NCBI GenBank assembly: GCA_037133555.1
Contig: JBAXNW010000002.1
Span: 49,637-113,636, forward strand
Direction: 5' to 3'
DNA: 64,000 nt
From: Bacteroidota bacterium
Lineage (GTDB): Bacteria; Bacteroidota; Bacteroidia; Bacteroidales; JACABE01
In this document: in pieces, positions 1-64,000 of the stretch
Layout of the letters: each line of letters opens with the position of its first letter
Position numbering within the stretch: the stretch's first letter is position 1
Program-made: the position numbers and the translations under genes
The notes under the pieces: generated by a model
The model's input: the letters and a program-made list of their open reading frames with translations, nothing else
What the model was told of the DNA's origin: nothing
Database searches by the model: none

Positions 1-302
1 TCGCTCCATTTAACAATATCTGCAATTACGCAAGGCATTTGAACATTACGGATGCTGGATTTCAGGCTTACGCCAGCGATTGGATCGTAGGCCAGCCAAC
101 TGCTATAATTTATTGACCATCCATACCATGTCAATTTTGCAGCATAGAAAATCATAGCCTCTCCTTTATCACTCGTAAAATCAAGAAACCACTTACTTAG
201 GTGGAAATTTTCACCAGATGCTTTCATCTTTCCTCTTTTAATTGAGCTATGTAAACTAAAAACAGATTCAGTTTTCTGATATACTTCAGAAACGCCCCCC
301 AT
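1..302 (-). CDS. hypothetical protein, N-terminal part only (runs off the left edge)
   Basis: Minus-strand frame open from the window edge up to an in-frame stop at 420-422. Candidate ATGs at 302 and 227. Translation MGGVSEVYQ...MKASGENFHLSKWFLDF...; no motif recognised. Absent from the ORF track because it is truncated. Confidence 0.3.
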   Translation of the reverse strand, partial: MGGVSEVYQKTESVFSLHSSIKRGKMKASGENFHLSKWFLDFTSDKGEAMIFYAAKLTWYGWSINYSSWLAYDPIAGVSLKSSIRNVQMPCVIADIVKWS

Positions 303-713
303 CAATTTATAACTAAAGACAGAATACTTTACAAAAGATTCTAATTTTAACCAATTTAAATTAAAATCAAATAATACCCTATAATGAAAATAGCAGATAG
401 AAAAAAAAGATTTATTATTTTAATGTAAAAATACAATATAATTTAGCTAAAAGCGAATATGTGTTAAATTTAAATAAATTTTAAACGTTTCCATTCAAAT
501 TGCATTTAATAAACAACTCAATTTTTTTTCAGTTTGCATCAGCTATTTTTAAACAAATAATAGGATTAACTTCAGAAAAAATATCATCACTTCCGTAATT
601 AGTTCAACCACTCAATCACAACTATGCAATTCAATACATAAATAATTATTTTAATATTTAGGAAATAGATTTTGTATCTTTGAGATAAGAATTAGAATTA
701 ATTAGATAATATT

Positions 714-1778
714 ATGAAATCAAAACTAATTATACCTAGCGAATTAAGATTTGCAATTACAGTAAAATGCAACGGTACTTGCAGACACTGCTACAACCAT
801 TCAGGAAAAGATCTAGATCGCTTATCTTCAGATGATTTTATCAATATATTAAAAGAAGTATATGCATTGAATCCAAACCTTGACAGGATTGTATTAACTG
901 GGGGCGAGCCAATGATTGAAAAAGATAAGGTAATAAAAATAACACAATTTGCCAAATCATTGGGAATTAATGTCAGGTTGGTAACTAGAGGATGGGAATT
1001 AAACAAGGAAAACTGTAATGAATTAAAAGAAGCTGGCGTAACACGAATCCAGATCGGTCTTGATTCATCTGGAGAACATGCATATATTGACGATACAAAC
1101 CATCAATGGGACACATTCCACAGTTGGTTGCGGAGAGATGAAATGGGGTTCAGTAAGACAACAAATGCCATTAAAACAGCAATCGCTTCAGGACTGGATG
1201 TTTCTGTCAGGTATTCATTGTGCCGTTCGAATTATAAAGATGTGGTCAAAACATATCTTTTTGTTTCATCGTTGGGCGTTGCAAAATTTAAATTCAGAGT
1301 GCTGTTTCCTGATGGAAGGGCAAAACTAAGTCTGATTCATGAGCTTATTTCAGGTGAAGAAATGGCAGATGCACAATATGGTTTAATACAAGCTTCAAAA
1401 GGAAACAAAACAGTAGTTGAAATTACACAACCTTGTTTTTTCAGCTTACCAAATCGAATAAATTTATCTGACGAAAAACCACATTATAATGTTTATAAGG
1501 AATCCTGTTCTTGCGGTGAGGTCGCAGCTTACATTGATGCCAAAGGAGATGTTAAATATTGCCTTTTTGATGAAAAGATACTAGGAAATGTTTCTGTACA
1601 ACCATTTTTAACGGTATGGAATTCAGCTAACGCAACACAATCAAGAGAACTACGTTGTCCAATAGATAAGTCAGGTAGCAACTGCTCTTCATTTATTTTA
1701 TTATATGCTCAATTCGATGACTATTCAGCTTTCATGAAAACATACATAAAAAGTGTAAATGAAAAAAATGCAATATAG
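714..1778 (+). CDS. radical SAM enzyme with C-terminal twitch/partial-SPASM cysteine region
   Basis: CNGTCRHC (CxxxCxxC) at aa 20-27 and LTGGEPM SAM-binding motif. C-terminal C-x10-G-x4-C followed by C-x9-C, so the full CxxCx5Cx3C SPASM motif is absent. Confidence 0.8.
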   Translation: MKSKLIIPSELRFAITVKCNGTCRHCYNHSGKDLDRLSSDDFINILKEVYALNPNLDRIVLTGGEPMIEKDKVIKITQFAKSLGINVRLVTRGWELNKENCNELKEAGVTRIQIGLDSSGEHAYIDDTNHQWDTFHSWLRRDEMGFSKTTNAIKTAIASGLDVSVRYSLCRSNYKDVVKTYLFVSSLGVAKFKFRVLFPDGRAKLSLIHELISGEEMADAQYGLIQASKGNKTVVEITQPCFFSLPNRINLSDEKPHYNVYKESCSCGEVAAYIDAKGDVKYCLFDEKILGNVSVQPFLTVWNSANATQSRELRCPIDKSGSNCSSFILLYAQFDDYSAFMKTYIKSVNEKNAI

Positions 1779-2037
1779 AAGTAAACTGAATTATTTAGCC
1801 TTTACCCTTATTCTACTGTCAGGGGTATTTATGGGATTCATTTTTTTAGTCCCGTTTTTAACTGTTTCATTTGCAATGAAAAGCATGCTTATAACAATAT
1901 GTATCATCATTTGTGAACTAACTTGGTGGCTTGGAGTTGCCATTCTTGGCAAACAACTGATTAAAAAGTATAAAAGAAAGCTGAACCCTTTAAATTGGTA
2001 TTTATGGATAAAAAATAAGGTCAGAAATATTAATTAA
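1759..2037 (+). CDS. small two-TM membrane protein with basic tail
   Basis: 92-aa ORF overlapping the radical SAM stop by 20 nt. Two clear hydrophobic helices, then KKYKRKLNPLNWYLWIKNKVRN. Confidence 0.45.
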   Translation: MKKMQYRSKLNYLAFTLILLSGVFMGFIFLVPFLTVSFAMKSMLITICIIICELTWWLGVAILGKQLIKKYKRKLNPLNWYLWIKNKVRNIN

Positions 2038-2300
2038 TGCTAAAAGCTATTCTTAAAAGCTTATAAAAACCATTAAAAGATTTGTCATTTGCGAATACGT
2101 AAAAAATCATAATTTATTCTAATTCAATAACTTAATTTAATTAATATTGTTATATAATTTTAATAATAATTTGTTTTAGAATATGTATCTTTACATTTTA
2201 AATCTTTAAAATATAAAGGGTTCTTTATTTTTGATTTTAAAAAGTAAATAATCCATCGAACCCTATTAGAAGATACTGTTAAATTTAAAAATTCACAAAA

Positions 2301-2780
2301 ATGAAAACAAGAATCTTAATGTCGTTATTATTTCTATTAATGCTTGTAGAAATAATTCCATTACAAGCTCAAAACGATACTGAATTTAAGCATGCACTGG
2401 GTGTTGCAGCAGGATTTACAACTGGTTATGGTTTGTCCTATCGGTATCTTCCGACTAAATTTGGGGCACAAGCAACTTTCGCACCATATGTGGATAATGA
2501 ACGTGAAATATTTAGCATTGGTATCACTTTTCTTTATACGATTGTTAAGGCAGAAAATTTGAATTTATATTTATACCAGGGCAATCAATATTACTATAAT
2601 AAGAAAAAATTAAGTAAGCCAGTTGAAGTAAATAAATATTTTAACAATGGCATAGGGATTGGAATTGAGTTTACTTTTCAAAAGCGGTTTGGATTTAATA
2701 TTATGGGTGGTTATGCTGGTTATGAGGATTTTAACAAAATAAATTTCACTGGAGAAACCGCTTTATTTTTTAAGTTTTAA
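2301..2780 (+). CDS. small outer-membrane beta-barrel-like protein
   Basis: Signal peptide (LLFLLMLVEIIPLQAQ), alternating aromatic/Gly-rich strands and a terminal aromatic ...ALFFKF. Confidence 0.45.
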   Translation: MKTRILMSLLFLLMLVEIIPLQAQNDTEFKHALGVAAGFTTGYGLSYRYLPTKFGAQATFAPYVDNEREIFSIGITFLYTIVKAENLNLYLYQGNQYYYNKKKLSKPVEVNKYFNNGIGIGIEFTFQKRFGFNIMGGYAGYEDFNKINFTGETALFFKF

Positions 2781-2811
2781 AAAAAATGCTTATTTAAATT
2801 TATAAAAAACA

Positions 2812-3423
2812 CTAAGCAATCAATAGTAAACCAAGCATACTACAAAAGCCTAACAAATAACCACTATAAACTTCAACCGATCGGTGAGCGTTCAGTGCCA
2901 ATCGGGAATAGCCTACTAAACCACTAATAAAAATCAAAATCAAAATTGTTCCAAGCATTTCTATCCCGAAACGACAGGATATTCCAAAAATAATGCCGGT
3001 TAAAGCCCCAATTGCCAATGTATGCATGCTGATTTTAAATTTAAAATTAACAAAGAAGGCTAAAATTATTATCAATGTGGATGCCAGCATTATAAGAAGA
3101 TAGATAGTAGGAATATTCGCATTTTTCAACATAAACCAGGTTCCGTAATAAAAGATGATGGTAAAAAGAAATGGGATGCTTCTTTCTTCACGTTTTTCTA
3201 AATAAATTGAACTAATGAGTTTTTTTCGAAGCAGAATGTAAGTTAGCGTAGCAGGCAATACGAATGTTGAAACAAAAACAAAAAAAAGTATCATCATTTT
3301 TCCCTCAAAAGTTAGAATTGAAGCAAAAAACGTCTGCATGTTGAACAAAATACTAAAAGTATAAATTGGCATCAGTAAAGGGTGAAAAACAAAGGATATA
3401 ATCCGGGCAATTTTATTTTCCAT
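2812..3423 (-). CDS. polytopic membrane protein, PAP2-superfamily-like
   Basis: About 6 TM helices. SMH and SR-x5-H-x3-E resemble PAP2 motifs C2/C3. Start codon abuts the rpoN stop. Confidence 0.4.
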   Translation of the reverse strand: MENKIARIISFVFHPLLMPIYTFSILFNMQTFFASILTFEGKMMILFFVFVSTFVLPATLTYILLRKKLISSIYLEKREERSIPFLFTIIFYYGTWFMLKNANIPTIYLLIMLASTLIIILAFFVNFKFKISMHTLAIGALTGIIFGISCRFGIEMLGTILILIFISGLVGYSRLALNAHRSVEVYSGYLLGFCSMLGLLLIA

Positions 3424-4890
3424 TTACAAAATTTCCTTTCTTAACCTGGCCACTCTAATATCCATACCTTCACGATATTTAGCTACCGTACGACGAGCAA
3501 TGTTAAAACCTTTTTTGTTTAATATTTCAGTAAGCTCATCATCATTCAGAGGCGATGTTTTATCTTCATTGTCAATACATTCTTTTAATATACTTTTAAT
3601 TTCGGTAGTTGAAATACCCTCACCAGAATCATTAATCATTGATTTAGAAAAGAAATCTCTAAGCAGAAAAGTACCAAAATGAGTTTCTGCATATTTACTA
3701 TTTGCAACTCTTGAAATGGTTGAAATATCAAGACCTACCACATCCGAAACATCTTTAAGTTTCATAGGTCTGAGTTTTGAAACATTACCATCGAGAAAAT
3801 ATTCATGCTGATAATTCATGATTGCACTCATGGTCACATACAAAGTATTTTGACGTTGTTTGATGGCTTCAATAAACCAACGTGCTGAATCAATTTTTTG
3901 TTTGATGAACATCGCTGCATCTTTTTGTTGTTCAGTTTTTTGATTGCTTACAGCATAACCTTGAAGTAATTCAGCATAGGTCTGATTTACTCTAAGTTCA
4001 GGTGTATTACGATTATTCAGTGAAAGTTCCAACACTCCATTGCTATTGTTAATGATAAAATCAGGAATAACATATTGATTTAATTTTGAAGATCCGCCAA
4101 CAGAATTACCAGGTTTAGGATTTAGTTTTAATATTTCATCAATTGCCGATTTCATTTCTTCCTCTGAAATATTGAATTTCTCAATAATCTTATCAAAATG
4201 TTTTTTAGCAAACCGATCAAACTGAACATTTAAAATTTTATAAGCCAATTGCACAGAAGCAGTTTGTTCATCCTTACGTTGCAATTGCAACAATAAACAT
4301 TCCTGCAAACTTCGGGCTCCAACTCCAGCAGGATCAAGTTCCTGAATAATGTCAAGAACTGCCGTTATTTCAGCTACTGTAATCTCTAAATTTTGAGAAA
4401 AGGCGAAATCATCCACCATGGCTTTGATATCTCTCATTAAATAACCAGAATCATCTAAGTTACCAATAAGGGTTAATCCAATATTATATTGTTTTTCGTC
4501 AAGACCAAGCATCAATAATTGGTCGATTAATGTTTCCTGAAATGAAGCTTCTGAGGCAAAGGGAATTTCTTTTCGTTCTTCATCTGCAGATTTATTGTTA
4601 GCTTTAAGTTTGTAGGAATCTACATCATCTTCATCCAAATAATCGTTAAAATCAAAATCTGTAGTATCGCGTGAATTATCGTCAGAAATTTCATTTTCAT
4701 ATTCATCATTATTATCTGAGCTTTCACCTTCACTGCTATCAGACATATCCTCCAATACAGGATTTTCTTCCAATTCCTGCTTTATTCGCTGTTCAAGTGC
4801 AACGGTAGGCACTTGCAATAACTTCATCAGCAATATCTGCTGAGGCGAAAGTTTTTGCTGTAGTTTTTGCTGTAATCGTTGACTTAACAT
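3424..4890 (-). CDS. rpoN: RNA polymerase sigma-54 factor
   Basis: N-terminal Q/L-rich region I (MLSQRLQQKLQQKLSPQQ), acidic region II and C-terminal RpoN box ARRTVAKYRE. Confidence 0.95.
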   Translation of the reverse strand: MLSQRLQQKLQQKLSPQQILLMKLLQVPTVALEQRIKQELEENPVLEDMSDSSEGESSDNNDEYENEISDDNSRDTTDFDFNDYLDEDDVDSYKLKANNKSADEERKEIPFASEASFQETLIDQLLMLGLDEKQYNIGLTLIGNLDDSGYLMRDIKAMVDDFAFSQNLEITVAEITAVLDIIQELDPAGVGARSLQECLLLQLQRKDEQTASVQLAYKILNVQFDRFAKKHFDKIIEKFNISEEEMKSAIDEILKLNPKPGNSVGGSSKLNQYVIPDFIINNSNGVLELSLNNRNTPELRVNQTYAELLQGYAVSNQKTEQQKDAAMFIKQKIDSARWFIEAIKQRQNTLYVTMSAIMNYQHEYFLDGNVSKLRPMKLKDVSDVVGLDISTISRVANSKYAETHFGTFLLRDFFSKSMINDSGEGISTTEIKSILKECIDNEDKTSPLNDDELTEILNKKGFNIARRTVAKYREGMDIRVARLRKEIL

Positions 4891-4999
4891 TGGTTAATAA
4901 TTATTAGTAAATGAGTTATTGGTTATTTCATAGGTTGTATTCGTATTACGCTTTAATCACAAACCATCAGAGTTGAATGTTACTGAAGAAGTAATTGAT

Positions 5000-6406
5000 T
5001 TAAAATTCTGCATTCATAGGTGTTCGTGGAAATGGTATTACATCTCTTATATTAGACATCCCAGTAACAAACAAAATCAATCTTTCAAAACCTAAGCCAA
5101 ATCCACTGTGAGGAGCTGTTCCAAACTTTCGGGTGTCGAGATACCACCAAACATCTTTTTCTGGTATACCCATTTCGGCAATGCGTTGTTGAAGTTTTTC
5201 AAGATTTTCTTCACGTTGAGATCCACCAATAATTTCACCTATTTTTGGAAACAAAACATCCATTGCACGAACAGTTTTCCCATCCTCATTTTGTTTCATA
5301 TAAAATGCTTTGATATCTTTAGGATAATCAGTTAATATGACAGGTTTCTGAAAATGCTTTTCAACCAAAAAGCGTTCATGTTCCGATTGTAGATCAACTC
5401 CCCATGAAACAGGAAACTCAAAGGATTGTCCTGATTTTAATAATATTTCGATAGCATCAGTATAAGCCAAACGCTCAAAGCTATTGTTTACAACAAAATT
5501 CAATCTTTCGATGAGTTCCTTGTCGTACATGTTATTGAGAAATTCAAGATCATCAGTACAGTTTTCCAAGGCATAACTTACAAGTGATTTTATAAAATCT
5601 TCAGCAAGATCCATGTTTTCTTTAATTTCATTGAAAGCTACCTCAGGTTCATTCATCCAGAATTCAGCCAAGTGACGGGGTGTATTTGAATTTTCGGCTC
5701 TGAAAGTAGGTCCGAAAGTATAAACTTTACTCAAAGCCATTGCAGCCAATTCTGCTTCAAGTTGTCCTGAAACCGTTAGATTCGTTTCTTTTCCAAAAAA
5801 ATCTTCAGCATAATTCACTTTTCCATCATCCGTTAAAGGAGGATTTTTAGGATCTAAAGTTGTTACGCGAAACATGGCACCGGCTCCTTCAGCATCTGAA
5901 CCTGTAATAATGGGTGTATGAATGTAAAAGAATCCATTATCATTATAATATTTATGAATTGCAAATGACATTGCATGGCGAATACGAAGAATGGCACCAA
6001 AAGTATTGGTTCGGGGTCTTAAATGCGCAATTTCTCTTAAAAATTCCAAGGAATGCCCTTTCTTTTGCAAAGGATAGGATTCTGCATCAGCAGTACCATA
6101 AACAAAAATTTCATTAGCCTGAATTTCAACACTTTGACCTTGTCCCATCGATTCAACCAATTTACCGTTGACAGATATACAAGCTCCGGTAGTGATAAGT
6201 TTGATAAGTTCTTCGTCGAAATTTGCAAGGTCAACAACTATTTGAATACTATGTATAATAGAACCATCGTTCAAAGCAATAAAAGCTATGTTTTTATTTC
6301 CACGTTTGGTTCTAACCCAGCCTTTTACATTTACGATTGTTCCTGATTTTTCTTTTTGAGCAGATTTTAGTAAGTCTTTAATGATACTTCTTTTTACTGT
6401 TTCCAT
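5000..6406 (-). CDS. asnS: asparagine--tRNA ligase
   Basis: Class IIb layout with an N-terminal OB fold. Motifs FRAE, GGSQRE and GFGLGFERL. The 468-aa length is typical of AsnS. Confidence 0.9.
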
Positions 6407-6557
6407 TTTAAATTTCTAGAAATAATTAATAAAATTCTATACAATATTAAACATTTAACTAATTGGTTTTATTTAAATTAAGCTTTTTAAAAATGACAAG
6501 GCCTTGTTAAAAGTTTAAGTTTGTAAAATTATTAAAAATCTGTACATAAACTTTAAT

Positions 6558-6565
6558 TAATTTTG
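6558..6565 (+). promoter_or_regulatory. Bacteroidota -7 promoter box TAATTTTG
   Basis: Exact TAnnTTTG match 13 nt upstream of ATG 6578. The TTG 'start' in the ORF track (6563) lies inside this box. Confidence 0.45.
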
Positions 6566-6577
6566 CCAAAACAACAT

Positions 6578-7681
6578 ATGAGTAAAAATTTCGACATATT
6601 ACCTCTTCATCATTGGGTTGCTTCGGGCAACGAAACGCTGATTATTGCAGGCCCCTGTAGTGCTGAAAGCGAAGAACAACTTTTGCAAACTGCAATTGAA
6701 ATAGCCAAAATACCTGCAGTAAAAATTTTCAGGGCTGGTATCTGGAAACCACGTACTCGCCCTGATGGATTTGAAGGTGTTGGAGAAATTGGTTTAGAAT
6801 GGTTAAAGCAAGTTAAAGAAACTACTGGGTTACTAACTACTGTAGAAGTTGCTACGCCCCATCATATCGAAGCTTGCTTACGTAATGGGATAGATGTTTT
6901 ATGGTTAGGAGCCCGAACTGTTGGCAATCCCTTTTCTATGCAGGAAATTGCCGAAGCTTTAAAAGGCATTGATATTCCTATAATGATAAAAAACCCATTG
7001 AATCCTGATTTAAAACTTTGGCTGGGTGCCATTGAACGAATTCATCAGGTTGGAATTAAAAAAATTGCCGCTATCCATAGGGGTTTTTACACTTATAATT
7101 CTCAGCCTTATCGCAATGCTCCATTATGGGAAATTCCGATAGAATTAAAACGCATTTTACCTGACTTACCAATCATTTCCGATCCAAGCCATATAGCAGG
7201 AAACAGAATTCTATTGAGCTCAATAGCACAAAAAGCAATGGACCTAGAAATGCAAGGCTTAATGATTGAAGTGCATCCTCATCCTGAGAAAGCACTTACT
7301 GATGCAAAACAACAAATTACAGCTGAAGCACTTGGCAAATTATTATCTGAATTAATTTTCCGAAAAGAAAAAGGAAGCAGCGAATTCGAAGATAAATTAT
7401 ACAGTCTTCGTTCAATGATAGACAGTACGGATGATGAATTGATACAAATTTTGGCTAAACGTATGGATTTAGTTTCTCAGATTGGCGAATATAAAAAAGA
7501 CAACAATATCACGATATTACAAATTAAACGCTGGAACGAAATAATCTGCAAGCGTTTGAGTAAGGCCAAAGAATTTGGTTTACATACAAATTTTATAAAA
7601 AAATTACTGGAAATCCTCCATGAAGAATCTATCCAAATTCAAACTGATATTTTAAATAAAAATAAAGAAGAGCATAAATAA
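6578..7681 (+). CDS. bifunctional 3-deoxy-7-phosphoheptulonate synthase (type I-beta) / chorismate mutase
   Basis: N-terminal LIIAGPCSAESEEQ...DPSH DAHP/KDO8P-synthase-type TIM barrel. C-terminal AroQ-type chorismate mutase helix bundle (DDELIQILAKRMDLVSQIGEYK). Confidence 0.85.
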   Translation: MSKNFDILPLHHWVASGNETLIIAGPCSAESEEQLLQTAIEIAKIPAVKIFRAGIWKPRTRPDGFEGVGEIGLEWLKQVKETTGLLTTVEVATPHHIEACLRNGIDVLWLGARTVGNPFSMQEIAEALKGIDIPIMIKNPLNPDLKLWLGAIERIHQVGIKKIAAIHRGFYTYNSQPYRNAPLWEIPIELKRILPDLPIISDPSHIAGNRILLSSIAQKAMDLEMQGLMIEVHPHPEKALTDAKQQITAEALGKLLSELIFRKEKGSSEFEDKLYSLRSMIDSTDDELIQILAKRMDLVSQIGEYKKDNNITILQIKRWNEIICKRLSKAKEFGLHTNFIKKLLEILHEESIQIQTDILNKNKEEHK

Positions 7682-7691
7682 ATACATTTAT

Positions 7692-8453
7692 TTAATCATG
7701 CAAAAAGACAATTTCCTTGAAGTTACATATTAGGGTCTTGTTATCAATTGTTTTTAGAATTAATTGACCATATTCAGTAATATTAATAATCTTAGCAGTT
7801 ATTTCGGCGTTCTGCCAAATGTACTTTTTGTAAATATTATAATATAACAAATTGTTTAAATAATCATTATTATTTGACTCAATATCATTGTTATATAATT
7901 TTAATATTCTTGATTCTAAAGCATTCAATAACTCCAATAACATAAGCCTTGTATCCTGTTCTTTTCCGGAAATTAAGCAAAGAGATGTCGGATTGGGAAT
8001 ATTTGATGAAAATTTGATTTGATTAAGATTGAGTCCAATTCCAACGATGGATGTTTGTAATTCAGCACCTAATACTTCATTTTCTATTAAAATTCCCGCT
8101 ATTTTCAATTTAGCAATATATATATCATTGGGCCACTTAATTTTGAGCTTGTTTTTATCTATCTTTGATGCTAAAAAATCAATGATACCAAGTGAAATAG
8201 CTTTATTTAAGAGAAATTGCATCGATGGTTCAATCATTTTTGGATGCAATATAATGCTAAAAGTGAGATTTTGCCCATCTTCGCTTTCCCATCTATTCCC
8301 TTTCTGACCTTTTCCATTGGTTTGGGAAATTCCCCAAATAATAATACCTTCATCTGTTTTATTATTCTTTAGAAAATCTACTGCAAACTCATTGGTAGAA
8401 GTAACTTTAGCCAGTTGGATTATCTTATCTTCCGAAAAAAATTTATCGAACAT
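7692..8453 (-). CDS. birA: biotin--[acetyl-CoA-carboxylase] ligase
   Basis: GKGQKGNRWES matches the GRGRxGRxW biotin-ligase motif, and KWPNDI is present. Start moved to ATG 8453 because the longer ORF runs through the rsfS promoter box. Confidence 0.8.
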   Translation of the reverse strand: MFDKFFSEDKIIQLAKVTSTNEFAVDFLKNNKTDEGIIIWGISQTNGKGQKGNRWESEDGQNLTFSIILHPKMIEPSMQFLLNKAISLGIIDFLASKIDKNKLKIKWPNDIYIAKLKIAGILIENEVLGAELQTSIVGIGLNLNQIKFSSNIPNPTSLCLISGKEQDTRLMLLELLNALESRILKLYNNDIESNNNDYLNNLLYYNIYKKYIWQNAEITAKIINITEYGQLILKTIDNKTLICNFKEIVFLHD

Positions 8454-8529
8454 AATATTGCTTTCATTTGTTTGTAAAAATAATAAAATATTCACAAAAA
8501 TAGTAGTGAATTTAATCGCTAAAAAAACG

Positions 8530-8537
8530 TAATTTTG
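8530..8537 (+). promoter_or_regulatory. Bacteroidota -7 promoter box TAATTTTG
   Basis: Exact TAnnTTTG 21 nt upstream of the rsfS ATG. Confidence 0.45.
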
Positions 8538-8557
8538 CATGCTATAATTAAAAATTA

Positions 8558-8935
8558 ATGGCTAAAAAGAAAATCAACTCAACTTCGGCTATGTTAGCCG
8601 ATATTATCGTAAAAGGAATACAGGAAAAAAAAGGAAAAGAAATTACCATAATGAATCTTTCGAATGTTCATAATAGTATGTTTGACTACTTTATTATATG
8701 CGAGGGTAATTCTCGCACTCAAACCGAAGCAATCGCAGATTCTGTTCAAGAAGAAGTAAGAAAAGCAATCGGAGCTCATCCACGTTTCAAAGAAGGCTTT
8801 ATCAATTCAGAATGGATTTTACTTGATTATTTTGATATTGTAGTACATATATTCCAGAAAGAAACCCGCGCATTTTACCAATTAGAAAAACTTTGGGCGG
8901 ATGCAGATATACAAATCATCGAAGATATCGATTAA
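8558..8935 (+). CDS. rsfS: ribosome silencing factor
   Basis: Iojap/RsfS pattern: DYFIICEGNSRTQTEAIADSV...WILLDYFDIVVHIF. Confidence 0.85.
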   Translation: MAKKKINSTSAMLADIIVKGIQEKKGKEITIMNLSNVHNSMFDYFIICEGNSRTQTEAIADSVQEEVRKAIGAHPRFKEGFINSEWILLDYFDIVVHIFQKETRAFYQLEKLWADADIQIIEDID

Positions 8936-8959
8936 CAAGCTATTGAAAAAATAAAATAA

Positions 8960-11086
8960 ATGGAAAACGATAAAGATAAACAAGAAAAAAATACTTCTTC
9001 AGACAAAAAAGGATTATTTAATATGCCGAAAAAACCAAAATTCAGTTTTTATTGGATATATGGGATACTCGCTGTAGTTTTTATAGCCTTACAATTTAAC
9101 AATAGCAGTTCATTCAAAGAAGAAGACAAAATTGTAAGTTGGAGTCAACTTTCAAAAATATTCATTAAAAATGATATTGAAAAAATTGTAATCGTAAACA
9201 AAGAAACTGCCGAAATATATATAAAGAACGAAAGTGTTGCTAAAGATACAACTTACAAAAACATTAAACCAGAAGGATTTAGCAGTACTTTTAAAGGCAA
9301 AACTTTTTACATCTACAAATTTGTCACCTTGGATGGTTTCCAAAAAGACATAGCCAACCTTCAGAATAAGATAATATCTCAGGATACTATTGGGAAAACT
9401 GAAGTTGAAAAGCAACTCATATTAAACAGAGATCCTGTTGCTATTACTCCAGAGAACCGTAGAGACTGGGGAAGTGAAATATTTGGATTTATTTGGCCTT
9501 TTCTAATTCTAATTGTGATTTGGATAGTATTTATGCGAATGATGGGCAAAGGAAGTGGCGGAGGTCAGATATTTAACATTGGCAAATCAAAAGCACAACT
9601 GTTCGATAAAGATACAAGTGTAACTATTAATTTCCAAGATGTTGCCGGCTTAGAAGAAGCTAAAACCGAAATTATTGAAATCGTTGACTTTCTGAAAAGT
9701 CCTACAAAATATACTGAATTGGGTGGAAAAATTCCTAAAGGAGCTTTATTGGTAGGTCCTCCAGGAACTGGGAAAACGCTTTTAGCGAAGGCCGTTGCAG
9801 GTGAAGCGAAAGTTCCATTTTTCTCAATTTCAGGTTCTGATTTTGTTGAAATGTTTGTAGGTGTTGGAGCTTCAAGGGTGAGAGATTTATTTAAACAAGC
9901 CAAAGAGAAAGCTCCTTGTATTATTTTTATTGATGAAATTGATGCAATTGGTAGAGCAAGAGGCAAAAATGCAATGACTGGAGGAAATGACGAAAGAGAA
10001 AATACACTCAATCAATTACTTACCGAAATGGATGGATTTGCAACCAATGCTGGGGTTATAATTTTAGCTGCTACTAATCGTGCTGATATTTTAGATAAAG
10101 CGTTGATGCGTGCCGGTAGATTTGATCGTCAAATTTATGTTGAGCTACCTGATTTAGAGGAAAGAAAAGCAATATTTATTGTTCACATGCGCAATTTAAA
10201 AAATGACCCTGATCTAAATGTAGAATTTCTTGCAAAACAAACGCCAGGTTTCTCTGGTGCTGATATTGCCAATGTTTGCAATGAATCGGCATTAATAGCT
10301 GCACGTAAAGGCAAAAAAATAATCGAAAAACAAGACTTCCTGGATGCAATTGACCGGATAGTAGGTGGATTGGAAAAACGTAACAAAATCATATCGCTGG
10401 ACGAAAAGAAAGTAATTGCCTACCACGAAGCGGGACATGCATCAATCAGTTGGTTGCTCGAACATGCACATCCTTTGGTCAAAGTAACAATAGTACCTAG
10501 AGGAAAAGCATTGGGTGCCGCCTGGTACCTTCCTGAAGAACGTCAAATAACCACTACAGAACAAATGCTGGATGAAATTACGGCTGCTTTAGGTGGACGT
10601 GCAGCTGAACAGGTAACCTTTGGAAAAATCTCTACAGGAGCTTTAAATGATCTGGAAAAAGTAACCAAACAAGCCTATGCTATGGTTGTGTATTTTGGAT
10701 TAAATGATAAAATTGGAAACATCAGTTATTACGACTCTTCGGGTCAACAGGAATATGCCTTTTCAAAACCTTATAGCGAAAAAACTGCCGAATTAATTGA
10801 CCAGGAAATTCACCTCTTAATTGAAACTGCTTATCAACGAGCGATTAAATTACTACAAGATAATAAAGAAAAATTAAATGGTCTTGCTTCTGTTTTGATT
10901 GAAAAAGAAGTAATTTTCAGGGAAGACTTGGAGCTAATTTTTGGAAAAAGACCTTTTGAAAAAGATATAGAAGTTGATTTGATGTTTCAGGGATTTAAGG
11001 ATAACAGTTCTACAACAGCAATAGCAACAGAAATGCCTAAAGAGCTTACTGAAAAAAATACTGATGATACTTTGGATAAGGTCTAG
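8960..11086 (+). CDS. ftsH: ATP-dependent zinc metalloprotease FtsH
   Basis: Two TM helices. AAA+ Walker A GPPGTGKT, Walker [12 protein letters not shown], and zinc site HEAGHA. Confidence 0.97.
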
Positions 11087-11183
11087 TGTGTAAATATTAG
11101 ATACATTTCTAAAAAAAGCTAATGAAGCTATACGAATAACTATAACCCTTTAATGAAAAAAAAAGTGTTTAAAAACTAACAGC

Positions 11184-11825
11184 ATGAAAGAAAGCACATC
11201 AAAAGAGAGAGTACTTAAACAAATAAGAGATGCATTGATTGACAAATCTGACAATCCTTTTCAAGATATTGATTTCGAATCATCTGTTTATAATGACTTT
11301 ACCGAATCTTTAGATATTACTTTTGCTGAAGCATTTAATGCAGTTTCAGGAAACTTTGTTTATTGTGATAACGAAAGTGATTTTGTTTCAAATTTTAATC
11401 AGATTGCTAAGAATTGCAATTGGAGCAATCTATATTGTATTGATAATGATTTGAATGCTTTCTTAAAAGATGCCAAGCCAACAATTTCAAGTGCAGAAAA
11501 AGATTTTTTAAATCAAAAAGTTGGTATCACTAAGTGCGAATTTTTAATTGCTCGTTTGGGAACTATCATGGTTTCATCTAAACAAATGTCAGGGCGACGA
11601 ATGAATGTTTATCCTGAAATTCATGTTGTGGTTGCATATGCTTCACAATTGGTGGATGATTTAAAACAGGCATTAAAATTGATCAGACTAAAATATGACA
11701 ACATCCCCTCAATGATTTCATTGATAACAGGCCCCAGCAGAACCGCAGATATCGAAAAGACATTGGTAATGGGAGCACACGGCCCAAAGGAACTTTATGT
11801 TTTTTTAATTGATGACAGCATTTAA
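11184..11825 (+). CDS. LUD-domain (LutC/YkgG-like) protein
   Basis: Length and C-terminal ITGPSRTADIE...GAHGP pattern are typical of LutC-family proteins. Confidence 0.55.
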   Translation: MKESTSKERVLKQIRDALIDKSDNPFQDIDFESSVYNDFTESLDITFAEAFNAVSGNFVYCDNESDFVSNFNQIAKNCNWSNLYCIDNDLNAFLKDAKPTISSAEKDFLNQKVGITKCEFLIARLGTIMVSSKQMSGRRMNVYPEIHVVVAYASQLVDDLKQALKLIRLKYDNIPSMISLITGPSRTADIEKTLVMGAHGPKELYVFLIDDSI

Positions 11826-11840
11826 TCTATACAGCTATAT

Positions 11841-12050
11841 ATGGATGAAAAATGGGTACTTATATACACTTCTTCACAACTATATAAAATTGAATTGATA
11901 AGTGGCATGTTGTTTGAAAATGATATTGAATCTTTTATCATTAACAAACAAGATTCAGCTTACTTAATAGGTGAAATAGAATTACATGTCAATATTGATG
12001 ATATTTTAAAAGCGAAACAACTCATTTCAAAATTTAATCAGAGTGAATAA
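11841..12050 (+). CDS. small DUF2007-like protein
   Basis: 69-aa ORF tightly coupled to cdsA (8-nt overlap). Resembles the small putative signal-transducing-protein fold family. Weak call. Confidence 0.35.
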   Translation: MDEKWVLIYTSSQLYKIELISGMLFENDIESFIINKQDSAYLIGEIELHVNIDDILKAKQLISKFNQSE

Positions 12051-12873
12051 TTTTATCACAAGAACTATTACAGGTTCTCTTTTTGTAATCTTAATAATAG
12101 CTTCTATCCTACTCAGCCATTATTTCTTTTCAATTGTTTTTTTACTATTCTCAATACTGGGAATCGCTGAATTTTATTCAATTACTGCTAAAGAGGAAAT
12201 TAAACCACAGCGTTTAATAGGAATTATTATTTCAGTTTTGCTCTTTTGTATTTCAGCTATTGTCTCGATAAGCAATGCGCATTTCAAATTACTCTTTTTA
12301 ATCATCCCCTTATTTTTCATTCCTTTTATAATAGAACTTTTTAGAAATAAACCCAATTCAATTTCTAATATTGCTACAACTTTGCTGGGTATCTTTTATG
12401 TAGTTCTTCCTTTGTCTTTGCTCAATTTTATTCCTAATATATCTTTTGAATCGGGAATTTACAACAAGGGTATTTTATTGGGCTATTTTATATTAATCTG
12501 GACCAATGATACATTTGCTTATTTAGTAGGAGTTAAAATTGGAAAAACCAGATTATTTGAAAGAATTTCACCAAAAAAATCATGGGAAGGAAGTATCGGA
12601 GGTTTAATTTTTAGTATGTTGGCTGCCTATTTACTTTCACTTTTCTTTTCTGAATTAACAGGTATTATGTGGATAGGTATGGCTATCATTATTGTCGTAT
12701 CAGGTACTTTGGGCGATTTAACTGAATCTATGTTCAAAAGAAATTTAAACATCAAAGATTCAGGAACTATTTTACCAGGACACGGAGGTATACTAGACAG
12801 ATTAGACGCCTTGTTTATCTCTGCGCCTTTTGTGTTCTTTTATTTGACATTCATTAATTACTTAGCCCATTAG
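12043..12873 (+). CDS. cdsA: phosphatidate cytidylyltransferase
   Basis: Polytopic membrane protein with the CDS signature SMFKRNLNIKDSGTILPGHGGILDRLD. Confidence 0.9.
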   Translation: MNNFITRTITGSLFVILIIASILLSHYFFSIVFLLFSILGIAEFYSITAKEEIKPQRLIGIIISVLLFCISAIVSISNAHFKLLFLIIPLFFIPFIIELFRNKPNSISNIATTLLGIFYVVLPLSLLNFIPNISFESGIYNKGILLGYFILIWTNDTFAYLVGVKIGKTRLFERISPKKSWEGSIGGLIFSMLAAYLLSLFFSELTGIMWIGMAIIIVVSGTLGDLTESMFKRNLNIKDSGTILPGHGGILDRLDALFISAPFVFFYLTFINYLAH

Positions 12874-12959
12874 CTATATTGTTTCAACAGGCATTCAAAG
12901 AAGTGTAATAATCATTCATTAAGCATTACTTTTCATTATTAACAATAAAAAATATTTAA

Positions 12960-13619
12960 ATGAAAATTCATAAAGAAGGTTTTAGAATTTTAGCAGTAAC
13001 AATTACATTGTTTATAGCAATACTATTAGCAGAACACATATATTTGAAAGAATATCCCATTATATTCCAACTTTCGATTATTATATTTACTGTAATGTAT
13101 ATTCTTGTAATCAGGTTTTTCAGGGTACCCATTTTCAAAATTGAAACCAATGAAAACCAAATTCTTTGTCCAGCCAACGGTAAGGTCGTTGTAATCGAAG
13201 AAGTAGAAGAAACTGAATATTTTAAAGACAGAAGATTGCAAATATCGGTATTTATGTCGCCCAATGATGTACATGTTAACAGATATTCTATGAGTGGCAT
13301 TGTAAAATACAGCAAATACCATCCTGGTAAGTTTTTAGTAGCCTGGCATCCCAAATCTTCCACCGAAAATGAAAGAACAACTATTGTAGTTGAAAACGAA
13401 AATGGAATAAAAATATTAACACGCCAGATAGCCGGTTTTGTTGCCCGTAGAATCGTTTGCTACTCCAAACAAGGTGATATTGCCAAACAAGGTGAGGAAC
13501 TTGGTTTTATTAAATTCGGTTCAAGGGTTGATTTACTATTACCCTTTGATGTTAAAGTAAATGTAAACATCAATCAAAAAGTGATAGGTGGAAAGACCGT
13601 GATTGCTAGTTTTAAATAA
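12960..13619 (+). CDS. psd: phosphatidylserine decarboxylase proenzyme (short type)
   Basis: N-terminal TM helices and the FGS self-cleavage motif in GFIKFGSRVDLLLP. Confidence 0.9.
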   Translation: MKIHKEGFRILAVTITLFIAILLAEHIYLKEYPIIFQLSIIIFTVMYILVIRFFRVPIFKIETNENQILCPANGKVVVIEEVEETEYFKDRRLQISVFMSPNDVHVNRYSMSGIVKYSKYHPGKFLVAWHPKSSTENERTTIVVENENGIKILTRQIAGFVARRIVCYSKQGDIAKQGEELGFIKFGSRVDLLLPFDVKVNVNINQKVIGGKTVIASFK

Positions 13620-13724
13620 TTTCAAAGACTAACAGTTCAAAATCAGGTTTAAAAGTTCAAATAAAAATTATGCTGTAAGGCTAAAATGCATTTTTCACTT
13701 TTAGTGTCATTAGCTTCAAAACAT

Positions 13725-13757
13725 AAAAAAAGCTGCCTCGAAAGAAGCAGCTTTTTA
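13725..13757. terminator. bidirectional intrinsic terminator between psd and GDH-1
   Basis: AAAAAA-AGCTGCCTC-GAAA-GAAGCAGCT-TTTTT: a hairpin flanked by an A-run and a T-run between convergent genes. Confidence 0.65.
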
Positions 13758-13776
13758 ATTTTATATTAGCAAACTA

Positions 13777-15114
13777 TTAAAGAATACCTTGATCTAACAT
13801 TGCATTGGCTACTTTTAAGAAACCTGCAATATTTGCACCTTTTACATAATTTACATATCCGTCAGCTTGTTTTCCGTGTTTTACGCAAGCAGCATGGATA
13901 TTTACCATAATGCTATGTAATTTTTCGTCAACTTCCTGAGCAGACCAATTGTATTTTAATGAATTCTGTGACATTTCTAAACCTGAAGTAGCAACACCAC
14001 CTGCGTTAACTGCTTTTCCAGGTCCGAATAACACTTTATTTTCCAAGAAAACTTCAACAGCTTCAGGAGTTGAAGGCATATTAGCACCTTCAGCAACGCA
14101 GATACAACCGTTTTTAACAAGAATTAAAGCATCTTCTTTGCTTACTTCGTTTTGAGTAGCACAAGGTAAAGCTACATCACATTTAACTTCCCATGGACGT
14201 TTTCCTTGGTGGAATTGTGCGTTAGGAAATTCATAAGAATATGGCTTAACGATATCTTGGTTAGAAGCTCTTAATTCAAGTAAATAATCAATTTTAGCTC
14301 CTGAAATACCATCTGGATCATAAATATAACCATCAGGTCCAGAAATAGTAACAACTTTACCACCTAATTCAGTAACCTTAATGGCTGCACCCCAGCATAC
14401 ATTACCAAAACCTGATAAACATACTGTTTTGCCTTTGAATGATTCACCTTTTGTGGCTAACATTTCTTTTGCAAAATATACTGCACCAAAACCAGTAGCT
14501 TCTGGACGAACCAAACTTCCACCCCAATTGATACCTTTACCTGTAAGAACACCAACGTGTTCCTTGGTTAATTTTTTATACATACCAAACATGAAACCGA
14601 TTTCACGTCCACCAACACCGATATCACCAGCAGGAACATCCGTTTCTGGTCCTATCATTCTCCATAATTCTAACATGAATGATTGGCAAAAACGCATTAC
14701 TTCATTGTTTGATTTTCCTTTAGGATCAAAATTTGAACCACCTTTTCCACCACCCATAGGCAAAGTAGTCAAACTATTTTTAAAAATTTGTTCGAAACCT
14801 AAAAATTTCAAAATACTTAAGTTAACACTAGGGTGAAAACGCAAACCACCTTTGTAAGGTCCTATTGCATTGTTGAACTGTACTCTGTAACCTAAGTTAA
14901 CCTGTACTTTACCATTATCATCAACCCAAGGCACTTTAAATGCTAAAAGTCTGTCTGGTTCAACCAATCTGTCGATAATACCAGCTGCTTCGAATTGTGG
15001 ATTTTCGTTGACCACTTCTTCTAATGATTCTAAAACTTCGCGAACTGCTTGTAGATATTCTACTTCACCTGGGTGTTTTTTCTCCAGGTCGTTCATTATT
15101 TTCTCTAAGTTCAT
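13777..15114 (-). CDS. glutamate dehydrogenase, paralogue 1 (dinucleotide fingerprint GFGNVCWG / SGPDG)
   Basis: Hexameric GDH signature [10 protein letters not shown] with the catalytic Lys region. 445 aa. Roughly two-thirds identical by eye to the second copy. Confidence 0.95.
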   Translation of the reverse strand: MNLEKIMNDLEKKHPGEVEYLQAVREVLESLEEVVNENPQFEAAGIIDRLVEPDRLLAFKVPWVDDNGKVQVNLGYRVQFNNAIGPYKGGLRFHPSVNLSILKFLGFEQIFKNSLTTLPMGGGKGGSNFDPKGKSNNEVMRFCQSFMLELWRMIGPETDVPAGDIGVGGREIGFMFGMYKKLTKEHVGVLTGKGINWGGSLVRPEATGFGAVYFAKEMLATKGESFKGKTVCLSGFGNVCWGAAIKVTELGGKVVTISGPDGYIYDPDGISGAKIDYLLELRASNQDIVKPYSYEFPNAQFHQGKRPWEVKCDVALPCATQNEVSKEDALILVKNGCICVAEGANMPSTPEAVEVFLENKVLFGPGKAVNAGGVATSGLEMSQNSLKYNWSAQEVDEKLHSIMVNIHAACVKHGKQADGYVNYVKGANIAGFLKVANAMLDQGIL

Positions 15115-15191
15115 TTTTAAATGTTTAATTGTTTAAATGTTTATATACAAAAACTTGTTTAAGAAATAACAGTGTTAATTAAATAACAATG

Positions 15192-15199
15192 CAAAATTA
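15192..15199 (-). promoter_or_regulatory. candidate -7 box TAATTTTG for GDH-1
   Basis: CAAAATTA on the plus strand is TAATTTTG on the minus strand. It lies 78 nt upstream of ATG 15114. Confidence 0.4.
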
Positions 15200-15261
15200 C
15201 ATTTAATTAATTGACTAAAAAAAAAATTACCCAATTATTTTTCAAAATTATGAAAAATAAT

Positions 15262-15278
15262 TTAAGTGAAACACTTAA
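15262..15278. promoter_or_regulatory. palindromic operator-like site TTAAGTG-AAA-CACTTAA
   Basis: Perfect 7+3+7 inverted repeat, about 63-79 nt upstream of the candidate GDH-1 -7 box. Same core as the two palindromes at 22356-22407. Confidence 0.55.
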
Positions 15279-15299
15279 TTTTAAAAAAAATTAGTTGAA

Positions 15300-18287
15300 T
15301 TATTCATTTGAGTCAGAAAATGATTGTTTTAGAACAATCCCTTTATTTTTCTTTCCATCAATTTTAATGATGAGTGGATTTGAAAATCTCAAATGACGGA
15401 TAAATTCATCTTCATAATAGGGTTCAATACTTGATAAATAATCAATATCGTAAAATCCATCATTGATAAATGGATTAATCGTAAAATATCCGACCCTGAA
15501 AGAAGTAAGATTTTGAAAAAAGTGTGTTCCCTGGCTAGGATCTATTCTGTAATTTTTAAGTCCGGATTCAACAATAAGTCTAGCTGCAGAAATTTGCGGC
15601 CATTTTACAGGTATTCCTAGCCAAGGGTCACTGGAACCCCATCGACCAGGTCCAACCAAAATATATTGTTTTTCTTCTTTCAGGAACAGATCGTTCAACT
15701 TTCCAATATCTTTGACAATTGCTTCACTTTTGGATGGATCAAATGACTCGGGCTTTACATATACAATATCGTAAACGTCCTCAATAATCCCATTTCCTAA
15801 TGCAGAATTGCAAATAATCAAAGCCTTTTCTTTATCAATCTCGCTTAAATCTTCTTTTAAGGTTTGATCATTGTCAACAATTGGACGAATTTGCAATAAA
15901 TTAAATATTTTAGGTTGATTATCCGGCACATCCAAATCAACGGCAAATTCAATTTCAACAGGTTTATTCATTTCCCGTTGTGCTACTTCTAGTATATCTT
16001 TTAAAATTTTAGCAAGAGGAAATGAATTATGATTTAATATGTTAGAAAAAGTTATTAGTTTTTTCCCATCATGGTATATCCCATCTCTTAACATATTGCT
16101 TTCAAAATCAAAAGTTGAAGCAATCATTTTAATTGAATTATCCTTTTCTGCCTCATTTATTGAAAGTTTCAATATATTAACACCATCATCAACGCAGGGT
16201 TTAAAACTTTCTTTGTTCATATCCAAAGCATAAAAGTGTCTTTGAGTTTCTCTCAAAGCCATATCAACTGATGATAATTGAAGTATTTTTTGAGGATATT
16301 GGGGCGAAAACCTTAATGTATTTCCTCCGTCAACAATATATTTACCTAAACCTAAAGCTATGTTTACAATTCCATCTTCAGGTTTTTCGGGTGCAATGGG
16401 GTAAAAATTAATAGAACGAGCCACACCTGAAATAGTTGGATAAAATCGATTTCCATAAAGTTGTCCACAAACTTCTTGCAAAACAATACCCATTTTCTCT
16501 TCATCAATTACATTCTTTGTTGCTGTCATATAAGCTTTACTATCCTTAAAATACACAGATGCATACACGCTTTTTATTGCAATGCTTAATTTCTCAATCA
16601 TTGTACGCTCATCATGTAAATTAGGTATCATATACGTAGAATAAATTCCTGCAAACGGCTGATAATGTGAATCTTCTAACAGACTTGATGAACGTATCGC
16701 TATAGGTTTTTTGACAACTGAAATAAATGCATATAAGTCTTCGTGAATACGGAAAGGCAAACGAGCACTGACAAAACTTTGAAGAATATCATCGTTACTT
16801 TTTTCGGATAAAGCAATTTTAAATAAATTATTGTCTTCCATAAACTCATCAAAAACATCTGTACCTAATACTACGGTTCTGGGAATGGTTACAATTACAT
16901 CATCATATTTATCCACCATTCTGTTTCGTTTTACCAGGGTATCTATAAAAGCCAAGCCACGAGCTTTTCCACCAATAGAACCACTTCCTATACGAGTAAA
17001 AATAAGATATTCATCAAATTTATCACGATAAAAATCAGCAATTACTCCCCTACCCTTATTACTTCGGTATCGAGCTATTGCATCAAAAATATAACGTCTT
17101 ATTTCGTCTAAATCATTAAAATCTTCAAATCTTAGAATCTTAAGCATTTCTGCAATTGAAAAAAAGGCCCTGGCATTTAACCATTTAGAAAAATGATTAT
17201 TGCTTAAATGATAATAAAACGAATCATCAGGAATATCAAAAATTTTATCTTGTAGATTTTTCAAGTCACTCACTCTTAAAACTTCAACTTTTGTTTCAGG
17301 GTTTTTAAAAACGAAATCACCGAATGAAAAATTATTTAAAATAAAATCTTTTAATTCATGTGAATAAGTTTTTGAATTTTTATCTAAAAACCCGACCTTA
17401 AGCTCTTTAGCTTTAAAGCTATTTTCAGAATCAGATGATTGGAGCAAAAAAGGCAAATCTTTGTCATCATTTCTTACTAATTCACAAAAACGGATTCCAG
17501 CGTTTTTGTTCATTACACCATAGGTTTTAAAACTTATATCTGAAATAACACCTAACAAATTGTTTTTGTATTTTTCGTAGAAATCGATGGCTTGTTCATA
17601 ATTGGTTGCTAATAAAATCTTAGGCCGCCCACGCATACGTAACATTTTTTGATGTTCGTTCAGCCCTTCAGTCATAAATTTTAGCGATTGTTTAAAAATC
17701 AATTTATATAAATTAGGCAAATAACTTGAATACAACCTTACAGAATCTTCAACCAATAATAAACATTGAACGCCAACTTCATGTGAATCAAATTCAACAT
17801 TCATATCATCTTCTATCAGCTTTATTATAGCCAACATAATATCAGCATTGCCCAACCAGCTAAAAACGTAATCAATAGATGTTGTATCACCAGAATCTAA
17901 TTTAAGTGAAACTTCTCGTGAAAAAGGTGTGAGAACAACAATAGGTTTATATGGATATTTTATTTTTATTTGTTTTGCGAAATCAAAAACATCCACATCA
18001 CCTAAATCTAACATAGTAATTATCAAATCAATCTGATCTTCAATTAATACTTTAAATGCTTGTTCTGCTGAAGAGACCTGAATAAAATGCGGTGGATACC
18101 TTAAGTTTAAAGATACATATTCATTAAAAATTTGTTCCTCAATTCTTCCATCTCCTTCTAAAACAAATGCATCATATTTGCTACATATTAACAATACTTT
18201 GTTGATGCGTTTAGTCATTAAATTGTCAAAAGGAGTCTCTGTAAAATAAAACTTTTTGATATCCTTTACTTTCTTTTCTTTCTGCAT
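15300..18287 (-). CDS. degenerate receiver + receiver + PEP/pyruvate-binding (PPDK_N-type ATP-grasp) domain protein with conserved C-terminal domain
   Basis: REC2 has LLVEDS, acceptor D250 (LLGVISD), QSS and K303. REC1 has Met92 at the acceptor position. The ATP-grasp region has GSGSIGGKARGLAFI and AIRSSSLLEDS..QPFAGI. The C-terminus has GPGRWGSSDPWLGIPVKW and GTHFF. Confidence 0.8.
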   Translation of the reverse strand: MQKEKKVKDIKKFYFTETPFDNLMTKRINKVLLICSKYDAFVLEGDGRIEEQIFNEYVSLNLRYPPHFIQVSSAEQAFKVLIEDQIDLIITMLDLGDVDVFDFAKQIKIKYPYKPIVVLTPFSREVSLKLDSGDTTSIDYVFSWLGNADIMLAIIKLIEDDMNVEFDSHEVGVQCLLLVEDSVRLYSSYLPNLYKLIFKQSLKFMTEGLNEHQKMLRMRGRPKILLATNYEQAIDFYEKYKNNLLGVISDISFKTYGVMNKNAGIRFCELVRNDDKDLPFLLQSSDSENSFKAKELKVGFLDKNSKTYSHELKDFILNNFSFGDFVFKNPETKVEVLRVSDLKNLQDKIFDIPDDSFYYHLSNNHFSKWLNARAFFSIAEMLKILRFEDFNDLDEIRRYIFDAIARYRSNKGRGVIADFYRDKFDEYLIFTRIGSGSIGGKARGLAFIDTLVKRNRMVDKYDDVIVTIPRTVVLGTDVFDEFMEDNNLFKIALSEKSNDDILQSFVSARLPFRIHEDLYAFISVVKKPIAIRSSSLLEDSHYQPFAGIYSTYMIPNLHDERTMIEKLSIAIKSVYASVYFKDSKAYMTATKNVIDEEKMGIVLQEVCGQLYGNRFYPTISGVARSINFYPIAPEKPEDGIVNIALGLGKYIVDGGNTLRFSPQYPQKILQLSSVDMALRETQRHFYALDMNKESFKPCVDDGVNILKLSINEAEKDNSIKMIASTFDFESNMLRDGIYHDGKKLITFSNILNHNSFPLAKILKDILEVAQREMNKPVEIEFAVDLDVPDNQPKIFNLLQIRPIVDNDQTLKEDLSEIDKEKALIICNSALGNGIIEDVYDIVYVKPESFDPSKSEAIVKDIGKLNDLFLKEEKQYILVGPGRWGSSDPWLGIPVKWPQISAARLIVESGLKNYRIDPSQGTHFFQNLTSFRVGYFTINPFINDGFYDIDYLSSIEPYYEDEFIRHLRFSNPLIIKIDGKKNKGIVLKQSFSDSNE

Positions 18288-18292
18288 TATTG

Positions 18293-18395
18293 GTTATTAG
18301 GCTATTGGTAATTTAGTTATTAGGTTATTGAGTTATTAGGTTATTGAGTTATTGAGTTATTGAGTTATTGAGTTATTGAGTTATTAGGTTATTGA
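18293..18395. repeat. 13-unit tandem octamer repeat GTTATTGA/GTTATTAG (TCAATAAC on the coding strand)
   Basis: Read directly. The three promoter-distal units are degenerate and one unit has 7 nt. Five consecutive perfect GTTATTGA units span 18340-18379. The array ends 5 nt from start codon 18287. Confidence 0.95.
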
Positions 18396-18461
18396 GAATA
18401 AAATAATTAAAAAAATTAGGAATATGTAAATATCACAATTTAAAATTTCAAAATTCAAAGT

Positions 18462-21400
18462 TTACTGATCACTGATTTTAGTAGTTATAACAGCCATACG
18501 TTTTTTGCCATCCATTTTCACATCAAGCGGTTCTTTAAATCTTATATGTCTAAAAAAAATGGTCTGATTAATTATCTTCTCATTTTTTAATTTATCCCAG
18601 TTGATATAACTTTCATTCAATTCCTGTTGTACCGAAAAATAGCCAACATTCAATGAAGTAACATTATGAAAGAAATGCGAACCTGAAGAAGCATCCAACG
18701 GAAAATCCTCCAAACTGGTTTCTACAATAACTTTAGCATTGGAAATCTGGGTCCAGTTTACCGGAATTCCAATCCATTTATCCCGGGTCCCCCATCGTCC
18801 GGGGCCAATTAAAATATATTTCCTGTTTTCTTTAATCATTAATAAATTAAGCTTTTCAATTTCTAAAGCCATTTCATCGGTTTTTGATTTATCGAAAATA
18901 CTAATATCTACATAAATTACATCGGTAATGTCATTTATCAGTCCATTTCCCATTCCTTTATCAGAAAACAAAATTACATCGTTTTTGTTAATTTTCGATT
19001 CATCAATAGAATAATCTTCTGCATTTCCTATTAATGGTTTGATTTGCAGAAGATAAAAAGATGCTCTACCCTTTTCATCTTTTTTTAAATCGATTGCAAA
19101 TTCAATTTCAACGGGAGATCCCAAAGCTTCTTTCACTACATCCAATACCAATTCAATTGTTTCTGAAAGCGGTATATAATTATATTTCAATATATTTGCA
19201 AAATTAATAATCCTAGGACCCGGAAAACTCAAACCGGGTACAATTCTATTATTATCAATATCGTAAACAGAAGCACAATGTCTTAAAGTTCCATGTTTTT
19301 CAGCAACATCAATATCTAATTTAATTAAACCAGCCTCCTCACCTTCCAATAAATTTAGAGGATGCTGTTTTAAATCAATGGCATAAAAATTAACTTGCGA
19401 ACCCTTGTATTGATCTTTTGGTGAATTAATTTCAATGCCTGCATATTTAGGAGCAAAACGATAAGCTTTTTCTCCTTCAACAACATAAGTTCCCAAACCA
19501 ACTGCAATTACAGCAAAACCTTCTTCGGGTTTCATATGCGAAAAAGGATAAAAGTTATAGGATTGTGCAACACCACTAAGATGAGGATAATACACTTCAT
19601 CGTATATGTTTCCAACAACTTCTTGTATAACAATAGCCATTTTTTCTTCTTCAATTTTATAATTAATCGCTTCAACATACCCACGTGCAATTTTTGAAAA
19701 AACAGAAGCGTAAACTAATTTAATAGCTTCTACTACCTGAAGCAGTCGTTCTTCCAAGTCAGGATGATTATTAGGAATTAAATAGGTTTCAAAAATTCCA
19801 GCAAAAGGTTGCATCATAGAATCTTCAAACAAACCTGATGAGCGAATTGCCAATGGTTTAACAAGTTTTTTCAATAACAGCCTTAGCTTTCTCAGCAAGC
19901 TATCAGTTAATTTTGATTCAAGAAAGGTTTTACGAATTATTGTATAATCTCTTTCTGAATTTACAAAATCATATAATTTATTTCTTTCAATGAAATAATC
20001 AAATTCATCGGTGCCAATTATGGATGTAATCGGAGTTCTAATATTAATATCAGGAAGCATTTGCGAAAAATCATAATTATAAATTAAAGTATTAATAAAT
20101 GCCAAACCCCTACCCTTTCCTCCCAAAGAGCCGGAAGCCATTGAGACAATATTACTTTCATCAATAACATCTGTTTCTTCAAAACTAATTACTTTCCCTT
20201 TATTTTTCTCATTCCGATGGTTTTGAATTGCATTTAGCAAGTAATTTCTTAATTCCCCTGCATTTTTAAAATCAGTAGTCTTTAATGGGTTAATCCTTTT
20301 CGCGATAGAAATTTCGCCCCTTGCCATCAACCACAATGAAAAATGATTACGCTTTCCATGATAAATTAATGATTCGTCAGGTATTGTTTTTAAATGTTTT
20401 TCAAATTCTTTCAGTGAACTTGCAATTGCAATATCTCTACCCGATGCATCTTTATAAATAAAGTTTCCAAAACCCAAATAATGACTGATGAAACTTTTAA
20501 TATCCTGAGATAAAGTATCTGAATTCTTGTCAATAAAAGTTACTTTTAGTTCGTATGCCAATTTTGCATTTTCCGGATCAGATGATTGAATAATAGTAGG
20601 CAAATCTTTGGCATTGCTTCTAATATATTTTACTAAATCATAGCCTGCATTTTCGTCCAACAAATTGTTTCTGAAGAACTTCATATCCGTAATTAAACAC
20701 AATAAATAATCCCGGTATTTATGAAAAATATCAATGGCTTCTTCATATGATTTTACCAAAAGAATTTTAGGTCTTGCTCTTAATCTTAAAACCTTGTACA
20801 ACTCATCATTGCTCACATCTTCAATTAATTGCTTGGTTTGTTCTAACACACTAGAATATAACATTGGCAGATAACGAGAATAATATTTTGCAGAATCCTC
20901 CACTAATAAAATTACATTTACCAAACCTATTTTTGTATCATTTTCTACATTTACCTTATCCTCAAGATATTTTACCATTGCAAAGAAAACGCGTGAATCT
21001 CCATTCCACACAAATATTTTATCGACAAGTTTAACAACTTCAATGTCTTTTTCGTAAAGAGCTATATCGCTATTATTGTTTAACAACATAAAAATAGGAA
21101 TATAGGGAAAATTGCATTTAATACTTTTACTTATCTCAATAGGTACATTTTTATCAACACCTAGCATTATGATTACGAAATCATAATGCTTTTCATTTAA
21201 CTCAGATAATGCTTCCTCATAAGACGAAACGCCTGTAACCCTGGGTATTGAAGTAAGATTTAGCTGATAATATTCGCCCAAAATATGTTCCGAAAACCTA
21301 CCTTCTTTCTCAATGTTATAAGCATCATATAGATTTGCAATTAAAAGGATTTCATTTACTTTGAATGGCATTAAATCGTGAAAAATATCTCTGTCGTAGT

Positions 21401-22286
21401 TTTGTTTGTTTAAGAATTTATGTAATAATTGTCGGCTCGGAATTTTTTGATTATCATCAATGGTTTCAACATACTCTTTCTCGGAATTTTTTAAAATAGA
21501 TTTTGCTTTTAAACTATTCAGATAATTAACAATTATTGTAGAAAGATTATCAATTAAATGTCGTTCCTCTTTTAAGAAAGGGCCTTCGTCAATGTCATTA
21601 AAACTCTTTAAATAAAATACTTCGATAGATCCTTTCAGTTGATCAATGGTCTCGAAATTTTGCTTTTGCATCCAAGGTGTTTCAACAAAATCAGGTGTTT
21701 TAAACTCATTTTTATTAAAAACAACTCTTGCTACTGTAAATTCTGGATATTGCCATGCTTTAGGCAACAACATACATATTTGTTGCAAGGTTTCTTCAAT
21801 GGATTTTCCTTCTTTTAGAATTTTTGTTGTCTGATTAATTGCAGCTAATTCTTTTAAACGTTCTTTATTCTCAAAGATTAATTTCTCAAGTTTATCTCCT
21901 GTTGATGTTTCTGGAATGGCAGCAGCTTGGTGATAGTTCTTTTCCTCAGTTATCTTCCTTTTATCGCTGAATGCATTAAAGTCAAAGCTTATTCGTTTAA
22001 GTTTATAAAGTGCAGCACCCTCTTTTTCAAGAACAGGAGTAAATACTCCGTTAATAAATAAATCGTTACTGTCTTTTTTAACAAAATGCATTTCAACTTG
22101 CTGCACGCTTCCATTGCGCAATTGCTCCCACATTAATCTGAATTTATCAGATTTATAGACTGAGTTTTCAAGTAAAAAACTTAAATGATTCCCCTTTATT
22201 TCATTTAAACTATAGCCAAGTAAATTACATAGGTCAGCATTCACTTTTTCGATGATGCCATCAAGATTAAATTCGATTAATGCCAT
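18462..22286 (-). CDS. PAS + GAF-like + degenerate receiver + receiver + PPDK_N-type ATP-grasp domain protein (paralogue of 15300-18287)
   Basis: N-terminal PAS core (FNLDGIIEKVNADLCNLLGYSLNEIKGNH). GAF-like block (LPKAWQYPEFTVARVVF...GPFLKEERHLI). Pseudo-REC with Met374, and REC with LLVEDS and D534. GSLGGKGRGLAFI, AIRSSGLFEDS..QPFAGI, GPGRWGTRDKWIGIPVNW and GSHFF. Confidence 0.8.
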   Translation of the reverse strand: MALIEFNLDGIIEKVNADLCNLLGYSLNEIKGNHLSFLLENSVYKSDKFRLMWEQLRNGSVQQVEMHFVKKDSNDLFINGVFTPVLEKEGAALYKLKRISFDFNAFSDKRKITEEKNYHQAAAIPETSTGDKLEKLIFENKERLKELAAINQTTKILKEGKSIEETLQQICMLLPKAWQYPEFTVARVVFNKNEFKTPDFVETPWMQKQNFETIDQLKGSIEVFYLKSFNDIDEGPFLKEERHLIDNLSTIIVNYLNSLKAKSILKNSEKEYVETIDDNQKIPSRQLLHKFLNKQNYDRDIFHDLMPFKVNEILLIANLYDAYNIEKEGRFSEHILGEYYQLNLTSIPRVTGVSSYEEALSELNEKHYDFVIIMLGVDKNVPIEISKSIKCNFPYIPIFMLLNNNSDIALYEKDIEVVKLVDKIFVWNGDSRVFFAMVKYLEDKVNVENDTKIGLVNVILLVEDSAKYYSRYLPMLYSSVLEQTKQLIEDVSNDELYKVLRLRARPKILLVKSYEEAIDIFHKYRDYLLCLITDMKFFRNNLLDENAGYDLVKYIRSNAKDLPTIIQSSDPENAKLAYELKVTFIDKNSDTLSQDIKSFISHYLGFGNFIYKDASGRDIAIASSLKEFEKHLKTIPDESLIYHGKRNHFSLWLMARGEISIAKRINPLKTTDFKNAGELRNYLLNAIQNHRNEKNKGKVISFEETDVIDESNIVSMASGSLGGKGRGLAFINTLIYNYDFSQMLPDINIRTPITSIIGTDEFDYFIERNKLYDFVNSERDYTIIRKTFLESKLTDSLLRKLRLLLKKLVKPLAIRSSGLFEDSMMQPFAGIFETYLIPNNHPDLEERLLQVVEAIKLVYASVFSKIARGYVEAINYKIEEEKMAIVIQEVVGNIYDEVYYPHLSGVAQSYNFYPFSHMKPEEGFAVIAVGLGTYVVEGEKAYRFAPKYAGIEINSPKDQYKGSQVNFYAIDLKQHPLNLLEGEEAGLIKLDIDVAEKHGTLRHCASVYDIDNNRIVPGLSFPGPRIINFANILKYNYIPLSETIELVLDVVKEALGSPVEIEFAIDLKKDEKGRASFYLLQIKPLIGNAEDYSIDESKINKNDVILFSDKGMGNGLINDITDVIYVDISIFDKSKTDEMALEIEKLNLLMIKENRKYILIGPGRWGTRDKWIGIPVNWTQISNAKVIVETSLEDFPLDASSGSHFFHNVTSLNVGYFSVQQELNESYINWDKLKNEKIINQTIFFRHIRFKEPLDVKMDGKKRMAVITTKISDQ

Positions 22287-22353
22287 AATGAGTATTTTGG
22301 TTTAAAATTAAAACAAAACCAGCTTAATTATTGAGTTTTTTTATATTATATTT

Positions 22354-22361
22354 CAAAATTA
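22354..22361 (-). promoter_or_regulatory. candidate -7 box TAATTTTG for the 1274-aa gene
   Basis: CAAAATTA on the plus strand, 68 nt upstream of ATG 22286. Overlaps the left arm of the 23-bp palindrome. Confidence 0.4.
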
Positions 22362-22378
22362 AGTAAATTACTTAATTT
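22356..22378. promoter_or_regulatory. perfect 23-bp palindrome AAATTAAGTAA-A-TTACTTAATTT (core TTAAGTA-N3-TACTTAA)
   Basis: Base-by-base check gives 11+1+11 perfect dyad symmetry, in the divergent region between the 1274-aa gene and GDH-2. Confidence 0.6.
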
Positions 22379-22388
22379 GATATTTATT

Positions 22389-22407
22389 TTTAAGTATTAT
22401 ACTTAAA
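22389..22407. promoter_or_regulatory. perfect 19-bp palindrome TTTAAGTAT-T-ATACTTAAA (core TTAAGTA-N3-TACTTAA)
   Basis: 9+1+9 perfect dyad. Its centre is 31 bp from the centre of the first palindrome, about three helical turns. Confidence 0.6.
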
Positions 22408-22429
22408 TAAATTTACGATAAACACGTAA

Positions 22430-23875
<1,446 letters not shown>

Positions 23876-23908
23876 TTCGTTTTTTTAATTAATTCAACTC
23901 AATTTTAT

Positions 23909-23947
23909 AAAGAGGCATGACCATTCGGTTTTGCCTCTTTATATTTT
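23909..23947 (+). terminator. intrinsic terminator after GDH-2
   Basis: AAAGAGGCA-14 nt loop-TGCCTCTTT followed by ATATTTT. Confidence 0.6.
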
Positions 23948-24039
23948 AAATAAGATATATTTAAATCAGATTTAGAAAAACAAAAAAATTAAGTTAATGC
24001 TTATATAATATTCTTATTTTTACAGAATATTTTAAAGCA

Positions 24040-24867
24040 ATGATTGATTTTCCTAATTGTAAAATAAATTTAGGTTTATATATTGAAAATAAGCGACCTG
24101 ATGGTTTTCATAACATAAAAACAATATTTTATCCTATTGACTTATCCGATGTATTAGAAATTATTGAATCTGATTCTACTGAGTTCTCAATTACAATGAG
24201 TGGGATACCATTAAATACTTCAAACCAATCAAATTTATGTGTTAAAGCTTATGAATTGCTGAAAAATGATTTCAATTTGCCAGCCGTTAAAATGCACTTA
24301 CACAAAAATATACCTCATGGAGCAGGACTTGGTGGTGGTTCTTCTGATGCAGCATTTACTATTAAATTATTAAACAAAACATTCAATCTAAGTTTATCCA
24401 TTTCTCAAATGCATGAATATGCAGCTAAATTAGGTAGCGATTGTCCTTTTTTTATAGAAAACAGAACAGTAATAGCCAATGAGAAAGGGGATATTTTTAA
24501 TCCTATTCAAATTTCATTAGAAAGCTATTATATTCTTATAGTTAAACCTGATGTGTATGTTAGTACACCTGAAGCATACCAATGGATTAAGCCCAGAAAT
24601 GCTCAGGTTGATATTGAAACTATTATAAAAAACCCAATTGAAACATGGAAAGACCTGCTTTTTAACGATTTTGAAAAGAGTGTTTTTAGCAAATATCCAA
24701 TTATCGCTTCAATCAAAGATATTTTTTATAAAAATGGAGCTATTTATGCAGCAATGAGTGGTAGCGGTGCTGCAGTTTTTGGTATATTTTACGACACTCC
24801 TCCCACCCTGCCCTTACCTGATCATTGTTTCGCTTGGGGATATAAAGTTGGAAAAGACAGCATTTAA
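24040..24867 (+). CDS. ispE: 4-(cytidine 5'-diphospho)-2-C-methyl-D-erythritol kinase
   Basis: GHMP kinase motif IPHGAGLGGGSSDAA and the N-terminal CKINLGL pattern. Confidence 0.9.
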   Translation: MIDFPNCKINLGLYIENKRPDGFHNIKTIFYPIDLSDVLEIIESDSTEFSITMSGIPLNTSNQSNLCVKAYELLKNDFNLPAVKMHLHKNIPHGAGLGGGSSDAAFTIKLLNKTFNLSLSISQMHEYAAKLGSDCPFFIENRTVIANEKGDIFNPIQISLESYYILIVKPDVYVSTPEAYQWIKPRNAQVDIETIIKNPIETWKDLLFNDFEKSVFSKYPIIASIKDIFYKNGAIYAAMSGSGAAVFGIFYDTPPTLPLPDHCFAWGYKVGKDSI

Positions 24868-24901
24868 TCAGTTTTATCGCTTTGATGATATTTTCTCATT
24901 T

Positions 24902-26872
24902 TTATTTAAATGCAACTTCAGCGGGAGATGCACTTATAAAATCAAATAATTTAAGAATATCTTGCCCTGATATACTGAATACAAAATCAGATTTACCATT
25001 TGGAAGCATAGGATAATAGGCAAAATTTAACTGAAATGTTTGAAAAACCAGGTTGTCATTCCTAATTCTCAAACCTGCTCCTACACCCAAAAAATATTTT
25101 TCATTGAGTATAAAGTGTTGGCTTAAACCTAAAACACCTACATCCCAAAACCCATACAATGCTACTTTAAAACCATAAAAATTTATAGGTGTAAAAGCCA
25201 CTGTTTCAATCTTAAGTGATAATTTCTGAGTCCCTATCATCAACGGGCTTTGCATTATTCTTTCAGTTTCATCTAAAGAAATAAATTCACCGTCGAAGCG
25301 ATTGATACCAATTACATAGTTTAGATTAAAGAAATTACGAAATTTGTATTTATTGTGATAGTATAAATTACTAAAAGAATTTACCGAAAGCCTGAGTACG
25401 CTTTGTTCTAATTTTAATCCATTTTTATACCCGCCAAAACCAATCTGGGTATACAAATAACCAAATTTGTCAATTATAGTAGCAGTTGAGAACTGCCATC
25501 CATAATAAAACCGATTGCGAAATTCTCTATTTTCGGGACCTGTAGTAAACTCAAGCAAATAACCGTAAGGTATATCTTCTGTAATTCCAAAAGCATAAAT
25601 TAAATTCCCTTTGTAGTAATTGCGCTTTGATAAAGCGATTTTTGTAAGGTACAAATCTGATTGATGATAAATTTTATTCACGCCCGGTCCAACTTCAGGT
25701 CTAATTATAAAATGAGTCCTATAATAACGAGCCGAAAAAATAAGTCTTAAAGCATTTAGCTTGTTTCCTTCTTTACTCAACGAAATTGACCTTCCTAACC
25801 AGACATCAGTTTTCGTAAAGCTTAAGGCTTGGTTGAATAAGTTTTGTTCTGAAGTAATTATTTTAACTTTTTCGTTGTTTCTAGACCATGAGAGTCCACC
25901 TGCATATTTTGATTTAGTTGTCAGGAAACTTCGTTCAATATAAATCCCAAATTTTTCGGTATCGTACATCGATTGATAAAAAACACCAGAATTAATAAAA
26001 CTTTGTTTTATATTATTTAATTTATATTCTCCTTTATAACCATAATGTTGCGAAGAATCTTTATCGTAAAACAGTTTATTGTTTAATTCATTCCCAAAAC
26101 CAATAAAGTTCAAATCGTACAATTCCATACTACCAGCTCTGCTTCCTAAATCAGGTTTTATTCCTATTGAAAACAAATCGCGTGTAACTATTAATAGATC
26201 AACCGAATCTGATTTAACTTTAGTTGCAAATATCTTAGCTTCATAAATAAAAGGGAGGTTTCGTAAAATACGTTCATTTTCAGCCAGCAGGTAAGAATTT
26301 AGTTTTTCCCCTTTCTTTATCAATAAATTACCTTTGATTACTTTTTCAAATGTAACAATGTGAATATCATTCGCTGCTTTGGCCAACCAGGATTCTGATT
26401 GCATAGAAGTATCCACAACGGAAGTGCCGAATGCTTCCAGTCTTTTAATCGTAATATTTCTTATTTTTCTTCCATTGTATGGTTTGTATTCATCTTCACT
26501 TAAAGAAGTTTTATCTTTATTAAATAATGTATCTTTTCTATCATGGGTAATCAATAAATCATAAAGTTCTTTTGTAATAGGGTTTCTAGCTGATTTAGTT
26601 TTTAAAGAATCGTAAAAGAGATTTGTTTCAACACTGGGATCATTTTTTATTTCATATTGAATATTTTTAGGCAAAACAACAATCGTATCTTTATAAGCTG
26701 TAATTGATTTATTTCCAATCACTATCACACTACCCTTGTACAATGCAATGCTATCTGATTTGTTTCTCACTGCATTTTGTTGAGCTTTTAATGAATTTGA
26801 TTTCATTAAAAAACTAAAACATATTATAAGTACAATTAATATTTTATTCAACAATTTCGATTTTAAAATCAT
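24902..26872 (-). CDS. outer-membrane protein of unknown function (possibly Omp85-like barrel)
   Basis: Signal peptide (KILIVLIICFSFLMKSNSLKAQQ). The long C-terminal region is rich in aromatic/Gly beta-strand patterns. Family assignment uncertain; the ORF could start at 26899. Confidence 0.4.
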   Translation of the reverse strand: MILKSKLLNKILIVLIICFSFLMKSNSLKAQQNAVRNKSDSIALYKGSVIVIGNKSITAYKDTIVVLPKNIQYEIKNDPSVETNLFYDSLKTKSARNPITKELYDLLITHDRKDTLFNKDKTSLSEDEYKPYNGRKIRNITIKRLEAFGTSVVDTSMQSESWLAKAANDIHIVTFEKVIKGNLLIKKGEKLNSYLLAENERILRNLPFIYEAKIFATKVKSDSVDLLIVTRDLFSIGIKPDLGSRAGSMELYDLNFIGFGNELNNKLFYDKDSSQHYGYKGEYKLNNIKQSFINSGVFYQSMYDTEKFGIYIERSFLTTKSKYAGGLSWSRNNEKVKIITSEQNLFNQALSFTKTDVWLGRSISLSKEGNKLNALRLIFSARYYRTHFIIRPEVGPGVNKIYHQSDLYLTKIALSKRNYYKGNLIYAFGITEDIPYGYLLEFTTGPENREFRNRFYYGWQFSTATIIDKFGYLYTQIGFGGYKNGLKLEQSVLRLSVNSFSNLYYHNKYKFRNFFNLNYVIGINRFDGEFISLDETERIMQSPLMIGTQKLSLKIETVAFTPINFYGFKVALYGFWDVGVLGLSQHFILNEKYFLGVGAGLRIRNDNLVFQTFQLNFAYYPMLPNGKSDFVFSISGQDILKLFDFISASPAEVAFK

Positions 26873-26936
26873 TTGAGCAAATATAAAAATAGATATCAAT
26901 TAACTTTTCATCCTTCGATTGAGAATCTATTGAGAT

Positions 26937-27608
26937 TTATTGGTAATTTCTATCGCCGAAAATAGAACTGCCTATTCGTAACATCGTACTACCTTCTGCT
27001 ATTGCTATTTGATAATCACCGGACATACCCATTGAAATTTCTTTAAAATAATCCTTATCATAAAAGCAATTGTTTTTTAGTTTTTGAAAATACGAAAACA
27101 ACTGTGCAAACTCCTGGTGAATAAGCAAGTTGTTGCTGGTATAGGTAGCCATACCCATAACACCAATAATTCTTACATTCTGCATTTCAGCAAATTCTTT
27201 AGAATTGAGAAAATCTAATGATTCATTTAAGTCAAATCCAAACTTGCTTTCTTCAGTTGCTATATAAAACTGAAGAAGACAATCAATGATTCTATTATTT
27301 TTCTTGGCTTCTTTGTTGATAACAGCTAATAATTTTGCACTGTCGACACTATGAATAAGATGAATAAATGGGGCAATAAATTTCACTTTATTGGTCTGTA
27401 AATGACCAATAAAATGCCAATAAATATCTTTTGGTAAAAGCTGGTGTTTCTCAGCTAATTCGCTCGCTTTATTTTCTCCAAAAATTCGTTGGCCAACATG
27501 ATATGCTTCTAAAATATCTTGAATTGGTCTTGTTTTAGAAACTGCAACTAAAACAACATTTTCAGGAATAGTATTAATAAATTCTTTGAGATTTTGTTTT
27601 ATGCTCAT
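26937..27608 (-). CDS. yggS: YggS-family pyridoxal-phosphate homeostasis protein
   Basis: VAVSKTRP (PLP Lys), HFIGHLQTNKVK, SMGMSGDY and LRIGSSIFG. Confidence 0.9.
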   Translation of the reverse strand: MSIKQNLKEFINTIPENVVLVAVSKTRPIQDILEAYHVGQRIFGENKASELAEKHQLLPKDIYWHFIGHLQTNKVKFIAPFIHLIHSVDSAKLLAVINKEAKKNNRIIDCLLQFYIATEESKFGFDLNESLDFLNSKEFAEMQNVRIIGVMGMATYTSNNLLIHQEFAQLFSYFQKLKNNCFYDKDYFKEISMGMSGDYQIAIAEGSTMLRIGSSIFGDRNYQ

Positions 27609-27663
27609 TTTTTACTTTTTTTTCAATTTGTATCTATTTAACAAAAGAGATATCTCTGCTAGT

Positions 27664-29289
27664 TTATATTTTTTTTACTCTTTTTAATGTTAACAAGTTC
27701 ATTGGGTTAGAACCCAAGCCTTGAATATTATTTTGCACAAAGCGCAATACCTGATCGTAATACAAAACAACAACAGCTGCTTCATTCATAATTATCTGAT
27801 CCATCTGATTATAGTAATTATAACGTAAAGAATCATTAATTTCATTTTGAGCTTTTTTATAAAGTAAATCAAAATGAGGATTGCTGAAATGGGTATAGTT
27901 TGGTCCCATTGGACAGAAATTACCTGAATAAAACAATGACAAATAGTTTTCAGCATCAGGATAATCAGCTATCCACGATCCCCTAAAAAAAGAGACCTTT
28001 GATTTAGCAATCATTTCACGAAGTGTAGCAGGTGGATTGACATCTATCTTTATCTTTAAACCTATTTCAATTAATTGATTTTGAATATATTTACACAAGT
28101 CTAAATAAGAAGCAGTTGTTGACAAAGTAATTTCACCCAGTTTTTCACCATTAGGGAAGCCTGCATCAGCTAATAATTTTCTGGATTTATCCGGTTGATA
28201 ATCGTAGCCTTTAATTTTCGAGGTATCAAAACCTGGCAAACCTTTGGGAATAAAACCATACAATGCAGGAGTCCCAATATTGTTTCTTAAATAGCGCATC
28301 ATTTTCACCCTATCGAAACCGTAATTAATAGCTTGTCTCACTGCTAAATATTTAAGTGGATTGTTTTTAATATCGTTTGGACTATCCATCAAAAATGCAA
28401 GGTATTCGGTATTCAGATAAGGTTGTGAAATCAGTTGAAATTTATTTTCATATTTAGGGTTTAACTTTCCATTTACAGTAAGTAATTCATCTTTGTAACT
28501 GACATCAATACCACTCATAAAATCAATATTTCCTTTTATAAATTCCAGGAATACAGATTGTTTATCAATAATAAAAGTGATAGCAATGGCATCTAAATAG
28601 GGTAATCTATTTAGTTTATCATATTCAAAATAATTCTCATTTTTCACTAAGACCAATTTCACGCCTTCTTTCCAGCGTTTTAACTGAAAAGGACCAGTTC
28701 CGACTGGATTTTTACGAAAGTCTTTCCCGTAAAATTCTATGGCTTCTTTTGGAACAACAGAACAATACTGCATACTTAGCAAACCTAAAAAAGGTGGAAA
28801 TGATTGATTTAAAACAATTTCTAAAACAGAGTCATTTAGGGCCGTGAATGCAAATTTTCCATCTAGTTTTTTAACGTAATTAAAAATCCAGGCACCAGGT
28901 GAGGCTATTTTTTCATCAACAATCCTATTGAAACTATAAACAAAGTCGGAAGCTTTCACATTTCGAGCCTTATCTTTTAAAGCTATATTTTTATGAAAAA
29001 ACACATCTTTTTTAAGGGTAAAAGTATATGTTTTACCATCTTCAGAAATCACCCATTTAGAGGCTATACATGGCTGTATTTTGAGTTGCTCATCCAATTG
29101 CACCAAACCATTATATAATTGGTTACAGGCCCATATATTCGACTGGTCTTTTGTAAAAGCAGGATCAAGAGAAGTAATACCTGCTGATTCGTTGTATCTG
29201 AATACAAATTTACCTTCGTTTTTATAATCAGTCCTAAAACAGGAAGAAAACAATAGAGAACACAGAATAATTAAGTAATATCTTTGCAT
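27664..29289 (-). CDS. ABC transporter substrate-binding protein, family 5 (peptide/nickel type)
   Basis: Lipoprotein-like signal (LLFSSC). The 541-aa length and sequence pattern are typical of OppA/DppA-like SBPs. Confidence 0.75.
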   Translation of the reverse strand: MQRYYLIILCSLLFSSCFRTDYKNEGKFVFRYNESAGITSLDPAFTKDQSNIWACNQLYNGLVQLDEQLKIQPCIASKWVISEDGKTYTFTLKKDVFFHKNIALKDKARNVKASDFVYSFNRIVDEKIASPGAWIFNYVKKLDGKFAFTALNDSVLEIVLNQSFPPFLGLLSMQYCSVVPKEAIEFYGKDFRKNPVGTGPFQLKRWKEGVKLVLVKNENYFEYDKLNRLPYLDAIAITFIIDKQSVFLEFIKGNIDFMSGIDVSYKDELLTVNGKLNPKYENKFQLISQPYLNTEYLAFLMDSPNDIKNNPLKYLAVRQAINYGFDRVKMMRYLRNNIGTPALYGFIPKGLPGFDTSKIKGYDYQPDKSRKLLADAGFPNGEKLGEITLSTTASYLDLCKYIQNQLIEIGLKIKIDVNPPATLREMIAKSKVSFFRGSWIADYPDAENYLSLFYSGNFCPMGPNYTHFSNPHFDLLYKKAQNEINDSLRYNYYNQMDQIIMNEAAVVVLYYDQVLRFVQNNIQGLGSNPMNLLTLKRVKKI

Positions 29290-29337
29290 AGGTTTATAAT
29301 AGAATTCAAAATTACGTAATTTTAATTTTAATTTGAA

Positions 29338-29375
29338 TAAAAAAAGCTGTCTTAATGAATAAAACAGCTTTTTTA
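29338..29375 (-). terminator. intrinsic terminator after the carbamoyltransferase gene
   Basis: AAAAAAA-AGCTGT-13 nt-ACAGCT-TTTTTT: a hairpin with runs on both sides. Confidence 0.55.
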
Positions 29376-29394
29376 TTATTTTTAAATCTATCGT

Positions 29395-30588
29395 TTAATT
29401 TCCATAAATTCTTTTTACATTCCTCGTATTCATTGAAGCAAGCAAGGCTGCAGGGTCTTTAAAACGGCTGGTAAGCATCATGGCTGCAATAATATAAGGT
29501 TTAAATCCAGCTTCTTTATAGGTTTCAATTCTATATTTTTCAAAAACATCTTTTGCTACTTCACCTTCAGCACAAGAAATACCAGTAATATCAGCAGGTA
29601 AACAGTGCATATACAAAGCTTCCCCATTTTTAGTCAATTTCATTTTTTCAGCATCACATTCCCAGTTTTTAAATTTAGCATTGTTGGTCAGACATTCTTT
29701 TTCAAGGTCTTTCAAGCCTATTTTATCATCAGCATAGAGTAATTTAGTACGATTCTGCATTACGGAATAGGGTGCCCAGCTTTTAGGGTAAACGATATCA
29801 GCATTTCTAAAAGCTTCTTCCATTGAATTTACGATTTTAAAACTACCACCACTTAATTTTGCATTTTTGTCAGCAACAGCAATAACTTCAGGAATCAATG
29901 AATAACCTTCGGGATAGGCAAGCTCAACCTCCATACCATAGCGGGTCATCAAACCTATAATACCTTGAGGTACAGATAATGGCTTCCCATAACTGGGAGA
30001 ATATGCCCAGGACATTGCGATTTTTTTACCTTTCAGATTTTCCAAGGATCCAAAATAAGTTTTCAAATGCAATAAATCGGACATACTTTGAGTTGGATGA
30101 TCGATATCACATTGCAAATTAACTACTGCTGGTCGCTGAGGCAATACACCTTCATTAAAGCCGTCTTCTAAGGAATTTGCTACTTCTTTCATATAAGTAT
30201 GTCCTGCACCCAAATACATATCGTCGCGAATACCTATGATTTCAGTTAAAAATGAAATCATATTTGAAGTTTCCCTAACTGTCTCTCCATGTGCAATTTG
30301 CGACTTTCCTTCGTCCAAATCCTGAACCGTTAAACCTAACATATTTGCAGCAGATGCAAAAGAAAATCGAGTACGGGTTGAATTATCTCTAAATTGAGAA
30401 ACGGCTAATCCTGTTTCGAAACATTTAGTAGAAATATTATCCTTATTTAGGTTTTTTAAAGCTTCGGCAACGTGCATCAGCATTTCAAGTTCTGCCGATG
30501 ATTTCTCCCAGCTTAATAAAAAATCTTTACCATACAATGAGGCTTGGCTTTGTTTGATAACTTCTATATTTCTTTTAAAATTATCCAT
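29395..30588 (-). CDS. ygeW: YgeW-type (knotted) carbamoyltransferase
   Basis: FRDNSTRTRFSF carbamoyl-phosphate motif and HCLP. Long collinear similarity to my recollection of E. coli YgeW (DLDEGKSQIAHGETVRET..., LVNLQCDIDHPTQSM, YPKSWAPY, EALYMHCLPADI). Confidence 0.8.
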   Translation of the reverse strand: MDNFKRNIEVIKQSQASLYGKDFLLSWEKSSAELEMLMHVAEALKNLNKDNISTKCFETGLAVSQFRDNSTRTRFSFASAANMLGLTVQDLDEGKSQIAHGETVRETSNMISFLTEIIGIRDDMYLGAGHTYMKEVANSLEDGFNEGVLPQRPAVVNLQCDIDHPTQSMSDLLHLKTYFGSLENLKGKKIAMSWAYSPSYGKPLSVPQGIIGLMTRYGMEVELAYPEGYSLIPEVIAVADKNAKLSGGSFKIVNSMEEAFRNADIVYPKSWAPYSVMQNRTKLLYADDKIGLKDLEKECLTNNAKFKNWECDAEKMKLTKNGEALYMHCLPADITGISCAEGEVAKDVFEKYRIETYKEAGFKPYIIAAMMLTSRFKDPAALLASMNTRNVKRIYGN

Positions 30589-30604
30589 ATTTGAAATTTT
30601 AGTA

Positions 30605-30665
30605 TATAAAAATTTTGCTTAACTTTGATTGTATCGTTAAAAAATACAATCAAAGTTAAGCAAAA
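30605..30665 (-). terminator. perfect 22-bp stem hairpin after dnaN (terminator-like)
   Basis: TTTTGCTTAACTTTGATTGTAT / ATACAATCAAAGTTAAGCAAAA with a 9-nt loop. Followed by a U-run on the minus strand (A-run 30607-30612 on the plus strand). Confidence 0.55.
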
Positions 30666-30686
30666 TAAAATGTGTAAACGATTTTC

Positions 30687-31823
30687 TTATTGATTTAGCA
30701 TTACAGGCATTACCAACATTAATATTTCCTCGTTTTTATTATCATTATCAACAGGAACCAGAATACCTGCTCTATTAGGCTGAGACATCTCAATCGTAAT
30801 CATTTCGCTATCGAGATTGCTTAACATTTCTTGAAGGAATTTAGAATTGAAACCAATTTCCATGGCTTCACCGTTATAACTGCATGCTAATCTTTCTCTG
30901 GCTTCATTTGAATAATCAATATCTTCAGCAGAAATAAATAATTCCTGGCCACTAATTTTCAATCGCACCTGGTGAGTAGATTGATTGGCAAATATAGCAA
31001 CACGACGAATTGAGTTAAGAAAAGAAATCCTGTCAATAATTAATTTATTTGGATTTTCTTTTGGGATAACAGCTTCGTAATTAGGATATTTACCATCTAT
31101 CAACCGGCAAACTAATTCAATATTATCGAAAGTAAAAAAAGCATTTCGCTGGTTATACTCAATTTTAACTGGAATATCTTTATTGGTAAGTGTATTTTTT
31201 AATTGGTTTAACGGCTTTTTAGGAAGAATAAAAGAAGCGGAATTCTCAGCTTTAACGTCAGTTCTTCTATATCTTGCCAATTTATGAGCATCGGTTGCAA
31301 CAAAAGTAATATCATCGGGTGTTAATTCACAAAATACGCCTAACATTACCGGACGTAATTCGTCATTTCCAGAAGCAAATAATGTTTTAGCAATAGCGGA
31401 TGCAATTATGTCAGAATTAATTTCAACAACAGTAGCATCTTCTAATACAGGAATTTGCGGGAATTCATCACCACTTTGTCCACTTAATTTATATTTACCT
31501 TCACCTGCTGAAATTTCAATACCGTTCGTTTTTGTATCAATACTAAAAACCAATGGAATATCTGGGAAGGTTTTTAAAGATTCTAATAATTTTTTAGCAG
31601 GAATAGCAATTGAACCCTCTTCAGCATCTCCAAGTGTTTCGTTATCCAAAGGAATATTTACAGTCATAGTAGTCTCTAAATCAGAAGCAGTTACTACTAG
31701 TTTTCCTTCTGTTAACTTAAACAAAAAGTTTTCGAGTATAGGTAAGGTAGCATTTGAACTTAATACACCACTTATGGTTTGTAAATTCTTCAATAACAAT
31801 GGGCTTTGTACTATAAATCTCAT
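30687..31823 (-). CDS. dnaN: DNA polymerase III subunit beta (sliding clamp)
   Basis: 378 aa with a three-domain clamp pattern, N-terminal MRFIV...LLKNLQ and C-terminal MLVMPVML. Confidence 0.92.
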   Translation of the reverse strand: MRFIVQSPLLLKNLQTISGVLSSNATLPILENFLFKLTEGKLVVTASDLETTMTVNIPLDNETLGDAEEGSIAIPAKKLLESLKTFPDIPLVFSIDTKTNGIEISAGEGKYKLSGQSGDEFPQIPVLEDATVVEINSDIIASAIAKTLFASGNDELRPVMLGVFCELTPDDITFVATDAHKLARYRRTDVKAENSASFILPKKPLNQLKNTLTNKDIPVKIEYNQRNAFFTFDNIELVCRLIDGKYPNYEAVIPKENPNKLIIDRISFLNSIRRVAIFANQSTHQVRLKISGQELFISAEDIDYSNEARERLACSYNGEAMEIGFNSKFLQEMLSNLDSEMITIEMSQPNRAGILVPVDNDNKNEEILMLVMPVMLNQ

Positions 31824-31894
31824 GTTTTTACAATTTTCTATTAATATTTATGCAAATGTAAATTAAAAAATAATTTAAATTGAAATTAAATTGA

Positions 31895-32959
31895 TTATTC
31901 TTTTGATTTTTTATCAACATCTATTTTAAAATAAGATGAAGGTTGAAAGATTGAATTATAGGTAAAGTATTGTAAAAACACAAAATCCTTGTCATCATTT
32001 ATCAATCCATAAAAGCGATCTCTATCAATAAGCAAAGGTTGATTTGTAACATCATCTAAAGAACCAAAAGCTGCTGGTTTTATAAAAGCTTTAAGAACTG
32101 TAGTTTTATCTGCAATATTTGTAAGGGTGACTATAGCCATAGGTTTATGTGAAACAATAGAATCTATATCACTCTTTTTTAAATCATTGAGAAATGCCTC
32201 TAATCCGAGATTGGCAAATGAGTTCATAAAGTTAAGTACTTTTGAAGTATCAAAACCATTCATTATTTTATTGGAAAACAGTAATTTAATTTCAAAGTCC
32301 CTATTAAAGCGAGAAATTTCAAAAGAAGATTCAGGCGCTGAAGGATATTCTATCTTAACTGTTTTAATATCACCTATTTTTGAATCAAATACAATTCGTT
32401 TACGCCAATCAAATTCTAAGGCTGAATAACGGGGCGTTAAAAAACCTCTAAAACCAGGGACGTAAACAATGAATGGCTCGTCAGAACCTTCAAGCAACAT
32501 AAAAGTACCTTGATTATCCTGGGTTTCATCGCCCACATAATAAACTTTGGTACATTTTTCATGTGGGAAAAGCCGTATTTTATTAAATAAATCAATACGA
32601 TAAACCATCTGATAAATTTCAACCTTTACACTTTTTGCAGCAAGCCATTTAATAATTGTGTTTCTTCCAGCTTTAGAAACAGGTTCTTTGACATGTAACT
32701 TCGAAATAGTTTCTAATAAAATTTCCATTCCATCAATCCGGGCAGGATATTTATCATTAACTTCCCATTTCTTTTCATCTAAACGCTTAATTGTTACACT
32801 ATTATTATTTTTATCACTCATAAAAATTTTAGTAATAGCACTTACGTCTTCAACAGCAAAATCCGCTTTTATGGTCGTTTTTGAACTTTTCAAAATTAAG
32901 ATGAATGCTATTACAGCAAGTATAATGGTAAATAATAAAATATATTTGTTCTTTAACAT
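31895..32959 (-). CDS. DUF4340-like protein downstream of gldG
   Basis: N-terminal membrane anchor. Its position directly after gldF-gldG is the usual place for this family. Confidence 0.45.
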   Translation of the reverse strand: MLKNKYILLFTIILAVIAFILILKSSKTTIKADFAVEDVSAITKIFMSDKNNNSVTIKRLDEKKWEVNDKYPARIDGMEILLETISKLHVKEPVSKAGRNTIIKWLAAKSVKVEIYQMVYRIDLFNKIRLFPHEKCTKVYYVGDETQDNQGTFMLLEGSDEPFIVYVPGFRGFLTPRYSALEFDWRKRIVFDSKIGDIKTVKIEYPSAPESSFEISRFNRDFEIKLLFSNKIMNGFDTSKVLNFMNSFANLGLEAFLNDLKKSDIDSIVSHKPMAIVTLTNIADKTTVLKAFIKPAAFGSLDDVTNQPLLIDRDRFYGLINDDKDFVFLQYFTYNSIFQPSSYFKIDVDKKSKE

Positions 32960-33020
32960 TTTTGAGAATTAAGTATGTGTTAATTTATGTTTTAGGTTAA
33001 AGGGTATAAGGTTTAATAAC

Positions 33021-34769
33021 TTATTTAGTATAACGACGTTTGCGTAAAAATGTAATGATCATGCCAAAAAGAATAATTACAACAACTGGCAAAACTAAAT
33101 TAATGAGTTGCCATTGTATTTTCGAATTTTCTATTTTGGTTTTATCTAACATTCTTAACTTTAGTTCACGTGAACGTACGGTAATCAAACCAGAATCATC
33201 ACAAAGAAAGTTCATACAATTGAGAATAAATTCCTTATTTCCAAACATTTGTCTAGTGTACTGATCGTAACCCAAAGGTAATGGGAAGCCTTTAGAATAA
33301 TGAAACTGGTTTTTAATCATATCTCCGTCAGAAACAACAATCATAGCTGTAGGTTTGCTTTTTTCGAGGAAACCAATTTTTTCACTTTTAGCTATATCAG
33401 TTGTAATTCTATTTGTAAAATTTGACTCAAATGCTCCTTCCAAAAGCACTGCCAATGATTGAAATGGTTTATTGTAAAGACGTTCTTCAGGTTCCTTTTT
33501 CAATATTCCTAAATCAATAATTACTGGTGTATTTACAAGCCGTGAATATTTTGAGGAAGTCAGTAAGATTGTTTTTTTTATGCCATTATCAATTGTATCA
33601 ATGCTACTTACAAATTCGGTTTTTATAGCATTTAAATTTTTTACGATTGGATGATTAGCTGTAGGCGTAATGGTTGGGAAATAATACCAAGGCAAAAAGC
33701 TTGTTTGTGGCTGGTTACCAACTTTTCCGGTAACAATCGGAATGGGTAGTGCCGAAATATCCATTATTAAATTTGTATTTAACCGAACACCATAACGGAA
33801 GAGCTGATCAGATAAGTTGACTTCATTGGCAATTCCAACGGTTTGATTTGTAGCTTTTAAACTATCCATACTGGCTAACACAGGGTCAATTAACCAAAGT
33901 ACTTTTCCTCCGTACATTATATATTGGTCAATTATAAATTTATCCTTTTCACTAAACGCTGAATCGGGTTTAGCTATAATAATAGCCCTGTAAATATTTG
34001 ATATTTTTGTTGCCGCAGAATCTGAAATTTCTCTTTTTGTAAGTTTATTAATTTGCTCATCAATTCTAATACGTTCCACTTCATAGTATTCAGAAAGAGC
34101 ATTCGTAATATCAAACATTTCATTGATATTCAATTCTCCATGTCCTTCGATTATGGCAATTTTAGGTTTTGCTCTAACGCTTAATTTACGAATAACATTT
34201 GAAATATTGTATTCCAATGCCTGAATCGAGTTATTTAAAACATTCTCAGACTCAAGACCCATCTGATTAACAAGCAATTGTAATGGGAGTGTCATTGTTT
34301 TATAAGTAACTTCTGCTCCGGGAAAAATTATTTGTTGAGCAGAACCTCCTTTTTGTTTGATTTGTAAATTTGTAGGTTGGATTCCTTTTTCAACCAACAA
34401 CTTATACATGTCATTTCTTTGTTTTTTGTCAACAATAGCATTTGGATTGATAAACTCATACTGAATATTACTATTGTATGCTCTGAATTCATCCAGCATT
34501 TCTTTTGTAGAATTACTCAGTCGTTTAAAGCCTGCCGGAAAATCGCCATCTAAGTATATTTTAAAATAAACGATATCATCTAATTTTTTCAAGAGGGTTT
34601 TAGTGGCAGGTGAAAGTGAATATCTTTTTTCAGCTGTTAAATCAAAACGGGTATAAACAAAACTGCCTATAATGTTTAATAGAACAATAATTATCACTCC
34701 ATAAAGAATTTGAATAATATTATTGCGTTTTATATTTGTTTTTCTTTTTTCCATAACATTATTGTTCAC
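33021..34769 (-). CDS. gldG: gliding-motility-associated ABC transporter accessory protein GldG
   Basis: 582 aa with TM anchors at both ends, immediately downstream of an ABC-2 permease. Classic gldF-gldG pair. Confidence 0.7.
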   Translation of the reverse strand: MNNNVMEKRKTNIKRNNIIQILYGVIIIVLLNIIGSFVYTRFDLTAEKRYSLSPATKTLLKKLDDIVYFKIYLDGDFPAGFKRLSNSTKEMLDEFRAYNSNIQYEFINPNAIVDKKQRNDMYKLLVEKGIQPTNLQIKQKGGSAQQIIFPGAEVTYKTMTLPLQLLVNQMGLESENVLNNSIQALEYNISNVIRKLSVRAKPKIAIIEGHGELNINEMFDITNALSEYYEVERIRIDEQINKLTKREISDSAATKISNIYRAIIIAKPDSAFSEKDKFIIDQYIMYGGKVLWLIDPVLASMDSLKATNQTVGIANEVNLSDQLFRYGVRLNTNLIMDISALPIPIVTGKVGNQPQTSFLPWYYFPTITPTANHPIVKNLNAIKTEFVSSIDTIDNGIKKTILLTSSKYSRLVNTPVIIDLGILKKEPEERLYNKPFQSLAVLLEGAFESNFTNRITTDIAKSEKIGFLEKSKPTAMIVVSDGDMIKNQFHYSKGFPLPLGYDQYTRQMFGNKEFILNCMNFLCDDSGLITVRSRELKLRMLDKTKIENSKIQWQLINLVLPVVVIILFGMIITFLRKRRYTK

Positions 34770-34775
34770 AACGGG

Positions 34776-35507
34776 TTACCATTTACGACTTTGAAGCGAA
34801 AGTTTTGTTAATAATAAAAATAAGCTAATAATACTAAAGTAATAAATCATATCTCTGGTATCTATCACGCCTCTACTGATGGATGAGTAATGATGGCTAA
34901 CTCCCAATGACTTAATAAACAAATCATATTTTCCAAACCATTCTAGAGAATAAATTAGCTCAAACCCAATATATATAGTTCCGCATAAAAAAACCGAAAT
35001 AATAAAAGATACAATCTGATTATCTGTTATAGAAGAGCTGAATAAACCTATAGCAGCAAATGATGCACCTAATAATAATAATCCAATGTATGAGCCCCAG
35101 GTCCCACCCATATCGATATTTCCAACTGGTAAACCCAAATGATAAACAGAATAGAAATAAATAAAAGTAGGAAGTAATGAAAAAGCAATCAAAACTATGC
35201 TTGCAAAAAACTTAGCAAGAATAATTTGCAAATCTGTTAAGGGTTTGGTAAGTAATATTTCTATCGTTCCACTTTTTTTTTCATCAGCAAAAGACCGCAT
35301 GGTAATCGCTGGAATAAGAAATAAAAAGACAAAAGGAGCAATCATAAACAAGCCATCCAGACCAGCAAATCCATAATCGAGTATATTTGAATCAGTTGGG
35401 AGTACCCATAAGAACAAACCATTGATTATCAAAAAAACAATAATTACAATAAACCCGATCAAGGAATTTAAAAAATTACTTACTTCCTTTTTAAATAATG
35501 TAAACAT
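34776..35507 (-). CDS. gldF: ABC-2 type permease GldF
   Basis: 243 aa with six TM helices, 6 nt upstream of gldG. Confidence 0.7.
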   Translation of the reverse strand: MFTLFKKEVSNFLNSLIGFIVIIVFLIINGLFLWVLPTDSNILDYGFAGLDGLFMIAPFVFLFLIPAITMRSFADEKKSGTIEILLTKPLTDLQIILAKFFASIVLIAFSLLPTFIYFYSVYHLGLPVGNIDMGGTWGSYIGLLLLGASFAAIGLFSSSITDNQIVSFIISVFLCGTIYIGFELIYSLEWFGKYDLFIKSLGVSHHYSSISRGVIDTRDMIYYFSIISLFLLLTKLSLQSRKW

Positions 35508-35613
35508 AATGGGAATGAATTAAAATAATGGCTGGCGAAATTAAGATTTTTCAACGAATAATGAAGTATCTTAACAATAATTAAGATACAGTATCTCACT
35601 AAATAAGTATCAT

Positions 35614-36387
35614 TTAAATAAACCTGACCTTAATAACATCCGCATAACTGAGTCCTAGCAAACTCTTGGCTTTATCATTATTCAGTGCAATTTCCAACAT
35701 CCCGTTTGAAGCAAATAAAGCAAGTAATTCGCCTTCAGGAACATCGTTGTATGATTTGCTTAACTTATTCACTATATTTTTTCTAACTTCAATACGGAAA
35801 GCTCTTCCTTTCTGAATACTTCTAAAATCAACTTCAGATATATTGGTAACAATATTTTCATAGCTATCAACATATACGACATTCCCTGAAATTGAGTTTT
35901 CATTTTTGATGGATAACAATGAATTTTTAACGTTAAGCTGATTTTTAACGCTTCCTAAATCTTCTAATTTTCCACCTTTTGCTATATAACAAGCAGCTTT
36001 AACAAAAACATCTTTAGTGGAAAATGTAAAATAATCAGAATCCTGAGTAATCTCTAATTCAACTATCCTTTCTGGCATTTTCTCAAAAATCAATGAAAAA
36101 ACACCATTATCGGCGCCAATAAAATAATGACCATCAGCATATATGCCAATATGAGGAGTGTCAATTGATGCCACAGTATTAAGTCCGATAATATGAATAC
36201 TTCCTTTTGGGAAATATGGATACGCATTTTTTACAATGAATGCTGCCTGAGCTATATCATAATGAGGTATTAAATGCGAAATATCAACAATATTCACATC
36301 AGATAGTTGGAAAAAAATAGAAGCTTTAACTACAGCAAGATAATGATCCTTTAATCCCCAATCGCTTGTAAGTGTAATTATTGACAT
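35614..36387 (-). CDS. SAM hydrolase / SAM-dependent halogenase family (DUF62) protein
   Basis: N-terminal ITLTSDWGLKDHYLAVVK matches the TDFG..D.YVG.MK signature. Size fits. Confidence 0.75.
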   Translation of the reverse strand: MSIITLTSDWGLKDHYLAVVKASIFFQLSDVNIVDISHLIPHYDIAQAAFIVKNAYPYFPKGSIHIIGLNTVASIDTPHIGIYADGHYFIGADNGVFSLIFEKMPERIVELEITQDSDYFTFSTKDVFVKAACYIAKGGKLEDLGSVKNQLNVKNSLLSIKNENSISGNVVYVDSYENIVTNISEVDFRSIQKGRAFRIEVRKNIVNKLSKSYNDVPEGELLALFASNGMLEIALNNDKAKSLLGLSYADVIKVRFI

Positions 36388-36449
36388 TTTCTTAATTTGA
36401 AATTTGCTCCAAAATTAATAATTTATATCCAATTGAAATGTTTTTTTAA

Positions 36450-36457
36450 TAATTTTG
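36450..36457 (+). promoter_or_regulatory. Bacteroidota -7 promoter box TAATTTTG
   Basis: Exact TAnnTTTG 31 nt upstream of ATG 36488. The TTG start in the ORF track (36455) lies within it. Confidence 0.45.
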
Positions 36458-36487
36458 AAATTTATAATTATTTATTTATTAATCAGA

Positions 36488-37441
36488 ATGAGCGAAAAAA
36501 TTATCACATTAGAATCTATTAATCCTGTTGATATACTTGGAATTAACAATAAAAACTTTGAATTATTGAAGCATTTTTTCACTAAAATTAAAATTATTTC
36601 AAGAGGTGAAGAAATAAAAATAATAGGTGAAGAAGAAGAAATTTTAATTTTTGAGAAAAAATTTCATTTAATTCTTACCCATTTCGAAAAATTTGGGAAG
36701 ATAAACGAAAACGACATTATGGAAATAATGGAAAACGGAGATTTTTTCATAAACAAAGAAGAAAACAATGATATATTGGTACATGGTCGAAATGGTTTAA
36801 TAATTAAAGCAAGGACACCTAATCAAATTAAAATGGTAGAAGCTTGCAATGAAAATGATTTGGTTTTTGCCATAGGTCCTGCAGGTACCGGAAAAACTTA
36901 TACAGCAGTTGCATTAGCCGTCAGGGCATTAAAAAACAAAGAAGTTAAACGAATCGTATTAACCAGACCAGCTGTAGAAGCAGGCGAAAACCTCGGTTTT
37001 TTGCCCGGTGATTTGAGAGATAAATTAGACCCCTATTTACAACCCTTATACGATGCACTTCGCGATATGATTCCAACTCAAAAACTTTTATCCTATTGGG
37101 AAGATGGAATAATAGAAATTGCACCTTTAGCTTTTATGCGTGGAAGAACCCTTGACCATGCATTTGTTATTCTCGATGAAGCCCAAAATGCTACCGAAGG
37201 TCAGATAAAGATGTTTTTAACAAGAATGGGGAAATCGGCAAAATTTATAGTTACTGGCGATATTACACAAATAGATTTACCTCGTAATCAAGCATCTGGA
37301 TTGATACAAGCCAGTAAAATATTACAAAATATAAATGGATTATCTTTCGTTTTTTTAGATGGCCGCGATATTATTCGTCATAAGTTGGTTACAAAAATCA
37401 TCAATGCTTATGATGGAAATAATAATCTCAGCTCATTTTAA
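36488..37441 (+). CDS. phoH: PhoH-family ATPase
   Basis: Walker A GPAGTGKTY, Walker B VILDEAQN, and TGDITQIDLP. Confidence 0.9.
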   Translation: MSEKIITLESINPVDILGINNKNFELLKHFFTKIKIISRGEEIKIIGEEEEILIFEKKFHLILTHFEKFGKINENDIMEIMENGDFFINKEENNDILVHGRNGLIIKARTPNQIKMVEACNENDLVFAIGPAGTGKTYTAVALAVRALKNKEVKRIVLTRPAVEAGENLGFLPGDLRDKLDPYLQPLYDALRDMIPTQKLLSYWEDGIIEIAPLAFMRGRTLDHAFVILDEAQNATEGQIKMFLTRMGKSAKFIVTGDITQIDLPRNQASGLIQASKILQNINGLSFVFLDGRDIIRHKLVTKIINAYDGNNNLSSF

Positions 37442-37526
37442 TTTTTTTAAATAAAAAAACACATTTACTTTTTTTTTGTTATATTTTTACAAATAAAAAA
37501 GGAAGTATAATCAATTTTTAAATTTT

Positions 37527-38684
37527 ATGAGAAAAATAATTGTATTATCTATATTTGTTTTTCTTAGTCTTCATATTCAAGTTTCAGGTCAAGACATAAA
37601 AGAAAATCGCTTGTTAGATAATTGGTCGTTAAACATTAATGGAGGAGCCAGTCTGTTCTGGGGAGATATTAGACAATATAAATTATACCCTGTTACCAAC
37701 TTTGAAAGCGAATGGAATGCTTCTTTTGGGATTATCCTTAGCAAACAAATCAATTCAATTTTCGAAATAAGAGGAGAATTTATCAAAGGAAATCTATCAG
37801 GAACCAAAAGGTCTTCAAATATTTACTTTAATTCGGAATTCAATGAATATATTATAAATGCAACACTTAATTTCAACAGACTTTTTTCTAGTCATCAATC
37901 TGATAATAAGTTAAATATATACGGTATCGGTGGAATTGGATTTGTTGATTACAGATCTGTCAAAAAAGAGCTAGGTAGCAATCTATACCTCGAAAGTAGA
38001 GGATATTCAGCGAATGGAAGTATAAAAGAAAAAATGACAACAGAAGCTGCTATTCCCTTTGGTTTAGGAGCTAAGTATAAAATTGCCTCAAATTTTGAAA
38101 TTAATTTCGAAAGCATTTGGACTGTAGTCAATTCTGATGATATCGACTTAAGCAAAGGTGGTTTTGATTATGATATCTTATCCCACACCTCCTTAGGTTT
38201 AACGTATAAATTTAGTCACATTCAAAAGAAAAAGCAAATTATTTTCAAAGAACATGATGATATTGTTGAAGTAAAAAAGGAAAAAGTAATTGTTGAAAAA
38301 CAAGAAGAAACAAAAAAAACAGTTGAATTAATAACTGAAGAACCTAAAGTAGTTGTAGTAAAAACTAAATTACTTAATTATGAATTTAAGGTTCAGGTGT
38401 TTGCTTCAAACTTTAAGTCAAATAATTCTTTTATCAAGAAGTATAATATTACAGAAGCTGTTCGAGAAGATTATAATGGCGTTTTATACAGATATTCAGT
38501 TGGTTCATTTAAAACATACAAAGAAGCCAAAGAAAAAGCTATTCAATTGATAAATGAGAATAAAATAATTGGTGCTTTTGTCGTTGGAATAAAAGATGGG
38601 AAACGTTTGGATTCTTTTAAAGAACTTCTTACGGACGATGAAAAAACAATCTTAAAAATAGCACCAGGGAGTCAACAAAAATAA
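37527..38684 (+). CDS. outer-membrane beta-barrel protein with C-terminal SPOR domain
   Basis: Signal peptide and an N-terminal barrel-like region. Lys/Glu-rich linker, then a SPOR-like segment FKVQVFAS...YRYSVGSFKTYKEAKE. Confidence 0.55.
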   Translation: MRKIIVLSIFVFLSLHIQVSGQDIKENRLLDNWSLNINGGASLFWGDIRQYKLYPVTNFESEWNASFGIILSKQINSIFEIRGEFIKGNLSGTKRSSNIYFNSEFNEYIINATLNFNRLFSSHQSDNKLNIYGIGGIGFVDYRSVKKELGSNLYLESRGYSANGSIKEKMTTEAAIPFGLGAKYKIASNFEINFESIWTVVNSDDIDLSKGGFDYDILSHTSLGLTYKFSHIQKKKQIIFKEHDDIVEVKKEKVIVEKQEETKKTVELITEEPKVVVVKTKLLNYEFKVQVFASNFKSNNSFIKKYNITEAVREDYNGVLYRYSVGSFKTYKEAKEKAIQLINENKIIGAFVVGIKDGKRLDSFKELLTDDEKTILKIAPGSQQK

Positions 38685-38739
38685 TTTGCAATAAATTGAT
38701 TTTCTTAATTTATTTTTGATTTTAATTTGGCCGGCTTCC

Positions 38740-41256
38740 TTAAAACTCAATCACCAATTTTAGGTTCAATTGCCTTGGTGTTAAATAATTAGGTACAGCA
38801 TACTGTCGATTATTAATATCGCTTATCCAAATATAGGATATCGTATTACTTATTTGTAATAAGTTAAAAACTTCTATGCTTAGCCAAATCGTCTCTAAGT
38901 TTCTGAAGATATTTTTGGAAGAAAGTTTGGCTGTTTTGCTTTTTAGTAAATAGGAAGACCCAATATCTACTCTTCGATACGCAGGCATTCGAAGTATTTG
39001 ATTGTATCTATCTGAATGAGGAGGTCCAAAAGGCAAACTGGAACCAAAAACCAAATTTAAATGCATTTTAATATTTGGGTTCCGAGGCAAATAATCCTGA
39101 AAAAATAAATTAAAAACAATTCTCTGATCGGTTGGACGAGGAATAAAACCAGGTTCTACCTTGTTTCCATAAATATCTATATAACTGTCATTATCAATAT
39201 TTTCCTGGGTTTGCATGATCGATAAGCTTGCCCATGATTCAATACCTTTTACAAATTCTCCATTTAGCCTAAAATCAATACCTGTTGCATATCCATGTGC
39301 TTCATTTTTAGCAGCATATCTAATCCTCACATTATCAACTTCATAGGGGATTAAATTATTTAGGTATTTATAATATACTTCTGAAATAAATTTGAAAGGA
39401 CGATTCCAAATTGTTATATTCCAATCCATCCCGCCCACAAAATGAAAAGATTGTTGAGACTTAATATTTTTATTCAAATTACCTGCCTGGTCTCTTAATT
39501 CTCTGTAAAAAGGGGACTGATAATACAATCCGGCAGAGAACCTTAATAGGATATCTTTTTCCCATCTGGGTCTATATGAAAAAGTAGCTCTTGGGCTGAC
39601 CAATAATTCTTTATTCAAATCCCAATAGCTAAAACGTATGCCTGCAGTTAACGACAAGCGATTACTATCACCATCAATGGTCCAAGTGTCTTGAAGAAAA
39701 CCAGAGATGCGGTTGGATGATAAATTATTATTGGCTTTGTATACATTTTGTAATTCAGGGGAATAATGAGGAGGATTAGGATTTCCGATAGAATCAGGAT
39801 GATAGGGTAATGAAAAATCTGAAGAATCTATAAGTTTCCATTCATTTAATTTATCAATAATTTGCTCATGTTGATATTTGGCACCCCATTGTAAAAAATG
39901 ATAGTTTTTTTCTACAGAACCCCTATTTTCAAAATTAAAAACATTAGAATTCAAATAATTACGAGCATGATCTATATAAGTTCCAACACCAAGATTAAAA
40001 GCTTCTTGAGCAAAATTTGATTTTCCAAAATCTGCTTCTAATTGCGACAACCAATATTGCCCCTGAATATCAAAAGTTTCGTCTTCATAGGATTGAAAAG
40101 CTGAGATTGTATTTTTAATATTAATCGTATTATCAGGTTTATAGGTCAAAGATAAAGCACCAAAGAATGTTTCAAATTTATCCACTTCCTGACCATCAAA
40201 ATAAATTTTTAATCGTAAAGCCTGGTTAATAGTACCAAAATCAGTTTCTCGATTTTGAGGTACAACGTTGTATATATTTCTCGCATAGTTACCTAAAAAT
40301 GAAAGCTCTAACTTCTCATTTAAATCGTAGGTTAATAATGTTTGAGCATCTGTAAAAGAAGGGCGAAACTCACCTTTTGTCTGCATTGAATTTAAAAGAT
40401 ATTGATTGGATTTTTGCCTCAAGCCAATCAAATAACTAAAGCGGGAATTCAAGGCAGTTCCTTCTAAATGAAGATTAGCGCCTAATAAACTCATAGAAGC
40501 GCTTCCTGCAAAAATTGTTGGTCTTTTGTATTTAATATCCAAGACTGAAGACATTTTGTCACCGTAACGTGCATCAAATCCTCCGGCTGAGAATAGAATA
40601 GAAGATACCATATCTGAATTAACGAAACTCAAGCCTTCTTGCTGGCCGGAACGCACCAATAAAGGACGATATATTTCAATGTCGTTCACATATACTAAGT
40701 TTTCGTCGTAATTGCCACCTCTCACATTGTATTGAGAGCTTAATTCGTTATTGGAGCTTACTCCTGGCATTGTTTTGATTAATGATTCCACGCCACCTGA
40801 AACACTAGGTATTTGAGTTACGTTTTTGGGATCGAGACGCGTAAAATTTGTAGTCCTAACAACTTTATCCTGTATAACAAATTCAGGTAATTGGGTAGTA
40901 ATTTCTTTTAATTTGAAATTGATTTCTTTTGTTTCACCAGGAATTAAAAAAACTTTGATTTTTTGAGATTCAAAACCTGTAAATGAAGCAATAAGAATTA
41001 ACTCAATTTTTGCAGGGATAATTAATGAATATTTTCCGTAGGGAGTGGTTGAAGTCCCTATTGGATTTGAAATATTAAAAACACCAACCGTAGCATACTC
41101 AAGCGAATTATTTCTCTCATCTGACACTCTACCAATAATTTTAGCTTTTTCCTGAGCTGAAACAGTTCCAAGAAAAGAAGTGGAAAATAAACAGAAAATG
41201 AATAGAATCGTATTTTTTTTATTTATCAATGTGATAGGCTTTTTATAATAATTCAT
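38740..41256 (-). CDS. TonB-dependent receptor with N-terminal CarboxypepD_reg-like domain
   Basis: Signal peptide, GRVSDERNNSLEYATV carboxypeptidase-regulatory-like fold, plug region, long barrel and terminal aromatic (VIEF). Start moved to ATG 41256, 4 nt after the upstream stop. Confidence 0.85.
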   Translation of the reverse strand: MNYYKKPITLINKKNTILFIFCLFSTSFLGTVSAQEKAKIIGRVSDERNNSLEYATVGVFNISNPIGTSTTPYGKYSLIIPAKIELILIASFTGFESQKIKVFLIPGETKEINFKLKEITTQLPEFVIQDKVVRTTNFTRLDPKNVTQIPSVSGGVESLIKTMPGVSSNNELSSQYNVRGGNYDENLVYVNDIEIYRPLLVRSGQQEGLSFVNSDMVSSILFSAGGFDARYGDKMSSVLDIKYKRPTIFAGSASMSLLGANLHLEGTALNSRFSYLIGLRQKSNQYLLNSMQTKGEFRPSFTDAQTLLTYDLNEKLELSFLGNYARNIYNVVPQNRETDFGTINQALRLKIYFDGQEVDKFETFFGALSLTYKPDNTINIKNTISAFQSYEDETFDIQGQYWLSQLEADFGKSNFAQEAFNLGVGTYIDHARNYLNSNVFNFENRGSVEKNYHFLQWGAKYQHEQIIDKLNEWKLIDSSDFSLPYHPDSIGNPNPPHYSPELQNVYKANNNLSSNRISGFLQDTWTIDGDSNRLSLTAGIRFSYWDLNKELLVSPRATFSYRPRWEKDILLRFSAGLYYQSPFYRELRDQAGNLNKNIKSQQSFHFVGGMDWNITIWNRPFKFISEVYYKYLNNLIPYEVDNVRIRYAAKNEAHGYATGIDFRLNGEFVKGIESWASLSIMQTQENIDNDSYIDIYGNKVEPGFIPRPTDQRIVFNLFFQDYLPRNPNIKMHLNLVFGSSLPFGPPHSDRYNQILRMPAYRRVDIGSSYLLKSKTAKLSSKNIFRNLETIWLSIEVFNLLQISNTISYIWISDINNRQYAVPNYLTPRQLNLKLVIEF

Positions 41257-41260
41257 CTTT

Positions 41261-41899
41261 CTAATCCTTCTTTTTAAAATCACCATTTTGCCACGCTTTA
41301 ACAAATTGAGCCCAGGCAAAAGGATTTAAAAGATTATTAGGAGGTAATTGACCGGCATAGTATAATTTATTGGTTTGTTCTTCGATATAATTTCTATAAT
41401 TCATACTTCCATCCATTTTATAAGATCTTATCATAATTTTCAGATCTTCTAGCGCCAAATTTTTAATTGCGATATCATAATCATCAGAAGGAACTTTTAA
41501 AGCAATAAAAGCTTGTTTAAATTGCTCGCGCGAGGGCCATGCATATATAATTGTTTCTGCTAACATAATCGTATCTCTTGTAAGAGATTGTATAAAAGAA
41601 TATCTATCTTTTGACAAAGTATCAGGAATTACAAAATAAGCTTTCCTGTATCCAATTGCAGAAAAAACTATTTTATCTCCTTCGAGAGCCGCAAAAGAGA
41701 AAAATCCATTAAAATCAGCAGTAGTCCCTCTATTAAATCCCTTTATTGAAATATTAGCAAAAGGAATAGGTTTTAAACTATCAGAAGTTACTACAACCCC
41801 TGAGAATTGAATTGGTAAATTTATTTTCTGCTGCGCATACGAATCACTGATTATCAATAACAAAACAACTATCATAATAATATCAGCAATTCTTCTCAT
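41261..41899 (-). CDS. secreted CarboxypepD_reg-like domain protein
   Basis: Signal peptide. FSGVVVTSDSLKPIPFANISIKG...GFFSF is typical of the carboxypeptidase regulatory-like fold. Confidence 0.5.
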   Translation of the reverse strand: MRRIADIIMIVVLLLIISDSYAQQKINLPIQFSGVVVTSDSLKPIPFANISIKGFNRGTTADFNGFFSFAALEGDKIVFSAIGYRKAYFVIPDTLSKDRYSFIQSLTRDTIMLAETIIYAWPSREQFKQAFIALKVPSDDYDIAIKNLALEDLKIMIRSYKMDGSMNYRNYIEEQTNKLYYAGQLPPNNLLNPFAWAQFVKAWQNGDFKKKD

Positions 41900-42077
41900 T
41901 TACACGCAAAGATAAAATTTTATTTCAGAATTTCTAAACGATAAAAACACTTTTTTATTTTCAGCTATCACTTATTTCTTATTTCAAATTTACGTTTATA
42001 GCGTAATTGCTTGATAGAGGATTAAAGATTGAGAATGAGAATCGATAGATTGTTCTTAAATTACTGACATTTTATCA

Positions 42078-42117
42078 TAAAAAAAGCTGTCTTAGAACAT
42101 TTTGTTATCAGACAGCT
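42078..42117 (-). terminator. intrinsic terminator after plsY
   Basis: A-run, then AGCTGTCT-16 nt-AGACAGCT. On the minus strand the hairpin is followed by a U-run. Confidence 0.6.
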
Positions 42118-42137
42118 AATTAAAAAAATAAATCTTT

Positions 42138-42782
42138 TTATTCAATATAATCTTTCTTTTTTTTAAGTTTAAATTTATTCTCTGTACCGTTTAGCAATCT
42201 AAGAATATTCTTTTTGTGTGTAAAAGGAATAAAAACAGCAATTAAAATTGAAAATATGATTAAAGAAGGATAATGGACTTTAAATAAAAATGCACAAATA
42301 AAAGGGAATGCAACAGCAGTGGTGATAGAAGAAAGTGATACATAACCTGATGCAATTAAAACAAAAAAGAAAACACCTACTAACATAAAAAATGAAGAGG
42401 GATACAATGCAATTATAACGCCCACAAGTGTTGCTACACCTTTCCCCCCTTTAAAGCCAACATAGATTGGGAAAATATGACCGACAACAGCTACCAATGC
42501 AAGTAAAAGTTTTAGATTAACAACTTGTTCGGGAATATAAAAGTCAGGAGCAAAGAAATTTCCTAAAAAAACAGCCAACCATCCTTTAAAAACATCTAAA
42601 AACAAAACGACTAATCCTTGTTTTGCGCCTAAAACTCTAATGGTGTTAGTAGCACCTGCATTACCACTTCCTTGGGTTCGTACATCAACACCAAAAAAAA
42701 CTCTTCCAATCCAAACTGATGTGGCGATAGAACCAATTAAATAAGCAGTAATTACACCAATAATAACACTATATGTAATCAT
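42138..42782 (-). CDS. plsY: glycerol-3-phosphate acyltransferase PlsY
   Basis: GSGNAGATN and FKGGKGVAT motifs in a polytopic membrane protein. ATG 42782 preferred over the upstream TTG. Confidence 0.9.
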   Translation of the reverse strand: MITYSVIIGVITAYLIGSIATSVWIGRVFFGVDVRTQGSGNAGATNTIRVLGAKQGLVVLFLDVFKGWLAVFLGNFFAPDFYIPEQVVNLKLLLALVAVVGHIFPIYVGFKGGKGVATLVGVIIALYPSSFFMLVGVFFFVLIASGYVSLSSITTAVAFPFICAFLFKVHYPSLIIFSILIAVFIPFTHKKNILRLLNGTENKFKLKKKKDYIE

Positions 42783-42937
42783 TAAATAATGGTTAAAAAT
42801 GAATTGCAAAGTTACGCTTTAAAAACAGACAAAATTTATATTTTATATTTATTTACCAACACAGAATTTATATAAGATTGTTTAGTAATAACTTATACGA
42901 ATATTTTAATTTATAAAAAATGTTAAATAACTGAAAC

Positions 42938-43570
42938 TCAAATATTTTCCAGAATATAATGCAATTCACTAACAATCATAGCAGTAGCTCCCCAAACTTT
43001 GTTATTATTAAAATTATAACAAGGAGCTTTAATTTTTTTATTCCCTGCTCCTATAAATTCATTTTCACTAATACTTTCGGAAGCCAAAATTTCATTTATG
43101 TTAACTTCAATGATTTTTTTAACTTCCTTATTATTAAGTATAAACGAAGGGGCTACTGGCATATACGCTACTACTGGTAAAACTAAAAAATTACTATGTG
43201 AAATAAATAATTCTGACAAATGACCTAATACTTCCACTGATGAAATATCAATGCCAACTTCTTCATTTGCTTCTCTAAGGGCAGTTTGAATTAAAGTAAT
43301 ATCTTCCTTTTCAAACTTACCACCCGGAAAAGCAATTTGGCCACTATGTACTCCATCATAATCCTGACGTTGAATAAAAACTGTATACAAATCATTTTCT
43401 TTTGGGTACAACAATATCAGCACACCACTTTGTTTAGTGGAAGCATTTATTGTATAATCCAAAGGAGACAATAATCTCACTAAAGGCATCATCCTTTGAT
43501 GGGCCTTTTTGGAAGGCAAATCCTTTGCCAATTCCAATTTTAAATCTGTTATAAACTTGTTAATAAACAT
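42938..43570 (-). CDS. NUDIX hydrolase (CoA pyrophosphatase-like)
   Basis: Nudix box GGKFEKEDITLIQTALREANEEVGI. Confidence 0.7.
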   Translation of the reverse strand: MFINKFITDLKLELAKDLPSKKAHQRMMPLVRLLSPLDYTINASTKQSGVLILLYPKENDLYTVFIQRQDYDGVHSGQIAFPGGKFEKEDITLIQTALREANEEVGIDISSVEVLGHLSELFISHSNFLVLPVVAYMPVAPSFILNNKEVKKIIEVNINEILASESISENEFIGAGNKKIKAPCYNFNNNKVWGATAMIVSELHYILENI

Positions 43571-43626
43571 GTTGATAAAAATAACAAAATAAAATCAAAA
43601 AAGTCGCAAATTCAAAAAAATATTAA

Positions 43627-43634
43627 TAATTTTG
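43627..43634 (+). promoter_or_regulatory. Bacteroidota -7 promoter box TAATTTTG
   Basis: Exact TAnnTTTG 30 nt upstream of ATG 43664. Confidence 0.45.
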
Positions 43635-43663
43635 TCATTTATTATTAACTTAAAATCAAAAAA

Positions 43664-44137
43664 ATGAAAAACCTTATTAAATTAGGATTAGTATTATTAG
43701 TAGTTGTTTCAATGGGTGCTTGTAAAAGTGGTGGAAAACCAGAAACTGTTGCAAAAGAATTTTTAACTGCTCTTAACAAAATGGATTATGACAAAGCTAA
43801 AACTTTTGGAACCGAAGAAACCGGCAAAATGGTTGATATGATGAAATCTTTTTCAGCAATGGGAGGTGATGAAGCTAAAATGGCAGAAGCCAAGAAAAAA
43901 ACTGAAAAAGCTGAAATTGAAATTTTAAAAACTGAGATGACAAATGACACCGTTGCAGTATGTCAGTATAAAGTAAGCGGTATTGAAGGTCAAGACCCAA
44001 AAGAAGACAAAATTGACCTCGTAAAAAGAGGTGATAAATGGTTAGTAAACTGGAAAAAAGAAGGAATGGGTGGAGAACCAACTGCACAGCCTGCTGATTC
44101 TACTGCAGTTGATACAACCACCGTTGTAGCTAAATAA
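43664..44137 (+). CDS. lipoprotein (DUF4878-like)
   Basis: Lipobox VSMGAC. Small secreted alpha+beta protein with a Thr/Ala-rich tail. Confidence 0.45.
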   Translation: MKNLIKLGLVLLVVVSMGACKSGGKPETVAKEFLTALNKMDYDKAKTFGTEETGKMVDMMKSFSAMGGDEAKMAEAKKKTEKAEIEILKTEMTNDTVAVCQYKVSGIEGQDPKEDKIDLVKRGDKWLVNWKKEGMGGEPTAQPADSTAVDTTTVVAK

Positions 44138-44161
44138 TTTAAATTTACATAAATAATTACA

Positions 44162-44821
44162 TTGAAAAAAATCATTCTTATTTCTTTGCTAATTATTGTA
44201 ATATTTTGTTTGTTCCTGTTTGCGTATAATTTTCATACCGAACAGGAACATTCTTTTTCTAGATATGAACTTTCAAAAAATGAATTGAGTTTATTGCATA
44301 ATGGTGACATTATCCTTAGGCATGGTTATGGAATGGCAAGTGATATTATTGTAAATACATTAAATGAAAAATACGACATTTCTCATTGTGCAATTATTTG
44401 CAAAGAAAGCAATCAAATAAATGTTATTCATAGCGTTTCTCAATCGCTTTCTGATTTTGACGGTGTACAAACTCAATCAATCAATAGATTTATCAAAGAT
44501 AGTAAAGAAAATTCTGTCATTGTAGTTAGATATAAAAACCCAACACATACTGATAACAAGCTTATTACTGAAAGAGCGAAATATTATCTTTCAAAAAAAA
44601 TTCCATTTGACAATGATTTCAATATTAAAGATTCAACTCATATGTTTTGTACTGAATTAATCTGGAGAACAATTAAAGATGAATATGGGGTTGATCTATT
44701 TAAAAATCAACTGAATGATGAAAATAAAAAGAATCAGTATAAATTTCATACGTTATGGGATACAACTCAATTTGAAATAATACTGAACCATCAATTAAGG
44801 AAACAAAAGAAACAATCTTAA
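44162..44821 (+). CDS. YiiX-family permuted papain-like enzyme
   Basis: N-terminal anchor. His before Cys (DISHCAII ... MFCTELIW), as in permuted NlpC/P60-like YiiX proteins. TTG start. Confidence 0.55.
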   Translation: MKKIILISLLIIVIFCLFLFAYNFHTEQEHSFSRYELSKNELSLLHNGDIILRHGYGMASDIIVNTLNEKYDISHCAIICKESNQINVIHSVSQSLSDFDGVQTQSINRFIKDSKENSVIVVRYKNPTHTDNKLITERAKYYLSKKIPFDNDFNIKDSTHMFCTELIWRTIKDEYGVDLFKNQLNDENKKNQYKFHTLWDTTQFEIILNHQLRKQKKQS

Positions 44822-44863
44822 GATTATCCTTATTTTCTGATGTTTAAACTAATAATTTAAGTA

Positions 44864-45136
44864 ATGGTAAAAGAAAAAAACAGAATCTCCGACAAAACTG
44901 ATGAAGTATTAAGTAATATTAAGGAAATCATCTTATTTAATGATGATTTTAATACTTTCGATTTTGTAATTGACACTTTGATTGAACTTTGCGAGCATGA
45001 GCCAGAACAAGCAGAACAATGTGCCATGATAGTGCATTATAAAGGGAAATGTTCTGTTATGTCAGGTGCTTATACTGAATTAAAACCTATTTGCATTGAA
45101 ATGTCAAACAGAAATCTTACTGTTGAAATAAAATAG
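44864..45136 (+). CDS. clpS: ATP-dependent Clp protease adaptor ClpS
   Basis: LFNDDFNTFDFVIDTL...EQAEQCAMIVHYKGKC is the ClpS core. Confidence 0.9.
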   Translation: MVKEKNRISDKTDEVLSNIKEIILFNDDFNTFDFVIDTLIELCEHEPEQAEQCAMIVHYKGKCSVMSGAYTELKPICIEMSNRNLTVEIK

Positions 45137-45209
45137 ATAAATACTTAGAATTAGCAAATTTAAACTAAAATATTGTCAACTTATTCATTAACAAATCGAT
45201 AGACCTTCT

Positions 45210-46046
45210 ATGAGTGAAAGTTTATTTACAATATCTATTGTAGGTCTTTTTGCTGGTTTCCTTTTTTCGATGCCAATTGCAGGGCCTATAAGTATCTTAA
45301 TTACTTCTAACGCACTGAAAGGCAAAATGAGATATTGTGTTTTAGCTACTGTTGGAGCTTCTTTTGCCGATTTTATATATGTATTTATTGCAGTTTTTGG
45401 TTTAACAAAACTTTATTCACTTTACAAACCTATCATTCCCTATATATTATTAATTGGAACTGTTTTTTTACTTTATATCGGATTCAAAATTGCTAGAACC
45501 AAACTCAATCTGGAATATATTGAGAAGACAACTGAAATTTTAAAAAATAATAAAAAAGAAAGAGGTGGATTTTGGACTGGCTTTATGCTTAATTTTCTTA
45601 ACCCTACCCTATTTATTGGTTGGTTGACATCTTCTTTTTTTGTAATTTCAATGGTCTCATCATTGGGTTTTAACACAGGTGGCTTAGACAGCATGATTGA
45701 TCAAAATGTACAGCAAATCAACAGCATCGAAGGAAATACGATAGATACTCAAAAAACAATTGCCTATTTCCAAATAGATACTCTTAAAAATGCCTTACAG
45801 CAAAAAGATCACAAAAAAGAGAATGCCAAATTACCTAATTACTTCCCTTTATTAATAAGTATTTTTTATGCTTTTTTTTTAGCTATAGGAAGTATTATAT
45901 GGTTTTACAATTTAGCTTATTTCCTGGTAAAATTCAGATACAGACTTAATATAAATATAATGAATCGTATTATTCAAAGCTTAGGGTTTGCACTTTGTTT
46001 TTTTGGTATATTTTTAGGCTATTTGGCTATAAGAATTTTGATATGA
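45210..46046 (+). CDS. LysE-family-like membrane translocator with a central hydrophilic insert
   Basis: N-terminal G.LFSMPIAGPI and FLNP motifs and several TM helices. 278 aa is longer than is usual for the family. Confidence 0.5.
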   Translation: MSESLFTISIVGLFAGFLFSMPIAGPISILITSNALKGKMRYCVLATVGASFADFIYVFIAVFGLTKLYSLYKPIIPYILLIGTVFLLYIGFKIARTKLNLEYIEKTTEILKNNKKERGGFWTGFMLNFLNPTLFIGWLTSSFFVISMVSSLGFNTGGLDSMIDQNVQQINSIEGNTIDTQKTIAYFQIDTLKNALQQKDHKKENAKLPNYFPLLISIFYAFFLAIGSIIWFYNLAYFLVKFRYRLNINIMNRIIQSLGFALCFFGIFLGYLAIRILI

Positions 46047-46269
46047 TACAATTAATAATGAATATGAAAACGATTTGAATAATTATAATTAAAATAATTA
46101 ATAAAAGTATATATTTTTTTCATTCTAAAATATTAATTATCATATCTTTATGAAAAAACAACTCTAATCGACTTCATTAATACATTTAGTGATTTTTATT
46201 ATTTCATTTTACTAAATTGATATGTTTATCTTAAACGCAATTTTAAGTAAAATAAGACGTTATAAAACT

Positions 46270-47676
46270 ATGCAGAAATTAATCTTAGCTATCTTAGTAT
46301 TTTTTACTTTATCGTTTGGGCTGCGTTCGCAAAACACAAATATCATTGGCAACGTTTCTGGTGCCGAAGGATTAAAAATTAGATTAATTACAACTTCCGA
46401 TTATATTTCTGAACTTACAACTAAAATGGATGAAACTACCATCGATTCATTGGGAAATTTCAAACTCAAAACATCCATTAATGAAAGTATTTTTGCTCAA
46501 ATTCAAATTGATAATTATAAAGGTGAAATTTATCTTGAACCTGGCAGAAACTATAACATCCGAATTCTTGCTTTGAATTTTAAAGAAGATGAAAAGGAAA
46601 GTCCTTTTTTAAACAGAAAAAGGCTAGAAATTGAATTTAAAATTAAAGATAGCATTGAATTAAATGAGCAAATCAGAAAATTTAATGTCTTATACAACGA
46701 TTTTATAATTGAAAATTTTAAAGCGCTTAACAGTTATCATAACAGAGCAAAAATTGATTCTTTTCAGCAAAATTCAGCTAGCTTATTTTCAAGTTCAAAA
46801 AATTCATTTTTAAACAATTACATAAAATACAAAATTGCTGGAATGGAACAAATGGGTCGTACGAAGAGCATTCCAAAACTTTATTCAGCTTTCATCAAAA
46901 ATCAGCCGATTTTATATAACAATGTGGAATACATGTATTTCTTTAATCAGTTTTATGGGAATTTTTTCTTAAGCGGTCGCCATCAATTAAGTTCTGAGAA
47001 TTTAAGCCAATTTATTAAAGAAAAAAATTATGCTGGCCTTCTTGATTCATTGGGTAGAGATAGTTTGGTGAAAAATGAAGTAGTAAGAGAGCTGGTCTTT
47101 TTAATGGGTTTAAAAGAAATGTTTTATTCAAAAGTTTACAATAACGAAAATATTATCAGCACACTTACTGCATATTCACGTAAAACAAAATTCAAAGAGA
47201 ACAAGTTCATTGCTTCTAATTTGATTCTTTTGTTTAACTCACAACAAACCGGCAACAAAGCACCTGATTTCAAACTAAAAACGATTAATAACGAACCCTA
47301 TTCGTTGTCTACTTTTAAAGGGAAATATACTTATATTGGATTCTTTACTACTTGGTGTGCTGGTTGTATGGCTGAAAATGATGCTATGTTTATTTTAAAA
47401 AAGAAATATGGTGATAAAATTAATTTTGTTTCGATATCAGCCGATAAACAAGTTTTAAATCTTTATTATTACCTTGAAAAACATAAATACGATTGGATTT
47501 TCCTACATTACGGAAACAATATTGAAATTCTCGAAAAATTTGGTATTCTCACTTATCCTGTTTTTGTTTTGATGGATCCCAATGGAATAGTAATCAATAA
47601 TCCTGCTCTAAAACCAAGTGAAAATATTGAAGATGAATTTAATAGCTTGTTAAATAAAATGAATACAAAACCTTAA
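46270..47676 (+). CDS. thioredoxin-fold (TlpA/AhpC-TSA-like) protein with large N-terminal domain
   Basis: Signal peptide after ATG 46270. The C-terminal domain has the redox motif FTTWCAGC. Confidence 0.7.
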   Translation: MQKLILAILVFFTLSFGLRSQNTNIIGNVSGAEGLKIRLITTSDYISELTTKMDETTIDSLGNFKLKTSINESIFAQIQIDNYKGEIYLEPGRNYNIRILALNFKEDEKESPFLNRKRLEIEFKIKDSIELNEQIRKFNVLYNDFIIENFKALNSYHNRAKIDSFQQNSASLFSSSKNSFLNNYIKYKIAGMEQMGRTKSIPKLYSAFIKNQPILYNNVEYMYFFNQFYGNFFLSGRHQLSSENLSQFIKEKNYAGLLDSLGRDSLVKNEVVRELVFLMGLKEMFYSKVYNNENIISTLTAYSRKTKFKENKFIASNLILLFNSQQTGNKAPDFKLKTINNEPYSLSTFKGKYTYIGFFTTWCAGCMAENDAMFILKKKYGDKINFVSISADKQVLNLYYYLEKHKYDWIFLHYGNNIEILEKFGILTYPVFVLMDPNGIVINNPALKPSENIEDEFNSLLNKMNTKP

Positions 47677-47695
47677 AGTTAATTCCTATTTTGAG

Positions 47696-47718
47696 TAGAA
47701 GAAGATTCTTCTATTTAT
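47696..47718 (+). terminator. weak intrinsic terminator
   Basis: TAGAAGAAGATTCTTCTA hairpin followed by TTTATT. Confidence 0.4.
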
Positions 47719-47779
47719 TCTCTTCATTTCAAATAGCTGAAAGAAATCAAAATAATACTTTTTACAAAAAGCAGAATAT

Positions 47780-48829
47780 TTAGATCTTTACGATTTTCTT
47801 GGTAAGTACTTTATTGCCAAAAATAAATCTGAGATAATAAATTCCAGGAGTCAAACTATAAGTAAGAGCGCTGATTTCAGTTTTATGCATACCTGCTGAC
47901 TGGGTCTGAGTGCTTAATACTTTGCCGCTATGTTTACCTGAAATATCAAATAAATCGATAGAAACAGCTAGTTCTTTAGCCAGAAAATAGCTAAAACTGA
48001 ATTTTTCAGTAAACGGATTCGGGAAAAGAATAACTGAAACATCTGATTGGTCATATCCTTGTGCATCATTTAAACCTAAAAGAGAAGGATTGTCAATTTG
48101 CTGAATATTGTAAACAGAGGCTGAACGTTTAGTAATCGGAATCATTCCACCTGTCTGGGTTTCTGAGATATTTATATTCATCAGAGGGTAACGGTAACCA
48201 GGAGCATACCATAAGTAATGAACAATGCTTAATTCGGAACTACTGCACATATTGTTTTCTATCCATTTTTTAGTAGTTTTAACCCTAAGTGCATTTTTAA
48301 TCATCAATCCTGGAAGCATCAAAGTACCGAAAGCATCTGCTTCAACTGTATAATCGCCCATAAAATTATTCATTTGGCTGCCATTGATAACTGTATATCC
48401 TGAATAAGTATCAGCAATCTGATCTCCAAATGAAAAGGGATACTTCATTTTTTGAATGGGATTAGTATAATACATAGCAATGGTTTTATCATGATTCAGA
48501 TAGCCCTTTTCTTCAAATCCGTTTTCTGTAAAATTAAAAAAGAATTCATTTCCATTTTCATTAAGAACAAGGTTGTACTCACTAAAACCATTCTTGCTTT
48601 TTGAAACGTTTTCGCTTATAGAAGCCGAAATATTCGTTCCGGTAAATTGAATTTTTGAAAAATCCCATACCAGGTTTACACCTGAATTTCCTGGATCAAC
48701 AAACTGAATTTCGCGAAACGAAGTGGAAGTTGTAGCTTTCAGTGCATTGTTTTTATAGGTCAAAGCAGATTGTGAGAACAAACTCACTATGGATAAGGTA
48801 AATATAAATGTAAGTCCAATTTTAGTCAT
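47780..48829 (-). CDS. T9SS type A sorting-domain-containing secreted protein
   Basis: Signal peptide. C-terminal about 80 aa (LFPNPFTEKFSFSY...GIYYLRF...KIVKI) matches the Por secretion tail pattern. Confidence 0.75.
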   Translation of the reverse strand: MTKIGLTFIFTLSIVSLFSQSALTYKNNALKATTSTSFREIQFVDPGNSGVNLVWDFSKIQFTGTNISASISENVSKSKNGFSEYNLVLNENGNEFFFNFTENGFEEKGYLNHDKTIAMYYTNPIQKMKYPFSFGDQIADTYSGYTVINGSQMNNFMGDYTVEADAFGTLMLPGLMIKNALRVKTTKKWIENNMCSSSELSIVHYLWYAPGYRYPLMNINISETQTGGMIPITKRSASVYNIQQIDNPSLLGLNDAQGYDQSDVSVILFPNPFTEKFSFSYFLAKELAVSIDLFDISGKHSGKVLSTQTQSAGMHKTEISALTYSLTPGIYYLRFIFGNKVLTKKIVKI

Positions 48830-49015
48830 ATAATTTTATTTTTAGCAAATATAGTTGTATTTTTCATATCTGTATTTTTATTATCATTTATTAACAAAAA
48901 AATTAGCTAGAATACTTAGGTTTAAAGTAAAATCAATTAAAAATCCGCTCAGTTTTTCCGAAATAAATCTAAAAATCAATCAAAAAGATATCGAACTTTA
49001 GTAATTATAAAAATA

Positions 49016-49636
49016 TCAGGTTTTAAAATAGCTGAAAATCAATCCACTGATCGAAGGATAAGTGTTTTCCATTTTTTCAGGAATTTCTTCTTGCTTAAGC
49101 CAAACTGCTTTTGTAATATTTTCTTTCGATTGTGGCTGAAGTTCTTTACTACTCATAGTTTTCATTAAAAACCAATAACAATGTTTTATGATTTTTTTAT
49201 TCTTTTCTGTATAAATATGGTAAGTGTCAGGTAGCTTTTTTACTATATCTAAGCTGTCAATTCCCGTTTCTTCTTCAATTTCACGTTTTGCACAGGCTTG
49301 TATCGTTTCACCTTTATCTAATTTACCTTTTGGCAAATCCCACTTCTCAAGTCGTAAAATAAAAAGATATTCATCTTTTGAATTGTAAACTAAGCCACCT
49401 CCAGCCTTGATTTCGACATACTGAGATTTGAAATAAGAAAATACTTCTGTTAAATTTTCAGGGCAATAGATATACAAATTCCGCGTTATTTTTTGCGCTG
49501 TGAATTCATCAATTTCAGCCAACAAAGCACGCTTTGACTGATACTGATACATTTCAACATCTTCGTTATCAAATAAATGAGTGTTAAAACTTTTTACAAA
49601 ATGTATTGATTGATTATTTACAAAAACTTTGTACAT
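49016..49636 (-). CDS. NUDIX hydrolase
   Basis: Nudix box GKLDKGETIQACAKREIEEETGI. Confidence 0.8.
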   Translation of the reverse strand: MYKVFVNNQSIHFVKSFNTHLFDNEDVEMYQYQSKRALLAEIDEFTAQKITRNLYIYCPENLTEVFSYFKSQYVEIKAGGGLVYNSKDEYLFILRLEKWDLPKGKLDKGETIQACAKREIEEETGIDSLDIVKKLPDTYHIYTEKNKKIIKHCYWFLMKTMSSKELQPQSKENITKAVWLKQEEIPEKMENTYPSISGLIFSYFKT

Positions 49637-49639
49637 TTG
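49632..49639 (+). promoter_or_regulatory. candidate -7 box TACATTTG directly in front of pyrE
   Basis: Exact TAnnTTTG ending 5 nt before ATG 49644. Confidence 0.35.
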
Positions 49640-49643
49640 CAGT

Positions 49644-50306
49644 ATGAAATTTAATGAAGAAATAGCGTTAAAAACCGCAGAATTTTTATTGCAAATTAAA
49701 GCAATAAAATTGAATAATGCACATCCTTTTACATGGGCATCTGGACGAAAATCGCCAATCTATTGTGACAATAGGGTTACATTATCTTATCCTGTTGTCA
49801 GAACCTTTATCCGTCAACAGTTTGTAGAAATCATCAATGAACAATTTGGAACGGTTGAATTGATAGCAGGGGTTGCTACCGGTGGTATTGCACAAGGAGT
49901 ATTGGTAGCTCAGGATCTGGGTTTATCTTTTGCTTATGTTAGGTCTGAAGAAAAAAAACATGGCTTAACTAACCAAATTGAAGGTGTCGTTCATTCCGGT
50001 CAATCGGTAGTGGTAGTTGAAGATCTTGTTTCAACCGGGAAAAGCAGTTTAAATGTTGTAAGATCATTACAAGATGCAGGCTGTAATATTAAAGGAATGC
50101 TCGCAATTTTCACTTACGATTTAAAAATTGCCGAAGATAGTTTTAAAACTGCTCATATCCCCTTGCTAACTTTAACAGATTATAATACACTGATAAAAGT
50201 GGCAGTAGAGCAAAATTACATCAAAGATAATGAGATAATATCACTCAATGAATGGAGAGAAAATCCTGAATTGTGGTCAGATAACAAAATTAAAGAAGGT
50301 TTCTAA
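49644..50306 (+). CDS. pyrE: orotate phosphoribosyltransferase
   Basis: PRPP-binding loop VVVVEDLVSTGKS and N-terminal FTWASGRKSPIYCDNR. Confidence 0.9.
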   Translation: MKFNEEIALKTAEFLLQIKAIKLNNAHPFTWASGRKSPIYCDNRVTLSYPVVRTFIRQQFVEIINEQFGTVELIAGVATGGIAQGVLVAQDLGLSFAYVRSEEKKHGLTNQIEGVVHSGQSVVVVEDLVSTGKSSLNVVRSLQDAGCNIKGMLAIFTYDLKIAEDSFKTAHIPLLTLTDYNTLIKVAVEQNYIKDNEIISLNEWRENPELWSDNKIKEGF

Positions 50307-50323
50307 ATTTACACTTATTTTTG

Positions 50324-50737
50324 ATGAAGAAAATTGAAAGCGAAAAACTGATAATACATAATTCTCAAGAAAAAATATATTTATTTTTGAGTAATTTTAA
50401 TAATTTCGGCAAACTCATGCCCGAACAAATCATTAACTGGCAATCTACGGAAACTACTTGTTCTTTTACCATAAAAGGTATGACAGACTTAAGTATGCAG
50501 ATCAAAGAAAAAATGCCTTCTCACACGATTTTAATTACATCTTATGGAAAAACACCCTTTGATTTTGAATTAAAATGCTCATTTGAAGCCTTGGATGGTA
50601 ATAAAACAACCTCTCAACTGATATTTTTTGCCGATTTAAACCCTATGCTTGTTATTATGGCAAGCAAACCCTTAGAAAATTTTGTTAATATGCTGAATTC
50701 CAAATTAAAAGAAAAAGCTGAAGAAGCTGATTTTTAA
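50324..50737 (+). CDS. small SRPBCC-like protein
   Basis: About 137 aa alpha/beta protein, 15 nt after pyrE. Fold guess only. Confidence 0.35.
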   Translation: MKKIESEKLIIHNSQEKIYLFLSNFNNFGKLMPEQIINWQSTETTCSFTIKGMTDLSMQIKEKMPSHTILITSYGKTPFDFELKCSFEALDGNKTTSQLIFFADLNPMLVIMASKPLENFVNMLNSKLKEKAEEADF

Positions 50738-50750
50738 ATAGTATCCGCAC

Positions 50751-50790
50751 AAAAAAACCTCAATTTTTACAAGAAAATTGAGGTTTTTTT
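50751..50790 (+). terminator. intrinsic terminator (13-bp stem)
   Basis: AAACCTCAATTTT-TACAAG-AAAATTGAGGTTT followed by TTTT, with an A-run upstream. Confidence 0.75.
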
Positions 50791-50827
50791 ATTTTACGGG
50801 CAATTCTTATTTGAAATCTCAGCCTAT

Positions 50828-51838
50828 TTAGAAATGATAATATAAACCTAATAGTAAATCTATACCAGATCCATTAGTATTGTATAATGCATCTCCTTCC
50901 TTAGGCCATCTATTAATTCCGCCAGACAAATAGGTATATTTAACATAATAATACTTCAGCCCATAATTCAAGGACCATTTTGTTGAAAAATTCATTTCAA
51001 AATTTACGGATGCATGAAAACCAGAGGCTAAATTATAATTCCAGGTTTCATTAAAACCTTTTTGAATTTTATAACCACCAACTGATAATTGTGGCAAGCA
51101 GTAAAAATCATAGCCACCACCAATTTTCAAACGCTTGGTTTCACCATCACCTATCGGAATAATATAAGAAGGTGTTATAGAAATACTACCTCTACGAAAA
51201 ACAGTTGTAGCATTACTTAGATAGGGCATCAGAATACTGAATTGATAATTAATATCAATTGCTAAGTCAAAATGTTTCGAAATTTCACATCCATATTTTA
51301 TTCCAATACCATATCCTCCAGCAAAGCTTATTTTTGAATAAGCACTGTCAGTAGTTAAGAACATAGGAAAACTGTTAAATCCCAATCCCGTTGAGAGATT
51401 TATGCCAATACGATTATGTGGACGAAATAACGAAAGTTGACCTTTTGCTTGTAGCTGAAGGTTTCTTGTAAGAATACGTGAAACAGCCATAGAGCTATCT
51501 ACCCATATAAGTTCTTGAATTGGAGACCAGAACCCTCTATTAATAGACAAACGTAAATAATAAGTTCTTCCTCCAAGAACGTTTATTTTCATACTTGTAT
51601 TCTCAATTTTATCAACAATAACTTTATATTCACCAGGTTTACAATCAAATGCGAAATACGAGTTGTTTCTGAGTTTAACTATCATGGAGTCATTTGCAAA
51701 TATTTTGTAAGCATTTGCTGATGCGTAAAAATTATTTTCACGATAAATGATAATTTTAGAAGAAATGGAGTCATTTGCAGCAAAACAACTGTATATAAAT
51801 CCAAAAATAAATAAAAATAAAAAGAAGTGTTTTTTCAT
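50828..51838 (-). CDS. secreted DUF2846-like domain + beta-barrel protein
   Basis: Signal peptide. N-terminal IIIYRENNF...CKPGEYKV module. Gly/aromatic-rich C-terminal half ending LYYHF. Confidence 0.4.
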   Translation of the reverse strand: MKKHFFLFLFIFGFIYSCFAANDSISSKIIIYRENNFYASANAYKIFANDSMIVKLRNNSYFAFDCKPGEYKVIVDKIENTSMKINVLGGRTYYLRLSINRGFWSPIQELIWVDSSMAVSRILTRNLQLQAKGQLSLFRPHNRIGINLSTGLGFNSFPMFLTTDSAYSKISFAGGYGIGIKYGCEISKHFDLAIDINYQFSILMPYLSNATTVFRRGSISITPSYIIPIGDGETKRLKIGGGYDFYCLPQLSVGGYKIQKGFNETWNYNLASGFHASVNFEMNFSTKWSLNYGLKYYYVKYTYLSGGINRWPKEGDALYNTNGSGIDLLLGLYYHF

Positions 51839-51943
51839 TGCTAGATATTTCTTTAAAAGTCCAATTTATTTCAAAATTACAATTTTATTTTATTTGTTTT
51901 CAAATTTTGCAAAAAAAATGATTAATCTAAATCAGAAAACATT

Positions 51944-52612
51944 CTAAGTATTTACATTTCTATTATTAAGATTAAATACTTTCTCAAAATTGTCCTCAAT
52001 TTGTTGATTGAGTGTGTCTGAATTTATTGCAAGCAAGGCTCCTGCCCTTTCATAAACAGCTTCAATTGAAATATCACTGTCATCCGTTTCTAGAAATATT
52101 TTCTCTAAGGGTGTAATTTTAATAGCTTGTGCTGCATTTGAATTTGCTTCCAATAAAGCTTTCCCATATGAAAGATAGAATCCGGCTTTTATCAATTGAT
52201 CTGCTATTTTTAGATTATTGTTGAAGCCATGAACAATACAGGCTTGCTTGAGATTTGCTTTCTTACACATTGCCATTAATTCGTTAAATGCTTTCACGCA
52301 ATGAATAATCAATGGTTTATCGAATTTTTCGGCCCAATGTAAATGTTTGCTAAAAACTACTTTTTGCATATCCTGCTTTGCAACAGTAGACCAGTCGAGG
52401 CCACATTCACCAATTGCAATTACATCATCCTGAGCAATTACAGCTTCAAAGGCATTAAAATCGTTGTTCCATAAGAGCGGTTGGAGGTACCATGGGTGCA
52501 TTCCTACCGAAAAAAGAAGTCCTTTATCCTTAGGAAAATCATTAATTGTTAATACGTTAAAAATCTTTTGTCCTTGAATAGGACGTTTTATATGAGAATG
52601 AATATCTATCAT
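51944..52612 (-). CDS. TatD-family metal-dependent hydrolase
   Basis: IDIHSH, IGECGLD, IHCV, HGF and ETD metal-ligand pattern. Confidence 0.7.
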   Translation of the reverse strand: MIDIHSHIKRPIQGQKIFNVLTINDFPKDKGLLFSVGMHPWYLQPLLWNNDFNAFEAVIAQDDVIAIGECGLDWSTVAKQDMQKVVFSKHLHWAEKFDKPLIIHCVKAFNELMAMCKKANLKQACIVHGFNNNLKIADQLIKAGFYLSYGKALLEANSNAAQAIKITPLEKIFLETDDSDISIEAVYERAGALLAINSDTLNQQIEDNFEKVFNLNNRNVNT

Positions 52613-52669
52613 AATTAATGGGATATTGGTAAAAAATTAAATGGGTCTAGCCCTTTGTAATCAAATTCT

Positions 52670-55600
52670 TTATTCTGTTGGTTTTGCTTTTTCCGGTTCT
52701 GGAATTGATTCTTCTCCATTAGCTCCAGCTAAAGCCATTCGCTTAATAAAGTCATTACGCTTACGTTCGGTTGAAAGGTAATATGAATAGGGTGGCAAAC
52801 CATTTTCTGCTTCTAAACGGCGTTTATCAGGTTTTTCTTTGGTTATATAATCATTAAAATCTTTGACTGATGAATAAGCTTGCATCAAATTGTTGCTGTA
52901 GTTGAAGAAATACCATTCCGATTCATCTAACTCAAAATACAAGGTAAAAATATCTCCACTCCTCTTTTTAATAATTTGGAAATATCCTTTAACATATTTA
53001 TTCACTTGCGTTTTCCCAATATTTCCAACTCCGATTTCGCCCATAGAAATAAAAGATTTAGAAATCGAATCGTATCTTAATTTTACATCTGTTAATAGTA
53101 TTGTGTAATCAAGCTTATCAGGAACTTTCCGCAATACACCATACATATTAATTTCATTTACAACTTTCTCAGCATCCTTTTCGCCTAGGATTTCTGTGAA
53201 GGCCTTTTTAATTTTTACATTGGTTGAATTTTCAATCCCATTCAGTGAATTATTGGTATACATGCTTTGTCCCATTAATTTCATTGCATCAGCTTGAAAA
53301 AAGAAATTTAAAGGCATTACAAGGTCAAAAGTTGCTTCATTACTTTTCATATTATTGGTGACATTCCCAAACGAATTCATTTCAACCCGTCCCAGCTTGG
53401 TACCCATATTAATATTCCCTTCACCGGATGTTACACAACTATTGACATCCATCACAAGCAAATTCCCTAAAGTATCCGGATTTAATAATTTATTTTTGGA
53501 AGCAATTCTGTATTCTTTTTTATCTTTAAAATATTGAATAAAACCATTGGCTGAAACCACAGCAGTATCACTATAAAAGCGTTTAGGAGAGGCGAAAGAA
53601 GTATAAATTTGACCTGAGTTTGAATATAAAATTGCAGCAGCCAATCGTCTTCCAGAAATATCTTTAGGGTCGCTATTTATTGGAATCATCACTTCTTTTG
53701 GATTAATTTCAGCATTGAACTTTAACCATGCAAAATTTTCATCTCCACAACTATGATGAATCTTGCTTCCACCTATAAAATTCAGAAACATATTTGCTGA
53801 TTTCAAAACCACATTCCCTGTAAAACTAAAAGCAGGACTTAAAGCAAAATCAGCAGAATCCGTAACAAATCCTGTAGCATAAGTTTGCCTGTTACTATCT
53901 ACAGCTATTTTACTGAAAAAAATCTGGTGTTTACTTTCATTTTCATCTATATAATCATAATTCCCGCTGCCAATGAATGATCTTTTACCATGAATACTAA
54001 CTGATGATTGATAAAAATTATGATATTTTGTGGCTGTATCTGCTAAAATAATAGCATTGGACAAGGGTTGAATTTCGGCCTGACGCAAAATCACGATTTT
54101 ACCTTTATCGGGAGCAATAGCCGCATCAGCAACTCTTATAAGTTTAACATCTTCAGCCGTCAGAATATAATCTTTCATATTAAAAACTGCTCTTGTTGAT
54201 CTGAATCGCAACGAATCCTGAGCTGGATGCGTTGAAACAAAATCTGAACCTGGTAAATCAGCCGTCAAAAGTTCTTTGAGAGATAACAAATCAATGCCTT
54301 CGATACCTGATTTCTTGGTGTTTTTCAGTGCAATTTCGTCCCTATCCATTGACCATTCCAGAAAGTCCATATAACATTGATATCTGTTTATTGGAAAGTT
54401 AACTTTTGAAACCTCACCATTTGATTTAAATTCCCCATTTCGTTTTTTAAAATCAATATGTGATCTGTAATTTTCTGTATTAAAAGCAAGATCCGTTAAA
54501 TCAAAGCTTCTTAAACGAAAATTAGCAGTATCGGCATCAAAAGAAAATTGCTTAAATTGATACATATTAGATTCTATTTCAGCTTTTTCGAAAACCATCT
54601 TTCCTTTTCCAGTTAGGCCTTGAGGTGTTAAAACCAGACTCCCAGCTAAACTAGATTCATGATTATACATGATAAAAGCACTATCCAACTGATTAATAAT
54701 TAATGAATCTTTGTATGGATTCCAATGTTCTTTTACATTGGTTGAAGTCAATTGAGGGTACTCCATTAATGCGGCTTGCTCTTTAATATCAAAACTTTGA
54801 GCAATTGCATTCATTGAATCAGGCAGGAAAATAAAATTATCAGATTTTGAAGTTGAAGTTAAATATTCCAATTTCCCATGTCCTCTAAAACCCTGGTTGC
54901 TTAAATCGATTTTGTTAAAATACTTGCCTTTACCACCATAGATTGCCTGACCTTCAGAAGTTGTCGATTTAATAAATCCTAAAGAATAATCAGGTTGTAC
55001 TTTTAGTGGTTCATTTATTTCGGAAAAAATATCAGCTGATGTAAGGCTACCATTGAAATTGATGCTATCTGTTGGAATCCTAAGCAAATTTTCAATTTTA
55101 AATGGTTTTACCCGATAAAAAAACTTATCTTTTAAATAAACTCCATTTTGAATTGAAGGTTTGTTATAATAAACGTAAGATTCTTCTCTACTCGTAAATA
55201 AAGGGTATTGAGGATAAGATTTAAGTCCGGATTTATTGCTTGGATAATCTACCAACAGATCTCCTTTTAAATTCTCAATTACAGTGTTTAATTTCACAAG
55301 CGGACGTTCTCCTTTATCGTCAGTTGTAAAAGCCAATACTCTTACACTCATTGAATCGATGAGGGGTAAGTTTAATTTAAAGTCATCGTATATAAATGAG
55401 CATCCTTTCGCAAAATAATCGAAGTGACCAGCATGAATCCGCCCTGAAAACAAAAAGTCCCGGTTCTTTTTAACCAAAACTTCCTGATTGCTAGGATAAA
55501 TAAAAACATTTTGAGAATCACTCAGCAATATGATTGGAATTCCTTTTATTTTCAAATCAAAATTCAACAGACTTAAAGAAGCATTCACATCATTATCAAC

Positions 55601-57217
55601 AGTGGAATGAAACTGAAGCACATCGTAATCTGTCTTTTTATTTAAAGCTTTGATATATTCATTTACTTTATCCTTTACATATACCATTTCATCATTTGAA
55701 TCATATATCAAAAAACCCATATTTGCTAAATGAATGAGCATGGCTTTCACTTGTTCTGGTTCAATTTTCATTTGTTTGGAAAGGTCTTCAACAGATATAA
55801 TCTGGGTCCCATAAGTGTCAACATATTTTTTAATCCAATACAAGGGATTAATTTCATCAATTCCCTGAAGCTTAGAAAAACGTGTTTCAGAATAGTAGTT
55901 AAACGATTCAAAAGAAGCCCTGCTGGTTCTTCCTGGAGAACGAATCATGCTGAAATCAATTTTAGACTGGTCAATCTTCCAATACATAGCTTCAAAATAC
56001 ATATCCAGTTTATGATACGTATTAAAAAAAGGACTCTCTGAAATATCATTCATTCCACGTATCAACGTTAATTCTTTGGTATCATTTAAATATTTCATTT
56101 CCAGACTAGGATGATAAATTGAGTCGCCTTTCCAATAAATAGCAACCGCAGCAAAATTTGAAGAAATTTTATTTTTAAAAATTGTGAATGATTTTGAAGA
56201 TACCGTAACGAAGGCTTTGTTATCTTTTTTAAATATCAAGTATGCATCTTGAAATCGATCTCCTGAGCCCAATACTTTGGTGCCATTCATTGCGAAACCA
56301 CCTTCATAATCAATATTCTGAAAAATATTTTTAATACTTAAGCGTTTATCATAAGAATTGAACCTTGGGTAAGATGCTTTATCTTCGGTTACATCTGCCA
56401 TTACTTTTTCCTGAAGCGTGCCGGCTAGAAATTCAGAAAAATAAGCTGGGTAATAAAATTTAACTGAATCTGCTGCATATTTTGAGAATCTCATATCGAC
56501 CTCATAATTGGATATTTGAGCATATACTTCTTCTGAGCCAAAACCTGCTCTTTCCCAACTGACTTTTCCGCCTTCACCATACCATTTCTTTTCAATAGGG
56601 TAATAAACCCCTTTGGTATTCAATATGACAGAACTATCATTATTTGCCTGACAGATTAAGTCCAAAGCAGGGAAAATTATTTTTATAGCAGTATCGTTCT
56701 CAAAATAAAAATCATTGTTGGATGCATACCATTTTAATGATTTAGAAGTGTACAAATAATTGTTATTCAACAAATCACTTGTATTTTCCAAAAAATTCAC
56801 TAAATATCTGGTTTTTTTAAAATCAAGTAAGCCAGTTACTCCCTTTATCCAAGCATTGTAACTTTTTTCGTTTTGATTAGTTTTTTTAAATTCAATTAAA
56901 CAAGAAAAAAAGCTATAAAATTGAGGAAAGGCTCTCATTTTGGCTTTCAACATTAAGTTTGAAATGGAGAGCAATTGTATTTTTTGAGTTTCATTAAATG
57001 AGCCTGAATTCCATAATTGTCCAAAATTCAGCAGCATTGCTTCAGCAGCGGCTTTCTGATCTTTATCAGCATTTTTATCTTCTTTAAACAAAGTGCTGAT
57101 CTCATCCAAAAAAAAGTTTTTGTCTTTTGAAAAGCTCTTAGTATTCTGAGAAAAAGAATGTTGAAATGGAAAAATAAGTGCTAATGCTAATACTAAGAAA
57201 AAACGTTTTACAAACAT
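52670..57217 (-). CDS. very large (about 1515 aa) secreted or anchored protein of unknown function
   Basis: Uninterrupted 4.5-kb ORF with a signal peptide (FFLVLALALIFPFQHSFSQ). No catalytic or repeat motif recognised. ATG 57217 avoids overlap with the prmA stop. Confidence 0.7.
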   Translation of the reverse strand: MFVKRFFLVLALALIFPFQHSFSQNTKSFSKDKNFFLDEISTLFKEDKNADKDQKAAAEAMLLNFGQLWNSGSFNETQKIQLLSISNLMLKAKMRAFPQFYSFFSCLIEFKKTNQNEKSYNAWIKGVTGLLDFKKTRYLVNFLENTSDLLNNNYLYTSKSLKWYASNNDFYFENDTAIKIIFPALDLICQANNDSSVILNTKGVYYPIEKKWYGEGGKVSWERAGFGSEEVYAQISNYEVDMRFSKYAADSVKFYYPAYFSEFLAGTLQEKVMADVTEDKASYPRFNSYDKRLSIKNIFQNIDYEGGFAMNGTKVLGSGDRFQDAYLIFKKDNKAFVTVSSKSFTIFKNKISSNFAAVAIYWKGDSIYHPSLEMKYLNDTKELTLIRGMNDISESPFFNTYHKLDMYFEAMYWKIDQSKIDFSMIRSPGRTSRASFESFNYYSETRFSKLQGIDEINPLYWIKKYVDTYGTQIISVEDLSKQMKIEPEQVKAMLIHLANMGFLIYDSNDEMVYVKDKVNEYIKALNKKTDYDVLQFHSTVDNDVNASLSLLNFDLKIKGIPIILLSDSQNVFIYPSNQEVLVKKNRDFLFSGRIHAGHFDYFAKGCSFIYDDFKLNLPLIDSMSVRVLAFTTDDKGERPLVKLNTVIENLKGDLLVDYPSNKSGLKSYPQYPLFTSREESYVYYNKPSIQNGVYLKDKFFYRVKPFKIENLLRIPTDSINFNGSLTSADIFSEINEPLKVQPDYSLGFIKSTTSEGQAIYGGKGKYFNKIDLSNQGFRGHGKLEYLTSTSKSDNFIFLPDSMNAIAQSFDIKEQAALMEYPQLTSTNVKEHWNPYKDSLIINQLDSAFIMYNHESSLAGSLVLTPQGLTGKGKMVFEKAEIESNMYQFKQFSFDADTANFRLRSFDLTDLAFNTENYRSHIDFKKRNGEFKSNGEVSKVNFPINRYQCYMDFLEWSMDRDEIALKNTKKSGIEGIDLLSLKELLTADLPGSDFVSTHPAQDSLRFRSTRAVFNMKDYILTAEDVKLIRVADAAIAPDKGKIVILRQAEIQPLSNAIILADTATKYHNFYQSSVSIHGKRSFIGSGNYDYIDENESKHQIFFSKIAVDSNRQTYATGFVTDSADFALSPAFSFTGNVVLKSANMFLNFIGGSKIHHSCGDENFAWLKFNAEINPKEVMIPINSDPKDISGRRLAAAILYSNSGQIYTSFASPKRFYSDTAVVSANGFIQYFKDKKEYRIASKNKLLNPDTLGNLLVMDVNSCVTSGEGNINMGTKLGRVEMNSFGNVTNNMKSNEATFDLVMPLNFFFQADAMKLMGQSMYTNNSLNGIENSTNVKIKKAFTEILGEKDAEKVVNEINMYGVLRKVPDKLDYTILLTDVKLRYDSISKSFISMGEIGVGNIGKTQVNKYVKGYFQIIKKRSGDIFTLYFELDESEWYFFNYSNNLMQAYSSVKDFNDYITKEKPDKRRLEAENGLPPYSYYLSTERKRNDFIKRMALAGANGEESIPEPEKAKPTE

Positions 57218-57222
57218 TTTGA

Positions 57223-58059
57223 TTAATTTAATTTTAGAAATCTTACCGCTACCCAATTATTATTTGAAATATGCCGATCAAAAGTTAATCCAAATTTAGT
57301 GCATTCCTGCTGAATTACAGGGATATCCTGTTCGTAAAAACCACTCATTAATAATGTGCCTAATGTATTCAAGGAAGCGACATAAGTAGAAATATCGTTC
57401 AGCAATATATTACGGTTGATGTTGGCAATTATTACATCAAAATGCATGTCATGCAATAAAGAAGCATCTCCAAGCAATACTTTGATATCTGATTCATTAT
57501 TCTTAACAATGTTTTCAAGAGAATTATTGTATGCCCATTCATCATTATCAATTGCAACAATATCTTTAGCACCACGTTTAGCTGCCAGTATAGCCAATAC
57601 GCTGGTTCCACAACCCATATCCAATACAGTTTTGTTTTGCAAATTCTCTTCCAGCAACATTTCTATCATATTTGAAGTGGTCTCATGATGAGCTGTACCA
57701 AATGACATTTTGGGTTCGATAACTAAATCATATTCCAAGTCTTTATTTTCAGGATGAAAAGGTGCACGAATCCCACATCTGTTTTTTATTACAACAGCAT
57801 CATAATTTGTTTCCCAAACTTCGTTCCAGTTTTTGTCTTCCATTATTTGAAAAGTATAGGAAAACAAGCCTTTATTTTCTTTAATGATTTGCATTTCATT
57901 TATAAGTTGTTCATTGAAAATCGACTGTGGAATATAAGCCAACATGCCCTCTTCTGTATCAACAAAACTTTCGAAACCCAATTCGCCCAATTCTACCATA
58001 ACGATTTCCATTAATGGGCTTGCTGGATTCATTTTAATATTTAATTCTATGTAGATCAT
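57223..58059 (-). CDS. prmA: ribosomal protein L11 methyltransferase
   Basis: SAM motif VLDMGCGTSVLAI and FGTAHHETT. Confidence 0.9.
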   Translation of the reverse strand: MIYIELNIKMNPASPLMEIVMVELGELGFESFVDTEEGMLAYIPQSIFNEQLINEMQIIKENKGLFSYTFQIMEDKNWNEVWETNYDAVVIKNRCGIRAPFHPENKDLEYDLVIEPKMSFGTAHHETTSNMIEMLLEENLQNKTVLDMGCGTSVLAILAAKRGAKDIVAIDNDEWAYNNSLENIVKNNESDIKVLLGDASLLHDMHFDVIIANINRNILLNDISTYVASLNTLGTLLMSGFYEQDIPVIQQECTKFGLTFDRHISNNNWVAVRFLKLN

Positions 58060-58068
58060 TTTTTTAAT

Positions 58069-58827
58069 TTAAAAAGAGTCAATAATTTTTAAAAAATCTG
58101 CAGCTTTTAAGCAAGCACCTCCAATTAGGCCACCATCAACATCTGCATTGGCAAATAATTCCTTTGCATTTTCGGGATTACAACTACCTCCATATAAAAT
58201 GCTGGTATTCTTTGCAATTTCTTTACCATATTTTTCTGAAATCAATGAACGAATATAAGCGTGCATTTCCTGAGCTTGAAGAGGACTGGCTGTTTTGCCG
58301 GTTCCAATAGCCCAAACAGGTTCATAGGCAATAATAATCTTTGCAAAATCCAAAGGATCAAGTTCAAAGAGTGCATTTTCCAGTTGTTGCTTTATAACTT
58401 CAAAATAATTTCCGTTTTCACGTTCGGGCAATAATTCACCACAACAAAAAATTGGCAGAATATCATTTTTAAGCAATAATTCAGCTTTTTGAGTAAGTTC
58501 TTCATTCGTTTCATTAAAATATTTACGGCGTTCCGAATGTCCTATAATACAATATTCAATACCCATTGAATGCAACATCTTTGCGGATATTTCACCTGTA
58601 TATGCTCCATTATCAAAATTACTTACATTTTGTGCACCCACTGAATAATCACTTTCCTGAGCATAATCAGTAATCATTTCCATAAAAGTAAAAGGAGGAC
58701 AAAGTACAACATTCACATTTTTTTGATTGGCTTCTTCCAAGCCCTCCATTATTTCGTTGATTAATTCATCTGCTTCCTGAAAAGTTTTATTCATTTTCCA
58801 GTTTCCTGCTACTATTTTTCTTCTCAT
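58069..58827 (-). CDS. tpiA: triose-phosphate isomerase
   Basis: AGNWKMN, IGHSERR and YEPVWAIGTG. Confidence 0.95.
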   Translation of the reverse strand: MRRKIVAGNWKMNKTFQEADELINEIMEGLEEANQKNVNVVLCPPFTFMEMITDYAQESDYSVGAQNVSNFDNGAYTGEISAKMLHSMGIEYCIIGHSERRKYFNETNEELTQKAELLLKNDILPIFCCGELLPERENGNYFEVIKQQLENALFELDPLDFAKIIIAYEPVWAIGTGKTASPLQAQEMHAYIRSLISEKYGKEIAKNTSILYGGSCNPENAKELFANADVDGGLIGGACLKAADFLKIIDSF

Positions 58828-58914
58828 AATATTTATTTATAAAGGATTGAATTATTTAATTAAAAATTCAAATAAGCTATTAAATATTAAGCAAATAAGT
58901 TTTAAAATTTTTAA

Positions 58915-59994
58915 TTAAGTCAGTCTGATTCTCGGATCTAAAATTCCATATAAAACATCTACAAAGATATTGATAATTACCAATATTATTGAGATAAAAA
59001 GCAAAACTCCCATAACAACAGGGAAATCGTATTTTTCGAGTGCATCCACAATTACAACTCCCACTCCTTTCCAGTCGAACACATATTCAACAAATACAGC
59101 ACCAGCCATTAAAGATGCCAACCAACCCGAAACAGCAGTGATTACAGGATTCATTGCATTTTTTAGTGCATGACGAGTAATAATATGGTAAGATGATAAA
59201 CCTTTGGCTTTGGCTGTACGAATATAATCCTGGGAAAGCACATCAAGCATCGAACTTCTCGTTAATTCTACAATTACAGCCAATGGGCGAATCCCCAACG
59301 TAAAAGCTGGTAGTATCAGGTTCTTTAAATCAAGGTATTCTCCATTACCCAAATCATCCACTGTATACATACTGCCAAACATGCTTAATCCAGTATAAGC
59401 AGATAAAACATAGGCAAATAACCAAGCAATGAGTATGGCTGCGAAAAATGATGGCAAAGACATTCCGAAAGCTGATAATATCAAAGAAATTCTGTCGAAA
59501 AACCCATCTTTCTTAATTGCTGCTAAAACGCCAACAGAAACACCAGTTATGAATGCGAAAAGCATTGCAATGCCAGCCAACAATGCTGTTTTGGGAAATG
59601 CTTCGAAAATAATTTCCGTTACCATGCGCTTGCTTTGATAAGAACGACGCATATAAGGAGTTTTAAGTACAAGCGCATAATCTCCTATTGGGATCAATTT
59701 TACAGCTGAGATGTATTTTAAAGGGTCTAAGTACCAATAATTGTGTTCATCATTGATATTGTGAATAGAGAGAATTGACAAATCGTTTAAATAGTTGAAA
59801 TATTGAGTGGATAAAGATTTATCTCTGCCTAAATCTTTATTAATTGCTTCAACAGAATTAATATCAGCACGTTGCCCTAACATCATTCTTGCAGGGTCTC
59901 CAGGCAAAACGTTGAACAATATAAAAACAAGCGTAATTACACCCAATAAAACCAAAAAGCCATAAAAAAGTCTTTTAACAATAAATTGGAACAT
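58915..59994 (-). CDS. ABC transporter permease (DppB/OppB type)
   Basis: N-terminal IVKRLFYGFLVLLGV and the EAA-like loop YIRTAKAKGLS. Confidence 0.85.
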   Translation of the reverse strand: MFQFIVKRLFYGFLVLLGVITLVFILFNVLPGDPARMMLGQRADINSVEAINKDLGRDKSLSTQYFNYLNDLSILSIHNINDEHNYWYLDPLKYISAVKLIPIGDYALVLKTPYMRRSYQSKRMVTEIIFEAFPKTALLAGIAMLFAFITGVSVGVLAAIKKDGFFDRISLILSAFGMSLPSFFAAILIAWLFAYVLSAYTGLSMFGSMYTVDDLGNGEYLDLKNLILPAFTLGIRPLAVIVELTRSSMLDVLSQDYIRTAKAKGLSSYHIITRHALKNAMNPVITAVSGWLASLMAGAVFVEYVFDWKGVGVVIVDALEKYDFPVVMGVLLFISIILVIINIFVDVLYGILDPRIRLT

Positions 59995-60196
59995 CGAGTT
60001 AGTTTGCTTATTTTAAATTATAAACTGAATGCAGCGTGCATAATAACATCTGTTTCTGTATTCTTGAGCAGGCAAAGTTAATCAATTTTTTATTTTTATG
60101 CATTCAGAATTTATCTGGATAAAAGCCAGTTCAAATAATAATAATATTTTTAAGTATAATAGATCTCAATGCAATGTATCACGAAATTAACATACT

Positions 60197-61255
60197 TTAA
60201 TTTGCAATAAACCTTCCTACTAAGGCTTTCCATGAAATCCATATTGTCTTACCTTGCACAAGTTGTAATTTTTCTACAGATTTACGTGTAATTGTTACAT
60301 GAAATATTTCACCACAATCTACAATAATATCAACACCTATTACAGTGGGTATTATATCCATTATTACTCCTTTAATGCAATTGCTGGCACTGGATGTTTG
60401 TTCTTCAAGTGCAATAATAATTTCATCAGAAGGTATTATAACAAAACCTTCCCCATGCTGTAAATCAGACAATATTTCTATCTTCATACCTGAAGCTAAA
60501 ATGGCTTTATTATTTTCATTTTCTGACGAAGTTTGAAGAATTGCAGGAAAGAAGTTTTTAATACCAATGAATCTTGCAATAAAGGGGTTATTGGGAGCAT
60601 GAAAAATTTCATCGCAGGATCCACAACTGATCAGATTTCCTTGATTTATGACAGCAATTCGGTTTCCCAAGGCCAAGGCTTCTTCAAAATCGTGAGTAAC
60701 ATGTAGAATGGTTATTCCTTTACGGTTAAGTTTTCGTAAAAGGTTACGCAATTGATCTTTCAATTGAATATCAATGGAAACCAAAGGTTCATCAAGTAAA
60801 AGCAATAGGGGCTCAGCAGCTAATGCACGAGCCAAGGCTAGTCTTTGAAGTTCACCACCCGATAAACCCTGGGGCTTACGATTTAGTAAATGAGTTATTT
60901 CAATTTCTTCAGCCAATGTTGCAATTCGTTTTTTTATTTCATATTTCGAATAGTTTTTGGCTTTCAAAGCGTAAGCAATGTTATTGGCTACCGTTAAATG
61001 GGGAAATATTGCATAATCCTGAAATACCATACTGAATCCTCTATCCTGAATTGCTTGTCGGGTAATATCTTTGCCTTTAAAATATATTGATCCAGTGTCA
61101 ACTTTCTCCATACCAGCAATTAATTCAAGTATCACCGATTTTCCAGCACCCGATTCGCCCAATAATACGAAATAGTCACCTTCTTCAACGGTAAAGCTAA
61201 TATTTAATAGCGAAAAGTCTCCAAACTGTTTAGAAATATCCTTTATTTCAAGCAT
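60197..61255 (-). CDS. ABC transporter ATP-binding protein with C-terminal TOBE/Mop-like domain (molybdate/tungstate/sulfate class)
   Basis: Walker A GESGAGKS, signature LSGGELQR, Walker B LLLLDEP. About 120-aa C-terminal OB-like extension. Confidence 0.8.
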   Translation of the reverse strand: MLEIKDISKQFGDFSLLNISFTVEEGDYFVLLGESGAGKSVILELIAGMEKVDTGSIYFKGKDITRQAIQDRGFSMVFQDYAIFPHLTVANNIAYALKAKNYSKYEIKKRIATLAEEIEITHLLNRKPQGLSGGELQRLALARALAAEPLLLLLDEPLVSIDIQLKDQLRNLLRKLNRKGITILHVTHDFEEALALGNRIAVINQGNLISCGSCDEIFHAPNNPFIARFIGIKNFFPAILQTSSENENNKAILASGMKIEILSDLQHGEGFVIIPSDEIIIALEEQTSSASNCIKGVIMDIIPTVIGVDIIVDCGEIFHVTITRKSVEKLQLVQGKTIWISWKALVGRFIAN

Positions 61256-62024
61256 TTTTTTTCCTTCCTGAGATGTATTTAAGTAAAATAAAAAAAATGA
61301 GGCAAACCATTATAAATACGATCGCAACAGGCTGAGCATATTTTAATCCAAAGGAACCAAAACGTTCAAAAATCAAGACAGGAGTTACCATAGGGTGATA
61401 GGCAATAATAACGATGGCACCAAATTCGCTTAAACCTCGAGCAAACATCATTACCAGACCCGAAAAAATACTACGTCCAGCCAAAGGTACTGAAATGGTA
61501 AAAAAAACCCTTGCTGGCGAAGCACCTAAACTCATGGCTGTTTTTTCGAGTCTTATTGGAACCGACAAAAAACCATCTCTGGCAGCGTTTACTAAAAAAG
61601 GGACACTTACAAATGCCATTGCGGCACCTATTCCGAGCGGGTTTCCAATAAAATCAATTCCTAAAGAGGATGCGAACTTTCCGACTACTGAATTTCTGGA
61701 TAAAAAACCTAACAAAGCTATACCTGCCGCTGAATGAGGGATCACAATCGGTAAATCAATAATTCCAAGTACCAAATTTTTAAAATAGAAATCCTTACGT
61801 GCTAATAAATAGGCTAATGGGATGGCCGCAATTGCCATAAACATTGTTGCAAATAGCGATGTCAGCAATGTCAATCTAATACTTTTCAGCACTTCTTCGT
61901 CTTGAATGGTAGCAAACAAATCGGGTGCTGTTGTGGAAATTATCATTCCTACTAATGGAGCAATGATGAATAATAACAACAAACCACCCGCTATCATCAA
62001 TAAAAGTCTGAAAGTATTATTCAT
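61248..62024 (-). CDS. ABC transporter permease (ModB/WtpB/CysT class)
   Basis: Six TM helices. The EAA loop region ARGLSEFGAIVIIA is typical of oxyanion importers. 8-nt overlap with the ATPase gene. Confidence 0.75.
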   Translation of the reverse strand: MNNTFRLLLMIAGGLLLLFIIAPLVGMIISTTAPDLFATIQDEEVLKSIRLTLLTSLFATMFMAIAAIPLAYLLARKDFYFKNLVLGIIDLPIVIPHSAAGIALLGFLSRNSVVGKFASSLGIDFIGNPLGIGAAMAFVSVPFLVNAARDGFLSVPIRLEKTAMSLGASPARVFFTISVPLAGRSIFSGLVMMFARGLSEFGAIVIIAYHPMVTPVLIFERFGSFGLKYAQPVAIVFIMVCLIFFILLKYISGRKKNA

Positions 62025-62469
62025 GTATCTTTAGTTTTTCGAATGGCAAATAGCTTAATTAATCATTATTGTAAAATATATTTATGTCTGGATGATGTTA
62101 GGCAAAATTATAAAAAAACTAACAGTAAATTATTTATCAATAAAATATTGATTTTATGAAACGATATTGTACTGCTAGCTATGAGTTCTAAATTAAAGCA
62201 AAGATAGTCTATTGAGAAGAATTGGCAGACAACTCTTACTTTATGTTATCCAATTTAATTACATGATAATAAGACGAATATCAATATTATTTATCAAAAA
62301 TAATATTATTTAAAAAAGTATTGTAAGAAATGAAATTATCAGAGAATTCATAAATTTAAATTTTTAAAGTAACGTACAAATGAATTCATTTAAACTGTAA
62401 TTTATTTTTCTAAAAAAAATTGTATTTCTATTTTTTTTTCTATCTTAGCACTAATAAAAATAACGTAGT

Positions 62470-62988
62470 ATGCGAATAGAAAGAATCAAGAAACATCAGG
62501 AAAATCAGTTAAATGAGCAGGTTGACCTTAGTTTAATAGACCCATTAATTGCCAAATACAATGGCAAAAAAGGAAATCTGATACCTATATTACAGGGCAC
62601 TCAACAAACTTTCGGTTATATCCCAACAGCTGCTTTCGAAAAAATAGCGAAAGAAACAGGTTTAAAGATAAGTGATATGTATGGAGTTGCTACATTTTAT
62701 GCACAATTTCGTTTAAACCCAGTTGGTAAAAACATTATAAAAGTCTGTCACGGTACAGCTTGCCATGTTCAAAATTCAAATGCAATTACTGAAGCCATAC
62801 AGGAAGCCTTGGAAGTTTTAGATGGAGCTACTACAGAGGATGGCTTATTTACATTGGAATCGGTTGCATGCCTGGGTTGTTGTTCGCTTGCACCTGTTAT
62901 GATGATAGGTGATAATACTTATGCAAAACTAACAGGTAAGGAAGCTGTTGCCATTATAAAAAAAATAAAAGCAGAGGAGTGCAATTAA
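62470..62988 (+). CDS. NuoE/HndA-like thioredoxin-fold [2Fe-2S] ferredoxin subunit
   Basis: Cys pattern CHGTAC...CLGCCSLAPV. Confidence 0.85.
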   Translation: MRIERIKKHQENQLNEQVDLSLIDPLIAKYNGKKGNLIPILQGTQQTFGYIPTAAFEKIAKETGLKISDMYGVATFYAQFRLNPVGKNIIKVCHGTACHVQNSNAITEAIQEALEVLDGATTEDGLFTLESVACLGCCSLAPVMMIGDNTYAKLTGKEAVAIIKKIKAEECN

Positions 62989-62992
62989 AGAA

Positions 62993-63037
62993 AGTACTTT
63001 GAGTACTTAAAGTACTTAAAGTTCATAGAGTGCTGAT
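62993..63037. repeat. degenerate 9-bp tandem repeat (AGTACTTTG AGTACTTAA AGTACTTAA AGTTCATAG AGTGCTGAT)
   Basis: Read directly. Begins 5 nt after the NuoE-like stop codon. Confidence 0.8.
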
Positions 63038-63158
63038 AAACTTTGAATTATTAAATTAGAATTTAAATTATCAAATAAAGAAAAGCGACAGGATGATTTT
63101 TTAGAAATAAATATTTTCTTAATGTCTTTTTTTCCTTGAGTCAAAAAAACAATCGTTT

Positions 63159-64000
63159 ATGGAAAAGATAAAAGTAATAGTTGGACTGGGTAGTTGTGGA
63201 GTTGCTGCCGGAGCTCAAAAAACCTATCAAAAAATACAATCGCTGATGTTAGAAGAAAAATTGGATTTCGAGCTCAGAAAAACCAGTTGTATAGGTATGT
63301 GCTTCCGTGAACCTCTGGTTGAAATTATTGACCAAAGCGGTTCCTATATTTATGGCAACGTAGACGAAAACCGAGCCATTGAAATCATTGGAGAACATAT
63401 TGTAAAACAACAACCCATAAAAGAATATGTAGTTAAAACAGATGTTTTTCCAACTGAAGATAATAAATTTTTTGAAGCACAGGTAAGAATAGCCCTTCGG
63501 CATTGTGGTATGATTGACCCTGAATCCATAGAAGACTATGAAGCACAGATGGGCTATGCTGCCATTCGAAAAATTGCCAACGAAAAAATCACTTATGAAG
63601 CCCTGATTCAATCCATCCTCGATTCAGGTATTCGAGGCAGAGGTGGTGGTGGATTTTCAACTGGTATGAAATGGAGATTTGCCCGCAACAATCAATCTGA
63701 AGAGAAATACATTATCTGTAATGCTGACGAAGGAGATCCTGGTGCATTTATGGATCGTTCTTTGCTTGAAGGAGACCCACATGCAGTTCTTGAAGGTATG
63801 ATTATAGGTGCTTATGCCATAGGTGCTACCGAAGGGGTCATCTATTGTCGAGCAGAATATCCTTTGGCTATAAAACGATTGGAAATTGCCATCAATCAGG
63901 CCAGAACAAAAGCTTATTTGGGTAAAGATATTCTAGGTATAAAAGATTTCAATTTTGACATTCATATCAAAGAAGGTGCTGGCGCTTTTGTTTGTGGTGA
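63159..64000 (+). CDS. NuoF/HydB/HndC-like NAD(P)H-binding flavoprotein subunit, N-terminal part (runs off the right edge)
   Basis: My translation from ATG 63159: MEKIKVIVGLGSCGVAAGA...CIGMCFREPLV (extra 2Fe-2S thioredoxin-like domain), then GRGGGGFSTGMKW, ICNADEGDPGAF and EGAGAFVCG. Not in the ORF track because it is truncated. Confidence 0.9.
   Translation, partial: MEKIKVIVGLGSCGVAAGAQKTYQKIQSLMLEEKLDFELRKTSCIGMCFREPLVEIIDQSGSYIYGNVDENRAIEIIGEHIVKQQPIKEYVVKTDVFPTEDNKFFEAQVRIALRHCGMIDPESIEDYEAQMGYAAIRKIANEKITYEALIQSILDSGIRGRGGGGFSTGMKWRFARNNQSEEKYIICNADEGDPGAFMDRSLLEGDPHAVLEGMIIGAYAIGATEGVIYCRAEYPLAIKRLEIAINQARTKAYLGKDILGIKDFNFDIHIKEGAGAFVCG

Follow-up and report, generated by a model that had tools for sequence, protein, structure and literature searches.

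The window (the whole stretch of 64,000 nt that was analysed) is AT-rich, with 31% G+C. Its closest relatives were uncultured Bacteroidales MAGs, and the metagenome runs that contained window sequence came from freshwater and lake water. Two glutamate dehydrogenase genes lie on either side of two large receiver/ATP-grasp genes:

13777-15114, minus strand: gdh-1, glutamate dehydrogenase of the PRK14030 subfamily (Pfam ELFV_dehydrog)
15300-18287, minus strand: P995 (the 995-aa gene), receiver domain(s), DUF5752 and PPDK_N (ATP-grasp)
18462-22286, minus strand: P1274, N-terminal PAS, receiver, DUF5752 and PPDK_N (ATP-grasp)
22529-23875, plus strand: gdh-2, glutamate dehydrogenase of NADP-specific type (PRK09414)

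The gdh-1 product scored 826 bits against NCBIfam NF010633 (cut-off 743) and was 64% identical to that of gdh-2, both being full-length ELFV dehydrogenases. P995 and P1274 are paralogues with 40% identity. P995 is separated from gdh-1 by 185 nt (15115-15299), and the four-gene cluster (gdh-1, P995, P1274, gdh-2) was kept in close relatives. A large protein with receiver, DUF5752 and PPDK_N domains was also found next to gdh at loci from Bacteroidota, Ignavibacteria and Candidatus Eisenbacteria and in an Eggerthellaceae bin (gdh-adjacent receiver/PPDK_N loci L006-L009, L014, L016, L019, L033, L035, L036, L039-L042, L045, L050-L052, L067, L070 and L218-L265). A literature search on the pairing of REC-PPDK_N proteins with gdh returned nothing specific. 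Trans-acting genes downstream of gdhA in B. thetaiotaomicron were reportedly described by Baggio and Morrison in 1996, to go by the title of their paper. Metatranscriptome contigs were few and of low depth, and fell only inside the coding parts of gdh-1, gdh-2 and P1274.

The gap between P1274 and P995 measured 174 nt in the window and 13-76 nt in relatives. It was filled with about 13 tandem 8-mers (CTCAATAA / CCTAATAA, minus strand; window 18292-18396), over which metagenome contigs displayed a depth spike and indels of 1-2 nt. Another 8-mer repeat (GCAATTAG, three copies) directly followed P995 in L085.

Four short dyads were located in the two spacers in front of the gdh genes:

15262-15278 (site D): perfect 7+3+7 dyad TTAAGTG-AAA-CACTTAA (TTAAGTGAAACACTTAA), 22 nt past the P995 stop and upstream of gdh-1
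22359-22375 (site A): perfect dyad TTAAGTAAATTACTTAA, the dyad closest to P1274
22390-22406 (site B): perfect dyad TTAAGTATTATACTTAA, 31 bp from site A (centre to centre)
22413-22429 (site C): degenerate dyad TTACGATAAACACGTAA with a half-site of the TTACGT type, 23 bp from site B, PWM score 14.6

The pattern TTAAGTRNNNYACTTAA (TTAAGTR-N3-YACTTAA) matched the window exactly three times, at 15262, 22359 and 22390. No match arose in 100 shuffles of the window that preserved dinucleotides; analytically, 0.009 matches would be expected in the window and 0.0001 in the two spacers at their own composition (44% A, 42% T). Allowing up to two mismatches yielded no additional convincing copy in the window. 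A match at 41990 (TTACGTTTATAGCGTAA, score 13.2) was not conserved in L083 and was dismissed as chance. The 17-bp dyads are real and non-random. Their consensus was nTAMGT-R-WWW-Y-ACKTAn, with T2, A3, G5 / C13, T15 and A16 invariant. An architecture of 6-7 + 3-5 + 6-7 has the dyad symmetry expected of a palindromic operator (12-20 bp, kept arms, free spacer).

An earlier note on this DNA had described the perfect dyad at 15262-15278 in the 185-nt gap, and both its position and the length of the gap proved correct. The same note counted three copies in the window. This agrees with the exact matches, but the fourth, degenerate copy at 22413-22429 had been overlooked. As to whether the motif is simply part of the genomic background, which the note had raised, three perfect copies stand against an expectation of 0.009, and about 221 kb of other DNA from the genomes compared held no strong dyad.

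P995 homologues of 82-92% identity led to close relatives, whose contigs were then retrieved. Eight or nine genomes of related freshwater Bacteroidales had dyads at orthologous positions. Site A was kept in 8 of 8 aligned relatives, sites A and B occurred in every close-relative genome, and site C was likewise kept in all of them, with the block AAATTACGT invariant in eight genomes. The orthologue of site D, which lay about 20 nt past the P995 stop in the relatives, was perfect in L081 and L089, carried one mismatch in L084, L087 and L091, was decayed in L083 and was absent in L085. In alignments of 7-8 genomes, column identity was 0.90-0.95 in the arms, 0.5-0.7 in the dyad spacer and 0.74 in the rest of the intergenic spacers. 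The earlier note had proposed phylogenetic footprinting as a check, and the outcome was orthologous dyads with kept arms and free spacers. Dyad positions 7 and 11 stayed R and Y and were often non-complementary (A..C, G..T), which fits protein readout of DNA and not RNA pairing.

In 225 kb of sequence (the window and seven close relatives), all 11 exact copies fell within the two spacers, which together make up 3.5 kb. Only one PWM match scoring at least 14 was found in the remaining ~221 kb. Such confinement to promoter regions, together with over-representation there, is as expected of operators. Additional dyads were seen in two relatives: in L084 about 220 bp of extra DNA between P995 and gdh-1 (12983-13383) held a second dyad (ATAAGTGTTTCACTTAG) besides the orthologous one, and in L089 a second dyad lay 30 bp upstream, overlapping the P995 stop.

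For more distant genomes, a strict-motif scan of 80 gdh loci of GTDB species (GDH-1 identity at most 85%) gave no dyad upstream of gdh-1 orthologues. The case against the motif that these loci appeared to make was overturned by the closer relatives. A wider set was then assembled by a search with the P1274 N-terminus, which gave 48 loci, and gdh-2 and P1274 were divergent neighbours in 43 GTDB species. Across these 43 species the core TAMGT-N5-ACKTA occurred 17 times in 11.9 kb of gdh-2/P1274 spacers, as against a single occurrence in 194.6 kb of flanking DNA. The variant ATAMGT-N5-ACKTAT was carried in the same divergent promoter by a second, less closely related clade (gdh-2 78-84% identical), as three or four dyads at 22-23 bp spacing. 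This clade (L227, L242, L248, L260) comprised Prolixibacteraceae-like MAGs, one of them labelled Draconibacterium orientale, and one complete chromosome (OY759717.1). Similar sites were present 100-150 nt upstream of gdh-2 in L058, L070 and L073.

In Marinifilum, Labilibaculum, Ancylomarina and several Lentimicrobium-like genomes the divergent gene pair was kept and the dyads were absent from its promoter. Motif-less spacers of the first three genera (L229, L245, L253, L255, L263) shared other blocks, for example AGAATTCGTTCAAGGTCAAGCTGTTAGAATTCGTTTAAATT, which suggests a different regulator there. Since the gene pair persists without the motif and with other conserved blocks, operator content appears to have turned over. 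The exact string TTAAGTA-N3-TACTTAA was found at background level in unrelated genomes of many phyla (at least 120 matches), and one close relative, L203, was among the matches listed; the motif would therefore be meaningful only in this lineage and in its promoter context. Also among the matches listed, the string lay inside multi-copy repeats of unrelated genomes (L109, L121, L137, L160, L168; L102, L144, L165, L183), occurred as two or three copies in Clostridia MAGs, usually 167-178 nt apart, and in one Muribaculaceae MAG was carried by four contigs, on three of them close to the ends.

Promoters were assigned by the Bacteroidota sigma-A consensus TAnnTTTG, which occupies -12 to -5 (PMC9723704; consensus also in PMC7366714). 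Distances from dyad to start were taken from the start implied by each -7 box, with TAnnTTTG placed at -12 to -5 (PMC9723704). Four boxes were identified as putative promoter elements:

15192-15199, minus strand: proximal gdh-1 -7 box TAATTTTG, fits TAnnTTTG; invariant in seven relatives and kept in the distant loci L001-L003
15243-15250, minus strand: distal -7-type box TAATTTTG, then AAAAATAATTG, 11 nt downstream of site D; kept in 7 of 7 aligned relatives (mean column identity 0.94)
22303-22310, minus strand: P1274 -7 box TAATTTTA, invariant in eight relatives (identity 1.00); TAATTTTA or TATTTTTG in the second clade
22477-22484, plus strand: gdh-2 -7 box TAACATTG, TAAYATTG in relatives; identity 0.97 in the window clade, TAATATTG in the second clade

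From their sequence and conservation these boxes, the distal gdh-1 box included, are probably used as promoters. The distal box was missing from the more distant gdh-1 loci L001-L003. It is surrounded in the window by an inverted repeat (ATTATTTTTCA / TGAAAAATAAT, 15233-15262), which folds as a second hairpin beside site D and was not conserved in relatives. No promoter of the -24/-12 type was apparent by eye in the gdh spacers; a gene for sigma-54 (rpoN) is present in the window (3424-4890, minus strand).

A further element was noticed directly downstream of the proximal gdh-1 box, where the invariant block CATTGTTATTTAATTAACACTGTTATTT (TGTTA-N6-TAACA-N-TGTTA; 15164-15191, minus strand) had a mean identity of 0.96 in seven relatives and was recognisable in the distant L001-L003. 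The gdh-2 box TAACATTG contains the word TAACAtTG, which is also found in this leader block. The block is a candidate for a second, older control element or for a leader common to gdh genes.

The distances between dyads and boxes were strongly constrained. Among the 18 motif-bearing genomes measured, from both clades, every one had the dyad nearest P1274 centred 67-69 bp upstream of the P1274 start, and this distance was unchanged in the second clade, where the distance from the gdh-2 box to the P1274 box is 11 bp longer. The centre of site B lies at about -100 from the P1274 box. Measured from the gdh-2 box, dyad centres were at about -68 (site C), about -91 (site B) and -122 in the window clade, and at -67 or -90, -112 and -135 in the second clade. 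A fixed position relative to the core promoter across species is a further property expected of operators. At gdh-1, site D was centred -31 to -33 from the distal box (six genomes), the tighter of the two spacings, as compared with -81 to -85 for the proximal one. The earlier note had placed this dyad 63-79 nt upstream of the box at 15192-15199 and had called the position activator-like. The distance was confirmed for the proximal box; the second box had escaped notice, and relative to it site D takes a repressor-like position.

Outside the narrow clade, gdh-1 orthologues had neither site D nor the distal box, so gdh-1 would have joined the set of dyads recently. Judged by this distribution, site D is a younger, dispensable addition, and the divergent promoter of P1274 and gdh-2 is where the array is anchored. 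On this point the picture drawn in the note needs correcting, the gdh-1 copy being only recent (absent in distant genomes and in L085, decayed in L083).

In kind, the dyad is an ordinary operator and a biologically meaningful cis-regulatory motif. The 17-bp palindrome is very likely the binding site of a dimeric regulator; both the binding of a protein and its dimeric state are inferred. The preferred explanation, with a probability of about 0.6, is that the four dyads are operators for one symmetric dimeric (or higher) regulator that is encoded outside the window and is likely positive at P1274 and gdh-2. The proposal of the earlier note that both GDH genes share one dimeric regulator is thus kept in its core, which is supported by the orthologous dyads, their free spacers and the fixed promoter distances, with binding itself a matter of inference.

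In the preferred explanation, sites A, B and C (spacing 31 and 23 bp) would fill the room between the divergent P1274-P995 and gdh-2 core promoters, and the starts of P1274 and gdh-2 would each have a dyad upstream, centred at about -69 and about -68, respectively. The regulator would most likely activate both divergent promoters in a class-I-like, position-dependent manner. A spacing of ~68 bp strictly kept at both divergent promoters, with their -7 boxes left free of dyads, is the hallmark of such activation. Site D would have been added more recently before gdh-1. It covers about -40 to -24 of the clade-specific distal promoter, where a bound protein would be expected to block RNA polymerase; relative to the ancient proximal promoter the position of the site is about -83, and it might act from there. 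The sign of regulation is thus predicted from geometry alone. With site D repressor-like and sites A-C activator-like, the same regulator could treat the two GDH isoenzymes differently. In Bacteroides fragilis, two GDHs are reciprocally controlled by organic nitrogen (PMC4539542), and opposite handling of the NADP-type and the second GDH would match that response.

The main competitor keeps the same operators and makes the regulator a pure repressor, whose dimers would bind the three sites of the divergent region cooperatively and occlude secondary TAATTTTG promoters at site A (22354-22361) and after site D (15243-15250), in the way of multi-operator GntR, TetR or MarR repressors. This is a serious rival, albeit an unlikely one. 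The position of site D, centred -31 to -33 of a kept -7-type box and held more tightly to it than to the proximal box, is what a repressor would require, and a TAATTTTG box overlaps an arm of site A in five of eight relatives, although it was not kept in L084, L087 and L089. The generic signature of GntR operators, NyGT-Nx-ACNy, accommodates the invariant GT...AC core, and the flavobacterial AusR represses with one to three operators at or near the -7 box (PMC7641319). However, no dyad overlaps the deeply conserved -7 box of P1274 or that of gdh-2, and a distance held strictly at -67 to -69 in both clades is more usual for position-dependent activation. Local repressors are usually encoded next to their targets, yet no repressor gene adjoins the cluster.

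Another reading takes site D for an intrinsic terminator hairpin or an RNA processing signal where the P995 transcript ends, in which case its resemblance to the other palindromes would be secondary. The site lies 22 nt past the P995 stop and can fold into a hairpin (7-bp stem, 3-nt loop) that precedes AUUAUUUUU, but the stem has only two G-C pairs and a terminator scan of 15050-15350 found nothing. A real terminator in the window, after plsY, has a G+C-containing stem of 9-10 bp and a T run. Three more dyads (sites A-C) lie in a divergent promoter where no gene ends, and in relatives the arms are kept in sequence, with positions 7 and 11 often unable to pair. The G+C-rich stem and U run of a Rho-independent terminator at a gene 3' end were not found, and this reading, which was given very little weight, was rejected.

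Least credible of all is that the dyads are remnants or ends of repeats or mobile elements, recombination sites (such as the repeats of Bacteroidales invertible promoters) or chance occurrences in AT-rich DNA: TTAAGTA-N3-TACTTAA is at background in many phyla and, among the matches listed, sits in multi-copy repeats in some Clostridia and Muribaculaceae MAGs, but against this stand three copies where 0.009 were expected, orthologous positions and fixed promoter distances in 18 genomes, no significant similarity between the regions around sites A and D beyond the dyad, metagenome contigs (which drop rare variants) in which neither joints nor inversions marked the dyads, and no recombinase gene among the window ORFs scanned. 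Repeat element and chance were both rejected, the latter on the statistical evidence. The region of site D was likewise rejected as a duplicate of that of site A, the similarity not being significant once the dyads were masked. An invertible promoter of the Bacteroidales type was set aside, since the individual sites are palindromes in themselves and no more than 14 bp separates site A from site B.

The gene for the regulator was sought in and around the cluster. Among the window ORFs no recognisable transcription factor or HTH gene was found except rpoN, and a few small ORFs had no family match; this agrees with the earlier statement that the regulator is not encoded in the window. P995 and P1274 contained no DNA-binding domain, and neither the called genes near the cluster in L081-L091 nor the window ORFs contained a GntR or other HTH domain. 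A winged-helix ORF of 57-59 aa (NCBI label MarR family) was observed downstream of gdh-1 in three relatives (L081, 14634-14807; L083, 16176-16355; L084, 15559-15738). It belongs to a small family of about 21 clusters, which includes Alkaliflexus imshenetskii and is not gdh-linked elsewhere. As a candidate regulator the 59-aa form was unsupported, being absent from the window, found in unrelated contexts elsewhere and preceded by no dyad. Literature searches on the motif and on gdh regulators in Bacteroides returned nothing specific, nor did they bring up a published regulator motif for genes of nitrogen assimilation in Bacteroidota/Bacteroidales.

What the locus provides is a defined, conserved 17-bp motif at fixed distances from promoters. 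It precedes both GDH isoenzymes and the two unusual receiver/ATP-grasp proteins, which are kept as partners of gdh in several phyla. With this motif the regulator could be isolated, its regulon delimited and reciprocal control of the two GDHs put to the test. The variant of the motif occurs in a MAG labelled Draconibacterium orientale, which is a named species, so that experiments may be possible. A more speculative proposal, advanced tentatively and with more doubt than belief, is that this is a new Bacteroidales circuit in which one activator at about -68 co-controls the pair of receiver/PPDK_N enzymes and the NADP-type GDH, one lineage having captured the second GDH with opposite sign. If true, a new nitrogen/carbon-status system in Bacteroidota would be made up of the regulator together with the REC-PPDK_N proteins, whose link to GDH is widely conserved. 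The motif is of value mainly because it opens a way into nitrogen regulation in Bacteroidales and towards the conserved GDH-linked receiver/ATP-grasp proteins.

The dyads were compared with known systems. Sites of class I activators (CRP) and of LysR-type regulators lie about -60 to -70 upstream of the start. The dyads resemble them in their fixed position ~65-70 bp upstream, in the weaker sites alongside and in serving divergent promoters, whereas the sigma-A promoter architecture of Bacteroidota differs from the sigma-70 architecture of class I and LysR-type promoters. A CRP/FNR-type site (TTGAT-N4-ATCAA or TGTGA-N6-TCACA) was rejected, the dyad being an odd-length 17-mer of form 6-N5-6 whose half-sites differ from those of CRP/FNR, with G and C 8 bp apart. 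A LysR-type site (T-N11-A near -65 with a divergent LTTR gene) was rejected as well; the distance of about -68 is compatible, but the divergent genes are gdh-2 and P1274, neither of which encodes an LTTR.

Known boxes of nitrogen regulators at gdh are TGTNA-N7-TNACA for TnrA/GlnR, CTAT-N6-ATAG for AmtR and GTA-N8-TAC for NtcA, regulators that belong to Firmicutes, Actinobacteria and Cyanobacteria. Like the dyads, these are palindromes of 14-17 bp before gdh, and also before further genes of nitrogen assimilation, and they allow position-dependent dual control; the dyad sequence does not match them. The TnrA/GlnR box in particular does not fit the dyad, and the separate element in the gdh-1 leader, TGTTA-N6-TAACA, is one base short of TGTNA-N7-TNACA.

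AusR, of the GntR/FadR family, is the repressor of the alginate utilisation system of Zobellia galactanivorans and controls its regulon through single, double and triple operators near the -7 box (PMC7641319). In the GntR signature NyGT-Nx-ACNy, G5-T6 ... A12-C13 of the dyad fit with x = 5, which is not the FadR (2-3) or HutC pattern, and the signature is too weak to be diagnostic (PMC7641319). A cognate GntR gene in or next to the regulated locus, as expected for a GntR-family operator, was not found among the window ORFs and the called genes near the cluster in L081-L091. The AusR motif is TKGT-N2-3-ACMA and the ausR gene lies inside the regulated locus (PMC7641319), whereas here the GT...AC spacer is 5 bp and no GntR gene is nearby; the main sites here are at about -68 and those of AusR on the -7 box, and the present dyads are known from sequence alone. 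Like the operators of AusR, they are short GT...AC dyads from Bacteroidota, present in one to three copies in several promoters at or near a TAnnTTTG -7 box, and the AusR operators, too, were first found by motif search and comparative genomics (PMC7641319).

Follow-up and report, generated by a model that had tools for sequence, protein, structure and literature searches.

A lineage-specific palindromic element predicted to be a shared operator of two glutamate dehydrogenase genes and a PAS-REC-PPDK_N operon in uncultured Bacteroidales

Introduction

Why should the same inverted repeat stand twice between the divergent genes for a glutamate dehydrogenase (GDH-2) and a 1274-residue PAS-REC-DUF5752-PPDK_N protein, and a third time upstream of a second glutamate dehydrogenase gene (GDH-1)? 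The question is raised by a 64,000-nucleotide stretch of Bacteroidota DNA, referred to throughout as the window. Judged from their sequence and its conservation, the dyads qualify as a real, lineage-specific predicted operator common to both GDH genes and the PAS-REC-PPDK_N operon. Here we set out the evidence for this assignment, weigh it against readings in which the palindromes arise by chance, act as hairpins or are bound by something other than a classical transcription factor, and consider what kind of regulator might read them and with what effect on transcription.

Results

The window has a G+C content of 31% and a Bacteroidota-like gene complement that includes, for example, GldG; its 6.4 kb of intergenic DNA is richer still in A and T (23% G+C, 77% A+T). 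Pfam and NCBIfam searches returned the same identities for GDH-2, GDH-1 and the 1274-residue protein as the first-pass annotation of this DNA, with GDH-2 scoring 768 bits against NCBIfam PRK09414 (cut-off 536). The features of the locus are collected in Table 1.

Direct reading of the sequence reproduced the coordinates previously given for all three palindromes, each of which is perfectly symmetrical, along with the distance of 31 bp between the centres of sites 1 and 2 (22367 and 22398) and their placement 122-173 nt upstream of the GDH-2 ATG (22529), within a divergent intergenic region of 242 nt. In an exhaustive search that yielded 11 distinct palindromes in the window, two of them scored at two spacers, site 1 was the longest perfect palindrome with a short spacer. 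Within each dyad the centres of TTAAGT and ACTTAA are 11 bp apart, or about one helical turn. The 185 nt that separate GDH-1 from the stop codon of the 995-aa gene contain site 3, which is 22 nt past that stop and 156 nt upstream of the GDH-1 ATG. A weaker dyad at 22413-22429 is centred 23 bp from site 2, which is out of phase, or 32 bp in another register, and is probably an operator as well.

Table 1. Genes, palindromic sites and promoter-like boxes at the two GDH loci of the window
Feature	Positions	Strand	Basis or remark
GDH-1, PRK14030-subfamily glutamate dehydrogenase	13777-15114	-	Pfam/NCBIfam; 64% identical to GDH-2
995-aa REC-DUF5752-PPDK_N paralogue	15300-18287	-	about 39% identical to the 1274-aa protein
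1274-aa PAS-REC-DUF5752-PPDK_N protein	18462-22286	-	domain scan; divergent from GDH-2
GDH-2, NADP-specific glutamate dehydrogenase, GdhA type	22529-23875	+	Pfam ELFV_dehydrog
IspE	24040-24867	+	
Site 1, 11-1-11 perfect palindrome AAATTAAGTAA-A-TTACTTAATTT	22356-22378	.	direct reading and palindrome search
Site 1 core, TTAAGT-AAATT-ACTTAA	22359-22375, centre 22367		matrix score 25.1 bits
Site 2, 9-1-9 perfect palindrome TTTAAGTAT-T-ATACTTAAA	22389-22407	.	direct reading and palindrome search
Site 2 core, TTAAGT-ATTAT-ACTTAA	22390-22406, centre 22398		matrix score 23.8 bits
Weak dyad (site 2b), TTACGA-TAAAC-ACGTAA	22413-22429, centre 22421	.	matrix score 12.4 bits
Site 3, 7-3-7 perfect palindrome TTAAGTG-AAA-CACTTAA	15262-15278, centre 15270	.	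matrix score 25.9 bits
Probable -7 box of GDH-2, TAACATTG inside block TTTTTATAACATTGTAG	22477-22484	+	conservation and TAnnTTTG consensus
Consensus -7 box TAATTTTG (CAAAATTA on the plus strand)	22354-22361	-	overlaps left arm of site 1
Second -7-like box TAATTTTA	22303-22310	-	17-24 nt upstream of the 1274-aa gene ATG
Distal -7 box of GDH-1, TAATTTTG	15244-15251	-	11-12 nt downstream of site 3
Proximal -7 box of GDH-1, TAATTTTG	15192-15199	-	site 3 centre at about -83

In DNA of this composition short A/T palindromes are common, as the 11 distinct examples in the window illustrate, and the repeats could in principle be chance products of intergenic DNA with 77% A+T. The counts leave a negligible probability for that explanation. 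The exact pattern TTAAGT-N5-ACTTAA occurs three times in the 64 kb, against 0.01 +/- 0.10 expected from 100 dinucleotide-preserving shuffles and 0.004-0.006 expected in the 6.4 kb of intergenic DNA, and ten genomes keep the sites with fixed spacing, as described below. A weight matrix derived from 23 sites gives the three sites 24-26 bits, and the next best match in the window 13.4 bits. When one mismatch was allowed, the window had a single extra copy, which falls within the reading frame of the 1274-aa protein (22168-22184); orthologues do not share it, and it was rejected as a chance match.

The first-pass annotation had put forward one candidate element linking the two GDH genes with the giant sensor genes, a proposal that the distribution of strong matches supports. 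In 1.04 Mb of sequence from 80 relatives, matches of at least 13 bits are limited to a close clade and, within it, to the two intergenic regions that flank the GDH genes, and the matrix scan of the other 73 loci (about 0.93 Mb) found no match at that threshold. Matches with at most one mismatch among the 80 loci are likewise limited to the closest relatives, with one exception outside the two orthologous intergenic regions. A scan for twin sites across 185,579 species genomes recovered the clade solely at its GDH loci. The same scan of a metagenome collection returned 112 loci, none of them GDH-linked; both sites reached 17 bits or more in two (L329 and L338), and L329 was set aside as unrelated, being a large inverted repeat adjoining a MYND-finger gene. 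Single-site matches in the species genomes numbered at least 120; those listed came from arbitrary A/T-rich genomes, Prochlorococcus and Pelagibacter among them, and were uninformative about a regulon.

Relatives were retrieved by a protein-guided search with one genome per species, which gave 80 loci from Bacteroidales and Lentimicrobiaceae-like metagenome-assembled genomes (MAGs). The close comparison covers ten genomes: the window and L001, L002, L003, L004, L005, L009, L037, L116 and L355. The MAG contigs of the clade are CAZCBG010000085, JACABE010000011, JBMOKG010000005, JAPLDQ010000021, CAZYEM010000190, CAIZXK010000195, CAZWKQ010000006, JBBRCQ010000038 and CAZUCB010000049. L116 was found through the twin-site scan and L355 through a query with the PAS N-terminus, and both have the identical layout. 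The first-pass annotation had staked its proposal on conservation of the palindromes in related genomes, and they are indeed conserved: the twin dyads are kept in all ten, at a fixed place and 31-32 bp apart, in species close enough that shared ancestry could inflate the apparent conservation. In the clade that carries the motif the 1274-aa protein is 78-93% identical, the centre of site 1 lies 76-81 nt from the ATG of its gene, and the centre of site 2 lies 129-148 nt from that of GDH-2.

Site 3 is kept in five of the six relatives whose contigs extend into this region and lost in L002. Measured from the ATG of GDH-1, its centre stands 145-156 nt upstream in L001, L005, L009 and L037; in L003, whose contig stops before GDH-1, the site is recognised from the alignment alone. 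A second copy of site 3 is present in L005, 30 bp from the first, and in L037. Constraint within the divergent region is concentrated on the half-sites, whose 24 positions are 92% identical across the alignment, while identity is 65% in the spacers and 72% in the remaining intergenic DNA; only 0.7% of random block sets were equally conserved (permutation p = 0.007). The weak dyad takes the form TTAAGn-N5-ACGTAA in relatives, with a nearly invariant ACGTAATTT block, and its orthologues score 12-15 bits in L001, L003, L004, L037, L116 and L355.

Beyond this clade about 70 relatives keep the gene pair without the motif, which is missing from L007 and L008 (74-76% identity) and from every more remote one. 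At about 50 of the 80 loci GDH-2 stands upstream of the giant gene, in the opposite orientation; the gap is at most 500 nt in 34 of these, and in those with a longer gap other DNA intervenes, including a regulator gene. Enumeration of dyads in 27 more distant GDH-2/PPDK_N intergenic regions revealed no common palindrome, and three GC-richer relatives among the 27 carry a Rex-like box, TTGTGAAAATGTTCACAA, in the same intergenic region. The motif is lineage-specific and confined to a narrow clade.

A conserved stem with a variable loop is also what a hairpin would show, and the palindromes could act as RNA stem-loops (a terminator, a stabiliser or a processing site) or as REP-like extragenic palindromes. 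Site 3 would suit such a role: it belongs to the 3' untranslated region of the 995-aa gene, 22 nt beyond the stop codon, and has a U-rich stretch behind it, and a second function there as a weak hairpin is possible. We nevertheless consider a hairpin function improbable for the dyads as a group. Among 26 aligned sites, the G at -4, the C at +4 and the TA at -7/-6 never vary (26/26), R at -2 and Y at +2 are each found in 24, and the central three bases are A or T in 78 of 78 positions, against an intergenic background that is itself 77% A+T. Stem covariation among the GDH-linked sites was 0.084 against 0.091 in shuffled alignments, with 318 of 500 shuffles at least as high, and 11 of the 26 sites are unpaired at +/-2; in the absence of covariation the changes in the two arms are independent and uncompensated. 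As RNA the sites would form only weak stems (-4 to -6.7 kcal/mol); a terminator scan did not call them as terminators and an Rfam search of the sites gave no match at E <= 1. Divergent genes, moreover, flank sites 1 and 2, a position that calls for no terminator.

The twin-site scan also returned, as a by-product, multi-copy hairpins of the form GGnTTAAGT-N5-ACTTAAnCC at about 15 Bacteroidota loci. These REP/BIME-like repeats share the TAAGT-N5-ACTTA core and often stand in pairs 30-40 bp apart, a resemblance that would favour a hairpin reading of the GDH-linked sites. They differ in having several copies within a few kb, between convergent genes or near tRNAs, and in their G+C-clamped stems of 9-10 bp, G/C-containing loops and strong covariation (49 double changes against 17.6 expected, with 0 of 500 shuffles as high). 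The GDH-linked sites, by contrast, number three in 64 kb, are locus-specific with conserved positions, do not covary and have A/T centres. The hairpins serve as a positive control for the covariation measure and are a distinct kind of element, their common core having been imposed by the search pattern.

The GDH-linked sites exceed chance expectation, keep their place across genomes, show constraint on sequence and not on pairing, and are confined to these promoters in the DNA scanned. This pattern argues for sequence-specific recognition of the DNA by a candidate protein, and not for a structure. The protein need not be a classical transcription factor, and A/T-rich, phased sites might also suit an A/T-preferring nucleoid-associated protein or a site-specific recombinase, the latter recalling the invertible promoters flanked by inverted repeats that Bacteroidota use. 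We regard this as highly improbable: the invariant G/C positions and sharply defined half-site argue for base-specific reading, and for a recombinase an invertible segment would need more than the 31 bp available, no recombinase gene lies nearby and the orientation of the region is identical in all genomes.

How the dyads stand to the promoters depends on which boxes are used, and the boxes were judged against the Bacteroidota -7 consensus, TAnnTTTG. For GDH-2, TAACATTG is a probable promoter box by this consensus. The surrounding TTTTTATAACATTGTAG block is nearly invariant in all ten aligned sequences, including two without dyads; within the box the TA, the A at 22481 and the TTG never vary, while one or more sequences differ at 22479 and likewise at 22480. 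This box would place the weak dyad, site 2 and site 1 at about -68, -91 and -122.

For the 1274-aa gene there are two candidates. The TAATTTTG box that overlaps site 1 lies 68 nt from the ATG (22286) and would place the site 1 centre at about -18. The repressor-like overlap described in the first-pass annotation is present in the window, but it holds as a consensus box in only five of the ten genomes: its final G is kept in the window, L001, L002, L009 and L116 and lost in L003, L004, L005, L037 and L355. The TAATTTTA box closer to the gene is kept in nine of the ten and reads TACTTTTA in L116, so that TAnnTTTA holds in all of them, and it is highly conserved in the alignment; measured from this box, the two sites would stand at about -68 (site 1) and -99 (site 2). 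Upstream of GDH-1 both boxes are conserved. The distal one is TAATTTTG or TATTTTTG in seven of eight alignment sequences, with a constant 11-12 nt separating it from the dyad, and would put the site 3 centre at about -31, over the -33 region; the proximal one is TAATTTTG in seven of the eight and TAATTTCG in L008. The choice of box thus decides whether the dyads lie in positions of occlusion (about -18 and -31) or upstream (about -68 to -122).

Discussion

The dyads described here provide a sharply defined sequence signature from which a regulatory mechanism can be proposed. At a probability of roughly three in four, our reading is that they would be operators of one dimeric helix-turn-helix factor that binds cooperatively at the pair and co-ordinates both GDH genes with the sensor operon. 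Such a factor would read the half-site TAAGTR on each arm from one face of the helix. In the divergent region between GDH-2 and the 1274-aa gene, two dimers three helical turns apart would bind cooperatively as a tetramer or larger oligomer, and the same protein would bind once upstream of GDH-1. Since one protein would occupy both regions, the two GDH paralogues and the PAS-REC-PPDK_N/REC-PPDK_N operon would respond together to a single cue, which is plausibly nitrogen or amino-acid status. Protein binding, cooperativity and the nature of the signal are features that we infer.

The sign of regulation is a more tentative matter. Our best guess, held at somewhat less than even odds, is that occlusion would repress the sensor-gene promoter and the distal GDH-1 promoter, because a -7 box runs into site 1 and a -33 region coincides with site 3; in that case GDH-2 would be influenced by binding farther upstream, at about -68, -91 and -122. 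This is a slight lean, and a model in which the dyads are upstream activating sites is nearly as likely. In that model, which we rate as a sizeable possibility, an amino-acid-responsive Lrp-like octamer would wrap the three phased dyads and activate both divergent promoters from about -68 to -122 and GDH-1 from about -83. The geometry of the divergent region is consistent with such an arrangement. A distance of 56-57 bp separates each outer dyad from the conserved box on its own side, site 1 facing TAATTTTA at 22310 and the weak dyad facing TAACATTG at 22477, and these two promoter-like boxes are kept in nine to ten of the ten genomes, whereas the consensus box under site 1 is not conserved in half of them. 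Both conserved boxes deviate from TAnnTTTG, as activator-dependent promoters often do, which would suit activation. E. coli Lrp offers a precedent: its sites at gltBDF lie more than 150 bp upstream, and activation from them depends on helical phase (PMC1784095). Against activation stand two instances of classic occlusion geometry, namely the fixed position of site 3 at 11-12 nt from a conserved consensus TAATTTTG and the overlap, seen in the window and in four relatives, of site 1 with a perfect -7 box.

The gene for this regulator would have to lie beyond the window. A Pfam scan of 20 small open reading frames across the window found no DNA-binding domain, NCBIfam and Pfam revealed no DNA-binding protein among the large neighbours and no DNA-binding domain in the giant proteins, and the unassigned segments of the giant proteins, judged by eye, contain no obvious helix-turn-helix. 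Literature searches found nothing relevant on the motif, no described regulator motif for Bacteroidota GDH genes and nothing on DUF5752. Candidate families for the proposed factor were compared by the shape of their sites.

By this measure the best-fitting family would be the Lrp/AsnC-type feast/famine proteins, which we offer only as a lead. Lrp/AsnC family sites are odd-centred dyads of 13-15 bp that have an A/T-rich centre and follow a 5-3-5 pattern, and the window dyads, odd-centred with an A/T-only centre in DNA of 77% A+T, fit it as AAGTR-WWW-YACTT. The sites of this family form arrays phased about 30-32 bp apart; sites 1 and 2 are 31-32 bp, about three helical turns, apart, and the weak dyad is 23 bp from site 2 or, in another register, 32 bp. 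The targets belong to glutamate and nitrogen metabolism and action from far upstream is possible. The likeness is incomplete: the E. coli Lrp consensus is YAGHAWATTWTDCTR, and by eye its AG and CT are 9 nt apart where those of the window dyads are 7 nt apart, and the weak dyad, 23 bp from site 2, is out of phase. No Lrp/AsnC gene was found in the 64-kb window. A glutamine-responsive member of the family, Sa-Lrp of Sulfolobus, binds the control regions of gdhA, gltB and glnA (PMC3584215).

A NarL-like protein may also be considered as the binder, again only as a lead based on likeness. The GacA/UvrY box is TGTAAG-N6-CTTACA, and the RcsB box is likewise of the NarL/FixJ (GerE) type; TAAG...CTTA arms are common to these and to the dyads, and the receiver domains of the neighbouring giant proteins suggest a common phosphorelay, but the window spacing, TAAG-N7-CTTA, is one base longer than N6. 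In at least 22 distant relatives a 219-aa response regulator with a REC domain and a LuxR-type helix-turn-helix is encoded between GDH-2 and the PPDK_N gene. This locus-linked regulator was rejected as the binder of the dyads, having no homologue in the window and its gene being absent from the clade loci; the relatives that carry it are without the motif, and no dyad is common to their loci. The CRP/FNR family, including cyanobacterial NtcA (GTA-N8-TAC), and Rex offer a more general parallel as global metabolic or nitrogen regulators with dyad operators. Their sites differ in being of even length with N6 or N8 spacers, whereas the axis of the window dyads passes through a base pair and their GTA and TAC are 3 nt apart.

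In a wider and more speculative reading, which we hold to be rather unlikely as it stands, the dyads would be the DNA end of an undescribed Bacteroidota circuit for nitrogen or amino acids, through which one regulator would co-ordinate two GDHs with two receiver-domain sensor enzymes of the PPDK_N (ATP-grasp) type. The giant proteins would act post-translationally on GDH or its metabolites and the operator would set transcription, with the control region rewired by lineage so that it carries the dyad, a Rex-like box or an inserted NarL-type regulator. The pairing of GDH with PPDK_N-type enzymes on which this reading draws is conserved across about 50 of the 80 retrieved Bacteroidales loci.

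In summary, the dyads give a conserved candidate operator to a group in which nitrogen regulation is poorly understood, and they would tie two GDH paralogues to uncharacterised REC-DUF5752-PPDK_N proteins. An operator so sharply defined is a handle for finding the regulator by affinity capture or DAP-seq. The kind of element is ordinary and familiar and its hosts are uncultured Bacteroidales, yet the locus illustrates cleanly how regulation can turn over around genes whose pairing is conserved, and the wider link between GDH and REC-DUF5752-PPDK_N proteins, together with the turnover of their control regions, may prove the more novel story.

Results

Among the 80 Bacteroidales and Lentimicrobiaceae MAG loci that were retrieved (L001-L080), about 50 have the glutamate dehydrogenase gene GDH-2 upstream of, and in opposite orientation to, a gene for a REC-DUF5752-PPDK_N giant protein, with a gap of at most 500 nt in 34 of these paired loci. 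The close clade carries both an additional giant paralogue and an additional GDH at the locus. A literature search on DUF5752 found no publications.

Candidate control elements at this gene pair differ among relatives. At least 22 distant relatives carry, between GDH-2 and the PPDK_N gene, a gene for a 219-aa response regulator with a receiver and a LuxR/GerE-type HTH; none is present in the window. In three GC-richer relatives a Rex/CRP-like box, TTGTGAAAATGTTCACAA, lies about 45-50 nt 5' of the GDH-2 ATG in place of the TTAAGT dyads, the TTAAGT-N5-ACTTAA palindromes.

At GDH-1, an inverted repeat with 10-bp arms, TTATTTTTCA-N6-TGAAAAATAA, surrounds the distal TAATTTTG box 5' of the gene and directly adjoins site 3, the dyad upstream of GDH-1. 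Conservation in relatives covers its right arm, TGAAAAATAATTG, and is only partial for the left. Immediately 3' of GDH-1 is a strong intrinsic terminator with a 13-bp stem, 5 G-C pairs and a U-tract, over which several weak, sub-threshold Rfam sRNA matches are stacked.

Motifs with the TTAAGT-type core also occur beyond these loci. Multi-copy GGnTTAAGT-N5-ACTTAAnCC hairpins were found in diverse Bacteroidota (Saprospiraceae, Chitinophagales, Lentimicrobiaceae and Bacteroidales), in both orientations, frequently paired 30-40 bp apart, and located near tRNAs or between convergent genes. They covary strongly, have no match in Rfam, and look like a REP/BIME-like family. The scan for two closely spaced TTAAGT-type sites also matched inside ORFs of Gracilibacillus, Sutcliffiella and Piscibacillus (L092, L100, L106, L107), where the pattern takes the form of GTAAGTAAAACACTTAC units with a 33-bp period; these are 11-codon tandem coding repeats, unrelated to the proposed GDH operators.

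Elsewhere in the window, an SBP_bac_5 solute-binding gene has a perfect 16-bp palindrome, AAAATTACGTAATTTT, 19 nt 5' of it. The TTACGTAA core of this palindrome is similar to ACGTAATTT, the block that is conserved in the weak third dyad (TTACGA-TAAAC-ACGTAA, 23 bp from site 2), and a related TTACGT-N5-GCGTAA element occurs at another position. For one ATG-initiated ORF, the match to the CTP_transf_1 (CdsA) profile is confined to the final 80 profile positions, and a crude gene call placed no ORF in the 790 nt before it; this could be due to a frameshift, to a start codon other than ATG or to the gene being a pseudogene. A 665-aa ORF matched neither NCBIfam nor Pfam, and a 1515-aa ORF had no match in the NCBIfam scan.

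Coordinates of the features described
Feature	Sequence	Position	Strand
ORF with CdsA-profile match	window	12616-12873	
ORF with CdsA-profile match and preceding region	window	11826-12873	
GDH-1 terminator	window	13727-13756	minus
Cluster of GDH and giant-protein genes	window	13777-23875	
GDH-1 inverted repeat	window	15237-15262	minus
665-aa ORF	window	24902-26899	
SBP_bac_5 gene	window	27664-29289	minus
16-bp palindrome	window	29308-29323	
TTACGT-N5-GCGTAA	window	41990-42006	
1515-aa ORF	window	52670-57217	
219-aa regulator gene	L011	5197-5856	
219-aa regulator gene	L038	2151-2810	
219-aa regulator gene	about 20 other loci		
Rex/CRP-like box	L019	5844	
Rex/CRP-like box	L025	5818	
Rex/CRP-like box	L028	4857	
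GGnTTAAGT-N5-ACTTAAnCC hairpins	L085, L086, L099, L101, L103, L108-L111, L114, L115, L118, L119		

Discussion

At this conserved gene pair, the presence of a Rex/CRP-like box instead of the TTAAGT dyads represents regulatory turnover. The pairing of the genes across loci suggests that the REC-DUF5752-PPDK_N sensor enzymes are functionally linked to GDH.
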